A DNA stretch of 64,000 nucleotides. Source: a virus. The position numbers were made by a program, and so were the translations under genes. Location: the UHGV virus genome UHGV-1373362. The stretch is one strand, 5' to 3'. Each line of letters opens with the position of its first letter. The first letter of the stretch is position 1. The notes beneath the pieces were generated by a model. The model was not told the origin of the DNA, ran no database searches, and saw only the letters and a program-made list of their open reading frames with translations. Below, piece by piece: positions 1 to 64,000 of the stretch.

Positions 1-370
1 GCATCAAATTTCTCTAATATTACTTTTAGATCGTTTAGCATAGATTCTTATATATTTCAGAAACCTTTAAACAGTGATCAATATTAGATCCATTTTCTAA
101 TCCAGTTTGAAGCTTAAGTAATATAGTCATTTTAACCATATCAAGTCTATTCTGCAATTCATGATAGATGCTAGGTTCACAACTACCCTCTTGAGTGAGA
201 ACAGACTCATCTAATCCTTCAGATTCTTTTAATTTAGTCGCCATAAATTCAAATTTTATTAATTAATACTAGTTTAATGTTATTGTTGATAACAATGCAA
301 AGATAACCCATTCCAAATAAGTTACCTAATAAATTACACTTAATTATATTTAATAGAGGCAAACTCATAG

Positions 371-564
371 GTAGGGTACCTCTAAAATACACCCCCTCCC
401 CATTGAGGTAATCAGTCAATTAGAAATTTAATTTTATTGGCTGATAAATGTCAAATTCGCGATTCTCGAATTGCAAATTTTAGTATAAACTAGTAATAAT
501 TGAGAGTTGGAAATGGGTAGAAAGAAGGGAGCGGGAGGGTACCTAGGCGAAACACCCCCTGGGG
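371..564. repeat. paired G/C-rich motifs flanking an inverted repeat
   Basis: GGTAGGGTACCTCTAAAATACACCCCCTCCCC (371-402) and GGGAGGGTACCTAGGCGAAACACCCCCTGGGG (533-564) share AGGGTACCT...ACACCCCCT. An AT-rich inverted repeat AAATTCGCGATTCTCGAATTT (about 452-480) lies between them. Confidence 0.4.
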
Positions 565-719
565 TTCGCCAAAGAAAAATAGCCAAATATATAACACATA
601 CTACTATCTAGGAGTACTATAAAACGTACTTATTACGGTTCATTGGGCTTGGGCAACCTTTTGAACTATGTGGAACCTATGCAGATGTAAAGGACATCTG
701 TTGCCCGAAACATCCTACT

Positions 720-1205
720 ATGGCACTAGAAGGATTTACAGTTATCCGCAAGGATGCAGAGGAGTTTGACAAGATCATGAGTCAAACGACAACATTGTCA
801 GGGTCACAGAGCAGTCCCTTCCAAGAAAACGCTCTGTTCACAGTGGACATGGAAGATCCCGTTGCCATCACTGTGAATCAAGTAAATGGACGGGCATTTA
901 CTATCATTAACCTTGCTAGCAAGGCTGATGGTCGTAAATGTGAGCTTTGGCTAACCACACTCGTCAAAGAGGACGTGGACAGTCAAGGTAATCGAGTGGT
1001 GTCTACAGCATCACTCAATGTCTCATTCCGAGACAAGATTGCAGGCAAGGAGTTAACTCATAAAGAGTTTGCCCAAGCATTCTGCGATCTAGTCGGGGAT
1101 AAGGCAATACGGGTTGTTCGAACCCATTACCCGAAGGTTGTTCCAACCAAACGGGGACCTAGACAGTTTCCAGCTAGTCTGGTAGGTTTCGAACTTGCAG
1201 ATTAA
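720..1205 (+). CDS. hypothetical protein
   Basis: 161-aa ORF with a clean start after a repeat-rich noncoding region. No recognisable motif. Confidence 0.45.
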   Translation: MALEGFTVIRKDAEEFDKIMSQTTTLSGSQSSPFQENALFTVDMEDPVAITVNQVNGRAFTIINLASKADGRKCELWLTTLVKEDVDSQGNRVVSTASLNVSFRDKIAGKELTHKEFAQAFCDLVGDKAIRVVRTHYPKVVPTKRGPRQFPASLVGFELAD

Positions 1206-1550
1206 CCACCTGCACGACCTAGGCAAGTCGTTAAACTGCCTCAATCAAATAGACGTTAAACTGTTAAACATTTCGCAACAATGAAGAAATTTAACAAAAG
1301 CAACTGTGCATCTTGCGTGAGGGCACAGATTGTAGACCAATGGGGTAGAACTATCACCCTAATGGGACAACACGCATTTGAGTGGGAAATTGCAATCGAA
1401 GGCTGTACGGGCAATATAACGATAAAGCAATTTCCCAATGGTAGGGAAGCTCGCAAACACTTTTCACAACTGAAGAGAAAGAGATAATTTACCAATTTTT
1501 ATTAATTGGGTAGGGGTGACAGACCTACCCATAACTAAATACAATATATT

Positions 1551-1820
1551 ATGCAAACAAAAGAATCAGTTAAAAGACAATACGAACTATTATTCGAACT
1601 CTATGGTGTTCAATCAGGTGGTTGGTCAATGCTTCATGAACGCTTTAATAGATATGTGTTCTGTGAAGCTAATCGTAAATCACTCATTGCAGAATACTTA
1701 GTGTGGGAAGAGTTTGTAGAAGATGCTAAGAAGCTTAACGTTCCCTACTACATGGGAATAGATGAGTTCTTAAAGGAATACAAGAATGCCGTTTATTCAT
1801 GTTTAACTAACATTGAGTAA
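1551..1820 (+). CDS. hypothetical protein
   Basis: 89-aa ORF. A hairpin plus T-run follows at about 1830-1865. Confidence 0.35.
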   Translation: MQTKESVKRQYELLFELYGVQSGGWSMLHERFNRYVFCEANRKSLIAEYLVWEEFVEDAKKLNVPYYMGIDEFLKEYKNAVYSCLTNIE

Positions 1821-2353
1821 CAATTAAGGGATTGGGTAGAAATACTCAGTCCCTTATTTTTTTAATTGACCATTTCACAAAACTACATAATTAAAGCTAG
1901 TTCTCAAAACTATCTCCCATCTTAAAATAGCCAAGTGTATAACACCTACCATAATCTGGGAGTAGTATCTATTACATAAAATGTATTTAGATTATTTTCT
2001 ACCACCTATAATATATTGAATTGGTCGATCAATGTATTATTAACTTAACAGACTTGTAGTATGGATTAAAAACAACCAGCCCAAGGTGAGAGGATAGTTC
2101 CTCTTATAAAAATCCTTGGTTGTCCTGAAGCCTAAGGGACGTAATAAAAGCGGGCAAGCTACCTTTGCGTCGTTGGGGTGATAAAACAACGACCTTTAAG
2201 TATATCCGTGATTCGGGGTATACGTATAGAGTGCACAGGTCAGGTTTAGAGAGTGTATCTTTAAACACTCTCTTCTTTATTGTCTGCCTCAAGAGGCGAT
2301 AAAGGAACAATTAACTAGCTTGGGGAAAACAAACTAACTAAATTTTAAGTATT

Positions 2354-2881
2354 ATGGCATTAAGTCAGAATGTTGCAACTGCACTTCAGAGAGTGAAAGT
2401 TGCTGGTGGTCAAGTAGGTAATGGTGTATCATTTGCCAACATTGAAGTACGTGTGAACGATGGTAGCAATATGTTTGCTGAAGGGGATGAGTTTATTGTT
2501 CCCTCTGGTGAAGATTTGCAGAATTGTAAATTCATTCGTAAATTTAATGGCAACAATGCTCCCGGTATCTTTGTTGAAGTTGGTGATCAGGTTAAGGAGT
2601 TATATATCAGTTCTTTCGTAAAGGCTGTTATTCCTTATAATGATGACTCAACTCGTGTAAAAGATGCTTCTGGGAACAATGCACCTGCAATTATTGCCAC
2701 AGGTACAGCAGTGGAATTGTGGAAGAAGTTTGCTAATGCAGAAGATGCTTTAGCGGCTATCGCAGGCAAGAAACTGAGAATCACAAGGATCCAATCTGTA
2801 CAAACTATGCGTCAGAGGGCTAACGGAACAAGAACTCTTGGAAATCAATGGGTGTTCACGATAGACATCGTAGAAGCATAG
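2354..2881 (+). CDS. hypothetical protein (possibly abundant or structural)
   Basis: 175-aa ORF rich in Gly/Ala/Val. Two strong inverted-repeat hairpins follow it at 3099-3186. Confidence 0.45.
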   Translation: MALSQNVATALQRVKVAGGQVGNGVSFANIEVRVNDGSNMFAEGDEFIVPSGEDLQNCKFIRKFNGNNAPGIFVEVGDQVKELYISSFVKAVIPYNDDSTRVKDASGNNAPAIIATGTAVELWKKFANAEDALAAIAGKKLRITRIQSVQTMRQRANGTRTLGNQWVFTIDIVEA

Positions 2882-3098
2882 CAGTAAGAGGTGAACTAAT
2901 AGGTGACAGACTCCTTAGAGTAGGAAATGTCACCTATTCAGTATTACCTTATGAGGTTGTTCCTAAGTACAAAACTTGTTTCTTCTTGTTATGGAAGATG
3001 GGTTATGTATATGCTATACTGAATTATGTTCCATTTGATAGTGCCAATTGAATGAAGTAGTGAAGTAAGCGAGGGAGGAGTGCCTCTCAAACCCCCAA

Positions 3099-3186
3099 GA
3101 ATCCCTCATTTTCTCATCCTCAAACATTCAAGTTGAGGGATTCTGTAACCGAATACACATTTAAAATAGGTTCCATGTATTCGGTT
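3099..3186 (+). terminator. tandem stem-loops (putative transcription terminators or RNA-stability elements)
   Basis: 10-bp perfect inverted repeat gaatccctca/tgagggattc at 3099-3143, then 11-bp inverted repeat aaccgaataca/tgtattcggtt at 3147-3186. No T-run follows. Confidence 0.4.
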
Positions 3187-3448
3187 ACTATAAGGGGCTA
3201 AATAAGATAACGCATCTGATGAGTCTTTGAAAATTAAGACGAAACACCTTCAATTAGGTGTCATGCGAGTGTTATTCATACAGTTGAAATAACGCTATTT
3301 GATTGCTAATACTCATGGTATGTGAATATAGTGAGTATTTAATTTAATATTAAGACAGTCTAGGAGTCTATAAAATTGTTACCGAAGAGACTAGAATGAA
3401 ACTTCTTTAATTAGAAGTCTAACAACTGAGTTAAAGATTAGTTCTATC

Positions 3449-3760
3449 ATGCTTATAAATAAGTTTGGACAAGTCACGAATAACAGTAGTGACTTACTCC
3501 TTACTCCTGAACAGGAGGAATTTATGAAATCTTTATTGGATAATGGCAAAGCAACATCATTATCATTACGTTATGGCAAAGCAATAGCTAATAAAATCAT
3601 TATACCATCAACGATATATGATATGACCTTTAACAGCATAGAAGAAGCATTTAAATTATTAGATTCATTAGAATATGCAGCAGAGCATACTGATGATTTT
3701 GATAGCTATGATGCTAATTTGATGCAAGTACTTCAATACTATTTAGGTAATGGACGATAA
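3449..3760 (+). CDS. hypothetical protein
   Basis: 103-aa ORF. Confidence 0.4.
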   Translation: MLINKFGQVTNNSSDLLLTPEQEEFMKSLLDNGKATSLSLRYGKAIANKIIIPSTIYDMTFNSIEEAFKLLDSLEYAAEHTDDFDSYDANLMQVLQYYLGNGR

Positions 3761-3930
3761 AGAATCATCACAGGAAACTATGGGTATAATAGCTCTAATA
3801 GCATTTATTATTTATGTCTTAGTAAGACTATTTACACCAGGTGATTATTAATTAAACAGCTTTGCACTGGTTTAGTATCCTTACTAGTGTAAAGTTTTTA
3901 GTCAAAGGATATATTTAAATACTAATCAAA

Positions 3931-4737
3931 ATGGAAGAGATTAAATCGCAAATCAAGTTTAAAACAGTGAGAATTACACCGGAAGATGCAAAAACATTAT
4001 TAGAATCTTCTAAAGGTAACAGACCTGTAACAAGAAAGAGAGTGTTGCAATATGCAACTATAATGGGTCTTGGACAATGGCTCCTAAATGGCCAAGCAAT
4101 CATCCTTGATGAGGACAATGCTTTAGCGGATGGACACGGTAGACTAGAGGCTTGTATAGAAGCTGGTGTACCTTTCGAAACTGTCCTAATATACAATGTT
4201 CCTCGTTCAAGCTGGGTTACTTTAGACTCTGGTAAAGCAAGAAGTGCCGGAGATGTATTTGGAATCGAGGGTATTACAAATCCTGTTCTAAAGAGTGCTA
4301 TTGTCAATAAGTATTATGGATTGAAGAAGGGTATTACTATTGCATCTGTGGCAGGTAGTATGAGTGTTCTAGGTCAGGACTTTAAGGCTCAAGCTTTAGT
4401 CATATATAAGGAGCATGCAGAAGTGTTTGATTGGGCAGCTTCAGTGAGTAGTAAGGCAGTAGACAGGGGATTGGGAGGTCTCTGTACAGCATCCATCTTA
4501 GGAGGTATTGCTTCTTACTTAGTTCTTGAAAAGAATAGGGAACGTGAACTCATTGAAAAATTCCTAGAGTCTTTAGTAAGTAGTTTCGTGCCTTTGTTTA
4601 CATCTACAAGAATCCGACTAAAAGGAGCAAGTAAGGGTGTTGAGCGTCAAGCTATTTTAGCAGAAGCTTGGAACAAATTTGTAGAAGGTAAGGAGACTAC
4701 AGCAATTAGAATAACTGTAGTTAAACAATTTGAATAG
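3931..4737 (+). CDS. ParB-like nuclease domain protein
   Basis: N-terminal region ILDEDNALADGHGRLEA resembles the ParB/Srx DGxHR motif. 268 aa. Confidence 0.4.
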   Translation: MEEIKSQIKFKTVRITPEDAKTLLESSKGNRPVTRKRVLQYATIMGLGQWLLNGQAIILDEDNALADGHGRLEACIEAGVPFETVLIYNVPRSSWVTLDSGKARSAGDVFGIEGITNPVLKSAIVNKYYGLKKGITIASVAGSMSVLGQDFKAQALVIYKEHAEVFDWAASVSSKAVDRGLGGLCTASILGGIASYLVLEKNRERELIEKFLESLVSSFVPLFTSTRIRLKGASKGVERQAILAEAWNKFVEGKETTAIRITVVKQFE

Positions 4738-4903
4738 ACCTACGTAATGGGTGCTAGTTTAATAGCTAGCACCATTTATCCATAATTAAGGCAGGCAATC
4801 CGTGAGGTAAATAAATAAAAAGACTCTAAAAGTTTAGAGGGATATTATGAAGACCTGTGCTCACTTGATATAAGAAGAAACGTTTAATAGTGTACATAAA
4901 AAC

Positions 4904-5599
4904 GTGGATACTCAGAGCACCAAGTATGGTTGTGGGTTTATTTTTTCAAAAGTACTTCTTATGATTACACATACAATGACTATGGAGGAGATTCAAAGCG
5001 AAGTCCTCTCTATTTATAAAACGATACATACACGAGCAATTCCTCTTAGTAAAGCCTTTCTAAAGAAAGTAAAAGGTCAGTTAAATGGTAAGCTTATATG
5101 CTGGGTTCATCATGATGAGATTACAGTAAAGGGTAATACTATTCTAATATATTACTCTAGTAGGAGAGGAACTATTAAGGACTTCTCATCTATTTATTTC
5201 ATCAAAACTATGAACTCTAAAGGGCAGATAGAGTACTACCAGATACTAAATGGTGGATTAGTAAGGAAGTTCTCTAAGCATTTCTTAGAAAGATTTGTGG
5301 AGAGGACAAACTGTAAGGGTGATGTACTAGCTAACCTGGTCAAAGAACTATCTCCCATTTCTATATATAATCCCTTTTATGATGATACACAATTCTTCAG
5401 TACTTTGAATGGACTTGCGGTATTTAGAAACAATGTAATGATAACGTACCTTAATAACTTATCTCAATATAAATCTGAGATTAGGGAAGAGGCATTGGCT
5501 ACTTTAAAGAAAGTTCCACTCCCGACTAGGAGGGAATCCAGTTACATGACTGAGAGTGGTTCCATAGTATTATATGGTCTTGCTGACATGGAAACTTAA
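4904..5599 (+). CDS. hypothetical protein
   Basis: 231-aa ORF. Confidence 0.45.
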   Translation: MDTQSTKYGCGFIFSKVLLMITHTMTMEEIQSEVLSIYKTIHTRAIPLSKAFLKKVKGQLNGKLICWVHHDEITVKGNTILIYYSSRRGTIKDFSSIYFIKTMNSKGQIEYYQILNGGLVRKFSKHFLERFVERTNCKGDVLANLVKELSPISIYNPFYDDTQFFSTLNGLAVFRNNVMITYLNNLSQYKSEIREEALATLKKVPLPTRRESSYMTESGSIVLYGLADMET

Positions 5600-5744
5600 T
5601 TATTATTTAAATAGGAGAATATGATTTCTCTATACCCCGTGAAGGGGTCGGCATCATGACTAAGCCTTTACGTGGCGATGCTATAAGTAATCCATAAGGA
5701 TGAAACTAATTAGTCTTATTACTAACTAATCAAATTTAATAAAG

Positions 5745-6026
5745 ATGGAGAATATTTTAGAACAAGACATCATCAATGCTATAATAGCATTAGATGCACA
5801 GAAAATTGAGAAGATTAGAAAATCTTTAAGGGATCAATTAAGGGAACTTCATGTGCAGTCAACTAAGTTTCAAAGAGTAGTATCTATTTTAAGTGCAGCT
5901 GGTTATCATGATCATGAAGAATATACCAAACACTGTATCCTTATAGATAATACTAGTAAAGAGATTCAGGATCTTCAAGCATTAATAGAACAATGTAATT
6001 GTGCATTAAGGGAATTTAATAAGTAA
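5745..6026 (+). CDS. hypothetical protein
   Basis: 93-aa ORF. Confidence 0.4.
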   Translation: MENILEQDIINAIIALDAQKIEKIRKSLRDQLRELHVQSTKFQRVVSILSAAGYHDHEEYTKHCILIDNTSKEIQDLQALIEQCNCALREFNK

Positions 6027-6163
6027 AGCTATGCAGAACATTGTTTATATTCTAGGGGTTTTCTATTTGGCACATATGTGTCTCAACGCAAAGTTGTGGA
6101 TACCTCTTGTCCTATGTGGACTATTATTGTCATTTATTGTACTAACTATAAAACAAAAGAAAC

Positions 6164-6553
6164 ATGAAAAGAATTGAAGAAGTGTTACAGTCAGGAGATC
6201 ATTCCTATGCACATGTTATAGATCAGCTAGAAGCCATTTTGATGCCATTTGCACTATATGTTGCAGGTAAAACTCCGTACTGTGCAGGAGAAATCATCAA
6301 AATTAGCTTGGGCGAAGTTGAGGATAAAGAGGAATGGGTATTCAACTTTAATGATTCCTGCACAGTAACGTATGATTCCATTAAGGAAACAGTAAGAATC
6401 AATAACTCTGATGTAATCCACCTATGTAAGGATGATGCTAAGATTATTGATATTCTTATCAATGGTATCCTAAGGAAGAAACACGTAACTCCTGAGCCTG
6501 ATCAGAAGAAGGTATCTGAACTTCTGGAGGAGCTTGAGAGGATATTTAAGTAG
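6164..6553 (+). CDS. hypothetical protein
   Basis: 129-aa ORF. Confidence 0.45.
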   Translation: MKRIEEVLQSGDHSYAHVIDQLEAILMPFALYVAGKTPYCAGEIIKISLGEVEDKEEWVFNFNDSCTVTYDSIKETVRINNSDVIHLCKDDAKIIDILINGILRKKHVTPEPDQKKVSELLEELERIFK

Positions 6554-6665
6554 TAATCCATATTAAATGTTATTATTGATCATATTAAAAAATTATAATT
6601 AAGTAATTAATCAGAACAAGATTGGCTGTGAAGTTAGTCTTGTTCTAAACTTAAAACACATTATT

Positions 6666-6911
6666 ATGGCAAAAGTTATTAATTTTGGTACTCCTATCCT
6701 CCTTGGAGACTTAGGAAATGGACAAATTGCGGAAGTGCTAGAGTGGTTTGATTGTAATGTATCTGTTGGAGATATTATTCAAAGACAGAACAATATGATT
6801 TTTATACTAGGAAAGAGTCACTTTTACTCTGATATAAACCAGGGTTCAGAAAGGTGGAAATCAACAGCAAAGGTAAGAGTTCTACCTCAAGGTACTACCA
6901 TAATGCTATAA
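6666..6911 (+). CDS. hypothetical protein
   Basis: 81-aa ORF ending immediately before the structured ncRNA locus. Confidence 0.35.
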   Translation: MAKVINFGTPILLGDLGNGQIAEVLEWFDCNVSVGDIIQRQNNMIFILGKSHFYSDINQGSERWKSTAKVRVLPQGTTIML

Positions 6912-6912
6912 T

Positions 6913-7457
6913 GGGCTTGACAGGTTTTGACAAGTAATTACAAGGTAGGAAGACGTGTAGAGTTGGCACCAACTCTTATAAAATGATGCAAACAATAACT
7001 GGAGAAACTGAAGGTTTCAGAATGGCAGCCTAAGCTGCTGGCTTATTAGATATATCTAATTAAGTCGGGTTAATGGAGAAGACCTAGAAACAGAAGAGGT
7101 GTGGGAAGAAGCATTATAAAGCAGCCTACTTAACTTGAAAGCCAAAGGTTAGTAAAGCTGAAATTCTCTATGTCATTAAACAGGAATGCATGGTCTTAGG
7201 GTTGACTTACCCTTAATTATTGCACGTTCTCCAACGTAAATGGAGTGGTGGGGAGGATGACTTCGGTCAATCCAAGTTTGATAGTTTGTAATTTGGTCTA
7301 GTAAGGTTTGTGCTAAATTCCTGTCCTAGTAATCAAGGCACAGTCCAACAAAACTATCTACATGCCAGAACTCACTGGCTGATGTAATATAAATGAGACA
7401 CACGTTATCTTCTTATTGAGGATTATTTGGACGACGGTTCGAATCCGTCCAGGTCCA
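6913..7457 (+). ncRNA. candidate tmRNA (ssrA-like) or tRNA-like (Y-RNA-like) structured RNA
   Basis: 3' end GGACGACGGTTCGAATCCGTCCAGGTCCAC gives a T-arm (GACGG/CCGTC, loop TTCGAAT) followed by the acceptor 3' strand CAGGTCC+A. This is the same layout as the E. coli tmRNA 3' end. The complementary 5' strand GGGCTTG lies at 6913-6919, directly after the preceding stop codon. A short internal frame ...GFRMAA-TAA at about 6990-7033 ends in Ala-Ala, as tmRNA tag peptides do. About 780 nt here are noncoding. Confidence 0.3.
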
Positions 7458-7695
7458 CTAATGGATTAACGCCTATAATGAGTGCACTTGTTATAGGATG
7501 CTAATGATGCTACTTAGGAATAACTACTCCACAGGTAGGTAATTTAGAAACTTCTCAAAGTCATTGCAAGGGTGGAGAGAAGAAACTTATTACTGGTTTG
7601 GGAAATTTAAACCTATAGTGCTGGAGGCTAAATGATTTAGTAATGGGTTCGATTCCCTGTTAATCCACAGAACTAACTAATCAAATAATTAAAAC

Positions 7696-8148
7696 ATGGC
7701 AAAAATGACGTTAAATGAATTATCAGTAGCAGTGAACATGGTGAAAAAAGAGTCTCCTGCTACCTTTACATTAAGTAGTCTTAGACTTCAATTAAGGGAG
7801 ATCGGAGTTCCAATGTACAATGCATTTGCAAGGGCTTTGGTATCTAGAGGGTTTATTGAAAAAGTTGGACTTACACTAGCTGAGGGCTATCAATGGGCTA
7901 AGCCTGAACCTATCCACAAGGATATAGTAGAATCTCTTATAAAAGAAGCAAGGAAGAGATCTAGTGATCAAGCTAAGGCTCGCTGTAACAAGCTCCAAGT
8001 AGCACCTCAAGTAGAAGAAGTCCAAGAGGTAAAATTAACTCCCAAGGAGGAATTAATTAATCGTGCAATCAAGATTCTTCTTGATAACGGCTATAAGATC
8101 TCTAAGCCTATTACAACTTATGAAGAAGTAACCTCTTACGATTTGTAA
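7696..8148 (+). CDS. hypothetical protein
   Basis: 150-aa ORF. Confidence 0.45.
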   Translation: MAKMTLNELSVAVNMVKKESPATFTLSSLRLQLREIGVPMYNAFARALVSRGFIEKVGLTLAEGYQWAKPEPIHKDIVESLIKEARKRSSDQAKARCNKLQVAPQVEEVQEVKLTPKEELINRAIKILLDNGYKISKPITTYEEVTSYDL

Positions 8149-8149
8149 T

Positions 8150-8407
8150 ATGAAAAAGGTATATTATAAAATTATTGATCCAGTAAATGATATAACCTTG
8201 GCTGGATGTAGAGTATATCCTGATTATAATTATAGGAAGGTGGTAGAAGTGTTATTAAAGGAATTGGGAATAAATGCAGATGATTATCGGGAACGTACTC
8301 CGATTACTAATGCACAAGACTCAATCCCAGGTATGCCAGAGTATTATATGACACAAGGTTATGTATATGGCACTTCTAAACTAGTAAGTATAACGGTAGT
8401 AGGATAA
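8150..8407 (+). CDS. hypothetical protein
   Basis: 85-aa ORF, start adjacent to the upstream stop. Confidence 0.4.
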   Translation: MKKVYYKIIDPVNDITLAGCRVYPDYNYRKVVEVLLKELGINADDYRERTPITNAQDSIPGMPEYYMTQGYVYGTSKLVSITVVG

Positions 8408-8663
8408 CACCTAAACACGAAACTATCCTGATGATGGAATCTACTAATGTAGGTTGACTTAAGCGTGTATAAATAAAAGTTGAAACTCTAGCCCATGTTG
8501 GGTTAACATATGGAGAAATTCCTATGACTCGTATTTGTTTATGTGTAACCTTGATTAATGATCAACTAAAATACGAGGAGTCGGTAGTAAGAAAAATAAG
8601 ATAGATTATATAGATGATAATGAACGTGCTATATAATTATCTCAACATAAAAAGAGATAAGAA

Positions 8664-10412
8664 ATGGAATTTAGTAAGAAGGTTAAGAGCCTTGATAGGG
8701 CTGAGCAATCTCCTGAGAACAATGCGTTCATTAGGGAAGGGTTGAAAGAGTCTAATGTGACTCAAAGTGGTAATGGTGCTAAAAAGTATAGTACCAGTAA
8801 TGATGTATTTGTGGATAACTTTGCATCTATATCTAAGTTTGCAGAACCCCGTTCTTATGAGGATATAGCAAAAGATATGTACAAGTTGTGGAGTGTAAAT
8901 CCAGAAAAGTGTGTTAAGTTAGCCATCTATATTAGGATGATAACTAGGCAAACACAAGTACTCGTAGATAACAAGGTTTCTACAACTGAAGATGTACAAA
9001 GAGGACAGGGATTAAAGAATGAAGGTATTTTACGGTTTATTTGGTTGTCTATATATCATAACCAAGCATTCGTAGCCAATCTGCCATTCTTCATTAGCGC
9101 TGGTTCTTGGAAGGACATATTTGAGATGATGAGCCTTGATTTACAGTATCATGGTTGGGAAGGTCATAAATTGAATTGGAATTTCTTAAGTTCAACTGTA
9201 TTAGCCGGTTTAGCTAATGAAAATACATGTGAGCTAGTAAAGAAATATCTGCCTTCTATTAGATCTAGCAAAGACTGTGTTACTTTAGCTTCTAAGGCTA
9301 GGAGTATTGTAGGCAAATATATGGCTAATCGTATATTTGGGAAGAAGGGGGAAGAGAAGACAGAAGATACGATGAACCACATTCATCGTAAGTATCGTAA
9401 GTTCAAACAGAGTGGTACTGCACATGTTTGGCAGCAATTAATCGGACAAGGTAGAATGCTTGAAATTGATTTCAATACCATTCATGGACGTGCTTTAAGC
9501 CTATTGGTAGGCTCTAAATTCTTGAAAAATCAGGGATTGGTAGAGAAGTATTACCAATGGCTTGCATCCCGCAAAACGGTTAAATATACTGGATTTGTGC
9601 ATGAGCTGTTTGAACCACTTGGAAATAAATATTGGGCCTGCCCATTACCAGATTATCAGGAAATCACTATTAATAAGCAGTTTGAGCAATTAGTTGAAAC
9701 TGCCCGTAAGGATATGGACACTAACAGTAGGTTATTAGTCGTTAGAGACATTTCTAGCTCTATGACTTCACAGGCTGTGGGCAGTAACATGTCATCTTAC
9801 GCTATTGGTAAGGCAATGGCTCTCTATTTCTCTGCACTATTGGATGGTCCATTTAAGGATGCCTATGCTACATTTAGCAATACTTGTAAGCTTTGTAAAT
9901 GGCAAGGTAAGACTCCTATAGAGAAGTGGACAAACGATAATGATAGTAGATTTGGAAGTACCAACCTCCAATCTGTAGCAGATATGTTTGTCAAACTAAG
10001 AACTACAATGGGAGTATCCGAGAATGAGTTTCCAACAGGTGCACTGCTTATTAGTGATGGTGATTTTAACTGGTGTGGTACTGATGTGGCCAACTTTAAG
10101 GCATTTAGAGATAAACTACTTAAAGGTGGGTTTAGTGTGGAGTATGTAAACAACTTCAAATTAATCCTTTGGGATATTCCTAATGGATTCTATGGTAAGG
10201 GTAGACCTACTGTATTTGAAGATTTTGCTGATGCTCCAAATAACTTCTATATGAGTGGTTATGATCCAGCTGCTATAGCATTTATTATGGGAACTAAGGC
10301 ATTTAAAGCTACCCCCAAGAATGCAACAGAACTGTTCAATGCAGCTATGAACCAAACACTACTCAATATGGTAGTAATTCCTAAAGAGTATTATAAACGT
10401 AAAAAGAAGTAA
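8664..10412 (+). CDS. vWA domain protein, possibly TROVE/Ro60-like
   Basis: 582 aa. C-terminal von Willebrand A domain with MIDAS-like motif VVRDISSSM. Length and architecture (large N-terminal domain plus C-terminal vWA) resemble Ro60/TROVE-type proteins. The TROVE part is not verifiable by eye. Confidence 0.5.
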   Translation: MEFSKKVKSLDRAEQSPENNAFIREGLKESNVTQSGNGAKKYSTSNDVFVDNFASISKFAEPRSYEDIAKDMYKLWSVNPEKCVKLAIYIRMITRQTQVLVDNKVSTTEDVQRGQGLKNEGILRFIWLSIYHNQAFVANLPFFISAGSWKDIFEMMSLDLQYHGWEGHKLNWNFLSSTVLAGLANENTCELVKKYLPSIRSSKDCVTLASKARSIVGKYMANRIFGKKGEEKTEDTMNHIHRKYRKFKQSGTAHVWQQLIGQGRMLEIDFNTIHGRALSLLVGSKFLKNQGLVEKYYQWLASRKTVKYTGFVHELFEPLGNKYWACPLPDYQEITINKQFEQLVETARKDMDTNSRLLVVRDISSSMTSQAVGSNMSSYAIGKAMALYFSALLDGPFKDAYATFSNTCKLCKWQGKTPIEKWTNDNDSRFGSTNLQSVADMFVKLRTTMGVSENEFPTGALLISDGDFNWCGTDVANFKAFRDKLLKGGFSVEYVNNFKLILWDIPNGFYGKGRPTVFEDFADAPNNFYMSGYDPAAIAFIMGTKAFKATPKNATELFNAAMNQTLLNMVVIPKEYYKRKKK

Positions 10413-10413
10413 T

Positions 10414-11208
10414 ATGATTTCAATGAACACTATGCTTGCTAAGGTAGAGCACGCTGGATCATCCTTTAATAAGATGATTGCAGAGTACACACTATTCTTT
10501 AAGAACAAGCAATCAATGTTTAGAGGATTCAAGAAAACCTTTAAACCAAGAGAGGGTTTCAATGAAGACTCAAGGTACATGGGAACCGTTTTGGTAACAA
10601 CTACGGTAAATGAGAAGCTGGATTGGTTCGAAGAGAATGCAATACCTTATCTAAAGGATGTATTCTCAGTAGAGGCCACCAACTCAAGAGGTGCTGAACG
10701 TACAGAACTAGTAGTAGATGGTATATCATTTGGTAAACTAACTGCACTTGATTTGATGCGTCTAAAGACTATCCTTACTAATAAGGATATGGAATCTATG
10801 TATTCTAACATCCCAGTTCGTTCTGATTCTGAAGTATGGGAACCCTGCACTAATCCAGAATATGAAGGACGTGAGGTTTATCAAACTCCGATGACTGTTG
10901 GCGTGGTAAGAACATCAGAATCAGAGGAAGTAATCCTTAAAGATCCAAATCTTGATCCTGCCCATCTTCCTTCAAACTATAACGCTAAGGTTACAGTTAA
11001 GAAGAAAACAGTGGACACTGGTGATTATACATCACAAATGTACACGGGTGAGTGGACTCAAAGAGAGCGTGCTGAGTTACTAAGGAGAAGAAGTAAACTT
11101 CTCGCTGCAGTAACAGTAGCATTAAAGAAGATCAACGACAATGGAGTAGATCCTCAGAACTTGGACGTTGAATGTCTGATTGAATACTTGCACGGTAAAA
11201 AGAAATAA
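10414..11208 (+). CDS. hypothetical protein
   Basis: 264-aa ORF directly downstream of the vWA protein gene, likely co-transcribed. Confidence 0.45.
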   Translation: MISMNTMLAKVEHAGSSFNKMIAEYTLFFKNKQSMFRGFKKTFKPREGFNEDSRYMGTVLVTTTVNEKLDWFEENAIPYLKDVFSVEATNSRGAERTELVVDGISFGKLTALDLMRLKTILTNKDMESMYSNIPVRSDSEVWEPCTNPEYEGREVYQTPMTVGVVRTSESEEVILKDPNLDPAHLPSNYNAKVTVKKKTVDTGDYTSQMYTGEWTQRERAELLRRRSKLLAAVTVALKKINDNGVDPQNLDVECLIEYLHGKKK

Positions 11209-11356
11209 AACAAAATATTGACTAAAGCTTCAGCTTAAGCCTCAGCATTACTAAATCCTAGATATTTAGCATAAGCATTGGGTCAAGAGCTTTAGCTTTA
11301 GCTTTAACGTAGAATGACAGTAAGCTACCTGATAATAAATTATCCACCTATTAAAC

Positions 11357-11410
11357 ATGGGTTCGAATCCCATACGCCCCTCTATTTCTATTATTAACTA
11401 CATGGGGCGT
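11357..11410 (+). other. tRNA-like fragment: T-arm plus acceptor-like hairpin (permuted order)
   Basis: T-arm ATGGG-TTCGAAT-CCCAT, then ACGCCCC, a 23-nt loop, then perfectly complementary GGGGCGT. No 5' acceptor strand lies upstream. Confidence 0.3.
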
Positions 11411-11518
11411 TGGTGAAGGGGTTTAACACGATAGGCTATAATAAAGCTTCACTTTAAAGTTACTGAAAGCATTCTACACATCTAGGGGTTATTACTGAGG
11501 ATTTTTGGGGTAATCTCT

Positions 11519-11592
11519 AGGGGTTTAACTCAATTGGTTAGAGTACATGAGTGTTAATCATGGTGTTGGGGGTTCGAGTCCCCCAACCCCTA
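11519..11592 (+). tRNA. tRNA-Asn (GTT)
   Basis: Acceptor AGGGGTT/AACCCCT, anticodon loop GTGTTAA, T-arm GGGGG-TTCGAGT-CCCCC. Confidence 0.8.
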
Positions 11593-11692
11593 CATTCGTT
11601 TTATTTAGGGTTTAACGGAGACGAGAATTTAGGTTTTTTATTGTATTTGGTTTCTGGTCTGCCAACCTGAGAAGGTGTAACAGGCCAAACAC

Positions 11693-11788
11693 AAAGGGAT
11701 GCTGGAATGGTATACAGGCTATCCATTGATGATAGTTTACACAATTCTAGGAAGTGTATGTCTGAGGGTTCGAATCCCTCTCCCTTTA
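11693..11788 (+). tRNA. tRNA, class-II-like with long variable arm; anticodon loop reads TTG (ambiguous)
   Basis: Acceptor AAAGGGA/TCCCTTT (7 bp perfect). T-arm GAGGG-TTCGAAT-CCCTC. Anticodon stem CTATC/GATAG with loop CATTGAT. About 28-nt variable region, 96 nt total. Non-canonical. Confidence 0.5.
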
Positions 11789-12060
11789 CATCTTGAAGAA
11801 TTTTTCATTTTTCTTGTCATTAAAGGGTTATTTACCTGTGAAGGCCAGTAACCCATTTTTATGTATTATTAATATTCCGTATCTATATACAACTTTAGTA
11901 TTAATATTATGATATTATATGTGGCATAAGTTTGTAATAACACTAATTACACATTTTAACATTAATATGTTTGTGGAGTCATAAAGAAGCAGTATCTTTG
12001 TGTCCATAACCGTTGGGATAACGGGAATGTGTTTGTGTTTTATTTATTCCCATTGTTGAG

Positions 12061-12144
12061 GGGAGTGCGCCAAAGTTGGAGAGTTGGGCTTGACTGTAAA
12101 TCAAGTGCCTTCGGGCTGAGTAGGTTCGAATCCTACCACTCCCA
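12061..12144 (+). tRNA. tRNA-Tyr (GTA)
   Basis: Acceptor GGGAGTG/CACTCCC, anticodon arm CTTGA-CTGTAAA-TCAAG, long variable arm, T-arm GTAGG-TTCGAAT-CCTAC. Confidence 0.8.
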
Positions 12145-12213
12145 CAACAAGATCTGTTAGAGTAACTTCTAACACTGGATGCATTGGTCTGGAGAGATAA
12201 ATGCATCAAAAAT

Positions 12214-12285
12214 GCAGGTGTAGCACAATGGTTAGTGCTCCAGTCTTCCAAACTGGAGATGAGGGTTCGATTCCCTTCACCTGCT
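12214..12285 (+). tRNA. tRNA-Gly (TCC)
   Basis: Acceptor GCAGGTG/CACCTGC, anticodon arm CCAGT-CTTCCAA-ACTGG, T-loop TTCGATT. Confidence 0.8.
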
Positions 12286-12365
12286 CAAAAAGCTGGTTGG
12301 TTGTGTTATTAGGGTACCCTAATACACTGGTTTGCACCAGCCTAAACAAAAATGCAGACAATCAT

Positions 12366-12437
12366 GGGCCGGTAGCATAATTGGGAATGCACTAGTTTTG
12401 CACACTGGAAGATTGGGTTCGAATCCCACCGTGTCCA
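12366..12437 (+). tRNA. tRNA-Ala (TGC)
   Basis: D-arm GCAT-AATTGGGA-ATGC, anticodon loop TTTGCAC, T-loop TTCGAAT. Acceptor GGGCCGG with one mismatch. Confidence 0.65.
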
Positions 12438-12728
12438 CACTTCCTTCTTCCTATAGGAAGTGTCTATAGGCGTGAATGAAAACCGACGGTTACAGGGTTC
12501 CCCAATACTCTCTGAGGGTAATACGAGAACGTTGCTTGAGGACACAACGTAATGAGTCCTTAGTATCACACTCACTTGAACGTGTGAAGAGCATTCGCTA
12601 ATAAGGCTCTTAATAAAGATTTTTAGTGGAGGTTGGATGAAAAGCTAGCAAAGTAATCCAATGACAGGGATCTTAGGTTATTAACTTATGAAGTTACAGT
12701 TATAATTTAGAGATTCCTTTATTAATAT

Positions 12729-12812
12729 CGCAGAGTCGAGAAGTGGTATCTCACTAGTCTCATAAGCTAGAGCATCCGAAAGATGTCGTAGGTTCGATTC
12801 CTACCTCTGCAA
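12729..12812 (+). tRNA. tRNA with CAT anticodon (Met/fMet/Ile2 type) and an unusual long variable arm
   Basis: Acceptor CGCAGAG/CTCTGCA with C1-A72 mismatch, which is initiator-like. D-arm GAGA-AGTGGTA-TCTC. Anticodon arm CTAGT-CTCATAA-GCTAG. 17-nt variable hairpin. T-arm GTAGG-TTCGATT-CCTAC. Confidence 0.6.
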
Positions 12813-12828
12813 CTAATTTAATATATTA

Positions 12829-12994
12829 TGGAAGAGAAACTAGACTTAATTATTCAAAAATTAAATGAATTGCTATATTTAGCAAAACGTATTCATAAAG
12901 ATACTGAACCATCTACTGAGAATAATGTCTCTGAGTATCTCCTTAATGTGTTAGGTGATGTAACTGGTGATATTCTTATGCAAGGATTCACTGG
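12829..12994 (+). CDS. small hypothetical protein (55 aa) inside the tRNA array
   Basis: ATG..TAA ORF MEEKLDLIIQKLNELLYLAKR... lying between tRNAs. Not in the supplied track because it is under 60 aa. Confidence 0.3.
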
Positions 12995-13006
12995 AAGACA
13001 ATAACG

Positions 13007-13081
13007 TGTGGGGTGGTAGCAGTTGGTAGCTCACTAGGCTCATAACCTAGAGGTCGGCGGTTCGAATCCGTCCCCCGCGCC
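13007..13081 (+). tRNA. tRNA with CAT anticodon (Met/Ile2 type), atypical acceptor
   Basis: Anticodon arm CTAGG-CTCATAA-CCTAG is perfect. T-arm GGCGG-TTCGAAT-CCGTC. The acceptor pairs only with G-U wobbles (TGTGGGG/CCCCGCG). Confidence 0.5.
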
Positions 13082-13165
13082 TATTACACCAGGCTATGCT
13101 GAGTGAATTTTCACTTAGGACTGTTGTAGTTACGAAGACAAAGGGTGAATAATTTGTCTATTTAT

Positions 13166-13186
13166 TGAAGGGAACAGACAGCAAAC
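13166..13186 (+). promoter_or_regulatory. conserved motif TGAAGGGAAC-nACAGCAAAC (copy 1 of 4)
   Basis: Near-identical 20-nt motif also at 14932, 16902 and 19554, each ahead of a tRNA sub-cluster. Confidence 0.4.
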
Positions 13187-13349
13187 ATCTTCATCTAATA
13201 ATTGAACTTCTAATTGACCGTGGGCGAACATCCCATAAATGTTCTAAGCTGTGAATAGCCCCTACTATGCTGGAACAAGTATAGTGTCGATTATCCTAAA
13301 TTGGGTGGATAAAAGACATAAAATAAAACTCCCGTGTTCCCTGTTTCAT

Positions 13350-13422
13350 AGGTCTATCCTCTAATTGGTTAGGAGACGTGACTGATACTCACGCAATCCC
13401 AGTTCAAGTCTGGGTAGACCTA
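13350..13422 (+). tRNA. tRNA-Ile (GAT)
   Basis: Acceptor AGGTCTA/TAGACCT, anticodon arm CGTGA-CTGATAC-TCACG, T-arm CCCAG-TTCAAGT-CTGGG. Confidence 0.8.
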
Positions 13423-13428
13423 CTTTAT

Positions 13429-13502
13429 AGTCCCTTAGCTCAGTTGGTGAGAGTGTCTGGCTTACATCCAGAAGGTCGTTGGTTCGAATCCAACAGGGAC
13501 TA
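13429..13502 (+). tRNA. tRNA-Val (TAC)
   Basis: Acceptor AGTCCCT/AGGGACT, anticodon arm TCTGG-CTTACAT-CCAGA, T-arm GTTGG-TTCGAAT-CCAAC. Confidence 0.8.
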
Positions 13503-13821
13503 CACTGGTATCATAGACGATTAACAAAATGATATAACTCTTAGTTAGTAATCCTGAACGATACATATAGGGAGTATCGGAAGAGTTATTCTGGTGGAGA
13601 ATCGGGAGTCCAGAACCTATCTTAGTAAAGCACGTGAGGCTAGCGTGACGTAGACATTCCTATCCCTGACAGCAAATATGGAATCCACATCGTAGGGTGG
13701 CATTGGTACTACAGCAAGGGTAGTTGTTTAACTGTAGTTATGTATGAACGTGTTAGTTGTCTTCATAGGAAGAAGTACAACTAGGTGTAGTCTCCACCAC
13801 CTTACAATAGTGGAGCACATG

Positions 13822-13897
13822 GGGAGTTAGCTCAGTTGGTTGGTAGCTTCGGACTGTTAATCCGATGGTCGTGGGTTCGAGTCCCAGAGGGGTGACA
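13822..13897 (+). tRNA. tRNA-Asn (GTT)-like, probable pseudo-tRNA (acceptor stem does not pair)
   Basis: Canonical D-arm, anticodon arm TCGGA-CTGTTAA-TCCGA and T-loop TTCGAGT. But the 5' GGGGAGT and 3' AGGGGTG strands are not complementary. Confidence 0.4.
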
Positions 13898-14077
13898 ACA
13901 CAAAGATTAACATATTTACTCATCTTAAACAGTAAAGTTATGAAATCATTATTAATTAAAGCTGTTAAGTGGTATGTCAAACAATCATCTATGACTTATG
14001 TTTGGCTACCGACAGGGACTTATCCAACTAAGGATTAAGTTCCATATTTAGAGGTGAGTAAGCTAAAGAACATTTAT

Positions 14078-14169
14078 GGAGGTGTAAGCCTAATTGGTAA
14101 GGCAGTAGTCTTGAAAACTACCAGTAATCGTGTAAAAGCGATGTGTCAGTTCGAGTCTGACTACCTCCT
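14078..14169 (+). tRNA. tRNA-Ser (TGA)
   Basis: Acceptor GGAGGTG/TACCTCC, anticodon arm GTAGT-CTTGAAA-ACTAC, long variable arm, T-arm GTCAG-TTCGAGT-CTGAC. Confidence 0.8.
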
Positions 14170-14204
14170 CTACCTATTATATAACAACTTAAACTAACTA
14201 AAAG

Positions 14205-14504
14205 ATGAATATGAGATTTGTATCAGTTACTAAACTAAGTAACAATCGTAAACGTAGATTATCTTTGGGTATACTTAGGGCAATTAACTCTAATGCTCAA
14301 TTAAATTCAATAGCTGACTCTGGATTTAGGGAAGGTAATGTCAAACTCTTAAATGATCGCATAGAGGAGCTTAAACTTATATTACTTTCCCCTTGGCCCA
14401 AGTTTCCCCGCAAGGACAAAAAGCTATACAAAAAGAATGCAATTGCACTATATAATGCATATGTATTTGTAAAGGGATGGCTAGAGGAAACCTTAAACCA
14501 GTAG
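14205..14504 (+). CDS. hypothetical protein
   Basis: 99-aa basic ORF inside the tRNA array. Confidence 0.4.
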   Translation: MNMRFVSVTKLSNNRKRRLSLGILRAINSNAQLNSIADSGFREGNVKLLNDRIEELKLILLSPWPKFPRKDKKLYKKNAIALYNAYVFVKGWLEETLNQ

Positions 14505-14761
14505 GGTATAGTAGGGATAACTCTAGATTGTATTTTAGGTTAATTATTAATGGTAATCATGTATTAGATGGGTTCTTTTCATTTAAGAAGGAATTGTTCT
14601 ACGTAACTACCAGAAATAAGATACTTAATGGCAATGACTGGGATATTCTTACTAGAGAGTTAAGTAAATTGGATTATGAATATTCTAACAATGTTGATGA
14701 TTACTATTACCAGCAATGGTTAGAGAGTAAAGTAATATTTAATCATGGGAATAATTACTGA
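14477..14761 (+). CDS. hypothetical protein
   Basis: 94-aa ORF overlapping the previous ORF end by 28 nt. Confidence 0.35.
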   Translation: MARGNLKPVGYSRDNSRLYFRLIINGNHVLDGFFSFKKELFYVTTRNKILNGNDWDILTRELSKLDYEYSNNVDDYYYQQWLESKVIFNHGNNY

Positions 14762-14931
14762 CATAGCACTATCGCAGTCTATTGGGGCTGTAATGGATGG
14801 TGCATTTATAGAAAGTGCTAAAGAAACTTTAGAAAAGGAAGAATCAACTAATGAAGCTTCAGAAGAACATAATGTTGGCAGAGGTTATTTGGAAACTCAT
14901 TCAGAACTTTTCTACTAAGGCATATTATTAA

Positions 14932-14953
14932 AGTGAAGGGAACTTACAGCAAA
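14932..14953 (+). promoter_or_regulatory. conserved motif GTGAAGGGAACTTACAGCAAAC (copy 2)
   Basis: Same motif as at 13166, 16902 and 19554. Followed by AATTGACCG about 30 nt downstream, as in copy 1. Confidence 0.4.
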
Positions 14954-15007
14954 CAATCATAGTATCAATCTTTTAAATTGACCGACTAAACATGTTCCCT
15001 GTTCCTT

Positions 15008-15081
15008 GCTCCGGTAGCTTAACTGAATAAAGCAGCATCCTTCTAAGATGCGTTATATGGGTTTGAGTCCCATCTGGAGTA
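15008..15081 (+). tRNA. tRNA-Arg (TCT)
   Basis: D-arm GCTT-AACTGAAT-AAGC, anticodon arm GCATC-CTTCTAA-GATGC, T-arm ATGGG-TTTGAGT-CCCAT. Confidence 0.75.
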
Positions 15082-15153
15082 CTAAGCGGGTTTTAAAACA
15101 AAATATTCTCCTTGTTACCGCTGACAGGGGTGCGACTGTTTAACGCACTACAT

Positions 15154-15226
15154 GGGGTTATAGCTCAGTTGGTAGAGCGAGGGATTGAAGATCCCTGCGT
15201 CGGCAGTTCGAATCTGTCTAACCCCG
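15154..15226 (+). tRNA. tRNA-Phe (GAA)
   Basis: Acceptor GGGGTTA/TAACCCC, D-arm GCTC-AGTTGGTA-GAGC, anticodon arm AGGGA-TTGAAGA-TCCCT, T-arm GGCAG-TTCGAAT-CTGTC. Confidence 0.85.
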
Positions 15227-15311
15227 CTTCGCTAATAAGTGTAATTCGACATGATATTAGATTTGATTAGTATTAGTGCAGAAGGTGTAGTGATACAGTT
15301 TCTGTGCGTCT

Positions 15312-15399
15312 GGAGAGTAAACCTTGATGGTGATAGGGACTACCTGCTAAGTAGTTTCGTACATAAAAAGTGTATGTGGTTCGATTCCACTGCTCTCCG
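15312..15399 (+). tRNA. tRNA-Ser (GCT)
   Basis: Acceptor GGAGAGT/GCTCTCC, anticodon arm ACTAC-CTGCTAA-GTAGT, long variable arm, T-loop TTCGATT. Confidence 0.75.
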
Positions 15400-15442
15400 C
15401 GAATGTTTGGGACTTTATTATAACTTTTAACATTAAATTATT

Positions 15443-15739
15443 ATGAATGAAGTTCAACCTCTTGATCCATCTACACTAGAACAGTCGGATCCTATTCCTA
15501 ATAGCATTATAGCTGTTATGAATCAATTGATTAAGAAAGGATGGAATGGTGCATGTAGCATCGTTCGAGTGAATGAGGCACTAGGTGTCATATATTTAGT
15601 TACAAACTTCCCCATTGAGGTTATTAAGAGAAATGGTTGGATAGAATCTGCTAAAGAGGTCTATCAACGAATTGGCTACTTGGTAACTGAGGTTGGAGAA
15701 GGTGATGACAGATATATGGAATTTCGTAAGGCTTCTTAA
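15443..15739 (+). CDS. hypothetical protein
   Basis: 98-aa ORF between tRNA-Ser and tRNA-Glu. Confidence 0.45.
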   Translation: MNEVQPLDPSTLEQSDPIPNSIIAVMNQLIKKGWNGACSIVRVNEALGVIYLVTNFPIEVIKRNGWIESAKEVYQRIGYLVTEVGEGDDRYMEFRKAS

Positions 15740-15743
15740 TACT

Positions 15744-15815
15744 GCTGGGTTCGAATAATGGTTAGTTCGACGCACTTTCGATGCGTAGATAGGGGTTCGA
15801 TTCCCCTACCCAGTA
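15744..15815 (+). tRNA. tRNA-Glu (TTC)
   Basis: Acceptor GCTGGGT/ACCCAGT, anticodon arm ACGCA-CTTTCGA-TGCGT, T-arm AGGGG-TTCGATT-CCCCT. Confidence 0.8.
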
Positions 15816-15999
15816 CCTTGTAGTCCTCCTTAACCCTTAATAGGGTAGTTAGGCTACGCTGTGAACGAACAGAGGAGGGGAGTTCACACGTTGGTTAGCG
15901 ACGTAGTACACAATGGTGGAATAGAAACGGCTAACATCCACTTTTGGTCATTCTTATAATACTAGTTAAATTCCGAAAGGGAGTTAGAATGGCCAATAT

Positions 16000-16071
16000 A
16001 CTCCTATCTACTAATGGTTAGGTAATTGCCCTCTCAAGGCAAAAATACGGGTTCGAATCCCGTTGGGAGTA
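16000..16071 (+). tRNA. tRNA-Glu (CTC)
   Basis: Acceptor ACTCCTA/TGGGAGT, anticodon arm TTGCC-CTCTCAA-GGCAA, T-arm ACGGG-TTCGAAT-CCCGT. Confidence 0.7.
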
Positions 16072-16214
16072 CTTAACTACTAGGTTGAACTCAAACTTCC
16101 GCCTCGCGAGCCAAATGTCTGAGGAGAAATTTAAAGGATTTTTAGATAGAAGGAATCCACATAGGATTTAAAACAGAAGAAATAGGGCTAATCCTTCATC
16201 CTAGTAGTATTAAC

Positions 16215-16285
16215 GAGTGTGAGGTGTACTGGTGGCATAAGCGACTGTCTATCGTGAGGAGGGGTTCGATTCCCACACATTCGGC
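16215..16285 (+). tRNA. degenerate tRNA-like sequence (possible Asp-GTC pseudo-tRNA)
   Basis: T-loop GGGGTTCGATTCCC and a candidate anticodon loop CTGTCTA. The D-arm and acceptor do not fold canonically. The track ORF 16224..16478 overlaps it, and the true CDS start is probably 16296. Confidence 0.25.
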
Positions 16286-16295
16286 AATTAAATTT

Positions 16296-16478
16296 ATTAT
16301 TATGTTAACAGAAGAAGAAGTAAAAAATTATTTGGCGGAACTTAAAGAACATGCTGAGTCTGGAGATCCAGAATGTTCTCACTATGATGCTGATAGAATC
16401 TTATGTGATATTGTATCTAAGTTGGGATATAAAGAAATCGTAGACATTTGGGAAAAAGTTCCTAAGTGGTATGCATAA
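16296..16478 (+). CDS. small hypothetical protein (60 aa)
   Basis: ATG at 16296 downstream of the tRNA-like element, sequence MLTEEEVKNYLAELKEH... Confidence 0.4.
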   Translation: MIMLTEEEVKNYLAELKEHAESGDPECSHYDADRILCDIVSKLGYKEIVDIWEKVPKWYA

Positions 16479-16544
16479 TTAACCTCCAGCTCACGAGGTA
16501 TATAAGAAAGGATGCCGGACTTGCAGGTGTAACGAGATAAATAC

Positions 16545-16616
16545 CTGCATTTTCGAGGCGATGGCGTAATTGGCTAACGTGCTGCCCTGTCACGGCAGAG
16601 TTTGGGGTTCGAGTCC
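16545..16616 (+). tRNA. tRNA-Asp (GTC)
   Basis: Acceptor GAGGCGA/TCGTCTC, anticodon arm CTGCC-CTGTCAC-GGCAG, T-loop GGGGTTCGAGTCCCC. Confidence 0.7.
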
Positions 16617-16901
16617 CCTCGTCTCGGCAAAAATTTGATGGATATGAAAGTATTTACTCCAGAGGATGCTAAGCAACACCATGTTGCTAGTATTCCAGAC
16701 TTCAGGACACTATTATAACTCGTATACTACGTTATAGTCCTGAGGAAATCACTAGATCATCTATATTTTCGAACAGGTGGTTAGACATAGAAGACCTATA
16801 CAGGCAAAATGGCTGGGAGGTTGAATATGACAAGCCAGCATACAATGAGAGTTATAGTGCTAGGTTTATATTTAAACCGAAGCAAAGTATTTAGAAATTT
16901 A

Positions 16902-16923
16902 TGAAGGGAACTTACAGCAAAAC
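16902..16923 (+). promoter_or_regulatory. conserved motif TGAAGGGAACTTACAGCAAAAC (copy 3)
   Basis: See copies at 13166, 14932 and 19554. Confidence 0.4.
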
Positions 16924-16953
16924 TTATCTAAATTCAATTGGTGATAGAAAGAC

Positions 16954-17001
16954 GTGGGTTCGAATCCCACCTATAACCGTCAAAGTCCTAATGGGTTATA
17001 G
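16954..17001 (+). other. tRNA-like fragment: T-arm plus acceptor-like hairpin (permuted order)
   Basis: T-arm GTGGG-TTCGAAT-CCCAC, then CTATAACC, a 15-nt loop, then GGTTATAG (8-bp perfect complement). Same architecture as 11357-11410. Confidence 0.3.
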
Positions 17002-17051
17002 TCGTCTAGTGGATAGGATGTATTAGAAATAGGCATAGTTCCCTGTTGTTT

Positions 17052-17134
17052 GCCGTCTTCGCATAGTGGTTGATTGCACTGGATTTGTAATCCAGCTTCG
17101 AAAGAACACGTCAGTTCGAATCTGACAGACGGCT
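17052..17134 (+). tRNA. tRNA-Thr (TGT) with unusually long variable arm
   Basis: Acceptor GCCGTCT/AGACGGC, anticodon arm CTGGA-TTTGTAA-TCCAG, 14-nt variable region, T-arm GTCAG-TTCGAAT-CTGAC. Confidence 0.7.
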
Positions 17135-17156
17135 CTAGTCTCATTGTCGTAAGGCG

Positions 17157-17585
17157 ATGAGACTTAATTTTTCTGAGATTGTTATATGTAAAATGAATTA
17201 TGAACGTATTATGGGTAGCTTTAAAGAATGTTTAAGAAAAAGTGGTCAAAGTGTGTTAGATGCAAGAGCACAGAACTTGTATGAAATGACCAAAATTGAG
17301 GAGGATAGATTCATTCAGGAATGCAAAATGAGAGTCTTGAGACTTCAAAATGAACTAAATACACATAGAGACTTATCTGTGAAGTCTACTACCTCATTGG
17401 AAGTAGGAAGTGGATTTATGCCTAAGGAGTGGGTTGCTAAACGCCACGATTTAGAACGTAAGCTTCGTGTGGCTAAAATCGAGTATGCTCTGGCATTAAA
17501 GGTTGATTCTGAGGAATTTCCTGCTGACGATGCTGAAGAGGTAATTGACGCTAAGGCATTGTTGGAGGAAGATAACATTAAATAG
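17157..17585 (+). CDS. hypothetical protein
   Basis: 142-aa ORF (alternative start at 17193). First gene of a three-gene operon-like block. Confidence 0.45.
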   Translation: MRLNFSEIVICKMNYERIMGSFKECLRKSGQSVLDARAQNLYEMTKIEEDRFIQECKMRVLRLQNELNTHRDLSVKSTTSLEVGSGFMPKEWVAKRHDLERKLRVAKIEYALALKVDSEEFPADDAEEVIDAKALLEEDNIK

Positions 17586-17586
17586 A

Positions 17587-18501
17587 ATGGGAGCAGGTAG
17601 TTATTCATATGCAGCTTATTCTGCCATATCTGATGCAAGAGGGCTTGCGAGTGCAACGACAGAAGCCCTATTTAAGAATAGGCACATTTCTGTAGACGCT
17701 GACATTAAAACCTCAAATGTTAATGCAAGACTCTTTAATACAGAAGTAAAGAAAGAAGCTATTAACGTGGGTGTTAGAGAGTGTAGAGATACTGAGGAAC
17801 ATCCTGATGTTACCCCAATCATCATTGCTCTTGACGTTACAGGTTCAATGCGTAATACACCCCATACAATGCTTAGAGACCAATTCCCTAAGATAATGGG
17901 TGTCTTACAACAATTAAATGTTAAAGATCCCCAAATCTTGTTTATGGCAGTAGGGGATCACGAGTGGGATAGATACCCCATTCAGGTGTGTCAGTTTGAA
18001 TCTGATACTACTAAGCTGGTAGATTCTCTACAAACTCTAGTATTAGAGGGGGGAGGTGGTCCAAATTATGGTGAGAGTTACCTATTAGCTTGGTTAATAG
18101 CTGGGTATCATACTGAAACTGATGCATGGTACAAGAGGGGTAAAAAGGGTTACTTATTTACCATTGGTGATGAGGAAACTCTTAGAGAGGTTGATGAGGA
18201 ATACTTATCGGATGGATTGGGTTATCAGAAAGGCGCTGGAGTTATTACAGCTAAAGAGGCCTTAAAGAAAGCTAAGGAACAGTATAACGTATTTCACATT
18301 CACATTACTAATGGAAGCCGTGGTTCAACTCCACGACCATCTTGGAGAAGTTATTTGGGTCAAAATGTTCTAACATCTGACTCTAAGGACATTCATACTG
18401 TAATCGGGGAGGTCATTAGTAAACATGAAGGGATTAACAACCTGGAAGTTACTGATGAAAACTCTCCATCTAATCAAGAAGAAGCAAATTATACTTATTA
18501 A
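17587..18501 (+). CDS. vWA domain protein (TerY-like?)
   Basis: MIDAS motif IIIALDVTGSM near the N-terminus of a roughly 305-aa protein. Start taken at the ATG after the upstream stop; the in-frame ATG at 17545 would overlap the upstream gene. Confidence 0.6.
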   Translation: MGAGSYSYAAYSAISDARGLASATTEALFKNRHISVDADIKTSNVNARLFNTEVKKEAINVGVRECRDTEEHPDVTPIIIALDVTGSMRNTPHTMLRDQFPKIMGVLQQLNVKDPQILFMAVGDHEWDRYPIQVCQFESDTTKLVDSLQTLVLEGGGGPNYGESYLLAWLIAGYHTETDAWYKRGKKGYLFTIGDEETLREVDEEYLSDGLGYQKGAGVITAKEALKKAKEQYNVFHIHITNGSRGSTPRPSWRSYLGQNVLTSDSKDIHTVIGEVISKHEGINNLEVTDENSPSNQEEANYTY

Positions 18502-18502
18502 G

Positions 18503-27519: not shown

Positions 27520-28134
27520 ATGGCAATTAACTTGCAAAAAGGTGGACGTATTGACCTTTCTAAGGAGTCCACAGCTAGTGTGTTTAGAATTGGTTTGGGC
27601 TGGGATGCAGCACAACCTGGTAAAGAATTTGACTTGGATGCTATGGCTATTCTGCTTGGTGCTGATGGTAAAGCTGTAAGTGACGATGCAATGGCTCTGT
27701 TTGGGCAGTTGGACGGTCCTGAAGCTATAGCTGCTACTGGTTGTATCCATCATTCAGGCGATAACCGTACTGGTGCAGGTGATGGTGATGATGAAACTAT
27801 CACTATTGACACTGCTAAGGTTCCTGCCAATGTTCAGGAAATTGTAGTTCTTGTCAATATCCATGATGCCAAGAATCGTCAGCAGAACTTTGGTATGGTA
27901 AAGAATGCCAAGGTTAACCTGTATGAAGGTGCAGAAGGTAACAACGTTCTTGCCAAGTATGACCTGGAAGAAGATGCTTCTATGGATAGAGCATTGGTAT
28001 TCTGCAGACTGTATCGCAAGGATGGAGCATGGAAGTTCCAAGCTGTGAACGAAGGTAAGGGTAACTATCAGAATGTGTTACTGTGTGACATTCTGTCCAG
28101 TTATGGTATCAACGCAGGTCCAAACAATCTGTAA
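27520..28134 (+). CDS. terD: TerD-domain (tellurium-resistance-like) protein
   Basis: GDNRTGAGDGDDETITID matches the TerD Ca2+-binding signature (GDN.TG.GDGDDE). Confidence 0.8.
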   Translation: MAINLQKGGRIDLSKESTASVFRIGLGWDAAQPGKEFDLDAMAILLGADGKAVSDDAMALFGQLDGPEAIAATGCIHHSGDNRTGAGDGDDETITIDTAKVPANVQEIVVLVNIHDAKNRQQNFGMVKNAKVNLYEGAEGNNVLAKYDLEEDASMDRALVFCRLYRKDGAWKFQAVNEGKGNYQNVLLCDILSSYGINAGPNNL

Positions 28135-28137
28135 GCT

Positions 28138-28785
28138 ATGATAAATCTTAACAAAGACCTAGTAGCAGGAGGTCGTATCAACCTTAGTAAGGATGATAAC
28201 GGCAATGCCCTTACTCGTATCTTCTTTGGTGCTAACTGGGGAATGATCAACAAGGGTGGTGGATTTTTGGGATTTGGTAGTAGTAAGGAGAAGGTTGACT
28301 TGGATAGTTCAGCGGTATGTCTGGATGAAAATAAGAGACCCATTGAAACTATATCTTATTACCATTTACGTGCTAACAACAACTCTATCTTCCATTCTGG
28401 TGATGATAGAGGTGGTGATGAATTTGATGATGGATGTGACAATGAAACTATTACGGTAGATTTACCTAATGTAGATTCTCGTGTTCATCATATTGTCTTT
28501 ATTCTCAATAATTATACTCAACAGAAATTTGAAAAGCTCCCTTATATGGGCTTGAGAATTTATACTACTGCTAATGGTAAAATTTCCAGACGTATTAGTG
28601 ATGAGGGAACTATCTTGGCACAAGTTAAGCTAGATCCTAAATCTGATAAGTATATTGGGAAAAAGGGAATTATTCTTGGCGAGGTGTATCGTCATAACGG
28701 TGAGTGGAAGTTCAAAACAATTGATGTTACCGGAACTTGGGGTTCAATTGGAGAAATCACTAGAGAACTTCCTTCCATTATCTAA
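28138..28785 (+). CDS. TerD-domain protein (second paralog)
   Basis: GDDRGGDEFDDGCDNETITVDL is a TerD-type motif. Same size class as the adjacent paralog. Confidence 0.7.
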   Translation: MINLNKDLVAGGRINLSKDDNGNALTRIFFGANWGMINKGGGFLGFGSSKEKVDLDSSAVCLDENKRPIETISYYHLRANNNSIFHSGDDRGGDEFDDGCDNETITVDLPNVDSRVHHIVFILNNYTQQKFEKLPYMGLRIYTTANGKISRRISDEGTILAQVKLDPKSDKYIGKKGIILGEVYRHNGEWKFKTIDVTGTWGSIGEITRELPSII

Positions 28786-28808
28786 CAACTATTTAAAACT
28801 AAACTAAA

Positions 28809-29171
28809 ATGGATTATCAAGAAGTATTAAAGCTCCGAGAGGAAATCTTTGCTGATGGTAAAGTAACCAAAGAGGAAGTTGAACTATTATGGAGCAAAAA
28901 GGATGAGCTTGAAGAGACATCTGCGGAATTTGGCAGTTTGTTTGCGGAGGCTGTAATGGCATGGCTGTTAGATGATGGTATTATTGATGAGGAAGAGGCT
29001 CAATATATCATCAATAAAATTACCGAGGATGATACAATCGATGATGCCGAATTGGAACTACTTTACAGCCTGAACGATGTATATCAATCAGGTCTGTTAC
29101 TTCCTAAATGTCTATTAGAAGCATTCCCAGACTTCTTTACGGAAGACGAGGAAGAGGGGATAGAAGAGTAA
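28809..29171 (+). CDS. acidic TerB-like protein
   Basis: 120 aa, highly acidic, with repeated DG..EE motifs (ADGKVTKEEVELL, DDGIIDEEEAQYI) reminiscent of TerB. Confidence 0.35.
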   Translation: MDYQEVLKLREEIFADGKVTKEEVELLWSKKDELEETSAEFGSLFAEAVMAWLLDDGIIDEEEAQYIINKITEDDTIDDAELELLYSLNDVYQSGLLLPKCLLEAFPDFFTEDEEEGIEE

Positions 29172-29206
29172 TTCTCTTCGTGTAATTTATAACGTATGTC
29201 GAGATT

Positions 29207-31702
29207 ATGAATACAGTAGGATTAAGTGATAATGAAGTATTACAGAGTAGGAACCTTTATGGTTCTAACATACTAACTCCACCTAAAAGAGACCCCTGGT
29301 ATATTCTTCTATTAGAGAAGTTCAAAGATCCTCTGATAGAGATCTTATGCGTTGCAGCTATAATTGCATTAATATTAGGTATAATCAAGCTAGAGTTTGA
29401 GGAACCTATAGGAATTATTCTTGCTATATGTTTAGCTGTAGGAATGGGATTTTTGAATGAGTGGAGTGCTGCCAAGAAGTTTGATATTATGAATCAAGTA
29501 TCAGACGACATTCTTGTAAAGGTTAGGCGTAGTGGTCATGTAACCCAAATACCACGGAAGGATTTAGTTGTAGGAGACATAGTAATTCTAGAGTCAGGGG
29601 AAGAGATTCCCGCTGATATAAAAATACTTGAATCTCACAATCTAAGGATTAACGAGTCTGCCCTAACAGGGGAATCCAAGGCCGTTATTAAAATGTCTAT
29701 AACTGAAGGAGAGAACAATGGTACATATCCTTCAGATATGGTACTTAGGGGAACTACAATTGAAGAGGGAACAGCGACAGGTGTAGTTACAGCAGTTGGT
29801 GATAAAACTGAAATTGGCAAAACTGCCAGACAAGCTGCTGAAATTACTGATGTTACAACCCCATTAAATAAGCAACTTAATGGTTTAGCTGAACTAATAA
29901 ATAAGATTGCTTACGGCGCCGCAACCTTTCTAATTATCTCTTTATTAGTAAAGTATTTCTTTATTGAGAAGGGGTATATAGGACAAGACTGGATGCAAAT
30001 AGCGAATGATATGCTATCATGTTTAATGATTGCAGTAGCATTGATTGTAGTAGCTGTACCAGAGGGTTTACCAATGGCAGTTACATTAGCTCTAGCATAT
30101 TCAATGAAAAGAATGTCTAGGGCTAATAATCTAGTTCGTAAAATGCATGCATGTGAAACTCTTGGAGCAACTACATTAATATTGACTGATAAGACTGGGA
30201 CACTTACTCAAAATAAAATGAAAGTGGTAGACTCTAATATTACTGATGATAGTTATTTAAAATATAACATCTTAGGTAATAGTACTGCTTTTATTGAAGG
30301 GGACAAGACTATTGGAAATCCTACAGAGGGTGCCTTAATAAGGCATCTTAATGTAAGCCAAGCAGGGGTTGATATTCTTAGGGAGGAATGCAAACCTGTC
30401 TATAGAGAGGAGTTCTCCAGTAAGTCCAAATACATGCTTACAGTCATTATGCGGGGTGATAGGTATATAGGTCTAATTAAAGGAGCACCAGAAGTAGTTG
30501 AAGGATTCTGTACTGAGGTACCACTCGATGTAGATGCTACAACTCAGCAGTATCGAGGCCGACGAGTAATTGGCTTTGCCTTTAAGGTTACTGACACTCT
30601 TGAAGATGCCGCTTCCCTTACAGGCTATAACTACAATGGTTATATGGCTATTGAAGATCCTATTAGACCTGATGTCCCTGAAGCAATTAGAGCTGCGAAG
30701 AAGGCAGGCATCAAAGTTAAAATCATCACTGGAGACAATCCAACTACAGCTATAGAGATAGCTAGGCAAGCAGGATTGAGTGATTCACCACAAGGAATGG
30801 CTGGTATTGATATGAGGAATAAGTCGAATCCATATGATTCGGTTACAGGTATTTCTACTATTGATGTCTTTGCCAGAACGAAACCTGAAGACAAGCAAAC
30901 ACTGGTTACAGAGTTTCAAGCTCTAGGTGAAGTGGTGGCTATGACCGGTGATGGTACTAACGACGCCCCAGCACTTAATCATGCTGAAGTGGGTATAGCC
31001 ATGAATAATGGCACCGATGTGGCTAAAGAAGCTGCTGACATTATTCTACTCGACAATTCATTCCCCTCTATCATCTTGGGAGTAAAGTGGGGTAGAAGCT
31101 TGTATAAAAATATACAACACTTTATTCTATTCCAATTGACCATTAACGTAGTTGCTATATTAATTGCGTGCGTAGGTCCATTTATTGGAGTGAATTTACC
31201 CTTCACTGTAGTACAGATGTTATGGGTAAACTTAATCATGGATACATTTGCTGCACTGGCGTTAGCTACTGAGCCAGCTAACGATGCAGTTATGGAAGAA
31301 GCACCTAGAGATCCTAAGGCATTCATTATCACTAAGAACATGTGGTGGGAAATTTTAGGTAAAGGTCTCATATTCTTCTTATTCTTAACCTGGTTGCTTA
31401 TAGGCGAAAAGGTTTCACTAAGCTACTTCTTTACAATATTTGTATTGTTGCAGTGGTGGAACTTATTTAATGCTAGAGTATTTGGGCAAAAGAGAAGTAT
31501 CTTTGATGGCTTACTAAAGAATCCTGCATTTATAGGAATCTCTTTAGTTATTTTAGTAGGTCAATTCTTAATAGTGCAATTTGGTGGAGATATGTTCCGT
31601 ACAGAACCTATTCCTCTAAATCATTGGGGTTTACTAATAGCAGGAACTTCAATAGTAGCTATATTTAGAGAATTGAAATATCAAATAAGCAAAATCTTTT
31701 GA
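29207..31702 (+). CDS. P-type cation-transporting ATPase (type IIA Ca2+-ATPase-like)
   Basis: Phosphorylation motif DKTGTLT, hinge GDGTNDAPAL, PEGLP transport motif (VAVPEGLPMAVTLALAY) and about 10 TM helices. 831 aa. Confidence 0.9.
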   Translation: MNTVGLSDNEVLQSRNLYGSNILTPPKRDPWYILLLEKFKDPLIEILCVAAIIALILGIIKLEFEEPIGIILAICLAVGMGFLNEWSAAKKFDIMNQVSDDILVKVRRSGHVTQIPRKDLVVGDIVILESGEEIPADIKILESHNLRINESALTGESKAVIKMSITEGENNGTYPSDMVLRGTTIEEGTATGVVTAVGDKTEIGKTARQAAEITDVTTPLNKQLNGLAELINKIAYGAATFLIISLLVKYFFIEKGYIGQDWMQIANDMLSCLMIAVALIVVAVPEGLPMAVTLALAYSMKRMSRANNLVRKMHACETLGATTLILTDKTGTLTQNKMKVVDSNITDDSYLKYNILGNSTAFIEGDKTIGNPTEGALIRHLNVSQAGVDILREECKPVYREEFSSKSKYMLTVIMRGDRYIGLIKGAPEVVEGFCTEVPLDVDATTQQYRGRRVIGFAFKVTDTLEDAASLTGYNYNGYMAIEDPIRPDVPEAIRAAKKAGIKVKIITGDNPTTAIEIARQAGLSDSPQGMAGIDMRNKSNPYDSVTGISTIDVFARTKPEDKQTLVTEFQALGEVVAMTGDGTNDAPALNHAEVGIAMNNGTDVAKEAADIILLDNSFPSIILGVKWGRSLYKNIQHFILFQLTINVVAILIACVGPFIGVNLPFTVVQMLWVNLIMDTFAALALATEPANDAVMEEAPRDPKAFIITKNMWWEILGKGLIFFLFLTWLLIGEKVSLSYFFTIFVLLQWWNLFNARVFGQKRSIFDGLLKNPAFIGISLVILVGQFLIVQFGGDMFRTEPIPLNHWGLLIAGTSIVAIFRELKYQISKIF

Positions 31703-32103
31703 GTATGGAATATTGGATATTATATCTTTGTGGTATAGCTGATCCTATTCATACGTTATTTAGAGTCTTTGGTATTATTGGAACTATAGTTGGTGTAATT
31801 AGTATACTTTTTAACATGTGTGCTAGTAGTCCCAACTGTGATAAATGCTACAGAACATGTATAGCTAGCATAGTATCCCATAATATGAAGGTTAAAGGAA
31901 TTAAAGTTTTGAGCATTAGTATAACAATACTGTTGGTTTCATGTTTAATCCCTAGATCCAAAGACTGTTATGCTTTATTTGGCATAGGGACGATTCTTAA
32001 TTACGTTAACAATAGTAACGAGGCTAAGAAGATTCCAGATAACGCATTGAAAGCAGTGAACCATTACTTGGAGTTATTAACTCCTAGTGACTCCATACAA
32101 TAA
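31699..32103 (+). CDS. membrane protein
   Basis: 134 aa with 2-3 hydrophobic helices. Start overlaps the ATPase stop. Confidence 0.4.
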   Translation: MSMEYWILYLCGIADPIHTLFRVFGIIGTIVGVISILFNMCASSPNCDKCYRTCIASIVSHNMKVKGIKVLSISITILLVSCLIPRSKDCYALFGIGTILNYVNNSNEAKKIPDNALKAVNHYLELLTPSDSIQ

Positions 32104-32188
32104 AGAACTTGGGGTCAATGCTGGTTAAAATCAGTGTTGGCCCTATTTTTTTTAAGATGGATGGTATGTAACTGACTAGTAACTTTTA

Positions 32189-32677
32189 GTGAAAGGACTA
32201 AGTAAAGTTAAGGCATGGCTCGAAAGAATGAACTTTAACCAAATAGAGCAAGTGGGCGATACTAATTCAGAGTATTTCCAATTAGCTGGGTTTCCCATTA
32301 CTATTAGGTTAGGAGATCATTTAGGTAGAGCTAATACAATTTCTGACAAATACATCAACCTATTACCTGGTGATAGTTCAGAGTCGTATGTTCTGGTTAT
32401 AAATAAGACTACCAAAGTTGTTAAGTATAGAGAGTTACTCAAAGTAATAAGTGGCTTTATTTCTCTCTATTCAGTTCTTCCTGATTATATGAAGTTTAGA
32501 TCTGATATGAAAAGGGAGTTTCAACAGAAGGAAGCTAGTTTAAATACAGAAATTAACAATTTGAGGACTAATATGAATGCATTTAAGTCTAAAATGAAAG
32601 ACAAATTAAATGGATTCAGTCAGGCTTTGAAGAAAGTTAATAACGATATTGTAGTAGAAATGAGTAATCTATTATGA
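32189..32677 (+). CDS. hypothetical protein
   Basis: 162-aa ORF. Confidence 0.4.
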   Translation: MKGLSKVKAWLERMNFNQIEQVGDTNSEYFQLAGFPITIRLGDHLGRANTISDKYINLLPGDSSESYVLVINKTTKVVKYRELLKVISGFISLYSVLPDYMKFRSDMKREFQQKEASLNTEINNLRTNMNAFKSKMKDKLNGFSQALKKVNNDIVVEMSNLL

Positions 32678-33069
32678 ATATAATTAATAATATAATTGAT
32701 TCCTGGAAGCATATACCTTATACTCTTAGACATTACAAAGCATTCCTTAAGACTGAGAAGAAGTATTTAAAGTCTTATAAATATAAGTTCCATGATTTAG
32801 ACAAAGTACTAATGTACATTCTAATTCCTTGGGTAGGAACTAAACGTATTAAAGAAGTGCATAGGTTTTTCAACTCACACCATATCCAAAATTACAAGAA
32901 TCCTCTTAATTGTAACTACGAGGAGGCAGCTATTGACTGGGAATGTTGTAGATTTACTAAACCTAATGAACCTATGAGTGCAAGGGAATATCTAGAATAT
33001 AAGAGGGGAACCCTAGATTATTTACATTACTACAGAATGGATGAGGCTTTGAAACGATTAGGATTATAG
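32674..33069 (+). CDS. hypothetical protein
   Basis: 131-aa ORF. Confidence 0.4.
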   Translation: MNIINNIIDSWKHIPYTLRHYKAFLKTEKKYLKSYKYKFHDLDKVLMYILIPWVGTKRIKEVHRFFNSHHIQNYKNPLNCNYEEAAIDWECCRFTKPNEPMSAREYLEYKRGTLDYLHYYRMDEALKRLGL

Positions 33070-33070
33070 G

Positions 33071-33346
33071 ATGGTTATTCAAGAAACTGATTTTAGGATG
33101 ATTCCTAGTGGTGTCAACACTCATTTCTGGGATTTAGAGCTATTACAGACGATAAAACCTAGAGGTGGTAAAGAGAGACAAGAGTTTAAAGAGGCAGGAT
33201 ATGGGATGTTATTTGAAACTTGTATAGAGAGAATCGCCCATTACCGTACCGTAAACAATTGCCCTGATGTGGTATCATTAAAGGAATATTTTGAAGATTA
33301 CATTAAGCACATAAAGGAGCTTAAAGAACTATGTAAAGGATGCTAG
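33071..33346 (+). CDS. hypothetical protein
   Basis: 91-aa ORF. Confidence 0.4.
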   Translation: MVIQETDFRMIPSGVNTHFWDLELLQTIKPRGGKERQEFKEAGYGMLFETCIERIAHYRTVNNCPDVVSLKEYFEDYIKHIKELKELCKGC

Positions 33347-33347
33347 C

Positions 33348-33512
33348 TATGGCTTTAGAAAATCAGGGTGTACCCAAACGTAAAAGAAAGGTGACTTCAA
33401 CCAAAGTGATATATTGTACGAGGTGTGGTAAGAATACTACTCATAGTCTTTATAATACTGAAGAAGTAATCTACAGATGTGTCATCTGTGGTAGTTTAAT
33501 TGAAAAGAAATA
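33348..33512 (+). CDS. small zinc-ribbon protein (54 aa)
   Basis: ATG..TAA ORF with CTRCG...CVICG (two CxxC pairs). Not in the supplied track because it is under 60 aa. Confidence 0.35.
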
Positions 33513-33515
33513 ACA

Positions 33516-33905
33516 TTGTTTATGCAAAAGAAAGTAGAATTAGACCCAGTTCATGTTCATAATGATGCAGAAATGGTATCATTAAAGTTGAGACAACCTC
33601 TAAAAGCTCGTAGGGATCCATCGGTATGGACTAAGACCGAGAAGGAGAGAAGACTGTGGAAACAACACCGCAGATTTCCTGTTCCAGACTCTAAATGGTC
33701 TGCCCCTACTAAGGTGTCAAGATTTGTAGGAAGACTGACTGTACATGTCCGTGGCTTAGATAAAACCACTTACAGTCATAAGTGCGTTGAAACTGATGTT
33801 CCTTACTTATTAAGTAAGTATCGCACTGATAAATCAATGATTATAAGAGCATTCTGGAATGGCAAAGAAATTGACCCAGAACGTTTACTCTTACAAGCAG
33901 TATAG
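33516..33905 (+). CDS. hypothetical protein
   Basis: 129-aa basic ORF. Confidence 0.4.
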   Translation: MFMQKKVELDPVHVHNDAEMVSLKLRQPLKARRDPSVWTKTEKERRLWKQHRRFPVPDSKWSAPTKVSRFVGRLTVHVRGLDKTTYSHKCVETDVPYLLSKYRTDKSMIIRAFWNGKEIDPERLLLQAV

Positions 33906-34170
33906 GCTTACCGAGTGTTCTAAATTTCTGTATGAAGTATCTTTATACAAGATATGGAAAGACAGATCTGAATCAATTGACAGCCAGTTTTATGCTTCTG
34001 AGGTACCACTAAAGGTCAAAGAAGCTACTTTCGTTAAAATGAAAGATTACACATTGGCTAGGTTTGTAACTTGGCTAGGTGCACCCGCAGATTATTTAAA
34101 AAATAATTTTAAATTAATTACTGATGAGGGTAATAGACGCAAACGGAAACCCAGAACAAAAACAAACTAG
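33859..34170 (+). CDS. hypothetical protein
   Basis: 103-aa ORF overlapping its neighbours; uncertain. Confidence 0.3.
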   Translation: MAKKLTQNVYSYKQYRLTECSKFLYEVSLYKIWKDRSESIDSQFYASEVPLKVKEATFVKMKDYTLARFVTWLGAPADYLKNNFKLITDEGNRRKRKPRTKTN

Positions 34171-34204
34171 TCAAGGTACTAAGACAGTAGGTGCACCATC
34201 TACT

Positions 34205-34783
34205 ATGACTTATACCGAGAGGACTATTGATACTACTAGACGTAAGTGCACTTTGTCTAGTGTAATGATTGAAATGTTAGTCAAGCAAATGTCTGCTGAA
34301 TTGGCTAACCACTCATTATACAGGACATTTGCTAATTACTTTGATGTAGAGGGGTTGCCTAAGTTAGCAACTTATTGGTTGGGAAGGGCTGCTGAGGAAT
34401 ATCTGCATCATGAGTGGATCTATAAATATTTAACTACTAATGATGCTTTGTTTCAATATCCACCAGTCCCCCCAATCAGTGTGGACATTACTGATAGGGT
34501 AATGCCTTTCGCTGCAACTGTGGATAGGGAGATTGAAACCACTATGGGCATTAACAAAATTGTGGATCAAGCACAAAAAGAAGGTGATTGGGCTACATTC
34601 CAGTGGTTGAATGGAGAGGATGAGGAAGAAGGTAGACTTGTTAAAGAGCAGGTAGAAGAAGAATCTATCTCTAGAACCATACTAGACATGGCTAGAGAAG
34701 AGGGATCTTGGCTTCGTAAGCAGTCTACTATATTGGCCTTCTATCGTAATCCAGAAAGCCTACAGCCTTCAAGAAAGGCATAG
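34205..34783 (+). CDS. ferritin-like (Dps/ferritin fold) protein
   Basis: E..H..Y...A.EE..H..W..YL pattern of ferritin-like diiron helices (QMSAELANHSLYRTFANYF...AAEEYLHHEWIYKYL). Start taken at an internal ATG to avoid overlap; the track ORF starts at 34124. Confidence 0.45.
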   Translation: MTYTERTIDTTRRKCTLSSVMIEMLVKQMSAELANHSLYRTFANYFDVEGLPKLATYWLGRAAEEYLHHEWIYKYLTTNDALFQYPPVPPISVDITDRVMPFAATVDREIETTMGINKIVDQAQKEGDWATFQWLNGEDEEEGRLVKEQVEEESISRTILDMAREEGSWLRKQSTILAFYRNPESLQPSRKA

Positions 34784-34836
34784 CTAGATTATACAACTAT
34801 AGAGATCTTCTTGAAAAATTTTTAATTCTTATTAGA

Positions 34837-35355
34837 ATGATTAGAGCAGAATTTATTACAGGTTCATTTGTTGACTATATAGGCTTAGAAAGGCAATTCG
34901 TATTGGCTGCAGCTAGTATTCATGGAGAGTCCGACTTATATGTAGAAGAGAACTTAGAATGTATTGATACCGGTGACAAGGTATTATCTCTAGGTATTTC
35001 GGTTTGCAGAGCTGGTGACGAGTTTAACGTAGAACTTGGCAAGAAAATTGCATTGGGTAAGGCAATTAAACGCCGTAATCATGCAATGTATGCAACAGAT
35101 GCAGGATTAATCAATGATACGGTGGTGAAGGCCTTACTTCAACAAGAGGCGGAGTATTTTAAAGTTAATCCTGGCCGTTATATCACTGGATATGACAAAG
35201 ATGCTGCAAGATATAAGAAGGGAAAGGAACTATGTGAGTATATTCAAAGTCTCTCTGGGGACGCAAAAGGTGCTTTTAACTTCTTAACGGAAGCCCCGAA
35301 TGATGACATTGAGAAACTTCTTGATGCCGCTAATTACATGAATGAGAAGGGGTGA
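34837..35355 (+). CDS. hypothetical protein
   Basis: 172-aa ORF. Confidence 0.45.
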   Translation: MIRAEFITGSFVDYIGLERQFVLAAASIHGESDLYVEENLECIDTGDKVLSLGISVCRAGDEFNVELGKKIALGKAIKRRNHAMYATDAGLINDTVVKALLQQEAEYFKVNPGRYITGYDKDAARYKKGKELCEYIQSLSGDAKGAFNFLTEAPNDDIEKLLDAANYMNEKG

Positions 35356-35657
35356 AAAAACTCCTCTGGGCAATACTAATTATAATGGCAGTGGCCATTA
35401 TTATATGGCGCCCTAAACATGAAGAAAACATAACACCTAACTATCAGGAGTTAATTCACAGGATTGATTCCTTGGATAGTCAACTGAATTTATTAAAACT
35501 TGAAAGGGATTCTTTATATAACGTGATAGATTCCTCGGTTGCTAAGGTGGAAGTAATAGAGCATTGGTATGAAAAGGAGCTTATTGATGTTACTCATCAG
35601 TCTATTGCCGATGATGTGGTGTTCTTCACAGAATACCTATCCGAAGCTAGTAAGTGA
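35352..35657 (+). CDS. membrane-anchored coiled-coil protein (i-spanin-like?)
   Basis: N-terminal TM MKKLLWAILIIMAVAIIIW followed by a coiled coil. Overlaps the next ORF by 89 nt in another frame. Confidence 0.35.
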   Translation: MKKLLWAILIIMAVAIIIWRPKHEENITPNYQELIHRIDSLDSQLNLLKLERDSLYNVIDSSVAKVEVIEHWYEKELIDVTHQSIADDVVFFTEYLSEASK

Positions 35658-35982
35658 TTCACTGATCGCTATAACTCCACAACAGCTCAAAGCCACAAAC
35701 TTGATATTCTTAGAACATAAGAGGTATAAGTTAGAAATACCAGAGCTTAACAAGCAAATTACTTCTTATAGAGGTTTAGTCAACTCCTACATGGAGTCTG
35801 ATTCTGTCAAATCAGAGCAGATACTTTGGCTTAATAGTTATATTACTGAAGTAAATAAGACTGTAGAGTTAAAGAGTAGGGAGATTGATAAACTTAGTTC
35901 TAGGAATAGACTCTATAAGGGATTAACAATATGTGGATTTACTGTTAGTGTGGTGTTAGTAATTGCATTGTTATGTAATTAA
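35569..35982 (+). CDS. signal-peptide protein with C-terminal TM (o-/u-spanin-like?)
   Basis: N-terminal signal ending at Cys (LLPMMWCSS), coiled coil, and C-terminal hydrophobic segment. Overlapping arrangement with the upstream ORF as in spanin gene pairs. Confidence 0.3.
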   Translation: MKRSLLMLLISLLPMMWCSSQNTYPKLVSDSLIAITPQQLKATNLIFLEHKRYKLEIPELNKQITSYRGLVNSYMESDSVKSEQILWLNSYITEVNKTVELKSREIDKLSSRNRLYKGLTICGFTVSVVLVIALLCN

Positions 35983-36017
35983 ATTTTAATAATAGATAAT
36001 TTTATAAAATCAAAAGT

Positions 36018-36218
36018 ATGAACTTTACAGACATCTTTAAAGGGAGTTACCTAGTGGCTCTTATAGGTGCAGTTATTGTCTGTGCAGTATTAACTCTATT
36101 TGGTGTACCCGCAATTGCTGTATACGTAGTAATGTTTGCGTTAGGTTGCAACAACAAGAATTTTGCTGAATGGATAGAAGATAAGGTCTTAAGTAAACTA
36201 AGAGACCTATTTCAATAA
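36018..36218 (+). CDS. small two-TM membrane protein (holin-like?)
   Basis: 66 aa with two hydrophobic helices and a charged C-terminus. Confidence 0.3.
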   Translation: MNFTDIFKGSYLVALIGAVIVCAVLTLFGVPAIAVYVVMFALGCNNKNFAEWIEDKVLSKLRDLFQ

Positions 36219-36247
36219 CATGTTATCTGAATTAGTTAAGTTGGCAA

Positions 36248-36445
36248 GTGACCTTTAGGGTGTTACTTACTAAAATGGCAAAACAAATCGACTCTACTTC
36301 TTTCGATCGAGATAAGGATGGAGTTAAATTCCAACATCCAGAGAGAACATGTAAGGAATGTTTGAAATACCCATGCTTCCGAGGTCAAGAATCTCGTAGG
36401 TGTGATTATGCCAAATATGGATGTAAGAAGTATAAAGATGAATAA
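36248..36445 (+). CDS. small Cys-rich protein
   Basis: 65 aa containing CKECLKYPC...C..C. Confidence 0.35.
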   Translation: MTFRVLLTKMAKQIDSTSFDRDKDGVKFQHPERTCKECLKYPCFRGQESRRCDYAKYGCKKYKDE

Positions 36446-36465
36446 CGTTTAAGTAATACACTGAG

Positions 36466-36687
36466 ATGGCATTATACAATATTTATACAGGACACAAGGG
36501 TAAATTAAATTACGAAATAACAGAAGAATTTAGTAATGCGCTAGAGGCAGATCTATATGCTCAGGAAATAGCTGAAACGGATGCTCGTGAATTTGGGTAT
36601 CCTATTAGTGATTGTTATTGGTTAGCTGTAGAAACTGAATCAGATAATATCCCTTATGATCAACGTGTTGGATTAATGTACATATAA
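36466..36687 (+). CDS. hypothetical protein
   Basis: 73-aa ORF. Confidence 0.35.
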   Translation: MALYNIYTGHKGKLNYEITEEFSNALEADLYAQEIAETDAREFGYPISDCYWLAVETESDNIPYDQRVGLMYI

Positions 36688-36980
36688 TGGGAGTCATTCA
36701 TGCCAAGTTACTTGCCTATAGGGAGGACGTAGGTGATTACATCATCTATGCTTTTGAAAACTTAACGGACGGGACTTATGAAATATGTACCCGATTGCCT
36801 AGATGGGAATCTCCGATTCTTAAAGTGGGTGATATCGGGTTTCTAAAGTATAAGGAGGTTGTAGCTGGTGAGGATACTTGGTATGACTGGACTACCGGTC
36901 GTCATGTGCCTTACAAACAACCAGGAGTATACTTTATAGACTTCGTTTGTGAGAAACCAGTTGAAGATTTAACATTATAA
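36687..36980 (+). CDS. hypothetical protein
   Basis: 97-aa ORF. Confidence 0.35.
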   Translation: MGVIHAKLLAYREDVGDYIIYAFENLTDGTYEICTRLPRWESPILKVGDIGFLKYKEVVAGEDTWYDWTTGRHVPYKQPGVYFIDFVCEKPVEDLTL

Positions 36981-37043
36981 ACAGATGAAACAGAATAATA
37001 GAAGAGATTATTTTATATAAAAGAAGAAATATAAAATGACAAT

Positions 37044-37883
37044 ATGATTAAAGAAAAATTGGCTGCTGCTATCGCTAAAAAGAATAATGACATCACTACC
37101 TTCGTATGGAAGGGTCGCAAGGTTGAAGTAAATGGACAACTCGTACAAGAGGAGAAAAGACTTGTTGATTGTTCAGAGAATGAGCTAAGAGGCTTCTATA
37201 ACCATTGTGAGTCTATGCTTCATAATGACAGTAAGGAATACCCTGGAAGGTATGTCTTAATGAACATCATTGAGGATCAGAGAAGGAGATGTAACACAGA
37301 ACTATTCTTACGTTGGCTAGAACAAGATAGGGGCATTCCAAGATTTACGTTCCTTGCTTCCTTAAGAGCATTCTTAGATAACAATAAGGGCTTAGATACC
37401 AAGGAGGCAACAATTTCAGAAGTACTAATAGGGGAGTGTCCAGTGGAGTTTGCCAAAGTTCCAGTGGATATGGTACTCGAAGGTTGCTTGGATAAACTAG
37501 GTAAGTTTAACAAACAACATATTACCCTAACATTTATCCTAAAACAGGGCTTGTGGTTTACACAACAAGAGTCCAAGGATTTAACTGAGAAAACTCCTAA
37601 TGGAGAATTTCGTGAGAAGGCAGAAGTTGCCAAAGAAAGACTAGGACTGAAACCAACTGTAAATTTGTATATGACTCCAAAAGGATTGTCATTTACTCAG
37701 TTACGTGCTATGGTAAATTTGAAGAGCAAGAAATACTCTGAACTTACCACTGCTCAATTAGAGACATTGAGGAATAGAATATTATATTCTTTGGAAGACG
37801 ATGTTAAATTCCATGCTAATCAATGGGAGACCCGCAAGAACCAGATCAAGATGGTTTGTGAGTCTAAGGGATATACTCTTTAA
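37044..37883 (+). CDS. hypothetical protein
   Basis: 279-aa ORF. Confidence 0.5.
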   Translation: MIKEKLAAAIAKKNNDITTFVWKGRKVEVNGQLVQEEKRLVDCSENELRGFYNHCESMLHNDSKEYPGRYVLMNIIEDQRRRCNTELFLRWLEQDRGIPRFTFLASLRAFLDNNKGLDTKEATISEVLIGECPVEFAKVPVDMVLEGCLDKLGKFNKQHITLTFILKQGLWFTQQESKDLTEKTPNGEFREKAEVAKERLGLKPTVNLYMTPKGLSFTQLRAMVNLKSKKYSELTTAQLETLRNRILYSLEDDVKFHANQWETRKNQIKMVCESKGYTL

Positions 37884-37979
37884 GGTTAGCTCATTCTACT
37901 CACCTGAGTACTATGCATTACTGTTAAGTTATATAACTACTATTTAGTTTGAGTAAACTTAGGGATTTATTAGTAGTAT

Positions 37980-39248
37980 ATGGCAGACTTATTTGGTAAT
38001 CTAAGTAGAACAGAACGTCAAGAACAAGGGGTTCAGAAATGGGTAGATAATAAGTTATGTGGGACACTTAACTGGGCAACAGGTGTTGGTAAAACTAGGG
38101 GAGGTATGATGGCTATATCAAGATTCCTAAAGAAGAATCCTAACAGGTCTGTCATTATTGTAGTTCCTAGCGAGCCGGTAAAAGAACAGTGGAATAAGGA
38201 ACTGATTGAATGGAACCTATTCCAACAGTGTTCAGTAAAGACTATGAATGACACATCTATAAATGAATACACATGCAGTCTATTAGTTATAGATGAAATT
38301 CATAAAATAGGGGCACCTACATTGCTGAATATATTTAAAAACATCCGATATACAGTGATTCTCGGTTTAACTGCCACGTTTCACAGACTGGATGGTAAAG
38401 ATGAAATTATCCGTAAGCATTGTCCTATCGTAGATATAATACCTATTGATGAGGCTATAACAAACGGATGGCTCTCTGATTATAGAGAGTATGAGGTTCT
38501 AATAGAACCCAATGATATTGAAGTTTATAAAGAGATAAATAGGGAGTTTTACCAACATTTCTCATATTTTAATAATGATTTTCAGCTAGCTATGAACTGT
38601 GTCAAGGACTGGAAGCTTAGATCATCCTTAGCATCTGAGAAATGTAAAGCCAATCCAAACATGGAATTTAAGGATGTCAATAAGCAAATCCTTGTTCATG
38701 CTATGGGATTTAGTAGAACCCTACAAGCTCGAAAGAAATATATATATACCCATCCCAGGAAAATTGAACTAACTAATCTTATATTGGAACATAGAAAGGA
38801 TAAAAAATGTATCACCTTCAGTGCTTATGTTTCCATGGCTGAGAAAATCAAGTATGGTTCGGTATATTCAGGTAAAGATACTGTTAAGAAGGGTAGGATG
38901 ACATTATCTGAATTTATACAAGCTGACGGGGGGGTATTGAACACTGTTATGAAGTTAAACGAAGGTTTTAACTGTCCCGACATTAGTGTCTCAGTCATAC
39001 TGGGGTTTAATAGTAGTAGTACTGCTAAAACACAACGGATTGGCAGAGTTATTAGGCACAAGGAGGGGAAAGTATCAGAAGTATTTACTTTAGTTCTTAA
39101 GGGAACCGTAGAGGAAGAATGGTATCGGAGAAGCTCCTCTGGGGGGAAGTATATTACTATTGGTGAGGATGATCTTCTAAACGTACTGGAGGGTAAAGAA
39201 GTTATTCCTAAGAAGAAAAAGCAAACTAAAATGATATTTAGATTCTAA
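37980..39248 (+). CDS. superfamily-2 DNA/RNA helicase
   Basis: Walker A ATGVGKT, DExH box LLVIDEIHK, and C-terminal helicase domain motifs. 422 aa. Confidence 0.7.
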   Translation: MADLFGNLSRTERQEQGVQKWVDNKLCGTLNWATGVGKTRGGMMAISRFLKKNPNRSVIIVVPSEPVKEQWNKELIEWNLFQQCSVKTMNDTSINEYTCSLLVIDEIHKIGAPTLLNIFKNIRYTVILGLTATFHRLDGKDEIIRKHCPIVDIIPIDEAITNGWLSDYREYEVLIEPNDIEVYKEINREFYQHFSYFNNDFQLAMNCVKDWKLRSSLASEKCKANPNMEFKDVNKQILVHAMGFSRTLQARKKYIYTHPRKIELTNLILEHRKDKKCITFSAYVSMAEKIKYGSVYSGKDTVKKGRMTLSEFIQADGGVLNTVMKLNEGFNCPDISVSVILGFNSSSTAKTQRIGRVIRHKEGKVSEVFTLVLKGTVEEEWYRRSSSGGKYITIGEDDLLNVLEGKEVIPKKKKQTKMIFRF

Positions 39249-39741
39249 TGTTTGAGGTGACTTATTACGATATTTCATCCAGAAGTGCAACATCTTCTTC
39301 TATTACGAAGACGGCAGATGCCATAGAAGTATTGAAATATTTAGAGAAAGCACAGGATAAGCGTATTATTATAGCTTCTCTTACATTTGGGGGCAAGCGT
39401 TTAGATGTTAGCACACTATGTTTATCCCTACAATTTAAGTAGATCCATTTGGTAATTCGAGAGATTTCTACTATCTTTGTACTCTTAACATCTTAGTAAG
39501 ATGACAACAGAAAGAATGTTAGAACTCATTATACTTAACAAATTCATGGACAGATATAACAATATGCCTCCACAAGCTAAAGCACTTATTTGTGAGAAAA
39601 TTTGTATATCTAAGGTGGATGAGAGAATACTTATGTTAGGAGAAGAGTTCTTAGCCCCATATGTAATTGATAACACTTCGAGAGAAGGATAAAACGTTTA
39701 CAGTTAGTAGATTGTTAGTTATTGGCTAATGATTTATTTAA

Positions 39742-40362
39742 TTGGAAAAATTAAGTTTAACGATTGGTAATCAATTAACAATGATGGAGAAATACAGGCT
39801 TACAGCAGAAGAAGTCTTGTTAATTGAATTATTATTTTTAGCAAGTATTGAAGAAGGGCATAAGGAATATCTAGTTAAATATTTTACAATGCCTATAACT
39901 AGAACCAATCTTAGGGATCTTTTAGTTAGTCTTCAAGAAAAGGGAATTATTACTAAACAGTATAAGATTCCGGATAAGGGTCAAAAGTTTGATCCTGAGA
40001 GTGTCATATTTAATCAGAACTTCCTTAATAACTATAGGAAATTCAGTGGAGATCTAGGAGCAGAGTTCCTGATGACCTATCCTCATAATGGTATTATTAA
40101 TGGTGTAGAGGTTCCACTCAATAACTGGGCTAAGAAGTTCAGTACAGAAGAGGAATTTTATTATGCCTATGGTAAGTCTATAGGTTGGAAGCTAGACAAA
40201 CACAATGAGGTTCTTGAATTAGTTAAGTGGGCGAAGGATAATAATTGTAATCTACTTAATATGAATGTAGCTGATTTTGCTGTTAGTAAGATTTGGCAAA
40301 ACATAGCAGAACTCAAGAATGGAGATGGGCTTATGAGGTTTGATACTATTACTTCTATTTGA
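39742..40362 (+). CDS. hypothetical protein
   Basis: 206-aa ORF immediately upstream of the DnaB-like helicase; a helicase-loader role is possible but unsupported. Confidence 0.4.
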   Translation: MEKLSLTIGNQLTMMEKYRLTAEEVLLIELLFLASIEEGHKEYLVKYFTMPITRTNLRDLLVSLQEKGIITKQYKIPDKGQKFDPESVIFNQNFLNNYRKFSGDLGAEFLMTYPHNGIINGVEVPLNNWAKKFSTEEEFYYAYGKSIGWKLDKHNEVLELVKWAKDNNCNLLNMNVADFAVSKIWQNIAELKNGDGLMRFDTITSI

Positions 40363-41459
40363 TGGGTAAATATACAAAGAGGCTTAAAAGCCTAATTGAT
40401 AAAGGAAGAGCTGGGGAGAATCATGCATTGACAATGGGGCTTCCTAAACTGGAGAGATTTGTCGATGGTGTAGCACAGGAAACATATTATTTAATAGCTG
40501 GAGGTACTGGTTCTGGTAAAACTTCCTTTGCACTACACTCATTTATCTATAAACCTTTAATGGAGAACATTGACAATCCAAACTTTCATATTATATATTT
40601 TAGTTTAGAAATGACTGCTGAGCAATTACTTGGTAAAATTCTTTCTATTTATATATATGAAACATTTGGTGTAGAGTTATCCTTTAAGGAGTTATTATCT
40701 AGGAGTAAGGACATTACTTTGTCAGATGAGAACTATGAACTAGTGTGTAACTCGTTAGATATGCTTGATAAGATCGAATCTCATATGATAATATATGACA
40801 AACCACTAAATAACCAGCGAATGTGTGAGTTCATAATTGAAACTCTTAAACAGTTTGGTGAATTTGATGGAGATACATATACATTACACAATCCAAATCA
40901 TATTATTTTAGTAGCTTTAGACCATATTGGTTTAGCTAGACCTTCTATTGGTAACACTAAAAAGGATGAGATGGATGCCATGTCTTCTTCCTTAGTATCA
41001 TTCAGGAATAAGTGCAAAGTCAGCCCTGTGGTAGTAATGCAGGTAAATAGAGGTGCTTCTAATGTCGAGAGGCGTAAGTTGAACTTCCAAGAATTACAGT
41101 TAGATGATTTGAAGGGTTCTGGCAATCCTTCTGAGGATGCTAACATCGTAATTGCCCTGTTTTATCCGTTTAGGGAGAAGATGTCTACATATAGAGGATA
41201 TGACATTACTAAGTTAGGTGAAAATTTTAGAAGTGCAGTAGTTCTGAAAAATAGATGGGGTGCAGCTGATATTGCTGTAGGTTTAGGGTTTTATGGTAAA
41301 ACTGGTTTATTTAAAGAATTACCTATTGCATCTAAAATTATTGACTATGATAAGTACAGTACACCAAATTGGTGCGTTTCAACATTAGATTTACAATGTA
41401 CTGAAGAGATCGAACCAGAAATAATAGATTCAAGTGAGAAAATGACTTTAGTTCTATAA
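40359..41459 (+). CDS. DnaB-family replicative helicase
   Basis: Walker A AGGTGSGKTSF and the DnaB H1a motif FSLEM. RecA-like C-terminal domain. 366 aa. Confidence 0.7.
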   Translation: MMGKYTKRLKSLIDKGRAGENHALTMGLPKLERFVDGVAQETYYLIAGGTGSGKTSFALHSFIYKPLMENIDNPNFHIIYFSLEMTAEQLLGKILSIYIYETFGVELSFKELLSRSKDITLSDENYELVCNSLDMLDKIESHMIIYDKPLNNQRMCEFIIETLKQFGEFDGDTYTLHNPNHIILVALDHIGLARPSIGNTKKDEMDAMSSSLVSFRNKCKVSPVVVMQVNRGASNVERRKLNFQELQLDDLKGSGNPSEDANIVIALFYPFREKMSTYRGYDITKLGENFRSAVVLKNRWGAADIAVGLGFYGKTGLFKELPIASKIIDYDKYSTPNWCVSTLDLQCTEEIEPEIIDSSEKMTLVL

Positions 41460-41462
41460 TTA

Positions 41463-42161
41463 ATGGCTGCAGAAACAATAGCGATCGTTGGTGAAAGTGG
41501 TACTGGGAAAAGTACTAGTTTGAGAAATTTAAACCCAGATGAGACCTTTTTAATCTCTACTACGGGCAAACCTTTACCTTTTAAAGGGTACAAAAGGAAG
41601 TATAAGGAGATTAAGAAAGAGGGGTCCGAATGGGTGGGCAATTATTACGTTAGTTCCAAATATGATAAAATTATAAACATCTTGAAGATTGTAAACTTGA
41701 AGATGCCACATATCAAACAAGTAATAATTGATGATTGGCAGTATATGTTGAGTTATGAATTTGTAGACAGGGCAACAGAAGTGGGATTTACTAAGTTTAC
41801 TGAATTAGCCCAACATGCTATGGAGGTTCTCAGGTACTCAGAGCAAATGAGGGAATCCTGCAAAATGATCTTCTTGACCCATTCCGAAAACGTTGGTGAC
41901 GCAATCAACCCTAAATATACAATCAAAACTATTGGTAAGTTGTTGGCTGAGAAAGTAACCCTAGAGGGTCTATTTACTTATGTATTCTTTACCAAAGTAT
42001 CAGAAGGGGAATCTGGTAGAATGGATTATAAATTCCTTACTAATACTGATGGAGAGTGTGTAGCTAAAACTCCAATGGGAATGTTTGAAGAGTTGTTAAT
42101 TGACAATGATTTGAATGAGATTATACGGGTAATTGATGAGTATAACAACGATGAAGAATGA
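41463..42161 (+). CDS. P-loop ATPase (RecA-like / Sak4-like)
   Basis: Walker A VGESGTGKST at the N-terminus. 232 aa, a size typical of core-only RecA-like recombination ATPases. Confidence 0.5.
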   Translation: MAAETIAIVGESGTGKSTSLRNLNPDETFLISTTGKPLPFKGYKRKYKEIKKEGSEWVGNYYVSSKYDKIINILKIVNLKMPHIKQVIIDDWQYMLSYEFVDRATEVGFTKFTELAQHAMEVLRYSEQMRESCKMIFLTHSENVGDAINPKYTIKTIGKLLAEKVTLEGLFTYVFFTKVSEGESGRMDYKFLTNTDGECVAKTPMGMFEELLIDNDLNEIIRVIDEYNNDEE

Positions 42162-42727
42162 TTATTAAGATGATGATTACCTTTGACTATAATCCTGATA
42201 CCAAGGAATGTGTTCTCCTAAAACAGGAACAGGTCAAGGAAAAATCTCCCAAGACTACAAGTAAGGCTGAGGCAGCGGAAGAATCTGCTGAACCTCAGAT
42301 TACATTAGAGTCAAATAAATACGTGCTTAACAAAGCTGCTGCTGAACTTATGGGAGTCCAGTGGGAAGACCGATTAGATATTAAATACCAAAAAGTAGAT
42401 AAATTAACATTCCCTATTATTGGAACTGATACAGCTTGGAAAACTAAGTCTGGTAACAAGCTTACCAAGAGTTTAACAGTATGTTGCAGGGGTAATGCTA
42501 ATGAAATGTTGTCTAAATATGGCGATACATTTACCGTAACTCCCTGGAAGGGCCATAATAACTTATTTGTCCTCGTGGGTAACAAGGACAGGGCAGAGGA
42601 ACCGGTAGTAGAGGATAGTAATATACAGATTAAAGAGGATGAAAATCCAGTAGAAGATTTACCATTAGATACTGAATTAGATGATGAAGAAGCGTACAAG
42701 ATTGACGATTTAACATTTGAACTCTAA
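42158..42727 (+). CDS. hypothetical acidic-tailed protein
   Basis: 189 aa with an acidic C-terminus ending DDLTFEL. Confidence 0.4.
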   Translation: MIIKMMITFDYNPDTKECVLLKQEQVKEKSPKTTSKAEAAEESAEPQITLESNKYVLNKAAAELMGVQWEDRLDIKYQKVDKLTFPIIGTDTAWKTKSGNKLTKSLTVCCRGNANEMLSKYGDTFTVTPWKGHNNLFVLVGNKDRAEEPVVEDSNIQIKEDENPVEDLPLDTELDDEEAYKIDDLTFEL

Positions 42728-42741
42728 AATCTTTATATATT

Positions 42742-43404
42742 ATGGCAGGAATGACATTTAACTTAGGTGGAACTAAAGGTACAGCAATTGTAAGACTAAA
42801 ACCTTGGAATATTTATAACGTAGTGTTTAAGGGTATTGATTATACCTCTGGCACCAATAAGGAAGGAAATCCTTGGCAGGGTATGAAAATCAAATTCTCT
42901 AGTGAGGAAGGTGTTTTTGAACCTGTAATTTTCTGTCCAGGTGAGAAGGGTGATGAGAGATTGTCAGGGGAAACTAACGGTAAGAAGTGGGAATTACCTT
43001 CTAACCTTGAATCCTTGAAATTTACTATTGCTCACTTATTAGATAGCTTGTGTCCAGAAAATGTAGAGAAGTTTAACAAGGTATCTTGGACTTTACCTGA
43101 TGAGTTTAACAAATTGGTGGAGTTACTTAATAAGGCTCTATCTAAGGCTGTAAACAAGTCAACTAAGTTGAAATTAATTGGTAATAGTAAGGGATATGCT
43201 TCCTTACCCAACTTTGTTTCAATTAATAAAGAAGGTGAAGCGTACATCTCTAACAACTGGCTAGGTGATAACGTGGCTTTCTCAGATTATGAAATGAAAC
43301 AAATGGAAAGACAAAAGAATGCTAAGCCAACCTCAGCTCCAGAAGAGCCAACTGATTCTGTAAGTGAATCAGCAGGTAATGAGGACTTGGATTTTGAAGT
43401 CTAA
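42742..43404 (+). CDS. possible single-strand DNA-binding protein
   Basis: 220 aa with an acidic C-terminal tail ending EDLDFEV, resembling the SSB DDDIPF tail. Sits in the replication module. Weak call. Confidence 0.3.
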   Translation: MAGMTFNLGGTKGTAIVRLKPWNIYNVVFKGIDYTSGTNKEGNPWQGMKIKFSSEEGVFEPVIFCPGEKGDERLSGETNGKKWELPSNLESLKFTIAHLLDSLCPENVEKFNKVSWTLPDEFNKLVELLNKALSKAVNKSTKLKLIGNSKGYASLPNFVSINKEGEAYISNNWLGDNVAFSDYEMKQMERQKNAKPTSAPEEPTDSVSESAGNEDLDFEV

Positions 43405-43451
43405 CATATAATTAGTAAGTTTGTAGTTCTGAAATAAACATATAAATTAAT

Positions 43452-44471
43452 ATGGAATTAAACTTTGGACCTACAATTACTAAGCAATACCTGTTAGACA
43501 GAGCATCTCAAGAAACATATTTAGAATATTATTTAGGCATCCCCGTTAAAAAGGGTTTGTTTAAATCACCTCTAAGAGCAGATAATAGTCCAACTTGTGC
43601 CTTTTATAGGAATAAATCAGGCGACATTATCTTTAAGGATTTTAGTGGAGCATTTTATGGCAATTTTATTAGTGTAGTCATGTACAAGTATGGCTTAACT
43701 TATTATAAAGCATTAAGAATGATTGCTAATGATTTCGGCTACATTAAACATCCCACGCTTATTAAAAACCCAAAACCTGTTACTGTTAGTACAAGTGATT
43801 TCAAGGAATCTAAGGAGGCTAACATACAGGTTGAAATTCAGGATTTCACGGAAGATGAACTGAATTGGTGGTTGAAATTTGGTATTACGGAGAAGATTCT
43901 TAAAAAGTTTAAGGTCTTCTCCTGTAAGACCGTATTTTTAAATGGTAACTTCTTTAGGAGTTCCACTAAAAGTAGTCCTATATTCGGATATTATAGAGGT
44001 AAAACTGAAGATGGCACCGAATTATGGAGAATATATTTTCCAAAGCATAAGAAGAATGATATAAGGTTTCTCTCGAATTGGAAATCTATACTTCTACAAG
44101 GCAGCAAGCAGTTGCCTAAAGAGGATGATGTCTTAGTAATCACTAAAAGTATGAAAGATGTAATGACTTTGTATTCATTAGGAATCACTGCCATTGCTCC
44201 TAATTCGGAGAACCTATTCTTAACTGAAAATCAATATTTGAAGCTAAGGGGTAGATTTAAGAGAATGGTTGTATTTTATGATAACGACTTACCTGGTATT
44301 AGAAATATGAACAAGATTAGGAAAAAATTTCCTGATGTTGAGTGTATGTGGATACCAAGAAAGTATAATGCTAAGGACATATCAGATTTTCATTTATTAT
44401 ACGGTAGGGAAGCAACCCTTGAATTAATCAATTATGCCAGAAGTAGAGGAAAAGCCAAAAAGGAAGCGTAA
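43452..44471 (+). CDS. DNA primase (TOPRIM domain)
   Basis: TOPRIM-like acidic motifs (VLVITKSMKD...VVFYDNDLPG) as in DnaG-type primases. Adjacent to the helicase genes. Confidence 0.5.
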   Translation: MELNFGPTITKQYLLDRASQETYLEYYLGIPVKKGLFKSPLRADNSPTCAFYRNKSGDIIFKDFSGAFYGNFISVVMYKYGLTYYKALRMIANDFGYIKHPTLIKNPKPVTVSTSDFKESKEANIQVEIQDFTEDELNWWLKFGITEKILKKFKVFSCKTVFLNGNFFRSSTKSSPIFGYYRGKTEDGTELWRIYFPKHKKNDIRFLSNWKSILLQGSKQLPKEDDVLVITKSMKDVMTLYSLGITAIAPNSENLFLTENQYLKLRGRFKRMVVFYDNDLPGIRNMNKIRKKFPDVECMWIPRKYNAKDISDFHLLYGREATLELINYARSRGKAKKEA

Positions 44472-44820
44472 TGGAGCCTATGCTAGACGCAAGGGTAACA
44501 ATTATGAACTAAAGATTATTAAGGAGTTAATAGAATTGGGCTATGAGGGCCTTAAATCAGCTAGATCAGAATCCAAAAATCTGGATAATGATAAAATTGA
44601 TATAGCTGAGACTGTAGACCACCTACCATGCTATATACAGTGTAAATGCACTAAGAATACTCCTTCTATATCTGAAATAATTAAAACATGTCCACGCAAG
44701 GACAGGCCACTTGTAATTATTTGGAACAAACAAATCGATAAAGAAGTCAACATGGCTTCAGATGGGCAATATGTTATGATGTCCAAAGAATTTTTTTATG
44801 ATTTAATAAGGAAGAATTAG
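44434..44820 (+). CDS. Holliday-junction resolvase-like PD-(D/E)XK nuclease (Hjc-like)
   Basis: RKGNNYELKIIKELIELGY...DIAE...IQCK parallels the Hjc/archaeal resolvase core (KG..E.....L...G.....D..A.....E.K). Confidence 0.4.
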   Translation: MPEVEEKPKRKRNGAYARRKGNNYELKIIKELIELGYEGLKSARSESKNLDNDKIDIAETVDHLPCYIQCKCTKNTPSISEIIKTCPRKDRPLVIIWNKQIDKEVNMASDGQYVMMSKEFFYDLIRKN

Positions 44821-44822
44821 AT

Positions 44823-45554
44823 ATGAATGTATTAGTTATACCAGTACAATCTGTTAGTGATGTAATTACTAATAGTTCCTCTGAGGTTTTTATCTTAGAC
44901 ACAGGAAAGACATGTGAGGAAGTTAATAATGTCCTCAAAGGATTTACTTCAGGATTTAGATATCCAGAAGTCTTCTCGTTAAAAGATTACCGGGAATGGA
45001 GAAAGAAACTCCGCAGTGGTGAACTTGAAGAAAGCTGGGATTATCCTGGAACTATATTTGATATAGCCGATGGGTGGTTTAGGGATCCGGAAAATGAGGA
45101 AGATGTTTTAGAATTGAGAATAGACTTCCTATTTGACCCATTTGAGACCCATGACTATGGTGATGGTTTTATAGCCCATAGCTACAGTAGTAGGTATAAG
45201 GAGCCTATTCAGGATGCCTTTATTGATTTTCTAAATGACAACTGGGACAGAGTTGGTGAAGCTATAAATCGTGTCCTTGGTGAAGTAGATGAGGATGAAA
45301 CAGATAACATTGACTGGGGGACTCTACGTAAATATAACCACTGGTTTGAGGATGCTCTGCAGGATATTTCTAAGGAATTCTTAAAGAACTACAACGGACC
45401 TAAACCTACAGTGTGGGAGGTTAGTAAAAATGAGGATGTGAGAAGGCTAGATGGTAAGATATTGGTTGTAAGTAACGATGATAACAGTATCCCTTATGAT
45501 ACTTGGGATAAGATTAATAGTTTATTTAATGGTTGGAATGTGCATTTAGGATGA
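44823..45554 (+). CDS. paralog family protein 1 (N-terminal QSxSDVITNSSSE motif)
   Basis: Starts MNVLVIPVQSVSDVITNSSSEVF. First of four tandem paralogs. Confidence 0.5.
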   Translation: MNVLVIPVQSVSDVITNSSSEVFILDTGKTCEEVNNVLKGFTSGFRYPEVFSLKDYREWRKKLRSGELEESWDYPGTIFDIADGWFRDPENEEDVLELRIDFLFDPFETHDYGDGFIAHSYSSRYKEPIQDAFIDFLNDNWDRVGEAINRVLGEVDEDETDNIDWGTLRKYNHWFEDALQDISKEFLKNYNGPKPTVWEVSKNEDVRRLDGKILVVSNDDNSIPYDTWDKINSLFNGWNVHLG

Positions 45555-46054
45555 TATTTAAACTGCAATCTTTAAACGATGTAGTAACTAACAGTAGTAT
45601 GGAAGTCTATCAAGAGGCTACACAATACACTGTTGATGCTATAAAAGATATTATTAATGTAATTTTAAAGATTAGTGGTTCAGATAAGTCCTGTGACGAC
45701 TTATTCACCGTTAGTATTAACTATGAGGATATGCTTGAGTCATATTTCGAAGACATCCTTGATAAGTCCGATATTGATGAGGAATATCTAGGTATGATTG
45801 AAGAAATCAGAAGTCGTAAAGATGACTCTGGACGGTTTATCAGTGATTCTGAAGCATATGCTGAATTAGTTAAGACTGGTTTAGTGGGTGATGTAGTACC
45901 TACCATTGAGGAATATGTTAGGAACTTTGATAGTGATTGGAGATATCCAACTACTGAGGTGTCTATAATTCCTAAGGGTGAAGCAGAGCGTTCTGACATT
46001 GCCATACTAAACAAAATAAATGACTTATTCTGTGTCGAAGCGTGCTACAACTAA
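45533..46054 (+). CDS. paralog family protein 2
   Basis: KLQSLNDVVTNSSMEVY near the N-terminus. Confidence 0.45.
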   Translation: MECAFRMIFKLQSLNDVVTNSSMEVYQEATQYTVDAIKDIINVILKISGSDKSCDDLFTVSINYEDMLESYFEDILDKSDIDEEYLGMIEEIRSRKDDSGRFISDSEAYAELVKTGLVGDVVPTIEEYVRNFDSDWRYPTTEVSIIPKGEAERSDIAILNKINDLFCVEACYN

Positions 46055-46484
46055 GTACTACTTAATACCAATTCAGTCATTCTCCGACATTATAACTAAT
46101 AGTTCTTCTGAAACTTATATCGTTGATACTTCCTATACTGCCAAAGCACTAGAAGAGGTATTAGAGGGAATACACAAGAAATATGAGGGCGAAGAGTTCT
46201 ATTCTGGAGAATGCTGTGGTATTGAAGTAAGCGATTATAAGGAATATTGTAGAGAAGCCTATATGTGGGAAGAATGTGATGAGAATGGAACTCCATTTAC
46301 ATCTAAGGAAGACTATATAGCATGGGTGTTCGAAGTTCCTTTAAGTATTGCTAAAGAGTGTCTAGTTGTTAGGGTTGATTATGGCTATAGCTATGTAGAT
46401 GAATTTTTAAATAAGAATTTCAAATGTATAGCATCTGACCATGAAAGAATTAAAGTCCCAGACGGGTGTATTATTAAGTATTAA
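46020..46484 (+). CDS. paralog family protein 3
   Basis: LIPIQSFSDIITNSSSETY near the N-terminus. Confidence 0.45.
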   Translation: MTYSVSKRATTKYYLIPIQSFSDIITNSSSETYIVDTSYTAKALEEVLEGIHKKYEGEEFYSGECCGIEVSDYKEYCREAYMWEECDENGTPFTSKEDYIAWVFEVPLSIAKECLVVRVDYGYSYVDEFLNKNFKCIASDHERIKVPDGCIIKY

Positions 46485-46758
46485 TATCCAGTCATTCTCT
46501 GATGTAATTACTAATAGCTCTTCGGAGATATTCTGTACTATTACAGGAGACGATTTGGATGCTATTTACCAGCTTTTAAAACCACTATTCCCATCAGTGT
46601 ATGGTTATTCCGATATGGAACCTACACTACATATGGAAGGTAATGTTGTAACATTATGGCTTCCTTATGGCGAAGCACCAACAGAGTTCTATAAAGCAGG
46701 TCTAGAAGCAATACTTGATAAGCACTTTAAAGATAATTATATAATAGAGTACGAATGA
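46441..46758 (+). CDS. paralog family protein 4
   Basis: INIQSFSDVITNSSSEIF near the N-terminus. Confidence 0.45.
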   Translation: MKELKSQTGVLLSINIQSFSDVITNSSSEIFCTITGDDLDAIYQLLKPLFPSVYGYSDMEPTLHMEGNVVTLWLPYGEAPTEFYKAGLEAILDKHFKDNYIIEYE

Positions 46759-47678
46759 AAGATTGGACAAGCTGGGGAACTAAGGTAAGAGAGTTTCCTG
46801 CATACAATTATAAGGCTATATGGGGTAATCTAAAGACTATTCGAGTAGGTACTGGAGTAGCTAAGGAGTTACCTCCTGATATGGCTGAATTTTATGATGT
46901 TGGTATTAATACTGTATGTAATGCTGAATGTGATTTCTGTTATGTATCAGCAGGACATGGTGGTATTAACTATCCTGACATATGTGAAACATGGGAGAAA
47001 TGGATGCACATATATGAATCTAAAATGGAAGATGGCGTATTATATACTAGTAAGCCATTTCAGATTGCTATTGGTTCAACTGGTGAACCTACTATGCATC
47101 CAGACTTCTGTAAGTTCCTCGAAACAGTATATAATACTGGAGTAGTACCTAATTACACCACTAATGGTCTTATATTAGCTAGAGACAATGTTAAGGGAGG
47201 AGAAATCCTTGCCTATACTAAGGAATATGTTGGTGGAGTTGCAGTTAGCTTGGGTAATCCAAGTATCAGACTCCAAGCACATAGAGCTATTAATAAGCTA
47301 TTAACGTGGGGTAATACTAATGTAAATGTTCATCATATTATATCTGATAAAGTATCTGTAGATGAATTCTATGATACTGTACTTAGGTATGGTAATAGCA
47401 TTTACTATCATGTATTGTTGCCTTTAATGCCTTCTGGAAGAAGTAGTAAGGGTATTGAGCCTGGTGTGTTTGAATATTTAGAGGATGTAATTCAAGAACA
47501 TGATATAAAGAATGCAGCGTTTGGTGCACACTTTGTAGAATACTTGAAAACCTCTAAGATCAAGACACATCTCTATCCACCTGAATCGTTAAGTAAGAAT
47601 GTTATTCTTACTAAGGATAAGGTACAAATTACTCCAAGTTCCTTCAATCTTAATCCTATAATGACTATTAATTTATGA
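46755..47678 (+). CDS. radical SAM enzyme
   Basis: CxxxCxxC cluster CNAECDFCY at about residue 56. 307 aa. Confidence 0.6.
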   Translation: MKDWTSWGTKVREFPAYNYKAIWGNLKTIRVGTGVAKELPPDMAEFYDVGINTVCNAECDFCYVSAGHGGINYPDICETWEKWMHIYESKMEDGVLYTSKPFQIAIGSTGEPTMHPDFCKFLETVYNTGVVPNYTTNGLILARDNVKGGEILAYTKEYVGGVAVSLGNPSIRLQAHRAINKLLTWGNTNVNVHHIISDKVSVDEFYDTVLRYGNSIYYHVLLPLMPSGRSSKGIEPGVFEYLEDVIQEHDIKNAAFGAHFVEYLKTSKIKTHLYPPESLSKNVILTKDKVQITPSSFNLNPIMTINL

Positions 47679-48109
47679 GTCTACCTATTGATTGGGAACT
47701 ATTAGGGTATGTGAAAGGGTTATTTTCATTTAGTACAGATAGAATACAATCCATCTCTAGGGAGGATGGTAAGCTATTTATTGCTACTGACGATGATAGA
47801 CGCTTTATACTGAAACTAGTCGAAATTGGTCCAGTTATGGAGAAGTTTAATAATAATATAGGTGAGCATCAAACACTCTTCTATATTAATCCAGAAACTA
47901 AAGAACTAGTGTTTAGGAGTAAGACTGCATATGAATCAGAGAAAGAAGCTATTCATGCTGCTATGGTTATTAATGTGCAGGATAAAACTATTCATAAAAG
48001 ACAGGCTTATAAGTGTAGCGTGTGTCATAAGTGGCACGTAGGTAGAGGGAAAACCATACTCACAGATGAAGACAAAAGGAAACTTAAAATTAAGCATAAC
48101 ATTCAATGA
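47675..48109 (+). CDS. hypothetical protein with C-terminal Cys/His motif
   Basis: 144 aa. CSVCHKWH near the C-terminus (zinc-binding-like). Confidence 0.4.
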   Translation: MSLPIDWELLGYVKGLFSFSTDRIQSISREDGKLFIATDDDRRFILKLVEIGPVMEKFNNNIGEHQTLFYINPETKELVFRSKTAYESEKEAIHAAMVINVQDKTIHKRQAYKCSVCHKWHVGRGKTILTDEDKRKLKIKHNIQ

Positions 48110-48324
48110 CAACTTATCTACTCCCTTGTTGCGGGAATAGTCATTGCTGGATTGAGAAAGTACGTGCTAGGAATTTCTCCGATGCTCAGCAGAAGTTTAT
48201 TAATGCTTTCACAGAAGATTACGAGGATATTGATATTCCTTCTGATTGGGAGGATTTAATCAAGATTCTAAACACTCAAGCAGATATAATAATTGGTGAT
48301 ATATATGATATAGAGGAGTTCTAG
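48106..48324 (+). CDS. hypothetical protein
   Basis: 72-aa ORF. Confidence 0.3.
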   Translation: MTTYLLPCCGNSHCWIEKVRARNFSDAQQKFINAFTEDYEDIDIPSDWEDLIKILNTQADIIIGDIYDIEEF

Positions 48325-48344
48325 TCATATACAATAAGTAAAAC

Positions 48345-48845
48345 ATGAGAATTGGACTAGATATAGACGATTGCTTGGCAGACTTTTGGGGGGCATATTG
48401 CAAATATTTTGATGTAAAGAACAACCCTAAAATGCTTCAAGACCACATTATTACGCGTAATGTTCAACAAGTATTAAGCAAGGACAGGGACTTCTGGTTA
48501 CAACTAGAAGTAATTAATTTTCCAGACTTTATTCCAGAACTATATTGTACTAAAAGAGTCAATAATAAGGCATGGACTAGAGAATGGTTAAGAATAAATG
48601 GATTCCCTGACCGACCTATATACCAAATGGTTTATCAGCATGGAAACAAAGCTGACATGATCAGAGGTAGAGTTGATGTATTCATCGACGATTCACTTAG
48701 CAATGTTTTAAAATGTAATAAGTCTGGGGTTCCAGCCTTACTGTATCATACAGAGAGGACTAAGGACTTCCCAATGTATAAGGTATATTCTCTCGATAAA
48801 GATAGTATATTAGAGGCATACACGTTTATGCGTCAGTATGCATAA
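48345..48845 (+). CDS. 5'(3')-deoxyribonucleotidase (HAD superfamily, NT5C-like)
   Basis: N-terminal MRIGLDIDDCLADF matches the HAD motif I DxDx(T/V) with the ADF signature of the NT5C family. Confidence 0.6.
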   Translation: MRIGLDIDDCLADFWGAYCKYFDVKNNPKMLQDHIITRNVQQVLSKDRDFWLQLEVINFPDFIPELYCTKRVNNKAWTREWLRINGFPDRPIYQMVYQHGNKADMIRGRVDVFIDDSLSNVLKCNKSGVPALLYHTERTKDFPMYKVYSLDKDSILEAYTFMRQYA

Positions 48846-49878
48846 GAATATAAGGCTTATCCCATTATTTGACACTGTTCAGTTTATCAGAATGAGTGAT
48901 GAAGAGTACTTTAGTAGTAAGTGGAGTGGATATATTAGCAATTCTCTACTATCACTAATAAACCCCGAACAGGGAGGTTCTCCTAAGATGTATGAAGAGG
49001 GTTTAAGGGAGCATTCTAAGTACTCAGATTCTCTTATATTTGGTAGTGCAGTTCACGAGTTGGTACTACAACCTGATGACTTTATATTAGTTGACAATGT
49101 TAACAGGCCTACTGCTAAAATGGGGGCTATGGCAGATGAGTTATATAAGGCGTTCCTTAATGATGGAGTATCTGACAAAGATATTATAGCTGCATCTGAC
49201 AAAGTCGATTACTATAAAGGTAAGATGGATGAGACTAAGATTGAGAACGTTAGAGATAAATGCATGAACTATTGGCAAGATAGACAAGATTGGGAATCCA
49301 GACATGCTACTTCCAATAAGGAACCAATTTATCTTGACCCTAAGTCTAGGGAGAAATTACAGCTCTGCTTATCTGCAATTGAAGCAAATAAGGAGTTACA
49401 AGGACTACTACATCCAGAGGGAGTATTCAGTACTCCTATTGTTATTAACGAGGGTGCTCTATTTATGGATGTTAAAGCCGAGGATGGAAATAATGAAACT
49501 ATCCTTAAATTAAAGGGTAAGTTGGATAACTTTACCATAGATACTGATACTAATGAAGTAGTTCTTAATGACTTAAAGACTACTGGTCATTGGTTATGTA
49601 ATTTTAACGACTCATTTGAGAAGTATCACTATGCAAGACAAATGGCTATGTATAGTTTCATGCTTCAGTCTTATGTAAAGACTAAGTTTGGAATTGATGA
49701 TTTTAGCCAGTCCGTGAATATGTTATTGTCATGTACCGTTCCAGATTATAGATCTGGAATATTCAAAGTGACTAATAAGCAAATTCACAGAGGACTCTTA
49801 GAGTTTAAAGACTTGCTACAACGTGTTGCTTATTTTACTATGTATGGATCTAATGGAAGCATGGAATCCAACGTATGA
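48838..49878 (+). CDS. PD-(D/E)XK family nuclease (exonuclease-like)
   Basis: FTIDTDTNEVVLNDLKTT contains a D...(D/E)xK arrangement. 346 aa. Confidence 0.4.
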   Translation: MHKNIRLIPLFDTVQFIRMSDEEYFSSKWSGYISNSLLSLINPEQGGSPKMYEEGLREHSKYSDSLIFGSAVHELVLQPDDFILVDNVNRPTAKMGAMADELYKAFLNDGVSDKDIIAASDKVDYYKGKMDETKIENVRDKCMNYWQDRQDWESRHATSNKEPIYLDPKSREKLQLCLSAIEANKELQGLLHPEGVFSTPIVINEGALFMDVKAEDGNNETILKLKGKLDNFTIDTDTNEVVLNDLKTTGHWLCNFNDSFEKYHYARQMAMYSFMLQSYVKTKFGIDDFSQSVNMLLSCTVPDYRSGIFKVTNKQIHRGLLEFKDLLQRVAYFTMYGSNGSMESNV

Positions 49879-50203
49879 CGAGTTAGAGGATTATTATAGT
49901 AAGTATTTTAGCCTAGGACATTTATCATGTGATATTGGGAGCAAGTTTGCTCTTGTATCTCTGATATGTTTCCTTACTAAACAAGCTAGAGTTAAAAACC
50001 CGGATGCAACCTGTTACCAAGTAATAATGAAAATTATTGACGGAGAGGAATCTTCACATGATATGACTTTTATAAGAGGTTTATCTATAGTCTGTACAGA
50101 CATAATGAAGAATTGCAACGAATACCTAACATTTGACATGAAATCCTCTAAAGAGATGGTTAAGAAGATCAAAGATATTTTACATACCTGGTTACCATTT
50201 TGA
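49823..50203 (+). CDS. hypothetical protein
   Basis: 126-aa ORF. Confidence 0.35.
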   Translation: MLLILLCMDLMEAWNPTYDELEDYYSKYFSLGHLSCDIGSKFALVSLICFLTKQARVKNPDATCYQVIMKIIDGEESSHDMTFIRGLSIVCTDIMKNCNEYLTFDMKSSKEMVKKIKDILHTWLPF

Positions 50204-50204
50204 T

Positions 50205-50417
50205 ATGACAAGACAAGAAGCTAATAAGGAAATTTTGGAAATATTAGGTAGGATGGCTGAAATGTATCCTGATCTAAGATTTCAGCAGGTGCTCTACATA
50301 TCAGAAGTTAGTAATTATGGAGGTGAGGATAAATTTTATGAAGAAAGTGAATCAACCTTGGACTTGCTTAAATATGCACTAAGGCACAGACCCGATCTAA
50401 TAGGTTCGGATAGATAA
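50205..50417 (+). CDS. hypothetical protein
   Basis: 70-aa ORF. Confidence 0.3.
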   Translation: MTRQEANKEILEILGRMAEMYPDLRFQQVLYISEVSNYGGEDKFYEESESTLDLLKYALRHRPDLIGSDR

Positions 50418-50470
50418 TAAATTTTTAACATTTATTTACTATAGCCTCACTTGTCTACCTCACCAGAATA

Positions 50471-50586
50471 TAGTATCTTTGTATCACTTTCCTGCAAGGG
50501 AAACACGTAGATTAAAATCATAATTTTAGATTATTTAATACTAGAACTACTTGGCGAAATAAAACTAATGTAGTATCTTTGTATCA
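50471..50586 (+). promoter_or_regulatory. two copies of TAGTATCTTTGTATCA (Bacteroidetes-type -7 element TAnnTTTG)
   Basis: Identical 16-mers at 50471-50486 and 50571-50586, upstream of the gene at 50619. Each contains TAtcTTTG, the Bacteroides sigma-A -7 consensus. Confidence 0.45.
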
Positions 50587-50618
50587 TCAAACTAAAGAGA
50601 TATAATACGTATGAAATA

Positions 50619-51173
50619 ATGTTTAAATTTGATTTTATTATGCAAGCAATGAATTTTAAGAGAGTAGAAGTAAAAGGTTTTACTAAACAAGAAGCTATCG
50701 ATCAAGCACCTTTCCAAGTTATCCGTGATGCAACTCAGGCATGGAAAACAGCAGGTAAACCTGTAACAGAAAAGTCACTAAAAGAGTTCTGTGCAGATTA
50801 TTTGTCTAAACATACTAAGTTTGCAGCTGGTATTGGATGTTCAATCACTATTGAGGCTGGTTCTGCCGATACAAGACAGAGACCATACACCATTATCGAC
50901 ATTAAGAACGAGAAGGGTAAACGTAAGTATAAAACTGGCTATCAAGGATTAAATCCTGCAACCGGAGAAGTCTTGTTTACTAATTTTGAGACTAAGACTA
51001 AAGCTAAAGAGGTAGCTAAGGAACTTTACACTAAGAAAGATTATAAGGGCGACGTATTCTGCAAGTACATCAAAGATGTAGTTGAGGGTGAGGTTGGCGC
51101 ATTTGAAGTTAAGTACACTCCATCTAAGAGTGCTAATCAAGGAACTTATATCTGCTTTGGAGTTGAGGCTTAA
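50619..51173 (+). CDS. hypothetical protein (likely highly expressed)
   Basis: 184-aa ORF after duplicated promoter-like motifs and before a hairpin plus T-run (about 51195-51250). Confidence 0.5.
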   Translation: MFKFDFIMQAMNFKRVEVKGFTKQEAIDQAPFQVIRDATQAWKTAGKPVTEKSLKEFCADYLSKHTKFAAGIGCSITIEAGSADTRQRPYTIIDIKNEKGKRKYKTGYQGLNPATGEVLFTNFETKTKAKEVAKELYTKKDYKGDVFCKYIKDVVEGEVGAFEVKYTPSKSANQGTYICFGVEA

Positions 51174-51320
51174 TTGGTAAAATAGCTTCTACAACTTTAA
51201 ATATCAAAGGGATTATCTTATGTGAATAAGGTAGTCCCTTATTTTTTTGTATAAGATTAACTAAACTATAGAGATGTATTTTGTAAAGGCGTAACTGCTT
51301 ATAAATTTAAAACATCACTC

Positions 51321-52877
51321 ATGAGAGAGCAAACAGTTATTAGACTCATTCATCACTTAAAATCAATTATAGATCGAGGTATATCTAAGAATGCATATGC
51401 AAACAATAGTGGATTACCAACTAGTTATTTCTGGCAAAAGAAGAAACAATTAGAAATTGAAGGGGTTCCTTCTAACCCTTCTTTGTGTGAAGAAGCATTA
51501 GATCTTTATAATACTATTGAATATAGAGGAAGAGCAGGGTCTTCTAAGAAAGAAGTACGAGCACCGGAAGATTCAACAGAGAGAACTGAGATTAAGATTG
51601 AGAGGAATGACGACAATAAAATTACTGGGTATTCCTTTAAGGTTTATATTAGAGATAAACAACCCTTAATAGGTAATTTATCTAGGGATGAAATGCAATT
51701 GATCCATAGAATGTATTCTAACTATGGTAGTTCAATTACCCAAAAGGAAATATCTAGATTCTTCCCAGAATACTCTTTAGAGGACTTTAAACGTATTCTA
51801 AGGGCATTCTCAATTACTAAAGCGTCTTCTCCATTTGCGCCTCATATTATTGAGGAAAATAGTAAGGAAGAACTATTGGAAATGCAATTTAGGGAGAAGG
51901 AAAATGATTTCCTAAGAAGTTATGAGGCTGAGAAAGTTAAGCAAACAGAAGCCCAACTAAGGAAATACATGAAAGAAAATCAAGACCTTAAAGATCAGCT
52001 CAGAAATTTTTCTGTGCTAGTAGAAGGCATTGATGTGTCAGGTCTATCCAAATTCATTCCAGCTACGAATGTAAAGGAAGATAGAGACCTGATTATTTGG
52101 TTATCAGATATGCATGTAGGAGCGTCTGTGTCTGGATACTCCATTTATGCTAATGAGTATGATAAGGATGAGATAGAAAACAGACTTCAAACACTGGCTC
52201 AACAGATTACAAGAGAGGCTCTCACATTTGGTAGCTTCAGTAATGTGATTGTATGTAATTTGGGAGATTCCCTAGACGGTTATGATGGACAAACTACTAG
52301 GGGAGGACATCAATTAGCTCAAAACATGAACAATAAAGATCAATTAAAATGCTTTATTGAAGTAATGACTAAGTTTATGACTACATTGGCGGAGGAAGTG
52401 CCATGTGGCAGTTTAAGTTATTACTGTGTTGGTGAGTCTAACCATGATGGAGATTTTGGATACTCTGCTAATATTGCATTACAGTATATATTACAGAGCA
52501 TGAATATAGAGGCCACTATATTTGATAAGTTTATTGGTGAATTTGTACTAGGAGGTACCACATACATTCTATGTCATGGTAAAGATAATAAGGACATGTT
52601 TAAGAACCTACCTCTTACGTTAGATGTTAAAACTGAAAACTTTATCAATGAATACTTAGATAATAGGGGTATAAAAGGCAATGTAGTTTTCGCTAAGGGT
52701 GATTTGCACCAATCAGCTACTACCTACGGTAGAAGATTCACGTATAAATCTGTAGGTTCATTGTTTGGAAGCTCTGAATGGATTCACAAGAATTTTGGAA
52801 ATACTCCAGCTGCTTGTGACTATTCCATTGTAGATGTGAGTGGTAATATGTTGGATGGCAGAATAGTACTGCAATGA
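51321..52877 (+). CDS. calcineurin-like metallophosphoesterase (SbcD/Mre11-like nuclease?)
   Basis: Phosphoesterase motifs LIIWLSDMHVG (D.H), LGDSLDG (GD..D), VGESNHDGD (GNH[DE]) in the C-terminal half. 518 aa with an N-terminal extension. Confidence 0.55.
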   Translation: MREQTVIRLIHHLKSIIDRGISKNAYANNSGLPTSYFWQKKKQLEIEGVPSNPSLCEEALDLYNTIEYRGRAGSSKKEVRAPEDSTERTEIKIERNDDNKITGYSFKVYIRDKQPLIGNLSRDEMQLIHRMYSNYGSSITQKEISRFFPEYSLEDFKRILRAFSITKASSPFAPHIIEENSKEELLEMQFREKENDFLRSYEAEKVKQTEAQLRKYMKENQDLKDQLRNFSVLVEGIDVSGLSKFIPATNVKEDRDLIIWLSDMHVGASVSGYSIYANEYDKDEIENRLQTLAQQITREALTFGSFSNVIVCNLGDSLDGYDGQTTRGGHQLAQNMNNKDQLKCFIEVMTKFMTTLAEEVPCGSLSYYCVGESNHDGDFGYSANIALQYILQSMNIEATIFDKFIGEFVLGGTTYILCHGKDNKDMFKNLPLTLDVKTENFINEYLDNRGIKGNVVFAKGDLHQSATTYGRRFTYKSVGSLFGSSEWIHKNFGNTPAACDYSIVDVSGNMLDGRIVLQ

Positions 52878-53719
52878 TTAATGAAATTAACAATGTAATT
52901 GGTTCTTATGAGAGCCTAAAGCAACAATATGAAGAAACCCTCAAACAGCTTGATAAGATTATGGCTGATAAAGAAGGGGTAAAATCAGAGATTATAGATA
53001 CGTATAATAAAATACGTGAATACTGCCTTGCAGAAGAATTTATTTCAAAAGATCCAGTAGTAATTCCTACATACAGGGTTAAGAATCACAAACTTCAAGC
53101 TATCACCGATGTGACTACCGAGTTTGTAAATAAGATTTATAACAAGGAGACAAACAAATTAAACATTTCAGACAGTAATGCTATCAAACTAAAAGCAAAG
53201 GCAACTCAATGTCCTAATATATCTATTAGAAATAATAGTTATTACTGGAAAAATGTTAGATTAGTTCCATGCGAAGACGGGTGGCAATCATTAAAGTGCA
53301 GTAAGGAATTTTTGGAATGGTTCCGACACTGTAAGATCAGATTCATAAACTTTGGCGATAGAGGGTTTATGTCTGGGGGTTCACTATCAGAAATCATTAT
53401 AACTTTACTTAAAAGTATTCTTAGGAATAAGACCACTGAGGAATTAGAGGAAGCTATTAAGAAAAGTAAGAAGGCCAGGAATGGTACAGATTTAGGAGGT
53501 TTGAACAAAACCTTGGCTGCCATGAAAGAGCAGGGTATTACTACAGTCAAGGAAGCGCCGGTTATATTATCAAAGAATAGTAATGGAGCTAACGTTAGAC
53601 TACTATGTGCTATTCTTAAGTACTATAACCACAAAGACCTCTTGAAAAACATTAAGTTTTATAGGGAAGATACTCCAATAAAAAGTGAAGAGGAGGGTTA
53701 TGAAAATGAGGATATTTGA
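52874..53719 (+). CDS. hypothetical protein
   Basis: 281-aa ORF. Confidence 0.45.
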   Translation: MINEINNVIGSYESLKQQYEETLKQLDKIMADKEGVKSEIIDTYNKIREYCLAEEFISKDPVVIPTYRVKNHKLQAITDVTTEFVNKIYNKETNKLNISDSNAIKLKAKATQCPNISIRNNSYYWKNVRLVPCEDGWQSLKCSKEFLEWFRHCKIRFINFGDRGFMSGGSLSEIIITLLKSILRNKTTEELEEAIKKSKKARNGTDLGGLNKTLAAMKEQGITTVKEAPVILSKNSNGANVRLLCAILKYYNHKDLLKNIKFYREDTPIKSEEEGYENEDI

Positions 53720-54080
53720 TGAGTTATTAAAGCAAACGTTAGACCTTCATGATTTAGAGGGGTTAAGAGATTTAGCTAGGATATTCGAGGATCTGTTCGA
53801 AAAGATCGATATGGATCCAAGTGAATATGACTGGGAGATGTTCGGTCTGGAAGAATTACAAGACCCAGAGGCTGTAAGAATATTCTGTTTAGGTAACTTA
53901 ATGTATGCAGCTCAGGATGCAGGTATTATTCCAAGTTTTGTTGATCTAGATGATTTTGACTTTTCTTGTGATGCCATATTTAGGAATATAGAAGAATATT
54001 CTGATGTAGAAGCAGAAGATATTGTTAAAGGAATTGAGAGATTTAATGAACTTACTGGAGCAAATATAATGATTGAATAA
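53685..54080 (+). CDS. hypothetical acidic protein
   Basis: 131-aa ORF. Confidence 0.4.
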   Translation: MKRRVMKMRIFDELLKQTLDLHDLEGLRDLARIFEDLFEKIDMDPSEYDWEMFGLEELQDPEAVRIFCLGNLMYAAQDAGIIPSFVDLDDFDFSCDAIFRNIEEYSDVEAEDIVKGIERFNELTGANIMIE

Positions 54081-54859
54081 TGCACGTAACATTAGACCAA
54101 CTATTAAGTGGTAAAGCTACCCAAATTAAGGACAGGAATTACTTTCCTACGAGAGCATATGTGGAACCATTCTTAGAAACTATGTCCAAGTTTACTAGTG
54201 ATTTCAGGGTGCAAGTGAAAGTACCTGATCAAATTACTAGAACCGTGGATGGGAATGTAAATACAGATGATATTACTTATAATAGAGTATTAATTGAGGC
54301 AGTTATGCCTGATGAATATGCATGGGATAACCATGATGAAGTTATCGGATTTTTATACGGACTAGATGTTCGCAAGCCGATAGTGAAAATGTATAGAGGT
54401 GGACTTAATAGAGCATGTACTAACCTATGCGTGTTTGATCCATCTTTTATTAATATTCAAGAGCTTGAACCAGAGAGGGGGATAAGCTATAAGCCAGTTA
54501 AACATCTTATGGAACAGACTTCCGACTTAAAGATGTGGCTAGAGACTCTACACAACACAGAGTGGGAGAGGACAGTACCACTAATTGAATCTAATCTAGG
54601 TAAATGGATGAGAAATGCAATATCTCAACATTGTAACCTTGGTTATGGTAATATTAAGCTAGGTACTAAGGAAGTCATTGACGCTTATAAATCTTTGTTT
54701 GTGGACTCTAAATCAGAGTATTATGTTAAGGAGGATGAAGATGTTAATATGTTCAAGGTTTATAATGCATTTACAGATCTCATCAGCAATGATGGAGGTA
54801 AAGATATTATAAATAAAGCAGAGAAAACACTGTTATTAAGAACAATTTTAGACTTTTAA
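54080..54859 (+). CDS. hypothetical protein
   Basis: 259-aa ORF. Confidence 0.45.
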   Translation: MHVTLDQLLSGKATQIKDRNYFPTRAYVEPFLETMSKFTSDFRVQVKVPDQITRTVDGNVNTDDITYNRVLIEAVMPDEYAWDNHDEVIGFLYGLDVRKPIVKMYRGGLNRACTNLCVFDPSFINIQELEPERGISYKPVKHLMEQTSDLKMWLETLHNTEWERTVPLIESNLGKWMRNAISQHCNLGYGNIKLGTKEVIDAYKSLFVDSKSEYYVKEDEDVNMFKVYNAFTDLISNDGGKDIINKAEKTLLLRTILDF

Positions 54860-54861
54860 TT

Positions 54862-55209
54862 ATGGAAATGAAAGAGTTGTACCTTAAAGTATTGGAGAAG
54901 TTTAATTGTAAGGAAATGCTCAAAGCACATGAATGTGTTGCATATGTAACAAATTGGGGTAATGAGGATTTCTACAGTCTAAACTATACTATCTTCTGTC
55001 ATGAGGCTAAATACCCTTCTGATAGAAAGTGTAGGCAGATACGCTTCAAATGTTCTGATAAAGAATCAGGATTTATACTAAATGGTCCAAATAATACGGT
55101 AGACTATCTTGTTACTAAGGATGAAGCTGTCGAGATTATATACCTCTTTCTTTCCATTAGGAGGAAATTGCAAGATATAACACGTGATGAACTGCTAGAA
55201 CTTCTTTAA
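54862..55209 (+). CDS. hypothetical protein
   Basis: 115-aa ORF. Confidence 0.4.
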   Translation: MEMKELYLKVLEKFNCKEMLKAHECVAYVTNWGNEDFYSLNYTIFCHEAKYPSDRKCRQIRFKCSDKESGFILNGPNNTVDYLVTKDEAVEIIYLFLSIRRKLQDITRDELLELL

Positions 55210-55219
55210 TCTATAATTA

Positions 55220-57298
55220 ATGCTAGTAGTAAAAAGGAATAAGACAGTACAACCCTTTGATTGGGGTAAAGTGGATTTAGCTATTACTAAGGCATTCCAT
55301 GCAGTTAATGAACCTATTGACATGGAAATACTTAGTGACATTAAAGATGAGTTATACTTCAACAATATTATATCAGTAGAAGAAATACAAGATCAAATAG
55401 AGAAAGCTCTAATGGCTTGTGATTATTATAATGTTGCTAAAGCATTCATCTTATACAGACATAAGCAAACAGAGCTTAGAAAGTTAACCAGTAAGAAACA
55501 ATTTATTAAAGACTACGCTAACGCAAGTAACGCTGCAACTGGTAGTAAGTATGATTCAAATGCTAATGTTACTGAGAAGAACATTGTAACTTTAAATGGT
55601 GAATTGTTCAAAGGTGACATTATTAAGGTAAATCGCACTATTCTTACTGATAAGATTAGAGAAATGTATGGTGAGGATTTAGCTAAGGAATATATCCGTC
55701 AGCTAGAATCTCATGAACTATATAAACATGATGAGACTAGTATTATGCCATATTGTGTGGCTATTACTATGTATCCATTCTTGTTGGAAGGTTTGCAGCC
55801 TATTGGAGGTTTATCTGCAAAACCCAAAAACTTGGATTCATTCTGTGGTATGTTTGTAAATCTAGTATTTGCAATCAGTTCACAGTTTGCTGGTGCAGTA
55901 GCCACTGGTGAGTTCCTAATGTATTTCGATTATTTTGCTCGTAAAGAGTGGGGTGAAGATTATTGGAAACGTCCAGAGGAAATGGTTGATAAGCATAGAA
56001 ATATTGACAAGACACTGGAGCAGAAATTCCAACAGATTGTATATTCAATTAATCAGCCTGCTGCTGCTCGTAACTTCCAATCAGTATTCTGGAATATAAG
56101 TTACTTTGATAAGTATTACTTTGAGGGATTATTTGGGGAATTTGTATTCCCTGATGGTAGTAAACCTCAATGGGATTCATTAAACTGGTTACAGAAGAAA
56201 TTCATGAGCTGGTTTAATGAAGAGCGTACTAAATGTATCTTGACATTCCCTGTCGAAACTGTGGCATTACTTACTGATGGCGAGGATATTCGTGATAAGG
56301 AATGGGCTGACTTCACTGCTGAAATGTATAGTAAAGGGCATTCTTTCTTTACTTATACTTCTGATAGTGCAGATTCGTTATCTTCTTGTTGCAGACTAAG
56401 GAATGAGGTTACTGATAATCAATTTTCCTATTCATTAGGTGCAGGTGGTATTGCTACTGGTAGTAAGTCAGTAATGACTTTAAATATCAATAGGTTAGTA
56501 CAGGATGCAGTTAATAAGGGATATGATATGATTGATTATTTAAGATCTCAGGTTCAGAAGGTTCATAAATATCAAACTGCATATAATGAACTGCTAAAGG
56601 ACTATCTAAATAATGGATTATTGACCGTTTACACAGCTGGGTTCATAAACCTACAAAAACAGTATCTTACTGTTGGAGTTAATGGTGTTATTGAAGCTGC
56701 TGAGTTCTTAGGAATTAAAGTCAATGATAATCCTACTTATAGAGAGTTCATGCAGTCAATTCTTAAAACTATTAGTGATGAGAATCGTAAAGCTAAAACC
56801 AAAGAGTTAATGTTTAATACTGAATTTGTACCTGCTGAAAACTTAGGAGTTAAACATGCTAATTGGGATAGAAAGGACGGTTACGTTGTACCAAGGGATT
56901 GCTATAATAGTTACTTCTATGCAGTTGAAGATATGTCTCTTAGTGTGCTTGATAAATTTAAATTACATGGAAAGGCATATGTAGAGAATCTAGATGGAGG
57001 TAGTGCCCTTCATATGAATCTGGATGAACATCTTACTAAAGATCAATATAGAAACCTGCTACGAATTGCAGCTACTAATGGTACCAATTATTTTACATTT
57101 AACATCCCAAATACCATCTGTAATGACTGTGGGCACATTGATAAAAGGTACTTGCATGAGTGTCCTAAATGCGGAAGCAAGAATATAGATTATGCAACTA
57201 GAGTTATTGGATATTTAAAGAGAATTAGTAACTTTAGTGAGGCCAGACAAGCTGAGGCTAAGAGAAGGTTTTACACCCCTAATACTAATGAGGTATGA
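55220..57298 (+). CDS. nrdD: anaerobic ribonucleoside-triphosphate reductase (class III RNR)
   Basis: C-terminal glycyl-radical motif RVIGYLKRI (RxxGY) and zinc ribbon CNDCGH...CPKCGS. 692 aa. Confidence 0.85.
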   Translation: MLVVKRNKTVQPFDWGKVDLAITKAFHAVNEPIDMEILSDIKDELYFNNIISVEEIQDQIEKALMACDYYNVAKAFILYRHKQTELRKLTSKKQFIKDYANASNAATGSKYDSNANVTEKNIVTLNGELFKGDIIKVNRTILTDKIREMYGEDLAKEYIRQLESHELYKHDETSIMPYCVAITMYPFLLEGLQPIGGLSAKPKNLDSFCGMFVNLVFAISSQFAGAVATGEFLMYFDYFARKEWGEDYWKRPEEMVDKHRNIDKTLEQKFQQIVYSINQPAAARNFQSVFWNISYFDKYYFEGLFGEFVFPDGSKPQWDSLNWLQKKFMSWFNEERTKCILTFPVETVALLTDGEDIRDKEWADFTAEMYSKGHSFFTYTSDSADSLSSCCRLRNEVTDNQFSYSLGAGGIATGSKSVMTLNINRLVQDAVNKGYDMIDYLRSQVQKVHKYQTAYNELLKDYLNNGLLTVYTAGFINLQKQYLTVGVNGVIEAAEFLGIKVNDNPTYREFMQSILKTISDENRKAKTKELMFNTEFVPAENLGVKHANWDRKDGYVVPRDCYNSYFYAVEDMSLSVLDKFKLHGKAYVENLDGGSALHMNLDEHLTKDQYRNLLRIAATNGTNYFTFNIPNTICNDCGHIDKRYLHECPKCGSKNIDYATRVIGYLKRISNFSEARQAEAKRRFYTPNTNEV

Positions 57299-57507
57299 TG
57301 ATTTTTAAACTTTTATTCGTGGCTCTCATGTTAGTAGAGCTGACTATAGGATTTGCAGTAAAGTGGAATTATAAAGGAATTAGAGATAGACTTATTGAAT
57401 GGTTTACAGTAAATGATGTTAGAGATTTTATTGCTACGGGATTTGCTGATAAGTGGATTACTCAGATATTCCTGTTGTTGATATTATTTCTATTATGTAT
57501 TATCTAG
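57295..57507 (+). CDS. small membrane protein
   Basis: 70 aa, two hydrophobic segments, between nrdD and nrdG. Confidence 0.3.
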   Translation: MMIFKLLFVALMLVELTIGFAVKWNYKGIRDRLIEWFTVNDVRDFIATGFADKWITQIFLLLILFLLCII

Positions 57508-57508
57508 T

Positions 57509-57997
57509 ATGCTTAAATATGTAAACTACGACATAGTTTTTCAGGAGATTCCTAACGAAACTACTCTAGCTATAAACATATCTAATTGTCCATGTCATTG
57601 TAAGGGTTGTCATAGCCCTTACTTGGCAAAGGATATTGGAACTGAACTAACATCTTATTCTCTTTTGGAATTACTTAAGAAAAATAAAGGAATAACTTGT
57701 GTAGCTATGATGGGGGGTGACTCAGAGCCACAAGAGGTAGAATATTTCTCTGAATTGGTAAGGAATATAGCTGGATTGAGATATGCTTGGTATTCTGGGA
57801 GACAGGAGCTTCCAAAGGATATAGACATATCTAAGTTTGACTATATTAAGCTAGGCCCCTACGTCGAAGAGTTAGGGGGTTTAAAGAGTCCTACTACCAA
57901 CCAACGGTTCTATGAAGTCCAAATGAGTAGAGAAATTGACGAAAATGATAACCCAATCTATGGGTTAGTAGATGTTACAGATGTATTTTGGAAATGA
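57509..57997 (+). CDS. nrdG: anaerobic RNR activating protein (radical SAM)
   Basis: CxxxCxxC motif NCPCHCKGCHSP near the N-terminus. 162 aa, immediately downstream of nrdD. Confidence 0.75.
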   Translation: MLKYVNYDIVFQEIPNETTLAINISNCPCHCKGCHSPYLAKDIGTELTSYSLLELLKKNKGITCVAMMGGDSEPQEVEYFSELVRNIAGLRYAWYSGRQELPKDIDISKFDYIKLGPYVEELGGLKSPTTNQRFYEVQMSREIDENDNPIYGLVDVTDVFWK

Positions 57998-59415
57998 CTT
58001 TTTACAGTAAATTTAAGGATGTATTATCCAAAAAATCAGGAGCTTCAAAAGTAAACAAGGTAAAGCTAGCTGATGAACAGTTAGAGGCCTTACAAAGAAT
58101 GGAGCATTTTCTTGATGATAAAGAGCCAGTACTGGTTCTACAAGGGTTTGCTGGAACTGGTAAAACTAGTATCCTTAATGAGTACATTCAGTACTTGGAT
58201 TCTATAGACTATAACTTTGTATTGTGTGCACCAACTCATAAGGCAAAGCTAGTTATGGAAGAGGTAACTGAATATCCAGCTATCACTGTTCACAAATTGC
58301 TATCATTAGCTCCTAATATTGAGATATTTAATCTCGATTACAAGGACTTAAAGTTTTATTCCAGTGGTATGAGTGAGATACCGGATGAAGGTATTGTCAT
58401 TATTGATGAGGCATCTATGATTAATGATGAGATTTACAAACTCTTACTAGACATGTGCAGAAGGTTTGGAACAAAATTATTATTCATAGGTGATAAAGCT
58501 CAAATTCAGCCTGTATGTAGTAAAACTACAAGTCTAGTATTTGACTGTTCCAATATTATAACTCTAACCAAAATCCATAGACAAGCTGATACTAATGGGT
58601 TACTCCCATTGCTATCTAAATTGAGAGAGAAACCTATGAGAAGGTTTCAACCTATAGAGGCCCCAGAAGGGTCTCTATTTGTTTATACACAAGCCAAAGA
58701 CTTCATGATGAAGAGTACTGATTTCTTTAGGGAGGCTCTAAAACATCAGAATGTTAATGAGGTGAAGATGATTGCCTATACTAATGCAAGAGTACAAGGG
58801 TTCAATCAATGTATGCGTAAACTCTTATGGGGCAAGGAAGTTGAGAATGAATACAATCAGTTTGAGTTTTTAACTGGATATGAGAATTTTGAATTCAACA
58901 ATGCTCAGTTTTATAACTCACTTGATTATGTTATCACTAGTCCTCCTAAAGGGATAGACAAACATATACCTCACTTTATGAAGTTACCTGGCTATGAGTT
59001 AGAACTATTTGATACTGTTTATAAGAAATTACTTAATGTATTTATATTACGTAAAGACATTGAACAGGACTATATAAACAGTTTAGCCTCACAAATTGAA
59101 GACGTTAGAATCTCAGCTATTGAGGCTAAAAGGAACGGTAACAGAACTAGGTCTATATATCTATGGAAGCAGTATTTCGAAACGGTAAAGAGTTTTGGAA
59201 CTCCCAAAGATATAATGTGGGATAATCGAGTTATTAAGAAAAAAACCTTCGATTACGGCTATGCTTCTACTATACATAAGATTCAGGGTAGTTCTCTGAA
59301 AACTGTATTTGTAGATATGGCTAATGTCATGGTTTGTAAGAACATAGATGAGATAAGACAGATGCAGTATGTATCTCTATCGAGAACTAAAACAGATGCA
59401 CATATACTAGTTTAA
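57988..59415 (+). CDS. SF1 Dda/RecD-like DNA helicase
   Basis: Walker A GFAGTGKTS, Walker B VIIDEASM, and C-terminal motif STIHKIQGSS. 475 aa. Confidence 0.8.
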   Translation: MEMTFYSKFKDVLSKKSGASKVNKVKLADEQLEALQRMEHFLDDKEPVLVLQGFAGTGKTSILNEYIQYLDSIDYNFVLCAPTHKAKLVMEEVTEYPAITVHKLLSLAPNIEIFNLDYKDLKFYSSGMSEIPDEGIVIIDEASMINDEIYKLLLDMCRRFGTKLLFIGDKAQIQPVCSKTTSLVFDCSNIITLTKIHRQADTNGLLPLLSKLREKPMRRFQPIEAPEGSLFVYTQAKDFMMKSTDFFREALKHQNVNEVKMIAYTNARVQGFNQCMRKLLWGKEVENEYNQFEFLTGYENFEFNNAQFYNSLDYVITSPPKGIDKHIPHFMKLPGYELELFDTVYKKLLNVFILRKDIEQDYINSLASQIEDVRISAIEAKRNGNRTRSIYLWKQYFETVKSFGTPKDIMWDNRVIKKKTFDYGYASTIHKIQGSSLKTVFVDMANVMVCKNIDEIRQMQYVSLSRTKTDAHILV

Positions 59416-59426
59416 AAACTTAGTAA

Positions 59427-59705
59427 ATGACAATCAAGGTAGTAATTAATGATTCTTGTATAAATCTTAAGGATGAACTCTTGCCACTATTAGAAGGTAA
59501 GTTTTCTGATATGGACGTTGAGGTTTACAATGAAGATTTTTATAAAGATAGGAAGAAAGCTATTATGGTAAAGGCATCATGTGGAACAAAATTAGTTCCA
59601 TTTGTAGCTATTTATGATAAAGAGCTTAGAAAAGCGTTTTACTCTGAAGTTGGAGAATGTACTGTTAATAATATTTTAAAGTATCTAAAATGTCTAAAGT
59701 TTTAA
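59427..59705 (+). CDS. small thioredoxin-fold-like protein
   Basis: 92 aa. ...KASCGTKLVPFVAIYD resembles the glutaredoxin TVP..FI region, but there is no CxxC. Weak call. Confidence 0.25.
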   Translation: MTIKVVINDSCINLKDELLPLLEGKFSDMDVEVYNEDFYKDRKKAIMVKASCGTKLVPFVAIYDKELRKAFYSEVGECTVNNILKYLKCLKF

Positions 59706-60403
59706 TAGTTCCAGATGTACACGGTAGAACATTTTGGAAATATGCTAAAAATCATGTAGATGAGTTTGACAAAGTAGTTTTCTTGGGGGATTACTTAGAC
59801 CCATATCCGCATGAGCACATATCCTTTGACGATGCAGTTCAGAATTTTAAACAAATTCTAGATTTTAAGAATAAGAATAAGGATAAAGTAGTCCTACTTC
59901 TTGGAAATCATGATATGCATTACTACAATACAGGATTTATGGACTGCTCTAGAATGAATTATGCTAGAAGGGAGGAAATGTATCACTTGTATACAGGATG
60001 GGATTTCTTTAATCTGGCCTATATCTATGATAACTATTTATTCTCACATGCAGGAGTATATACAGAATGGCTAGAAGAAAATGATCTGACTCTTGATGAT
60101 CTTATAGACGACAATGCAATTGAAAGATGTATGCCTGCATTATCAGATGTAAGTTATTGGAGAGGTGGATGCTGTGACGCTGGTAGTTGTATATGGTCTG
60201 ATATTAGAGAATCCTCTAATAGACATCCTGACACAACCTACTATCAAATAGTTGGGCATACTCAACTAGCAGATGAACCATATCGTACCCCTAAGATTGC
60301 ATGTTTGGATGTTCGTAAATGTTTTTTATTAGATACAGAAACTAAAGAGATTACTAGTATTGGTTATAACTCCAACAGTGATGAAAATACAAGTAATAAA
60401 TAA
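59690..60403 (+). CDS. Ser/Thr protein phosphatase family metallophosphoesterase (lambda-PPase/ApaH-like)
   Basis: Motifs VPDVHG, LGDYLDP, LLGNHD. 237 aa. Confidence 0.7.
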
Positions 60404-60962
60404 ATCTCAATGGGAACTTCCCAAGTATGAAACCTTATTCGCAGCTGGCATGGACGTCAGAGGGGATTTCAGTAGAATTAAGTTAGTAGACAATAAGCCA
60501 GAAAAATTCTTCTTTGATGCTGATGTTGTAGCTATTGGTTTGAGAGAGGATCCCAACAGTAAAGGTGTAGTAGATAAGGAGGGTAATTATACTGGGGAGA
60601 AACTACCTTCCATCCCGACAGCTAAAACTATTGAAATTAAGCCTGGAGGTAGGTGTTTAATTCCTACTGGTCTATTTGTAGCTATCCCACAAGGATATGA
60701 GCTGCAATGTAGAATGAGGAGTGGGTTAGCATTAAAGATGGGGCTTACTCTTACTAATGGAATTGGCACTATCGATGCCGATTATAGGGGTGAGATTGGA
60801 ATCATCTTAACTAATACTTCTAATACTCCTGTTCGTATTAATGATGGTGAAAGACTAATGCAATTAGTTCTTGCTAAGCATGAAGTAGTTGAATGGGAAG
60901 AGGTAGAGATACTTCCTGAAACAGATAGGGGTGAAGAAGGATTCGGACATACTGGTAAATAA
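60381..60962 (+). CDS. dut: dUTP diphosphatase (trimeric dUTPase)
   Basis: Motif I AAGMDV, motif [22 protein letters not shown], and C-terminal Gly-rich motif FGHTGK. Start chosen at the ATG at 60381; the track ORF starts at 60360. Confidence 0.8.
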
Positions 60963-60970
60963 GTAAAAAA

Positions 60971-61390
60971 ATGGATATAGTTAATACATCTGGGATAAGC
61001 ACTGCTATTGCTTCTATAAAGCAATTCAATGAGATGGCAGTTACTACAGCCAAGGAACAATTATCTGTTTTGTTAGGCAAGTATTTTAAGAGGGGTAGTA
61101 TTGTATACTTTGTGAGAGGCATAAATATGCACACCTTGAAATTACTTATTGAATATTCAGAGAACTATGAATTTAGAGGTAGATTAGGTTATAGAGAGAC
61201 TTTTAAGGAAGTATCCATACCTGAGTTTATTTCTATGGATGGCATGAAGGAATCTTCTCCTACTGAATACTTAGTTGCGAAGAGGTTATTTATACAAAGG
61301 ATAGATACGTATTACAATATGGACTGCTTGGAATTTGATATAAAGAACTTTTTCAGTAGCCATAACATTTCTGATTATATATTAATATGA
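60971..61390 (+). CDS. hypothetical protein
   Basis: 139-aa ORF. Confidence 0.4.
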   Translation: MDIVNTSGISTAIASIKQFNEMAVTTAKEQLSVLLGKYFKRGSIVYFVRGINMHTLKLLIEYSENYEFRGRLGYRETFKEVSIPEFISMDGMKESSPTEYLVAKRLFIQRIDTYYNMDCLEFDIKNFFSSHNISDYILI

Positions 61391-61584
61391 GAAGGGTGAT
61401 TATTGGTTATATGCACACTGAAGCAGTCGATGCTGAGTTTGAGGAAATCCCATGTGAAAGTCTTTACGTGGCATACAGTGCTTCTGGACCTTTATATGTT
61501 TCCAAGTCGGAGCAGCAGATTAAGGACTACGTGTGTAAAAGTAGAGCTAAGGGTGTTAAGTATAAAAAGGTTACTATTATATGA
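61387..61584 (+). CDS. hypothetical protein
   Basis: 65-aa ORF. Confidence 0.3.
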   Translation: MRRVIIGYMHTEAVDAEFEEIPCESLYVAYSASGPLYVSKSEQQIKDYVCKSRAKGVKYKKVTII

Positions 61585-61799
61585 CCACCAGGCAGGAAAT
61601 ATTACTTCGTTTAGCTTGTGCTGCACTACAGGGAGGAATGTCCATTGACGAGGTGTGTGACAGTATACAAGATATTAAAGGAGATAATGATTCTTCTCTA
61701 TGGGATATTGCTGACATACTTCCATGTGTAGAATTTGATGCAGATATTCCTTCTGAGGAAGATATTGAATTAGTTACTGGCAAAAAGGATTTTTATTAG
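61581..61799 (+). CDS. hypothetical protein
   Basis: 72-aa ORF. Confidence 0.3.
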   Translation: MTTRQEILLRLACAALQGGMSIDEVCDSIQDIKGDNDSSLWDIADILPCVEFDADIPSEEDIELVTGKKDFY

Positions 61800-63004
61800 T
61801 GGATATTTTAGTCAGCAAAGACAATAAGGGCAAAATTAGAGTTGTCAAGATTGACTATGAGTGGGACGATCCTAGGCATGGTTATGTTATAAGGAGAAGT
61901 ACTTCTCAATATGGGGGTAAAATCACCATCCAACCTGAGATATGGGTCTTTAATGGTAAAGTAAAGAGGACTGTTACCGAACAGGTTAAACTAGAATATA
62001 ACTCTCATTTAAAGAAATATCAAGATAAGGGATATAAAATATTACCATCCTCTATTCAGTTGGAGGACAGTAAAGCAGTATCCGACTTCGTTCAAGAACA
62101 TATGGGCGAGGGTGTTTCAGACACTAACGGGTTTAAGAAACATATGCTGGCTAAACAGCATGATAAGGTAGCAACTTCGGTATTTGATAAAATTGAATAC
62201 TGGTATGCTAGTCGTAAAATAGATGGAGTGAGATGTTCATTCTATTGGAAGGATGGAGAAGTTAGAAGTGCTAGTAGGGGTGGTGGAGCATATGACCAGT
62301 CAACTACGCATATAAGACTTCATCCATCTGTGATTTCTTTATTCCAAAAATTTCCAGATCTAGTTTTAGATGGGGAACTTTATAAACATGGAAGATCTTT
62401 ACAACAAATTAGTGGTGCTGCAAGGCTTGAGAAAAACGCAGTAGCATGTGATTGGTTGGAATATTATATTTATGATGTCATGGATAGTTCTAAATCATTC
62501 GAAGAGAGGTTAGAAATACTACATGACGTAGAAGCAGAACTTGGTATAGTTGGGTTTGATCCTAACAGAGAATACAAGGATGACATGCTTAAAGTTCAGT
62601 TAGTTCCACACGAGGAAGTAAAGGGCTGGGCTAATATACAAAAGTTACATAATAAGTATGTAGAGGAGGGGTTTGAGGGTGTTGTGATTAGAGACCCATC
62701 TAAGCCCTATAACTTTGGCGGTAGAACTAATGCTATGATCAAAGTTAAAATGTATCAAGATGCGGAATTTAAAATCGTTGGTTATGAAGATGGGCTGCGT
62801 CCAGAAGACATGGTATTCGTATGTGAGACTGAATTAGGTATTAAGTTTGAAGCTAAACCTATGGGTCCACGTGAATTAAAGTGGGAGTACCTTGATAGAA
62901 TGGATGAAATCATTGGTAAGATGGCTACTGTAAAGTACTTCTATCTTAGCGATGAAGGATGTCCTCTGCAGCCAGTTCTGAAGTGTATTAGGGATTATGA
63001 GTAA
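61799..63004 (+). CDS. ATP-dependent DNA ligase
   Basis: Adenylation motif I KIDGVR, then ligase/OB-fold regions. 401 aa. Confidence 0.8.
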   Translation: MDILVSKDNKGKIRVVKIDYEWDDPRHGYVIRRSTSQYGGKITIQPEIWVFNGKVKRTVTEQVKLEYNSHLKKYQDKGYKILPSSIQLEDSKAVSDFVQEHMGEGVSDTNGFKKHMLAKQHDKVATSVFDKIEYWYASRKIDGVRCSFYWKDGEVRSASRGGGAYDQSTTHIRLHPSVISLFQKFPDLVLDGELYKHGRSLQQISGAARLEKNAVACDWLEYYIYDVMDSSKSFEERLEILHDVEAELGIVGFDPNREYKDDMLKVQLVPHEEVKGWANIQKLHNKYVEEGFEGVVIRDPSKPYNFGGRTNAMIKVKMYQDAEFKIVGYEDGLRPEDMVFVCETELGIKFEAKPMGPRELKWEYLDRMDEIIGKMATVKYFYLSDEGCPLQPVLKCIRDYE

Positions 63005-63242
63005 TTATAAAATACCATATCGTTATGATGTTCATTGGGGTTACATTGACGAGAATATTGAGCTTAATCCAGAGGATTATCTCAGTTATGATGAAGTGTA
63101 TGAACTCAATGATGCAATCTACGATGATATATGGGATAGCTTTAGTGTTGGAGACTTAGAGATAGACCAGGCGGAGATGGACTTTAGTCTGCCTAAAGAA
63201 TTTATTGATGAGTGGAAGAGACTTAAAGGCTATGAAGTATGA
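62997..63242 (+). CDS. hypothetical acidic protein
   Basis: 81-aa ORF. Confidence 0.35.
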   Translation: MSNYKIPYRYDVHWGYIDENIELNPEDYLSYDEVYELNDAIYDDIWDSFSVGDLEIDQAEMDFSLPKEFIDEWKRLKGYEV

Positions 63243-63537
63243 TATTCCTAGTAAGGTTAGAATAGCTAATCACTGGTATAAAGTAATACTATGCGATTTT
63301 ATAGATAATGGAGATACTTTTGGTTCTCATTGCAATTTAAAGCTTGAAATCAAAGTAGCAGAATGTATGAAGACTGATGAAGGAGAAGTGATTAATCTTA
63401 CAGAAGAACAGATTAAGAACTCATTCTGGCATGAGGTATTCCATGCATTTAACTATTACTATAATAATAAGCAAGATGAATCATTAGCACAAACATTCGC
63501 CAACTTTATGCGTGAATTTGAACTTACACGAGAATGA
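63205..63537 (+). CDS. small HExxH-motif protein (putative zinc metallopeptidase-like)
   Basis: WHEVFHAF contains HExxH. 110 aa. Confidence 0.3.
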   Translation: MMSGRDLKAMKYDIPSKVRIANHWYKVILCDFIDNGDTFGSHCNLKLEIKVAECMKTDEGEVINLTEEQIKNSFWHEVFHAFNYYYNNKQDESLAQTFANFMREFELTRE

Positions 63538-63803
63538 ATTATATTGTAATTTCTAAAAGAGGAGGGGTCTTAACACCTCTCTTCTTTACCTATAGGGATG
63601 AATCTGATGTAGTTTATAACGACGATGCATTAATTCGCAACGAAGATGATGTTATTAGAGTGATGATGAGATATTTTAAACCTGATAATGGATTAATGAT
63701 AATAAGGGAAACCTTATTAGACATTGATGCATTAACCGATGACTTATCTATAATCACTGAACAGTTAAAGAAATATCTTGATGAAGAAAGAATCATTTCT
63801 TAA
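63534..63803 (+). CDS. hypothetical protein
   Basis: 89-aa ORF. Confidence 0.35.
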   Translation: MNYIVISKRGGVLTPLFFTYRDESDVVYNDDALIRNEDDVIRVMMRYFKPDNGLMIIRETLLDIDALTDDLSIITEQLKKYLDEERIIS

Positions 63804-64000
63804 ATTGTTAGACCTTATATCAACGATAAATAAGGATGCAGAGAGATTAGGGAAACTTGGTATTGATATTTATGAATGTACTCTTATGGTTGGTACTTCT
63901 GAAATGTTCGATACTATTATGGAACATGTGTATGGATCAGAAGGTTTAGACTGGATATTATGGTGGGTTTATGAAAAATCTGCTAATAACAATTTAAAGG

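Follow-up and report, generated by a model that had tools for sequence, protein, structure and literature searches.

The ORF-free interval of 784 nt at positions 6912–7695 in a large crAss-like gut phage was found to comprise two adjacent, co-oriented RNA genes, namely a one-piece tmRNA (SsrA) and a separate accessory tRNA-like RNA (hereafter, element 2). We put the probability of this joint reading at roughly 80%. Positions refer to the window, i.e., the whole 64-kb stretch of DNA that was analyzed; related contigs are ~145–190 kb in length. An earlier note on this DNA had described the interval as free of ORFs, and a scan of both strands agreed: no ORF of 30 aa or more overlapped 6912–7695, and the longest frame was 29 aa. 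All sequence features that the note had named were found in place. Its claim that the interval is a single RNA of ~780 nt did not stand, and the interval was divided as follows.

6913–7457, plus strand: one-piece tmRNA (SsrA), from G1 to the discriminator A, identified by RF00023 and covariation
7463–7667, plus strand: element 2, a separate 205-nt tRNA-like structured RNA, identified by RNAalifold, model R1, and covariation

Both RNA genes are located at the head of the tRNA/early-gene region, with 24 tRNA genes downstream (11.5–24.8 kb). The corresponding region of crAss001 is transcribed early (PMC8375218). A scan for σ70-type promoter and terminator signals, the scope of which does not extend to Bacteroidota and crAss promoters, gave sites at no more than chance level.

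Identification and structure of the tmRNA

The earlier note had left open whether the locus encodes a phage tmRNA or a Y-RNA-like (YrlA-type) RNA, and for 6913–7457 the tmRNA alternative was right, as judged from the covariance-model match, covariation, and a conserved in-frame tag ORF. The search with the Rfam tmRNA model, which the note had suggested, gave an end-to-end match: RF00023 aligned to 6913–7460 with 80.5 bits, compared with a gathering score of 47 (E = 1.2e-29 with all 64 kb of the window searched), and the alignment covered the full model, positions 1–374. This match is far beyond chance. Homologues in related viral loci similarly scored above the Rfam threshold (69–87 bits), and an invariant 20-mer of the tmRNA core was present in at least 91 viral contigs. 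The tmRNA is ~545 nt long, with 534–594 nt in its relatives. ARAGORN made no call on it at default settings and, under the relaxed options -m -ps70, gave only spurious "permuted" calls. At the 3′ end, the genomic sequence ACUA was aligned opposite ACCA of the model, indicating that CCA is not encoded. The parts of the tmRNA are as follows.

6913–6919, plus strand: 5′ strand of the acceptor stem, GGGCUUG, pairing with 7450–7456 and containing G3:U70
6959–6989, plus strand: candidate pseudoknot PK1, just upstream of the resume codon
7001–7033, plus strand: tag reading frame GETEGFRMAA, with the resume codon GGA at 7001–7003 and the stop codon UAA at 7031–7033
7433–7457, plus strand: T-arm GACGG UUCGAAU CCGUC (7433–7449), acceptor 3′ strand CAGGUCC (7450–7456), and A 7457

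The complementarity between GGGCTTG and CAGGTCC that had been noticed earlier was confirmed as full 7-mer pairing, including G3:U70, and the T-arm (GACGG/TTCGAAT/CCGTC) was likewise followed by CAGGTCC and the A. G1-C, G2-C, and G3:U were invariant in all 13 of the 13 tmRNA copies, acceptor pairs 4, 5, and 7 co-varied, and the discriminator A was invariant across all copies compared. Co-variation was also observed for four of the five pairs of the T-stem. In the RF00023 alignment, ACAGGUUUUGAC was assigned as the D-loop analogue containing GG, with a posterior probability near 1. The RNAalifold consensus of 13 phage tmRNA copies contained 117 pairs, 34 of which were compensatory. In the core helices, 99.2% of cells were paired, and both sides had changed in 18 of 50 pairs, compared with 1–4 in slid controls.

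The PK1 hairpin, formed by AGAGUU (6959–6964) and AACUCU (6971–6976), was conserved, and its loop GCA (6966–6968) would pair with UGC (6987–6989). This second stem is weak, with 3 bp only and one co-varying pair (UA in six, CG in four, and UG in one). The middle of the tmRNA was expanded by ~170 nt relative to the Rfam model and aligned poorly; in the PK2–PK4 region, inserts of ~80 and 151 nt were accompanied by posterior probabilities of 0.2–0.5. RNAalifold, which is pseudoknot-free, showed co-varying hairpins within this region.

The earlier note had likened a short internal frame ending in ...RMAA-stop to a proteolysis tag, and this ending was present as AGA ATG GCA GCC TAA at 7019–7033. 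A resume codon could be assigned: the Rfam alignment placed it directly after AAUAACU, where GGA opens the frame GETEGFRMAA-stop. The stop codon is located in the loop of a hairpin (7025–7039) that co-varies. The tags of homologues were GNTEVRMAA, GNTVYRMVA, AEIAPVRMAA, ATTSVRMAA, ANYSEVRMAA, and ANNSVRLAA. Seven different tags were thereby found in frame across divergent phages, ending in [VFY]R[ML][AV]A with the Arg conserved at position −4, and wherever the aligned tag regions showed an indel, its length was a multiple of three.

Phage tmRNAs are already known as a class. Similar to bacterial SsrA (RF00023) and to the tmRNAs of huge phages (PMC7162821), the present one matches the model over its full length and has an acceptor stem with G3:U70 and A73, a T-arm, a GG-containing D-loop analogue, a long P2 helix, a hairpin or candidate PK1 ahead of the resume codon, and a tag of 10 codons that closes with ...AA and whose stop codon falls in a hairpin loop. 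As with known phage tmRNAs, it sits beside the tRNA array of a large phage. In contrast, its ~545 nt exceed the 320–405 nt of crAss001-type phage tmRNAs, its PK2–PK4 region is expanded, its tag carries the conserved Arg where ...ALAA is usual, and ARAGORN is blind to it. In the literature on crAss-like phages, which was searched for tmRNA, TROVE, and ncRNA, tmRNA came up in methods sections only, and the single context for TROVE was that of a crAss001 early gene.

Element 2, a separate tRNA-like RNA

Element 2 starts 5 nt past the tmRNA discriminator. Its consensus fold was obtained with RNAalifold on six copies. The terminal 8-bp stem (GGAUUAAC/GUUAAUCC) is followed by a hairpin of 7–11 bp with an invariant GUGCAC loop, which occupies the position of a D-arm. 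Where a tRNA has its anticodon stem, element 2 has a stem of 5 bp that leads into a domain of ~130 nt, and the T-arm GGGUUCGAUUCCC at 7645–7657 is followed by the 3′ A. The second T-loop seen in the earlier note, GGGTTCGATTCCC, is present at 7645–7657, but it is part of this 205-nt RNA and not of the tmRNA.

Model R1 matched the copies of element 2 with 218–239 bits. In 10 distinct copies, 99% of cells were paired, compared with 33–52% when slid; both-side changes were observed in 10 pairs, compared with 0–2 when slid, and this covariation represents few independent events because just two sequence clades exist. The minimum free energy was −58.5 kcal/mol for the plus strand versus −40.8 kcal/mol for the minus strand, and G-U accounted for 10 of the 59 consensus pairs. 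No Rfam family matched over element 2 at E ≤ 10. A coding or tag-bearing role was rejected, as the short frames were not conserved between the two clades in an alignment judged by eye.

The boundaries of element 2 were analyzed by comparing phages with and without it. In phages that do not carry it, the 3′ end of the tmRNA (...GUCCAC) is followed directly by different sequence, often that of the next gene. In phages that do, element 2 is a precise insert behind the tmRNA and itself ends in ...AUCCAC. Copies without a tmRNA also exist: in crAss001, L007, L008, and L235, element 2 stands behind an orphan T-arm or a tRNA. The precise insert boundaries and the occurrence without a tmRNA thus indicated that the tmRNA and element 2 are two RNAs. 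The copy in crAss001 lies in an unannotated gap.

MH675552, 99,282–99,490: copy of element 2 in crAss001, with a predicted 5′ end at the G of GGGCUAA and a predicted 3′ end at ...UUAGUCCA

A metagenome scan for divergent forms of element 2 added no clade to the two already known: the ten loci that it yielded fell into these, and one further copy was 3′-truncated, which indicated that element 2 is dispensable. A host origin was rejected: a search of 185,579 bacterial species genomes with the 21-nt core of element 2 returned a single match, which lay in a GC-rich coding region and is a product of chance. As far as these sequence searches reach, element 2 appears to be found only in phages.

The acceptor-like stem and T-arm of element 2 would permit its release by the tRNA-processing enzymes that would also act on the tmRNA, and our working guess is that it is a stable tRNA mimic serving as a decoy or scaffold. 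We tentatively propose, at clearly less than even odds, that it is the founding example of a so far undescribed class of tRNA-like phage ncRNAs. Such an RNA would be a self-contained cassette of ~205 nt behind tRNA or tmRNA 3′ ends, would be released by host tRNA-processing enzymes, and would move between distantly related crAss-like phages, crAss001 among them. It might act as a tRNA mimic in early infection, e.g., by serving as a decoy that diverts host defences aimed at tRNAs, or provide a phage or host RNA-binding protein with a scaffold that dimerises via the palindromic GUGCAC loop. The tRNA cluster of bacteriophage T4 contains stable non-tRNA RNAs, species 1 and 2 (rnaC/rnaD, ~120–140 nt), which are small RNAs of unknown function released by the tRNA-processing machinery. 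Element 2 is comparable to them in its setting and putative release, and the T4 RNAs are shorter.

Alternatively, element 2 might have no RNA function and be a DNA cassette, mobile or prone to recombination, that has recently spread among tRNA arrays, carried along, for example, by a neighbouring HNH homing endonuclease, in which case its conservation would reflect recent horizontal transfer. Its sporadic distribution with boundaries exactly at tRNA-like 3′ ends is consistent with this, as are the HNH endonuclease gene adjoining it in crAss001 and L007, an identity of >80% even across phage groups without DNA similarity in the flanks, the existence of a truncated copy, and its absence from the 185,579 bacterial species genomes. 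However, the two clades differ chiefly by compensatory changes, which affect 10 pairs in five helices and keep 99% pairing, and the ten G-U pairs make the fold plus-strand-specific. Furthermore, its orientation is always that of the tRNA/tmRNA genes, and the copies of the type found in the window have no nearby HNH gene. We therefore regard a cassette without RNA function as unlikely.

The Ro60-like gene and the Y-RNA reading

The region downstream of the two RNA genes contains the following features.

8397–8493, plus strand: RAGATH-34-like RNA, sub-threshold, with one hairpin shortened (33.1 bits versus a gathering score of 60.7)
8664–10412, plus strand: Ro60-like protein of 582 aa, with a helical-repeat N-terminal domain and a vWA domain (Pfam DUF2828/DUF7788)
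10414–11208, plus strand: DUF7873 protein (Pfam PF25283, E = 1e-28), starting 2 nt past the stop codon of the Ro60-like gene

The 582-aa ORF at 8664–10412 was present as described in the earlier note, which had attributed a Ro60-like architecture to its product, and this attribution held for the predicted fold but not for the sequence. The predicted fold consists of a helical repeat and a C-terminal vWA domain, as in Ro60, and the vWA domain has an intact MIDAS motif (D362-x-S-x-S). The protein is in these respects, a predicted helical repeat plus vWA with a DxSxS MIDAS, similar to Ro60/Rsr, including the Ro60 of phage phiLo (PDB 9L5Y). In contrast, its identity to Ro60/Rsr is 13–15%, and TM-scores were only 0.31–0.42. 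There was no Pfam TROVE (PF05731) match in the protein, which instead matched DUF2828/DUF7788, and a profile search of PDB sequences returned no Ro60. An hhalign comparison with the crAss001 TROVE family gave 46% probability, confined to the MIDAS region. The lack of a TROVE domain, which the note had named as evidence against its own reading, thus applies at the level of sequence and not at that of the fold; the relationship to Ro60 is visible by comparison of the predicted fold only. PHROG 850, to which the protein is assigned, is labelled "RNA-binding protein".

At homologous positions in related phages, RAGATH-34 reached 72–74 bits, and 22 of the 80 loci examined with an nhmmer profile had it 225–430 nt ahead of the Ro60-like gene. 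This RNA may be a Y-RNA-like partner of the Ro60-like protein. The DUF7873 gene has the Ro60-like gene as its neighbour in 25 of 78 loci, none of them outside the close family, and its AF2 model (pLDDT 82) had no PDB fold match at E < 1e-3. It was rejected as an informative operon partner because of the missing fold match and a linkage that is seen within the close family only.

The note's second alternative was that of a Y RNA: element 2, or the whole locus, would be a YrlA-type partner of the phage Ro60-like protein, binding the ring and tethering it to a host exonuclease, e.g., PNPase. Bacterial and phage Y RNAs have tRNA-like modules, and their genes lie beside Ro60 (PMC4201824); in Thermus phage phiLo, Ro60 binds a pair of RNAs whose genes precede its own (PMC12135203). 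Both facts count for this alternative, as do the Ro60-fold gene 1 kb downstream at this locus and the true Pfam TROVE gene 1 kb downstream of the crAss001 copy of element 2. Similar to YrlA and other Y RNAs (PMC4201824) and to phiLo Yrl1 and Yrl2 (PMC12135203), element 2 is small and structured, has a tRNA-type T-arm, and belongs to a phage genome with a Ro60-family gene downstream of it. YrlA of M. smegmatis likewise has a 7-bp acceptor stem, is cleaved by RNase P, and receives CCA.

Nevertheless, the Y-RNA alternative was not borne out. In Y RNAs, the 5′ and 3′ ends pair into a Ro60-binding stem with a GNCGAAN0-1G motif (PMC4201824), whereas those of element 2 form an acceptor-like stem abutting the T-arm. 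The motif was found nowhere in 6913–8664, and element 2 has no GNCGAA/CGAA bulge. A D-arm is also absent from element 2, with the T-arm present, and its ~205 nt compare with ~100–130 nt for YrlA and Y RNAs. No match to Rfam Y_RNA or YrlA was obtained at E ≤ 10 in 6500–8700, and neither the window nor 30 additional Ro60-like loci yielded a match that exceeded the gathering score. Furthermore, the linkage is poor: element 2 was present in eight of 80 DUF2828 loci and one of 54 crAss001-type TROVE loci, and is thus missing from most genomes with a Ro60-like gene. An obligatory partnership of element 2 with Ro60 was rejected on these counts, and the constant neighbour of the Ro60-like gene is RAGATH-34, not element 2. 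Taken together, we consider it improbable that element 2 or the locus is a Y RNA.

We give very little credence to element 2 as an aberrant or intron-containing tRNA gene that would yield a normal decoding tRNA after removal of the ~130-nt insert. In favour of it, the terminal stem of 7–8 bp resembles an acceptor stem, a T-arm is present, and a 5-bp stem occupies the place of the anticodon stem; intron-bearing tRNAs also exist in these phages, such as the crAss001 tRNA-Asn with a 70-nt intron. However, ARAGORN -i made no call on element 2 at default thresholds, on which ground this candidate was rejected, and RF00005 did not match it. The 7–11-bp hairpin that stands where a D-arm would be expected is not one. 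A group I intron would need a longer insert, no intron family of Rfam matched, and an anticodon loop cannot be reconstructed.

Discussion

Our reading of the locus as a tmRNA gene followed by element 2 suggests how the tmRNA would act. It would be excised from a longer transcript by an RNase P cut at G6913, and its 3′ end would be trimmed to A7457; since the genome reads ACUA, CCA would be added post-transcriptionally. G3:U70 and A73 would direct charging with alanine by the host AlaRS. With host SmpB and EF-Tu, the tmRNA would enter ribosomes stalled on broken or non-stop mRNAs, and translation would move to the internal frame, append (A)GETEGFRMAA, and stop at UAA. The expected outcome would be ribosome recycling during infection and truncated proteins bearing a C-terminal, degron-like ...RMAA tag, from which we infer a benefit to the phage. 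Some huge phages encode SmpB, whereas here a Pfam scan of 20 ORFs and a tblastn search of the 64-kb window brought no SmpB gene to light. The host protein is thus the likely partner, and a phage SmpB could be encoded beyond the window.

That the gene is an inactive relic, i.e., a captured host ssrA or an attachment-site remnant that has lost trans-translation, is hardly credible: the unusual length (~545 nt versus the 374-position model), the poorly aligned central region, the failure of ARAGORN, and the missing CCA would fit it, but the tmRNA is full length rather than a 3′ fragment, its acceptor identity elements are invariant, its covariation is strong, its tag frame survives multiple-of-three indels and amino-acid changes while neighbouring proteins are only 53–70% identical, and it has been kept in at least 91 viral contigs.

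The crAss-like phages are among the most abundant human gut viruses. A ribosome-rescue RNA of their own is encoded by many large crAss-like phages and by some of the crAss001 type, beside a Ro60-like gene and a tRNA array, and the tmRNA, the Ro60-like gene, and the tRNAs add to the picture of a takeover of host translation and RNA quality control. The Arg of the tag and its non-ALAA ending may alter the fate of tagged proteins. ARAGORN is the tmRNA finder within standard phage pipelines; as it misses the long tmRNA that the Rfam model finds, the tmRNAs of the gut virome are probably under-counted. Finally, element 2 adds a structured RNA that appears to be confined to phages and that is present in the cultivable crAss001.

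Two adjacent RNAs occupy an ORF-free interval

The interval 6912-7695, flanked by an 81-aa and a 150-aa ORF, contained no ORF of at least 30 aa on either strand (the longest was 29 aa), in agreement with the earlier note, and all of the motifs listed there were found in the sequence. The note had read the locus as one RNA; however, two adjacent RNAs were resolved, and the second T-loop is part of RNA 2.

Features of the RNA locus
6666-6911: 81-aa ORF, left flank
6913-6919: GGGCTTG, 5′ acceptor strand of RNA 1
7001-7033, + strand: tag frame, GGA GAA ACU GAA GGU UUC AGA AUG GCA GCC UAA (GETEGFRMAA)
7019-7033: frame ...AGA ATG GCA GCC TAA, inside RNA 1
7433-7449: T-arm GACGG/TTCGAAT/CCGTC, RNA 1
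7450-7456: CAGGTCC, then A at 7457, 3′ end of RNA 1
7463-7470 / 7659-7666: GGAUUAAC / GUUAAUCC, 8-bp terminal stem of RNA 2 (element 2), then A7667
7645-7657: GGGTTCGATTCCC, second T-loop, just inside the terminal stem of RNA 2
7696-8148: 150-aa ORF, right flank

RNA 1 is a tmRNA

The Rfam tmRNA model RF00023 matched 6913-7460 over model positions 1-374 with 80.5 bits (E 1.2e-29 in the 64-kb window), compared with a gathering score of 47 bits. The acceptor 7-mers are fully paired (G1-C, G2-C and G3:U70) and followed by a discriminator A, after which the genome reads CUA, so that CCA would need post-transcriptional addition. ARAGORN reported 24 tRNAs at 11.5-24.8 kb of the window and no tmRNA, even at relaxed thresholds. 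Homologues of RNA 1 were found in a fecal 'Bacteriophage sp.' record and in IMG/VR contigs of 145-190 kb, and an invariant 20-mer from the tmRNA core was present in 91 viral contigs; the copies are 534-594 nt long.

An RNAalifold consensus of 13 copies showed 117 pairs, with compensatory changes in 34. Within a hand-specified core (acceptor stem, three P2 segments, PK1 hairpin, tag-end hairpin and T-arm), 99.2% of cells were paired and 18 of 50 pairs had changed on both sides, compared with 1-4 pairs in controls whose 3′ partners were slid by 1-3 columns; none of 500 shuffles matched the observed values. G3:U70 was invariant within an acceptor stem whose pairs 4, 5 and 7 varied. As for pseudoknots, a candidate PK1 was recognized, its second stem having 3 bp with one co-varying pair, and the PK2-PK4 region carries ~170 extra nt relative to the Rfam model.

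The Rfam alignment placed the resume codon after AAUAACU, at GGA 7001-7003. Tags in other copies read GNTEVRMAA, GNTVYRMVA, AEIAPVRMAA, ATTSVRMAA, ANYSEVRMAA and ANNSVRLAA; the resume codon was Gly or Ala in every copy, and the stop codon lies within the loop of a co-varying hairpin. The frame survived substitutions, and the observed indels of the tag region were multiples of three, as a translated tag behaves and a relic does not. Neither a Pfam scan of 20 ORFs nor a tblastn search across the window turned up an SmpB gene, and we infer that the phage tmRNA would use the SmpB of the host.

The full-length RF00023 match, the covariation and the kept tag frame thus confirmed the earlier observation in its tmRNA alternative. 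RNA 1 adds a new, long representative to a known kind of RNA; phage-encoded tmRNAs are already known in huge phages (PMC7162821).

The downstream protein and the genomic context

The 582-aa protein (8664-10412), proposed earlier to be of the Ro60/TROVE type, matched Pfam DUF7788 and DUF2828, but not TROVE, as well as PHROG 850 ('RNA-binding protein'), and its sequence-level links to Ro60 were absent or marginal. An AlphaFold model (23 homologues, pLDDT 74) consisted of a helical-repeat domain and an α/β domain. The six best Foldseek matches to this model in the PDB were all Ro60, full-length (E 3e-7 to 2e-5, TM 0.31-0.42), indicating that the modelled protein is Ro60-like at the fold level, in a family without a TROVE label in Pfam. 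The note was thus right about the Ro60-like architecture.

RAGATH-34 RNA was found in 22 of 80 loci, where it invariably precedes the Ro60-like gene by 225-430 nt. It scored 72-74 bits in relatives and 33 bits, below threshold and with one hairpin shortened, in the window (8397-8493, + strand). Copies outside the window include those of viral loci L005:2453-2562(-), L006:4815-4912, L233 and L238-L241. It contains CUGAUGA and CGAAAC, reminiscent of hammerhead core motifs. As the constant RNA neighbour of the Ro60-like gene, it offers no more than a positional lead, and within a single phage family; it may be an element for processing or else an RNA that partners the Ro60-like protein.

Several crAss001-type phages carry a tmRNA of normal length (320-405 nt, 70-96 bits) upstream of TROVE (L059:1215-1537, L045:2748-3153, L061:2559-2961 and L044:3241-3559), and tmRNAs also lie near the DUF2828 genes of distant phages (L087 and L108). 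Therefore, tmRNA and Ro60-family genes recur less than 4 kb apart in three phage groups, possibly due merely to a shared location in tRNA arrays.

The window represents the early/replication region of a human-gut phage, encoding NrdD, helicases, DNA ligase, RNase H and adenylosuccinate synthetase. The nearest annotated relatives of its helicase are from Crassvirales phages (27-33% identity), and both genome size and the leading tRNA block are consistent with large 'zeta'-type crAss-like phages, a review of which (PMC12386605) does not mention tmRNA or TROVE.

Other features of the window
3352-3424, + strand: RAGATH-1 hammerhead ribozyme, 69 bits (gathering score 56.3)
11519-24824: array of 24 tRNA genes, plus a weak Rfam tRNA match at 13827-13888
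18425-19546, + strand: adenylosuccinate synthetase
29207-31702, + strand: P-type cation-transport ATPase, 831 aa, full

The self-cleaving RAGATH-1 ribozyme precedes the RNA locus and shares its strand. Several tRNAs of the array are unusually long, such as tRNA-Ile of 97 nt (11693-11789), and no suppressor anticodons were seen among the 24. The P-type ATPase and adenylosuccinate synthetase are unusual auxiliary genes in a phage. In distant DUF2828-gene phages, abiF RNA motif matches fall within tRNA arrays (L087:2204-2241 and L095:1959-1996; 50 bits, gathering score 37). Just downstream of the TROVE gene, crAss001-type phages carry a conserved tRNA of ~130-145 nt (L001:6084-6228, L045:5559-5689, L044:5566-5696, L037:5817-5944 and L039:5828-5962); ARAGORN took the first, the crAss001 copy, for a tRNA-Asn(gtt) interrupted by a 70-nt intron, and the stretch of the crAss001 record covered here lists no feature at this position.

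Element 2 is a structured tRNA-like RNA

Element 2 starts 5 bases past the tmRNA discriminator. The common fold of six copies comprises, in order, the terminal stem, a D-position hairpin, a 5-bp stem with its domain, and the T-arm. The hairpin at the D-arm position is a co-varying stem with an invariant palindromic loop, GUGCAC (window 7478-7489; columns 18-25 of alignment A6). The 5-bp stem at the anticodon position (GCUAA/UUAGU versus GUUGA/UCAAC, three compensatory pairs) leads into a multi-hairpin domain of ~130 nt. Across 10 distinct copies, 99% of cells were paired, compared with 33-52% in slid controls, and 10 pairs had changed on both sides, compared with 0-2. The fold is strand-specific (MFE -58.5 kcal/mol for the plus and -40.8 for the minus strand), with G-U pairs making up 10 of the 59 in the consensus. 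The GUGCAC loop is a possible kissing-loop dimer or protein-recognition site; beside the 5-bp stem, UGAUG opposes AUGA, where tandem G-A pairs are possible.

Rfam gave no match over element 2 at E≤10, and ARAGORN in intron mode did not read it as a tRNA. The Y-RNA (YrlA-type) alternative of the earlier note was not supported. YrlA-type RNAs of bacteria and phages form a Ro-binding stem from both ends with GNCGAAN0-1G, plus T- and D-arms (PMC4201824), and in phage phiLo the Ro60 protein binds two RNAs of this kind, whose genes precede its own (PMC12135203). In contrast, element 2 has neither GNCGAAN0-1G nor a D-arm; it also matched no Y-RNA covariance model, its topology is wrong and its linkage weak. 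Y-RNA families were likewise not found near 30 other Ro60-like genes, which sit in tRNA arrays, some also with a tmRNA.

Element 2 behaves as a sporadic cassette

In a blastn search of phage records, 7504-7669 showed 83-84% identity to an unannotated gap in Bacteroides phage crAss001 and in 26 related isolates. The crAss001 copy lies between gp99 (HNH endonuclease) and gp98; gp96, a genuine TROVE protein by Pfam, follows ~1 kb downstream. Searches with R1, a covariance model of element 2, detected it in 1 of 54 crAss001-type TROVE loci (solely crAss001 itself), 8 of 80 loci encoding a relative of the 582-aa protein and 3 of 78 tmRNA-bearing viral loci, all three on contigs already known to have it. 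A metagenome scan found it in all 10 contigs returned, one copy being 3′-truncated and 5 nt after an ordinary tRNA. In this truncated copy, at L235:550-757, the 3′ third (3′ strand of the long-range stem, T-arm and terminal strand) is missing, and the deletion fuses the element to sequence found downstream of it in crAss001, indicating that element 2 can decay. Of 185,579 bacterial species genomes, none contained its 21-nt core, save for a chance match in a GC-rich coding region.

In phages without element 2, the tmRNA 3′ end (...GUCCAC) runs directly into other sequence, often the next gene; in those with it, the element is a precise insert, itself ending ...AUCCAC. Close crAss001 relatives (e.g. 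L056) exactly lack the segment comprising the HNH gene, an orphan T-arm and element 2, which spans the tRNA-Arg 3′ end to the element 2 3′ end. At 2581-3186 of crAss001 (L001, MH675552), the HNH gene gp99 lies between tRNA-Arg(cct) and the orphan T-arm with an acceptor 3′ strand (AGAGGUUCAAGCCCUCU-UGGGGGU-A), which is a better pairing partner for the 5′ strand of tRNA-Arg than is that tRNA's own 3′ strand, with its C2-A71 mismatch; this arrangement looks like a homing-endonuclease insertion with a duplicated tRNA 3′ half.

Element 2 was always located 3-8 nt behind a tRNA-like 3′ end and looks like an accessory tRNA-array gene, which may have been moved by recombination or homing and would be released by tRNA-processing enzymes. 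Of the two RNAs, this tRNA-like cassette is the uncatalogued one and the one that deserves an experiment in crAss001.

What the first reader, a model, noticed from the sequence alone, without database searches (positions are those of the whole stretch)
11357..11410. Recurring T-arm plus acceptor-hairpin tRNA-like fragments in permuted order (three copies)
At 11357-11410, 16954-17001 and 7431-7470 a canonical T-arm (stem plus TTCGAAT loop) is followed by a 7-8-nt acceptor-3'-like strand. A short loop then precedes a perfectly complementary 5'-like strand (ACGCCCC...GGGGCGT, CTATAACC...GGTTATAG, AGGTCCA...TGGATT). No 5' half lies upstream. This order (3' half before 5' half) is what permuted tRNA and two-piece tmRNA genes look like. 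It could also be tRNA 3'-end mimicry, such as attP-like cores or processing signals.
Basis: seen in the sequence. Interest (0 to 1): 0.65.

Follow-up and report, generated by a model that had tools for sequence, protein, structure and literature searches.

The report
Phage Y-RNA genes that mimic tRNA
Two of the three "back-to-front tRNA fragments" are real, conserved genes for small RNAs with a rearranged tRNA-like fold. They most likely partner a Ro60-like protein encoded just upstream in this gut phage; the third is simply the end of an ordinary tmRNA gene.

Summary
Sites 1 (11357-11410) and 2 (16954-17001) are confirmed. Each has a T arm, then a 3' acceptor strand, a short linker, a complementary 5' acceptor strand and a canonical D arm. 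Site 1 has at least 12 distinct homologues in Lak-like and ~180-kb gut phages. In these, 240/240 helix cells pair and 15/20 pairs show compensatory changes.

Site 3 (7431-7470) is not permuted. It is the 3' end of a one-piece tmRNA (6913-7460, 80.5 bits), and its 5' strand lies 520 nt upstream.

The T / acceptor-hairpin / D order, closed by pairing of the two flanks, is the architecture of YrlA-type bacterial Y RNAs. ORF 8664-10412, 935 nt upstream of site 1 on the same strand, folds like Ro60 (TROVE plus vWA).

Site 2 sits in a cassette, AAG-stem-UUACAGCAA...stem-CUGU. The window holds four such cassettes, each ending 7 nt before a tRNA. The same cassette flanks Ro-like genes in phages of Mycobacterium, Leptolyngbya, Bacillus and Enterococcus.

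Both elements fail Rfam's YrlA threshold and lack an exact GNCGAA motif, so I call them a new variant of a known kind. The cassette also carries the signature of Dictyostelium Class I RNAs, which is unexpected.

The parts
8664..10412 (+). Ro60-like protein gene (582 aa; helical TROVE-like ring domain plus C-terminal vWA domain)
   Evidence: Pfam DUF2828 and DUF7788. PHROG 850 'RNA-binding protein'. AF2 model, mean pLDDT 75. Foldseek against PDB gives full-length top hits to TROVE domain 9kop (E 4e-8) and Ro60 1yvr/2i91/1yvp/9nep (E 1e-7 to 1e-6). tblastn hits mycobacteriophage 'Ro-like RNA binding protein'.
10414..11208 (+). DUF7873 gene, always found between the Ro60-like gene and the site-1 RNA in the ~180-kb phage group
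   Evidence: Pfam DUF7873, E 1e-28. Synteny in about 20 loci. Function unknown.
11218..11305 (+). Highly conserved 5' domain of the site-1 RNA (TTGACTAAAGC...GCATTGGGTCAAGAGC); role unknown
   Evidence: About 80-95% identical from Lak phages to the ~180-kb phages. TTGACT/AGTCAA can pair, with one compensatory change in L005 (TCGACT/AGTCGA). GGUCAAGAG and UUGACUA resemble the vertebrate Y-RNA Ro-binding helix GGUCCGA/UUGACUA. That resemblance rests on my own knowledge and was not tested.
11309..11323 (+). 5' strand of the long bulged closing stem of the site-1 RNA (GTAGAAT-GA-CAGTAA)
   Evidence: Pairs with 11460-11477. Equivalent stems with different sequences occur in all 11 lineages tested.
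11331..11344 (+). Small hairpin just upstream of the tRNA-like core (GATAA-TAAA-TTATC)
   Evidence: A hairpin at this position in every lineage, each with a different sequence. It sits where YrlA has its 'V' stem-loop (PMC4201824).
11347..11435 (+). Site 1: circularly permuted tRNA-like core. Order: anticodon-stem 3' strand 11347-11351, V 11352-11356, T arm 11357-11373, acceptor 3' strand 11374-11380, N73 11381, linker 11382-11403, acceptor 5' strand 11404-11410, D arm 11413-11429, anticodon-stem 5' strand 11431-11435.
   Evidence: 12 distinct homologues: 240/240 cells paired, 15/20 pairs with changes on both sides, 0/500 shuffles reach this. RNAalifold recovers the same fold. Model R1 scores 80 bits here.
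11460..11477 (+). 3' strand of the closing stem (TTACTG-AAAGC-ATTCTAC), with a conserved bulge (UGAACG in most relatives)
11481..11518 (+). 3' hairpin between the site-1 RNA and tRNA-Asn (which starts at 11519)
   Evidence: RNAalifold consensus hairpin. Alignment.
16905..17044 (+). Site 2: a cassette holding a permuted tRNA-like core. Closing stem AGGGAAC 16905-16911 / GTTCCCT 17038-17044; motif TTACAGCAA 16912-16920; T arm 16954-16970; acceptor-like hairpin 16971-16978 / 16994-17001; D arm 17004-17019. It ends 7 nt before tRNA-Thr (17052).
   Evidence: Orthologues L041, L064 and L046 show compensatory changes in the closing stem, T stem and acceptor. Rfam YrlA aligns T-AS-D at 16951-17019, but at only 12.1 bits. 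R1 scores 24.2 bits.
13169..13342 (+). Cassette of the same family (AGGGAAC-AG-ACAGCAA...GTTCCCT), 7 nt before tRNA-Ile
14937..15000 (+). Cassette of the same family (64 nt), with an anticodon-arm-like hairpin TCAAT-CTTTTAA-ATTGA, 7 nt before tRNA-Arg
   Evidence: Rfam Dicty_Class_I_RNA aligns end to end at 17.6 bits.
19557..19646 (+). Cassette of the same family, 7 nt before tRNA-Gln
   Evidence: Rfam Dicty_Class_I_RNA aligns end to end at 23.9 bits.
6913..7460 (+). One-piece tmRNA. Its 3' T arm and acceptor strand are the finding's 'site 3'.
   Evidence: Rfam RF00023, 80.5 bits, model positions 1-374. Acceptor GGGCTTG/CAGGTCC with G3:U70.

Best explanation
Sites 1 and 2 are genes for Y-RNA-like non-coding RNAs of the YrlA type. 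They belong to the Ro60-like ring protein encoded at 8664-10412, at the head of the phage's tRNA array.

How each RNA is built (shown by covariation):
- The sequences on either side of the element pair with each other to form a closing stem.
- At site 1 this stem is long and bulged. At site 2 it is 7 bp, followed by the motif UUACAGCAA.
- The stem carries a tRNA-like module whose strands run in circularly permuted order: T arm, acceptor-like hairpin closed by a variable loop, then D arm.
- So the module is open where a tRNA has its anticodon loop and closed where a tRNA has its ends.

How it probably works (inferred from studied bacterial Y RNAs):
- The closing stem and adjacent motif dock the Ro60-like protein.
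- The tRNA-shaped module (T arm stacked on the acceptor hairpin, elbow locked by D-loop GG and the T loop) recruits tRNA-recognising enzymes, or tethers the Ro ring to them.
- The phage thereby steers processing, quality control or decay of structured RNAs, plausibly its own 24 or more tRNAs and its tmRNA.
- Site 1 has a 7-bp acceptor helix plus a discriminator base. It may therefore be cut by RNase P and receive CCA, giving a two-piece RNA, as reported for Mycobacterium smegmatis YrlA.

Site 3 is unrelated: it is the 3' end of a normal tmRNA.
For: 1. The fold is under selection. All 25 site-1 family members keep the acceptor 7/7, the anticodon-like stem 5/5 and the T stem 5/5. Among 12 distinct sequences, 240/240 cells pair and 15/20 pairs are compensatory, against 0/500 shuffles. 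The flanks form a bulged stem in all 11 lineages.

2. The architecture equals YrlA: T stem-loop, acceptor-like stem-loop, D stem-loop, closed by an outer stem, with a further stem-loop upstream of T (PMC4201824; Rfam YrlA structure line).

3. Context. The Ro60-like fold of ORF 8664-10412 is supported by Foldseek hits to Ro60 and TROVE at E 4e-8 to 1e-6 over the full length. Site 1 lies 935 nt downstream on the same strand. The gene order Ro-like, DUF7873, element recurs in about 20 loci.

4. Cross-detection. A model built only from the site-1 core finds the mycobacteriophage Krypton555 YrlA at 37.3 bits, E 3e-13. Rfam YrlA itself finds that RNA at 38.3 bits. It lies next to the annotated 'Ro-like RNA binding protein' gene.

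5. The site-2 cassette (stem, ACAGCAA, stem) also lies beside Ro-like genes elsewhere: 3 copies in Krypton555, 5 in tandem in Leptolyngbya phage Lbo-JY46, 3 each in Bacillus phage Thrax1 and Enterococcus phage Ben. Some of these enclose a T-AS-D core. In a bacterial genome scan, the only 3 loci of 120 with a Ro-like gene have the motif within 250 nt upstream of it, on the same strand.

6. The linker closing the acceptor hairpin varies from 5 to 130 nt. That fits a dispensable or excised loop.
Against: - Neither element reaches Rfam's YrlA cut-off of 69 bits. Site 2 scores 12.1 bits (E 7.9) and site 1 gives no hit.
- The GNCGAAN0-1G motif that defines YrlA 5' regions is not present exactly. The nearest matches are GUCAAGAG/GUCGAGAG in the 5' domain and UGAACG on the 3' strand.
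- No Ro-like gene was found within 6 kb of the Lak phage homologues.
- Site 2 lies 6.5 kb from the Ro-like gene, beyond the 4 kb used by Chen et al.
- Many cassettes in relatives keep a canonical 7-nt anticodon loop (Thr, Asn). A pure mimic would not need one.
- Every cassette ends exactly 7 nt before a tRNA, which hints at a role in cis for that tRNA.
- There are no expression, binding or processing data.
Confidence: 0.65

Rival explanations
1. The cassettes are cis-acting 5' leader modules for the tRNA that follows 7 nt downstream. The tRNA-shaped decoy or the closing stem would recruit or position RNase P or other maturation enzymes, or protect the precursor, independently of the Ro60-like protein.
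For: All four cassettes in the window end exactly 7 nt (GUUNNUU) before a tRNA 5' end. The same holds in relatives. Site 1 is followed by tRNA-Asn after a hairpin.
Against: In Krypton555 and Lbo-JY46 the same cassettes stand in tandem next to the Ro-like gene with no tRNA following them. Most tRNAs in the arrays have no cassette. This reading does not exclude Ro binding; the two could coexist.
Confidence: 0.15
2. They are true circularly permuted tRNA genes. The precursor would be circularised or ligated at the anticodon-arm junction and then opened at the acceptor end by RNase P and 3' processing, yielding functional tRNAs. This is known only from red and green algae and Thermofilum.
For: In relatives, joining the pieces restores perfect 5-bp anticodon stems with U33 and R37 loops (Thr-UGU, Asn-GUU; junction at 29/30). 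Site-2 orthologues conserve AUUCAAU, a UCA anticodon-like loop. The 7-8-bp acceptor plus N73 is competent for RNase P.
Against: At site 1 no consistent loop or anticodon can be reconstructed across orthologues. The site-2 anticodon stem is weak (TATTA with TGGTG or CGGTA) and does not covary. I saw no bulge-helix-bulge motif and no ribozyme hit in the flanks. The permuted Thr and Asn copies duplicate normal genes in the same arrays. Cassettes with the same flanks carry only a hairpin. The T-plus-acceptor stack is 13 bp instead of 12 at site 2.
Confidence: 0.08
3. They are two-piece (split) aminoacylatable RNAs acting on the ribosome, analogous to two-piece tmRNA from permuted ssrA genes.
For: The gene order (T arm and 3' acceptor strand first, 5' strand second) is that of permuted ssrA. 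Rfam tmRNA_permuted aligns weakly at 11357-11410. M. smegmatis YrlA is cut by RNase P and gains CCA (PMC4201824).
Against: The score is 12.5 bits against a cut-off of 47. There is no G3:U70 pair. A true D stem is present, unlike tmRNA. Candidate tag-like frames (..YLA*) are not conserved in frame between Lak and the window. The phage already has a one-piece tmRNA.
Confidence: 0.07
4. They are decayed leftovers of tandem tRNA duplications, or chance juxtaposition of one tRNA's T arm with the next tRNA's D arm.
For: tRNA-tRNA junctions in the arrays score 15-25 bits with model R1. Chen et al. warn about dimeric tRNAs.
Against: Acceptor, anticodon-like, T and closing stems all show compensatory changes across distant phages. 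Conservation extends from Lak megaphages to ~180-kb phages.
Confidence: 0.02

Closest known systems
YrlA-type bacterial and phage Y RNAs (Rfam RF02553; Chen et al. 2014, PMC4201824)
   Same: Encoded near a Ro60/TROVE gene on the same strand. The 5' and 3' flanks pair. The internal module has a T stem-loop, an acceptor-like stem-loop and a D stem-loop in that order, with tRNA-invariant bases. A further stem-loop lies upstream of T. A 7-bp acceptor helix occurs in M. smegmatis YrlA, which RNase P cuts. They are already reported in 22 phages.
   Different: Both elements score below the Rfam cut-off, and there is no exact GNCGAAN0-1G motif. The partner protein is a divergent DUF2828-type Ro paralogue. 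Site 1 carries an extra, highly conserved 85-nt 5' domain and a true 5-bp anticodon-like stem. Several copies per genome are embedded in a tRNA array, each 7 nt upstream of a tRNA. The cassette motif is UUACAGCAA.
Dictyostelid Class I RNAs (Rfam RF01414; Kjellin et al. 2021, PMC7919456)
   Same: A short stem joins the 5' and 3' ends. The motif (C)CUUACAGCAA follows directly after the 5' stem strand. AAG lies before the stem and CUGU after it. The interior is variable. The Rfam model aligns end to end on two window cassettes.
   Different: Scores are 23.9 and 17.6 bits against a cut-off of 41.5. The host is a phage rather than an amoeba. Interiors reach 200 nt and may hold a tRNA-like core. There is no DUSE promoter. 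The known amoebal partner is an RRM protein (Rnp1A/CIBP), not Ro60. Common descent was not tested.
Circularly permuted tRNA genes (Cyanidioschyzon merolae, some green algae, Thermofilum pendens); my own knowledge
   Same: The 3' part lies upstream of the 5' part. The acceptor strands are joined by a short linker. The junction falls in or near the anticodon arm.
   Different: I found no bulge-helix-bulge motif and no consistent restored anticodon at site 1. No splicing endonuclease is known in bacteria or phages. The context is a Ro60-like gene.
Two-piece tmRNA from permuted ssrA genes (alpha-proteobacteria, some cyanobacteria)
   Same: The T arm and 3' acceptor piece are encoded before the 5' acceptor piece, and the intervening loop is excised.
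   Different: No G3:U70 pair, no tag frame, and a true D stem is present. The Rfam score is far below the cut-off.

Membership tests
YrlA Y RNA (RF02553 / Chen et al. 2014) | Encoded within about 4 kb of a Ro60/TROVE-domain gene, on the same strand | tested here: met
   Site 1 starts 935 nt after the stop codon of ORF 8664-10412. That ORF's model matches Ro60 and TROVE structures at E 4e-8 to 1e-6 over the full length. Site 2 is on the same strand but 6.5 kb away. Lak homologues have no detectable Ro-like gene within 6 kb.
YrlA Y RNA (RF02553 / Chen et al. 2014) | T stem-loop, acceptor-like stem-loop and D stem-loop in this order, with tRNA-like invariant bases, closed by pairing of the flanks | tested here: met
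   100% of cells paired and 15/20 pairs compensatory. Loop GGTTCGAATCC and D-loop GG are invariant. Flank stems are shown.
YrlA Y RNA (RF02553 / Chen et al. 2014) | GNCGAAN0-1G motif near the 5' end | tested here: not met
   No exact match. The nearest are G(A/G)GUC(A/G)AGAG in the 5' domain (L005: GUCGAGAG) and UGAACG on the 3' strand. The Krypton555 YrlA has GGUCGAAG on its 3' side.
YrlA Y RNA (RF02553 / Chen et al. 2014) | Rfam covariance model score at or above the gathering cut-off (69 bits) | tested here: not met
   Site 2 scores 12.1 bits, E 7.9. Site 1 gives no hit. Control: the YrlA hit (38.3 bits) downstream of the annotated Ro-like gene in mycobacteriophage Krypton555 also scores below the cut-off.
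YrlA Y RNA (RF02553 / Chen et al. 2014) | Bound by Ro60; modified by TruB and DusA; for 7-bp stems, cut by RNase P with CCA added | not testable with these tools
   Needs immunoprecipitation, modification mapping and RNase P assays.
Circularly permuted tRNA gene | Joining the two pieces restores a canonical anticodon arm (5-bp stem, 7-nt loop, U33, R37) with a conserved anticodon | tested here: not met
   At site 1 the stem is restored, but no junction gives a consistent loop or anticodon across orthologues (AUA, UAA, UUA, UAG, UGU...). Site 2 is inconclusive: the loop AUUCAAU is conserved, but the stem is weak and does not covary. Some cassettes in relatives do meet this feature.
Circularly permuted tRNA gene | Bulge-helix-bulge motif, or another defined splicing or ligation signal, at the junction | tested here: inconclusive
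   I found none by inspecting the flanks. No intron or ribozyme family reached E 10 in the flanks. No dedicated BHB search was run.
Two-piece tmRNA | G3:U70 alanine identity pair, tag reading frame, and an Rfam tmRNA_permuted score of at least 47 bits | tested here: not met
   All acceptor pairs are Watson-Crick at position 3:70. There is no frame conserved between Lak and the window. The score is 12.5 bits.
Dictyostelid Class I RNA (RF01414) | A short terminal stem, the 11-nt motif CCUUACAGCAA directly after the 5' strand, AAG before the stem and CUGU after it | tested here: met
   Window cassettes read gaAGGGAAC-UUACAGCAA...GUUCCCU-GU. More than 60 distinct cassettes occur in relatives. The features are taken from PMC7919456. 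The actual RNA ends were not tested.
Dictyostelid Class I RNA (RF01414) | Rfam score of at least 41.5 bits; length 42-65 nt; DUSE promoter | tested here: not met
   Scores are 23.9 and 17.6 bits. Site 2 is 140 nt long; only 14937-15000 (64 nt) falls in range. DUSE does not apply to a phage.
One-piece tmRNA (site 3) | Rfam RF00023 score of at least 47 bits over the whole model, and an acceptor stem with G3:U70 | tested here: met
   80.5 bits, model positions 1-374, at 6913-7460. GGGCTTG/CAGGTCC with G15:T54.

The most novel reading that the evidence does not exclude
The module 'AAG, short stem, (C)UUACAGCAA ... stem, CUGU' may be an ancient, portable protein-docking unit. It would be shared by Y RNAs of phages carrying DUF2828/TROVE-type Ro paralogues and by the Class I RNAs of dictyostelid amoebae, which were thought unique to that group. 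If so, Class I RNAs would be Y-RNA-like partners of a Ro-type protein, or were acquired from bacteria or phages. The phage versions would show that the module can carry cargo ranging from a bare hairpin to a complete permuted tRNA body.
Probability: 0.25. Interest if true: 0.8.

Novelty: new variant of a known kind. Interest (0 to 1): 0.55.

Why it matters
- It extends Ro60/Y-RNA systems to Lak-like megaphages and abundant ~180-kb gut phages of Bacteroidota. There the Ro-like gene heads the tRNA array and several Y-like RNAs are interleaved with tRNAs.
- These RNAs are invisible to tRNA finders and to the Rfam YrlA model, so phage annotation misses them.
- They offer a natural series of circularly permuted tRNA bodies, with break points from position 26/27 to 31/32. 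That series is useful for asking what tRNA enzymes recognise.
- The shared signature with Dictyostelium Class I RNAs gives a testable lead on the partner and function of an orphan eukaryotic RNA class.

Tried and rejected
1. Permuted group I intron producing a circular tRNA. The flanks together are about 220 nt and contain P7/R/S-like strings. But the covarying flank helices are nested, not interleaved like P3/P7, and no intron family hit appeared at E up to 10. Site-2 flanks are far too short.

2. Hammerhead, hairpin, twister, pistol or HDV-like ribozyme plus RtcB ligation. The bases at the junction are not conserved, core motifs are absent, and there were no Rfam hits.

3. A minus-strand or plus-strand small ORF, or a tmRNA tag, in the conserved 5' domain. 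Stop codons intervene and the frame is not preserved between Lak and the window.

4. ARAGORN on artificially re-joined halves. It calls a tRNA for almost any junction, so it does not discriminate.

5. Sequence searches of the Ro-like protein against PDB sequences, as a single sequence and as a profile. Nothing was found; only the fold comparison worked.

6. AlphaFold-database fold search, to ask whether Dictyostelium has a DUF2828 or Ro-like protein. The library was unavailable.

7. Bacterial genome scan with ACAGCAAN{10,40}GGTTCRANTCC. The result was mostly noise.

8. Consensus structure of the 5' domain. It is too conserved to resolve.

9. Literature searches found no report of permuted tRNA genes in phages.

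Full report
**What the window is.** The window is AT-rich (35-41% GC). It carries 24 ARAGORN tRNA genes between 11519 and 24824, all on the + strand, plus a tmRNA and a RAGATH-1 hammerhead. Its nearest database relatives over the site-1 region are the Prevotella Lak megaphages (72.9% over 11217-11430). Many IMG/VR contigs of about 150-190 kb share the same gene order.

**Checking the observation.**
- Of 26 T-arm hairpins on the + strand, only these two have a 7-nt complement within 45 nt. The expected number is 0.19 and P(at least 2) is 0.02.
- Site 3 is different. Rfam places a one-piece tmRNA at 6913-7460 (80.5 bits, whole model).
- The tmRNA's 5' strand GGGCTTG (6913-6919) pairs with CAGGTCC (7450-7456), including G3:U70. 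So the 5' half does lie upstream.
- TGGATT is the start of another structured RNA (7462-7669). Its ends pair as GGATTAAC/GTTAATCC.

**Site 1 is a conserved gene.**
- Two pattern scans of IMG/VR, one for the D arm and one for an upstream block, plus the Lak records, gave 25 elements, 12-13 of them distinct.
- Every element keeps a 7/7 acceptor helix between the upstream 3' strand and the downstream 5' strand. Every one also keeps a 5/5 T stem.
- Every element has a 5/5 helix between the 5 nt upstream of the variable loop and the 5 nt after the D arm. This is an anticodon-like stem that closes the permuted cloverleaf.
- On an alignment of 12 distinct sequences, 240/240 cells pair and 15 of 20 pairs change on both sides. 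All 7 acceptor pairs and all 5 closing pairs covary. No shuffle out of 500 reaches this, and slid controls fall to 33-57% paired.
- The linker between the acceptor strands ranges from 5 to 130 nt.
- Beyond the core, the upstream and downstream flanks form a long bulged stem in all 11 lineages examined. The sequences differ, but a 3'-strand bulge (UGAACG in most) is conserved.
- An 85-nt block 5' of that stem is the most conserved part of all. I could not resolve its structure.

**Why site 1 is not a decoding permuted tRNA.** The D arm is of the type seen in ordinary phage tRNA-Cys, Gln, Glu and Trp. But no fixed junction yields a canonical 7-nt loop or a conserved anticodon across orthologues. 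I considered a permuted group I intron, small ribozymes plus ligase, a tmRNA-like tag and a reverse-strand ORF. I rejected each; the reasons are listed under Tried and rejected.

**The Ro60 link.**
- ORF 8664-10412 matches Pfam DUF2828 and DUF7788, and PHROG 850 'RNA-binding protein'.
- Sequence searches against the PDB found nothing.
- An AlphaFold2 model (pLDDT 75; helical N-terminal domain plus alpha/beta C-terminal domain) matches a TROVE domain structure and Ro60 structures over its full length (E 4e-8 to 1e-6, probability 1.0). vWA domains follow for the C-terminal part.
- tblastn also reaches the mycobacteriophage 'Ro-like RNA binding protein' genes.
- Chen et al. (PMC4201824) described YrlA RNAs in over 250 bacteria and 22 phages. 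They are encoded within 4 kb of Ro60 on the same strand. They consist of a T stem-loop, an acceptor-like stem-loop and a D stem-loop, often with another stem-loop upstream of T.
- M. smegmatis YrlA has a 7-bp acceptor helix, is cut by RNase P and receives CCA.
- Site 1 fits this picture. It lies 935 nt downstream of the Ro-like gene on the same strand, and the order Ro-like, DUF7873, element recurs in about 20 loci.

**Controls for the YrlA assignment.**
- In mycobacteriophage Krypton555, Rfam YrlA hits a T-AS-D element just downstream of the Ro-like gene at 38.3 bits. Its structure line is outer stem, T, AS, D, outer stem.
- A covariance model built only from the site-1 core (R1) finds that same element at 37.3 bits (E 3e-13). 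It finds site 2 at 24.2 bits.
- Caveat: junctions between neighbouring tRNAs also reach 15-25 bits.
- Rfam YrlA aligns site 2 in the right register, but at only 12.1 bits. It does not report site 1.
- The exact GNCGAAN0-1G motif is absent.

**Site 2 and the cassette family.**
- Site 2 lies inside a unit bounded by AGGGAAC (16905-16911) and GTTCCCT (17038-17044). TTACAGCAA follows directly after the 5' strand.
- Orthologues in L041, L064 and L046 change the closing stem (AGAAGGC/GCCTTCT, AGAAGAC/GTCTTCT), the T stem and the acceptor in a compensatory way.
- The window has four such cassettes: 13169-13342, 14937-15000, 16905-17044 and 19557-19646. Each ends exactly 7 nt before a tRNA.
- Relatives have dozens. 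Their interiors range from one anticodon-arm-like hairpin to complete permuted tRNA bodies.
- In those permuted bodies the break lies at 26/27 to 31/32. Joining the pieces would restore perfect Thr-UGU or Asn-GUU anticodon arms.
- The same 'stem, ACAGCAA, stem' units lie directly beside Ro-like genes in Krypton555 (3 copies), Leptolyngbya phage Lbo-JY46 (5 in tandem), Bacillus phage Thrax1 and Enterococcus phage Ben. Some of these enclose a T-AS-D core.
- In a noisy scan of bacterial genomes, the only three loci with a Ro-like gene have the motif within 250 nt upstream of it, on the same strand.
- I therefore read the cassettes as the Y RNAs of DUF2828-type Ro proteins, and site 2 as a YrlA-type member.

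**An unexpected resemblance.**
- Rfam's Dictyostelium Class I RNA model aligns end to end on two window cassettes (23.9 and 17.6 bits, below the cut-off of 41.5).
- Class I RNAs are defined by four features: a short terminal stem, an 11-nt motif next to the 5' strand (the Rfam consensus reads CCUUACAGCAA), a conserved AAG start and a CUGU end.
- They were reported as unique to dictyostelids (PMC7919456).
- The phage cassettes show all four features at the DNA level.
- Whether this reflects common descent, transfer, or a shared protein partner is open.

**Mechanism, and how firm each step is.**
- Shown: the permuted tRNA-like fold and the closing stems are conserved, and a Ro60-like gene is linked to them.
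- Inferred from studied Y RNAs: the stem and motif dock the Ro-like ring. The tRNA-shaped module engages tRNA enzymes, or tethers the ring to them. The 7-8-bp acceptor hairpin may be opened by RNase P.
- Main rival: a cis role in maturation of the tRNA 7 nt downstream. This is not exclusive of Ro binding.

**Verdict.** Two of the three copies are real, and the 'permuted' description is correct. The best-supported identity is a new variant of YrlA-type Y RNAs in gut megaphage-like genomes. The third copy is an ordinary tmRNA 3' end.

Noticed in passing
window 7462-7669 (+): An unassigned structured RNA lies directly after the tmRNA. Its ends pair (GGATTAAC/GTTAATCC), a T-loop-like GGGTTCGATTCCC sits at 7645-7657, and the fold z-score is -3.4. 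Positions 7504-7669 are about 85% identical to unannotated DNA of Bacteroides PhiCrAssBcn crAss-like phages. No Rfam family matches.
   Followed up: partly
window 6913-7460 (+): A phage-encoded one-piece tmRNA that is unusually long: 548 nt against a 374-position model. ARAGORN missed it. A possible tag ends ...FRMAA.
   Followed up: partly
window 3352-3424 (+): A RAGATH-1 hammerhead ribozyme scoring above the Rfam cut-off (69 bits).
   Followed up: no
window 13169-13342, 14937-15000, 19557-19646 (+): Three more cassettes of the form AAG-stem-NNACAGCAA...stem-CUGU. Each ends exactly 7 nt before a tRNA (Ile, Arg, Gln). Cassette 14937-15000 contains an anticodon-arm mimic with loop CUUUUAA, although the window has no tRNA-Lys(UUU) gene.
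   Followed up: partly
window 11218-11305 (+): An 85-nt block upstream of the site-1 stem is more conserved than the tRNA-like core, from Lak phages to the ~180-kb phages. It contains repeated TTAGC/AGCTTTAGC units and a UUGACUA...GGUCAAGAG pair reminiscent of the vertebrate Y-RNA Ro-binding helix. Its structure and role are unresolved.
   Followed up: partly
L059 6660-6798 and 6888-7005; L032 4201-4319; L041 10188-10330 (relatives): Cassettes whose two tRNA pieces would rebuild perfect anticodon arms (Asn-GUU, Thr-UGU, an AUG loop). The strand break lies at 28-29/30, inside the anticodon stem. They are redundant with normal tRNA genes in the same arrays.
   Followed up: partly
window 11693-11789, 12729-12813, 17052-17135 (+): Oversized tRNA calls: Ile 97 nt, Met 85 nt, Thr 84 nt. 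They have insertions in the variable region or elsewhere, and the Rfam tRNA score is reduced (Ile 40 bits).
   Followed up: no
window 13827-13888 and 16215-16283 (+): Partial or weak tRNA-like matches that ARAGORN did not call (33.8 and 25.1 bits). They may be degenerate tRNAs or further tRNA-like modules.
   Followed up: no
L087 (Bacillus phage Thrax1) and L088 (Enterococcus phage Ben): In unrelated phages too, the DUF2828/Ro-like gene sits at the edge of a large tRNA array. This suggests a general functional link between phage Ro-like proteins and phage tRNA sets.
   Followed up: no
window 18425-19546 (+): An adenylosuccinate synthetase-like ORF (Pfam E 1e-34) is embedded in the tRNA array.
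   Followed up: no

Follow-up and report, generated by a model that had tools for sequence, protein, structure and literature searches.

Long variable arms in bacteria, i.e. hairpins that separate the anticodon and T arms, belong by the textbook rule only to Leu, Ser, and Tyr tRNAs (PMC9976931). Where such arms have been described on anticodons of class I amino acids, in nematode nev-tRNAs (PMC3333845) and bacterial allo-tRNAs (PMC5389517), the tRNA body is still that of tRNALeu or tRNASer and codons are mis-assigned; acceptor/T branches of the allo-tRNAs are 8/4 or 9/3. Phage tRNAs, in turn, are known to counter host defenses. Specifically, PARIS AriB cleaves tRNALys(UUU), tRNAThr(UGU), and tRNAAsn(GUU), and the phage T5 versions rescue infection (PMC12409363); tRNAThr(UGU) is also destroyed by P2-OLD, with cells rescued by a phage tRNAThr (PMC12445682), while T5 tRNATyr replaces the host tRNA against retrons (PMC11555353). 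Where escape is understood in these systems, point mutations of the anticodon stem-loop or D loop are responsible, and an added arm is undescribed.

In the window analyzed here (64,000 nt of UHGV virus genome UHGV-1373362), ARAGORN predicts 24 tRNAs between 11.5 and 24.8 kb, every one on the + strand. A sequence-only reading had proposed that three of these join class I anticodons (CAT, TGT, and possibly TTG) to long variable arms, although the range it gave, 12729–17134, omits the 96-nt gene. ARAGORN (11693–11789, 97 nt; 12729–12813, CAT, 85 nt; 17052–17135, TGT, 84 nt) and the Rfam tRNA model, which matches each gene over its full length above the gathering score of 29 (Table 1), are independent predictors that agree on all three, and the variable regions of 28, 17, and 14 nt are confirmed in the sequence. 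The combination of class I anticodon and long hairpin holds for CAT and TGT, but is not supported for TTG, whose loop is unconserved; the gene's only invariant loop is in the other hairpin.

Table 1. Features of the three long-arm genes and a neighboring tRNA (window positions; bits are Rfam tRNA model scores)
Feature	Position	Strand	Description
Five-helix tRNA-like gene	11693..11788	+	96 nt; acceptor, D arm, hairpin 1, hairpin 2, T arm; A73; 40.0 bits
Hairpin 1	11719..11735	+	CTATC-CATTGAT-GATAG; variable extra hairpin, previously read as anticodon arm
Hairpin 2	11738..11758	+	TACAC-AA-TTCTAGG-AA-GTGTA; previously read as variable arm
Initiator-type tRNA(CAU) with extra arm	12729..12812	+	84 nt, CCA not encoded; ARAGORN; 53.6 bits
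CAT tRNA extra arm	12771..12787	+	AG-CATC-CGAAA-GATG-TC; 5 pairs including G.U
Second initiator-like tRNA(CAU), class I size	13007..13081	+	ARAGORN; 190 nt downstream of the long-arm CAT tRNA
tRNA-Thr(UGU), class II architecture	17052..17134	+	83 nt; ARAGORN; 56.8 bits
Thr tRNA extra arm	17096..17109	+	C-TTC-GAAA-GAA-CAC

All 10 strain variants of the phage (~185 kb) have the three genes, and alignment to tRNAs of related phages reveals covariation in the extra-arm stems, so the hairpins are beyond chance. These are real genes of the phage tRNA array, maintained by selection, and neither misfolds nor missense tRNAs charged with Ser or Leu; that they exist, are conserved, and covary, which identity marks they bear, and how they are distributed are matters of direct observation. 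As a joint reading, we consider it probable that the CAT gene is an initiator-type tRNA with an inserted hairpin, that the Thr gene is a class II cognate tRNA-Thr(UGU), and that the 96-nt gene encodes a five-helix RNA and no Gln(UUG) tRNA.

The Thr gene, the only one for this amino acid in the window, is identified by its sequence as a cognate tRNA-Thr(UGU) of class II architecture: besides the extra arm, its D stem has 3 bp (GCA/UGC) and its D loop is enlarged, at 11 nt. It carries G1-C72, C2-G71, and U73, and its 14-nt variable region (CTTCGAAAGAACAC) has a TTC/GAA stem closed by a GAAA loop; the corresponding arm of the L090 orthologue, TCC-GTAA-GGA, represents a compensatory change. ThrRS is its most likely synthetase, and the tRNA would read ACA and ACG, plus ACU if U34 is modified; these three codons account for 86% of Thr codons among the window ORFs.

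The long-arm Thr(UGU) family comprises 36 distinct sequences and occurs in a few bacterial lineages as well as in cultured phages of Aeromonas and Pseudomonas. An arm stem of at least 3 bp is present in 32 of the 36 (24 different stems; the loop is GNRA in 23), compared with 29% of trials each for shuffled arms. In the family alignment (A2), all three pairs of the arm helix have changed on both sides with 100% pairing, G1-C72 and C2-G71 are invariant, and position 73 is U or A. The D stem has 3 bp in 32/37 long forms and 4 bp in 21/26 short forms, and the last variable nucleotide is conserved (C in 31/37) opposite an invariant G15; the 3-bp D stem, the enlarged D loop, and this conserved nucleotide are all shared with the bacterial class II tRNAs (tRNALeu, tRNASer, tRNATyr, and tRNASec), as is the position of the hairpin. 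Unlike these, the anticodon, acceptor, and discriminator marks in the window are those of Thr and fMet, not of Leu, Ser, or Tyr. The long form is annotated as tRNA-Thr in cultured phages PX29 (85 nt) and HPP-Temi (87 nt), and in IMG/VR it is found at 36 loci, vs 17 for the short form with the same anticodon arm and T loop. In genomes of Acetobacteraceae and Eremiobacterota, the same architecture is fixed as a lone chromosomal tRNA-Thr.

For the CAT gene, the relevant comparison is with bacterial initiator tRNAs. The formylase determinant consists of a 1:72 mismatch plus 2:71 and 3:70, with G30 the crucial anticodon-stem base (PMC5389676), and A11-T24 and G12-C23 have been called "complete discriminators of fMet" (PMC1635315). 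Like bacterial tRNAfMet, the CAT tRNA has C1xA72, G2-C71, C3-G70, A11-U24, G12-C23, A73, and G30-C40, and its A-U pair at 29:41 has parallels in the au/GC/gu stem variants of Mycoplasma and alpha-proteobacteria (PMC5389676, PMC1635315). Unlike them, it has U31.G39 in place of the last of the three G-C pairs, i.e. a pyrimidine:purine pair instead of G-C or G.U. Initiator function is not assured, since U31.G39 falls outside the conserved R29G30G31..Y39C40Y41 pattern (PMC1635315). The 17-nt variable region (AGCATCCGAAAGATGTC, stem GCATC/GATGT) also differs from that of known initiators, and no initiator tRNA with a hairpin-bearing 17-nt variable region was found reported in the literature searched. 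The region is an otherwise ordinary class I variable loop with a 12-nt hairpin inside (AG-hairpin-TC), on a body that, unlike class II tRNAs, keeps a class I D arm, which suits well the suggestion in the sequence-only reading of an unusual insertion. We therefore describe the gene, from its formylation and fMet marks, as a predicted initiator-type tRNA with a small hairpin inserted into a class I variable loop.

The CAT tRNA is unchanged in sequence across the 10 strain variants. In orthologues the arm stems differ yet still pair, e.g. ACACT/GGTGT (L087) and CTCCT/GGGAG (L089), and the arm is retained through compensatory changes in these and in 17 distinct viral relatives (14 distinct, covarying stems among 15 sequences). 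Among the 17 distinct long-arm CAT tRNAs, 1:72 is mismatched in 14 and a weak A/U pair in 3, with no strong pair, vs firm pairing in 23/46 of the short-arm comparison set. The gene fills the initiator slot because the window also has an Ile2-type CAT tRNA (19895) and an elongator-type one (21155). The second initiator-like tRNA(CAU) (Table 1) scores 40.3 bits over Rfam model positions 4–67 only, with an AGG..CCU anticodon stem, U1.G72, and a bulged U in the D stem; the tandem pair is retained in L087 and L110.

The 96-nt gene is, on the evidence of its alignment (A3), a five-helix tRNA-like RNA, and the invariant UUCUAGG loop of hairpin 2 its predicted functional center. All five helices are supported, with 98.3% of cells paired and 16/24 pairs changed on both sides. 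The stem of hairpin 1 covaries, while its loop ranges from 3 to 9 nt and differs per lineage (cattgat, attaggg, gattagtcg, ttgatat, gagat, aatg, gctg, and atgcaaa), and the entire hairpin is missing in six relatives of 76–80 nt. Hairpin 1 thus appears to be a dispensable extra arm, so that 11693–11788 would hold no Gln(UUG) tRNA. Infernal does align the CATTGAT loop as A33 plus UUG, matching the earlier reading as possibly TTG, which we reject because this loop is unconserved among orthologues and its hairpin sometimes missing. ARAGORN's Ile(gat) call is likewise forced, as it rests on a poor stem with two mismatches. Within the 28 nt separating GATAG from the T stem, the loop of hairpin 2 (11745–11751) is identical to the anticodon loop (CUA) of the short orthologues; 13 sequences close it with A-U, 3 with G-C, and 2 with U.G, and the closing position is mismatched only in the window, which has A.A at both loop-adjoining positions, and in one strain variant.

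This conservation leaves a suppressor role as a possibility, though one we hold tentatively: hairpin 2 would act as the anticodon arm of a working UAG suppressor with a novel extra arm after the D arm, serving late-gene read-through or recoding. As in the suppressor tRNA(CUA) of recoded phages, the UUCUAGG loop offers U33, CUA, and G37, and the gene belongs to a tRNA array in the early region of a large, gut-type phage whose relatives additionally have tRNA(UCA). Every relative has the loop unchanged at this locus, its closing pair covaries, a 5-nt class I type variable loop (TGTCT) lies directly 3' of hairpin 2, and ARAGORN calls tRNA(cta) both in the 76–80 nt orthologues and in the window sequence once hairpin 1 is removed. 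Unlike those suppressors, the RNA has an extra hairpin between the D and CUA arms, and the stem bearing the loop is lengthened (6–8 positions) and mismatched, near-constantly at 30:40. G37 after A36 is also unusual in UAG-reading suppressor tRNAs. Recoding of TAG, moreover, is not visible in the ~84 kb examined of the ~185-kb genome: 15/86 window ORFs end in TAG, read-through would extend these by a few codons only, and there are no in-frame stops in the 10 kb on either side.

It is unlikely that the hairpins are junk insertions tolerated in redundant phage tRNA genes, with the 96-nt gene a pseudogene. The array does contain tRNA debris (a chimera at 13823–13897 and fragments at 16215–16283 and 16935–16975), genes are lost and gained between strains, the conserved loop of the window's 96-nt copy is flanked by two A.A mismatches, and four relatives (L087, L089, L108, and L111) have an ordinary class I Thr(UGU) in place of the long-arm form. 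However, all helices, extra arms included, are held by compensatory changes across diverged phages. The Thr arms are enriched in GNRA loops and the D arm is co-adapted, and the predominance of the long Thr form in IMG/VR and its fixation in Acetobacteraceae and Eremiobacterota also argue against decay.

Altered identity, raised in the sequence-only reading, is less probable still. Here the extra arm would recruit an anticodon-blind SerRS or LeuRS, so that Thr and Met codons would be translated as Ser or Leu, for which nev-tRNAs and allo-tRNAs are precedents; LeuRS requires A73 and core tertiary features (PMC9976931), and A73 is present in the CAT tRNA and some Thr-family members. Against this, bacterial tRNASer has conserved G2-C71 and G73 (PMC9976931), whereas the Thr family combines G1-C72 and invariant C2-G71 with U73 or A73 (U73 in the window). 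The Thr arm, 3 bp in 14 nt, is Tyr/Leu-sized, while Ser tRNAs in the same data typically have 16–21 nt, and the 86% of Thr codons noted above rely on this sole Thr tRNA. The compact class I D arm of the CAT tRNA lacks the 20a/20b D-loop features of Leu tRNAs. Like nev-tRNAs and allo-tRNAs, the window's tRNAs join a long arm to class I anticodons, but their 7/5 branches and cognate identity marks imply no recoding.

The idea of misfolded predictions, i.e. a cloverleaf forced onto sequences that otherwise fold as ordinary class I tRNAs, can be set aside with near certainty even though the Ile-GAT anticodon is forced and single-sequence RNAfold minimum-energy structures are not all cloverleaves, since genes of 83–96 nt are too long for a class I cloverleaf, Infernal aligns the surplus nucleotides as inserted in the variable position, sliding partners by 1–3 columns drops pairing from 98–99% to 26–56%, and no alternative class I fold removes the CAT and TGT hairpins.

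The Leu/Ser/Tyr restriction, on which the sequence-only reading relied, stands as a textbook rule but has many exceptions in sequence collections. Long-arm Lys(UUU) occurs in strain variants of this phage, and long-arm Asn(GUU) accounts for 4/19 viral Asn tRNAs. Long-arm Asn, Lys, and Cys tRNAs carry cognate discriminators (G73, A73 in 3/4 Lys, and U73, respectively), which also speaks against altered identity. Trp, His, Phe, Glu, and Pro tRNAs with long arms were found as well, in a sample biased to Thr- and CAT-seeded contigs. No paper describing these extra-arm phage tRNAs was found in the literature searched.

A further parallel is with the anti-defense phage tRNAs. Long arms are found on the same isoacceptors, on Thr-UGU in the window and on Lys-UUU and Asn-GUU among strain variants and other phages, again within large tRNA arrays, and this genome also encodes tRNA repair functions (a CCA-adding-family enzyme, PNKP, and a ligase with an RNA-ligase domain). 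Unlike known escape variants, the window's Thr tRNA retains motifs used by those nucleases. Close to the position that AriB cuts it has UAAUC, where C41 is shared with tRNAAsn, which AriB cuts weakly, and it has a paired CNG motif such as P2-OLD cuts; shape would thus have to account for any evasion. Both PARIS and P2-OLD in this comparison are E. coli systems and may not match the phage's host. Since Cys, Trp, His, Phe, Glu, and Pro tRNAs have long arms too, the overlap with known nuclease targets is only partial.

Evasion of tRNA-cutting host defenses is nonetheless the leading idea for what the extra arms do. The arms might, tentatively, be kept because they alter the tRNA shape presented to tRNA-targeting nucleases or other host factors, while leaving the cognate synthetase undisturbed. 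Long-arm phage tRNAs would in this way replenish tRNAs destroyed by host defenses.

The three genes singled out by the sequence-only reading, as tRNAs that join class-I anticodons (CAT, TGT, and possibly TTG) to long variable arms, are found at their positions with the variable-region lengths it gave, according to ARAGORN, Rfam, and the sequence itself. They are part of a tRNA array at 11.5-24.8 kb (24 genes by ARAGORN; 25 Rfam tRNA hits at or above gathering score), with CCA encoded in none of the window's tRNAs. The surrounding phage DNA has 36% G+C, essentially all of its ORFs on the + strand, and genes for replication and nucleotide metabolism. Exact-protein look-ups locate the same phage genome (~180-187 kb) in more than 50 metagenome blocks, while the GenBank phage collection holds no close relative of the window. 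Relatives were found through these look-ups and a homologue search, and orthologues were compared using DUF7873 as the synteny anchor; IMG/VR single-protein searches with the PurZ-like and Ro-like proteins returned no relatives. The related fragments derive from human faeces, and in all relatives the Ro/TROVE-like and DUF7873 ORFs adjoin the 5' side of the array.

Each of 10 strain variants has all three genes. The CAT tRNA is the same in all of them, the Thr tRNA differs by a single substitution in one, and two versions of the 96-nt gene occur, distinguished by its second hairpin. The two tRNA genes that come next after the ORF pair have the least canonical anticodon loops across relatives. 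The first of these is a normal Asn(GTT) in the window, with orthologues at the related-phage loci L087, L089, and L090 that carry the odd loops CAUUUAA (A33), CGUUUAA (G33), and CAUUAA (6 nt).

Features of the tRNA array and of the DNA around it (window coordinates unless a locus is named)
Feature	Position	Strand	Remarks
RAGATH-1 hammerhead ribozyme match	3352-3424		69 bits (gathering score 56.3)
Rfam tmRNA match	6913-7460		full model, 80.5 bits (gathering score 47); not called by ARAGORN
Ro/TROVE-like ORF	8664-10412		directly upstream of array; DUF2828/DUF7788; homologue in related-phage locus L088 hits TROVE
DUF7873 ORF	10414-11208		directly upstream of array
Asn(GTT) tRNA, first of the array	11519-11592	+	
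96-nt gene	11693-11788	+	hairpin 1, 11719-11735; hairpin 2, 11738-11758
CAT tRNA, long arm	12729-12812	+	
CAT tRNA, second initiator-like	13007	+	somewhat irregular
Chimeric pseudo-tRNA	13823-13897		Asn(GTT) 5' part joined at T loop to Lys(TTT) 3' end
Thr(TGT) tRNA, long arm	17052-17134	+	
Adenylosuccinate-synthetase family ORF	18425-19546		matches phrog_1211, a PurZ-like phage enzyme family
tRNA-Gln(UUG), ordinary	19654	+	
CAT tRNA, Ile2-type	19895	+	G3-C70, C4-G69, C5-G68
CAT tRNA, elongator Met	21155-21229	+	C3-G70, C11-G24
ATP-dependent ligase	61799-63004		RNA_ligase domain
PolyA_pol/CCA-adding family gene and adjoining PNKP (polynucleotide kinase-phosphatase) gene	L142 14706-16414		just past the window's 3' end

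The Thr tRNA combines a class-II body with Thr identity marks. Its variable region of 14 nt, drawn by ARAGORN with a 3-pair arm, is a stem-loop above the class-II limit of 10 nt, and its D arm is also of the class-II kind, with a 3-bp stem (GCA/UGC) and an 11-nt loop. A 3-bp D stem is found in 32 of 37 long Thr tRNAs, whereas 21 of 26 short forms have 4 bp, so the long form has a class-II style core and is more than a mere insertion. The Thr identity set of E. coli includes the acceptor pairs G1-C72 and C2-G71. Both pairs are present here, are invariant in our alignment of family members (A2), and occur in nearly all 36 of them; the anticodon UGU (G35, U36) sits in a canonical UUUGUAA loop, and the discriminator is U73. 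Acceptor pairs and anticodon together make up Thr identity, while bacterial tRNA-Ser, which also has a long arm, conserves G1-C72, G2-C71, and G73 (PMC9976931); C2-G71 and U73 do not fit a tRNA-Ser. This is the window's only Thr tRNA, and it would be threonylated and decode ACA/ACG/(ACU), three codons that together account for 86% of Thr codons.

Similarly long genes annotated as tRNA-Thr are found by BLAST in cultured phages, i.e. Aeromonas phage PX29 (85 nt) and Pseudomonas phage HPP-Temi (87 nt). In the latter, a cultured jumbo phage, the neighboring 88-nt gene (locus L144, 385-472) is annotated tRNA-Phe and has a long arm and an irregular anticodon loop, GCGAAAAGC. IMG/VR sequences with the same anticodon arm and T loop comprise 36 loci with a long spacer and 17 in which the spacer has class-I length. 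Across 185,579 species genomes, 20 long-form loci were found; most are lone chromosomal genes (Acetobacteraceae/Roseomonas, Rhodospirillales, and Eremiobacterota), and one is a 26-tRNA array that is probably a phage inside a MAG.

The arm itself is maintained. Among 36 distinct long-arm Thr sequences, 32 have a stem of at least 3 bp, a length reached in 29% of trials each when the arms are shuffled, with 24 different stem sequences and GNRA tetraloops in 23. When eight members are aligned without gaps, each of the three pairs in the arm has changed on both sides and is paired in every sequence, and shifting the partners by 1-3 columns makes the pairing collapse. For example, the arm reads TTC-GAAA-GAA in the window and TCC-GTAA-GGA in the L090 orthologue. 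At the related-phage loci L087, L089, L108, and L111, Thr(UGU) is class-I and belongs to another lineage, so long and short Thr(UGU) forms are interchangeable modules.

The CAT tRNA carries the marks of an initiator. In a survey of 234 genomes, C1, G2, C3, G70, C71, and A72 are almost invariant in fMet tRNAs, and A11-T24 and G12-C23 are "complete discriminators of fMet" (PMC1635315); recognition by formylase depends mainly on the 1:72 mismatch together with 2:71 and 3:70, and among the bases in the initiator's three G-C pairs, G30 matters most (PMC5389676). The acceptor of the CAT tRNA reads C1xA72, G2-C71, C3-G70, with A73, which provides the formylase determinant (a mismatch or weak A/U pair at 1:72, then G2-C71 and C3-G70). 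Its D stem, G10-A11-G12-A13/U22-C23-U24-C25 (GAGA/UCUC), contains both A11-U24 and G12-C23, the D-stem pairs of initiators. The anticodon stem (A29-U41, G30-C40, U31.G39) has the key base G30, and its first two pairs fit the initiator pattern R29 G30 G31..Y39 C40 Y41, but the third does not because its orientation is inverted; natural au/GC/gu initiator variants are similar except in this pair. C1xA72 and A73 do not fit a tRNA-Ser. We infer that this tRNA would be methionylated, formylated, and then used for initiation.

The variable region of the CAT tRNA has 17 nt (AG-CATC-CGAAA-GATG-TC), drawn by ARAGORN as a 5-pair extra arm with C1 opposite A72. It exceeds the 10-nt limit of class-II variable regions and forms a stem-loop with a stem that covaries in relatives. 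Specifically, related phages whose DUF7873 proteins are 64-72% identical have orthologues in which the arm is kept but its stem differs, e.g. ACACT/GGTGT in L087 and CTCCT/GGGAG in L089. The D arm, by contrast, stays class-I, with a 4-bp stem and a 7-nt loop in place of the 3-bp stem and enlarged loop of class II. Vibrio phage nt-1, 89% identical over the 5' half, has a five-base class-I variable loop (AGGTC), and the CAT tRNA corresponds to a hairpin placed inside such a loop. An IMG/VR pattern scan finds long-arm CAT tRNAs at 19 further loci. Of 17 distinct sequences, 14 have a mismatch at position 1:72 and three have a weak A/U pair there, with G-C in none, vs firm pairing in 23 of 46 short-arm CAT tRNAs. 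Judged by sequence, the long-arm CAT tRNAs are an initiator-derived family, since none of the 17 has a strong 1:72 pair. The window's remaining CAT tRNAs were sorted by the same published identity rules and are listed in the table. In the elongator-type tRNA-Met, the bottom of the anticodon stem is mismatched (A31.C39), and this mismatch persists in a strain variant with an otherwise different stem sequence.

Long arms also occur on other isoacceptors. A block present in eight of the 10 strain variants and missing from the window runs Asn-Arg(ACG)-Trp(CCA, 87 nt)-Pro-Cys-Lys(TTT, 86 nt), with long arms on Trp and Lys(UUU). A chimeric pseudo-tRNA replaces it in the window, indicating that the window and the strain variant L079 lost ~1.1 kb, including two more long-arm tRNAs, by T-loop recombination. 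At other viral loci, long arms are found in four of 19 distinct Asn(GUU) sequences, and long-arm His, Cys, Ile(UAU), Phe, Glu, and Pro tRNAs are also present, in a sample of contigs chosen for Thr or CAT and thus biased, so that frequencies are indicative only. Discriminators are cognate, i.e. G73 in Asn, A73 in three of four Lys, and U73 in Cys (identity rules from PMC9976931). These comparisons show that selection maintains the extra arms as structural elements and that the tRNAs bearing them keep their cognate identity marks.

The 96-nt gene is a different case. Infernal draws a 5-bp stem (CUAUC/GAUAG) with loop CAUUGAU, and hence A33 and UUG; ARAGORN labels it Ile(GAU), a call we dropped as its stem needs two mismatches. 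The suggested TTG anticodon did not hold up: a Gln(UUG) tRNA would have a 7-nt loop with U33 and a conserved anticodon, whereas this loop has A33 and varies among orthologues or is lost with its hairpin, a comparison that led us to reject Gln(UUG). The window also has an ordinary tRNA-Gln(UUG). BLAST of the gene against phage genomes gave no match, and two IMG/VR patterns designed around CATTGAT yielded nothing in one case and a single unrelated sequence in the other, a first suggestion that this loop is not the conserved part.

Synteny reveals what is conserved. The second tRNA after DUF7873 has, in every relative, the same acceptor, D, and T arms and a TTCTAGG motif. Short orthologues of 76-80 nt (L088, L090, L108, L111, L118, and L120) have a single hairpin between D and T arms, with TTCTAGG as its loop, and three of them are tRNA(cta) according to ARAGORN. 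An additional hairpin between the D arm and the TTCTAGG hairpin is found in the window, L087, L109, L110, and many IMG/VR contigs. The stem of this additional hairpin covaries in the alignment of orthologues (A3), and its loops are lineage-specific, with 3-9 nt (cattgat, attaggg, gattagtcg, ttgatat, gagat, aatg, gctg, and atgcaaa); those of only 3-5 nt cannot be anticodon loops. TTCTAGG never varies in the relatives identified through synteny, its hairpin is followed by a spacer of class-I size (TGTCT in the window), and removing hairpin 1 in silico from the window sequence yields a tRNA(cta) call. The roles assigned by the sequence-only reading are therefore reversed: its anticodon loop, variable or missing with its hairpin, belongs to a dispensable extra arm, and its variable arm is the conserved functional hairpin.

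The invariant UUCUAGG loop has the Y-U-CUA-R-N form of an amber suppressor, and its closing pair covaries in relatives (A-U in 13 sequences, G-C in three, U.G in two), but the window copy has A.A at both positions flanking the loop, and the stems are lengthened (6-8 positions) and nearly always mismatched at 30:40. The window and 10 kb on each side (~84 kb of the ~185-kb genome) show no sign of in-frame TAG serving as a sense codon. The reverse history is also possible, i.e. an ancestral class-II Leu(UAG) tRNA with an anticodon arm that decayed and an extra-arm loop that was kept; the loop of hairpin 1 in L087 is regular (AUUAGGG), and the 96-nt gene resembles the window's Leu tRNAs in its D arm and A73. 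A Y RNA/YrlA-type mimic, considered because of the Ro/TROVE-like gene upstream, is rejected: the topology is wrong, as both ends of the RNA lie in a tRNA acceptor stem where a Y RNA would have a Ro-binding stem, and Rfam gives no Y-RNA-type match in the whole window at gathering score and only tRNA hits in 10500-26000 at E<=1. With hairpin 1 as an extra arm, the five-helix RNA with its invariant CUA-containing loop would be either a suppressor of new architecture or a tRNA mimic that does not decode. Relatives also have tRNA(UCA) and tRNA(CUA) genes (L090 6916-6989 and 11226-11303; L109 4069; L108 11194; L111 11205), which are possible stop-codon suppressors.

Several other features accompany the array. 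The repeat TGAAGGGAAC..ACAGCAAA is found at 13166-13187, 14934-14955, 16902-16923, and 19554-19575, each time 75-185 nt before a tRNA gene (Ile 13350, Arg 15008, Thr 17052, and Gln 19654), and may be a processing or mobility signal. At the first three sites, GTTCCCTG lies just before the tRNA 5' end and complements the upstream repeat, and the two could pair in a long-range stem around the leader. Remnants of tRNAs, either isolated T arms or partial genes, occur at 11355-11372, 16215-16283, 16935-16975, and 17987-18005, one with 25 bits on the Rfam tRNA model. The tmRNA match has a large insertion, as it spans 548 nt, and the window also has a hammerhead ribozyme match. The PurZ-like ORF may hint at 2-aminoadenine DNA.

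Given the arms, we considered whether they relate to host defences that cut tRNAs. PARIS AriB, with the D loop held by a second subunit, cleaves the anticodon stem of tRNALys(UUU), tRNAThr(UGU), and tRNAAsn(GUU) on its 3' strand, and T5's own Lys, Thr, and Asn versions rescue infection (PMC12409363); Septu cleaves tRNATyr in its variable loop (PMC13096335). The isoacceptors most often long-armed here overlap known nuclease targets, and the phage carries tRNA-repair and CCA-adding genes; specifically, the CCA-adding-family enzyme, PNKP, and ligase look like a tRNA repair and maturation kit. The nuclease papers behind this idea make no mention of variable arms. The window's Thr tRNA retains UAAUC followed by C41 and a paired CNG motif, which argues against simple sequence escape, and any protection by the arm would therefore be steric. 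We regard protection from tRNA-cutting defences, the strongest lead that the literature offers, as a tentative reason for the arms being kept, less likely than not. Less probable still is the fuller proposal that phages re-build exactly the tRNAs destroyed by defences into the extra-arm shape, i.e. Thr-UGU, Lys-UUU, and Asn-GUU (PARIS and OLD targets) and the initiator (a VapC-type target), with an arm that would block nuclease docking and spare the cognate synthetase and formylase, and with the five-helix UUCUAGG RNA as a new architecture bearing its extra arm at the D/anticodon junction, an amber suppressor or decoy.

In bacteria, only Leu, Ser, Tyr, and Sec tRNAs are held to have long arms, a rule on which identity teaching and gene annotation are based. 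Our analysis shows that this rule has recurrent, selected exceptions that keep cognate identity. Known long-arm tRNAs with class-I anticodons, i.e. nev-tRNAs (PMC3333845) and allo-tRNAs (PMC5389517), mis-assign codons, in contrast to the cognate-identity tRNAs of these phages. A full-text literature search did not find cognate-identity long-arm phage tRNAs, an initiator with an arm, or a D/anticodon-junction hairpin, a negative that does not prove absence, and long-arm examples sit in GenBank phage records annotated as tRNA-Thr. The long-arm Thr(UGU) family extends over dozens of phages, including cultured ones, and some bacterial lineages, and a second family with an extra arm is of initiator type. 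Such tRNAs are natural scaffolds for orthogonal initiator or elongator tRNAs and, if the arm protects them from tRNA-cutting immune nucleases, they would represent a new structural mode of phage counter-defence, unlike the known point mutations.
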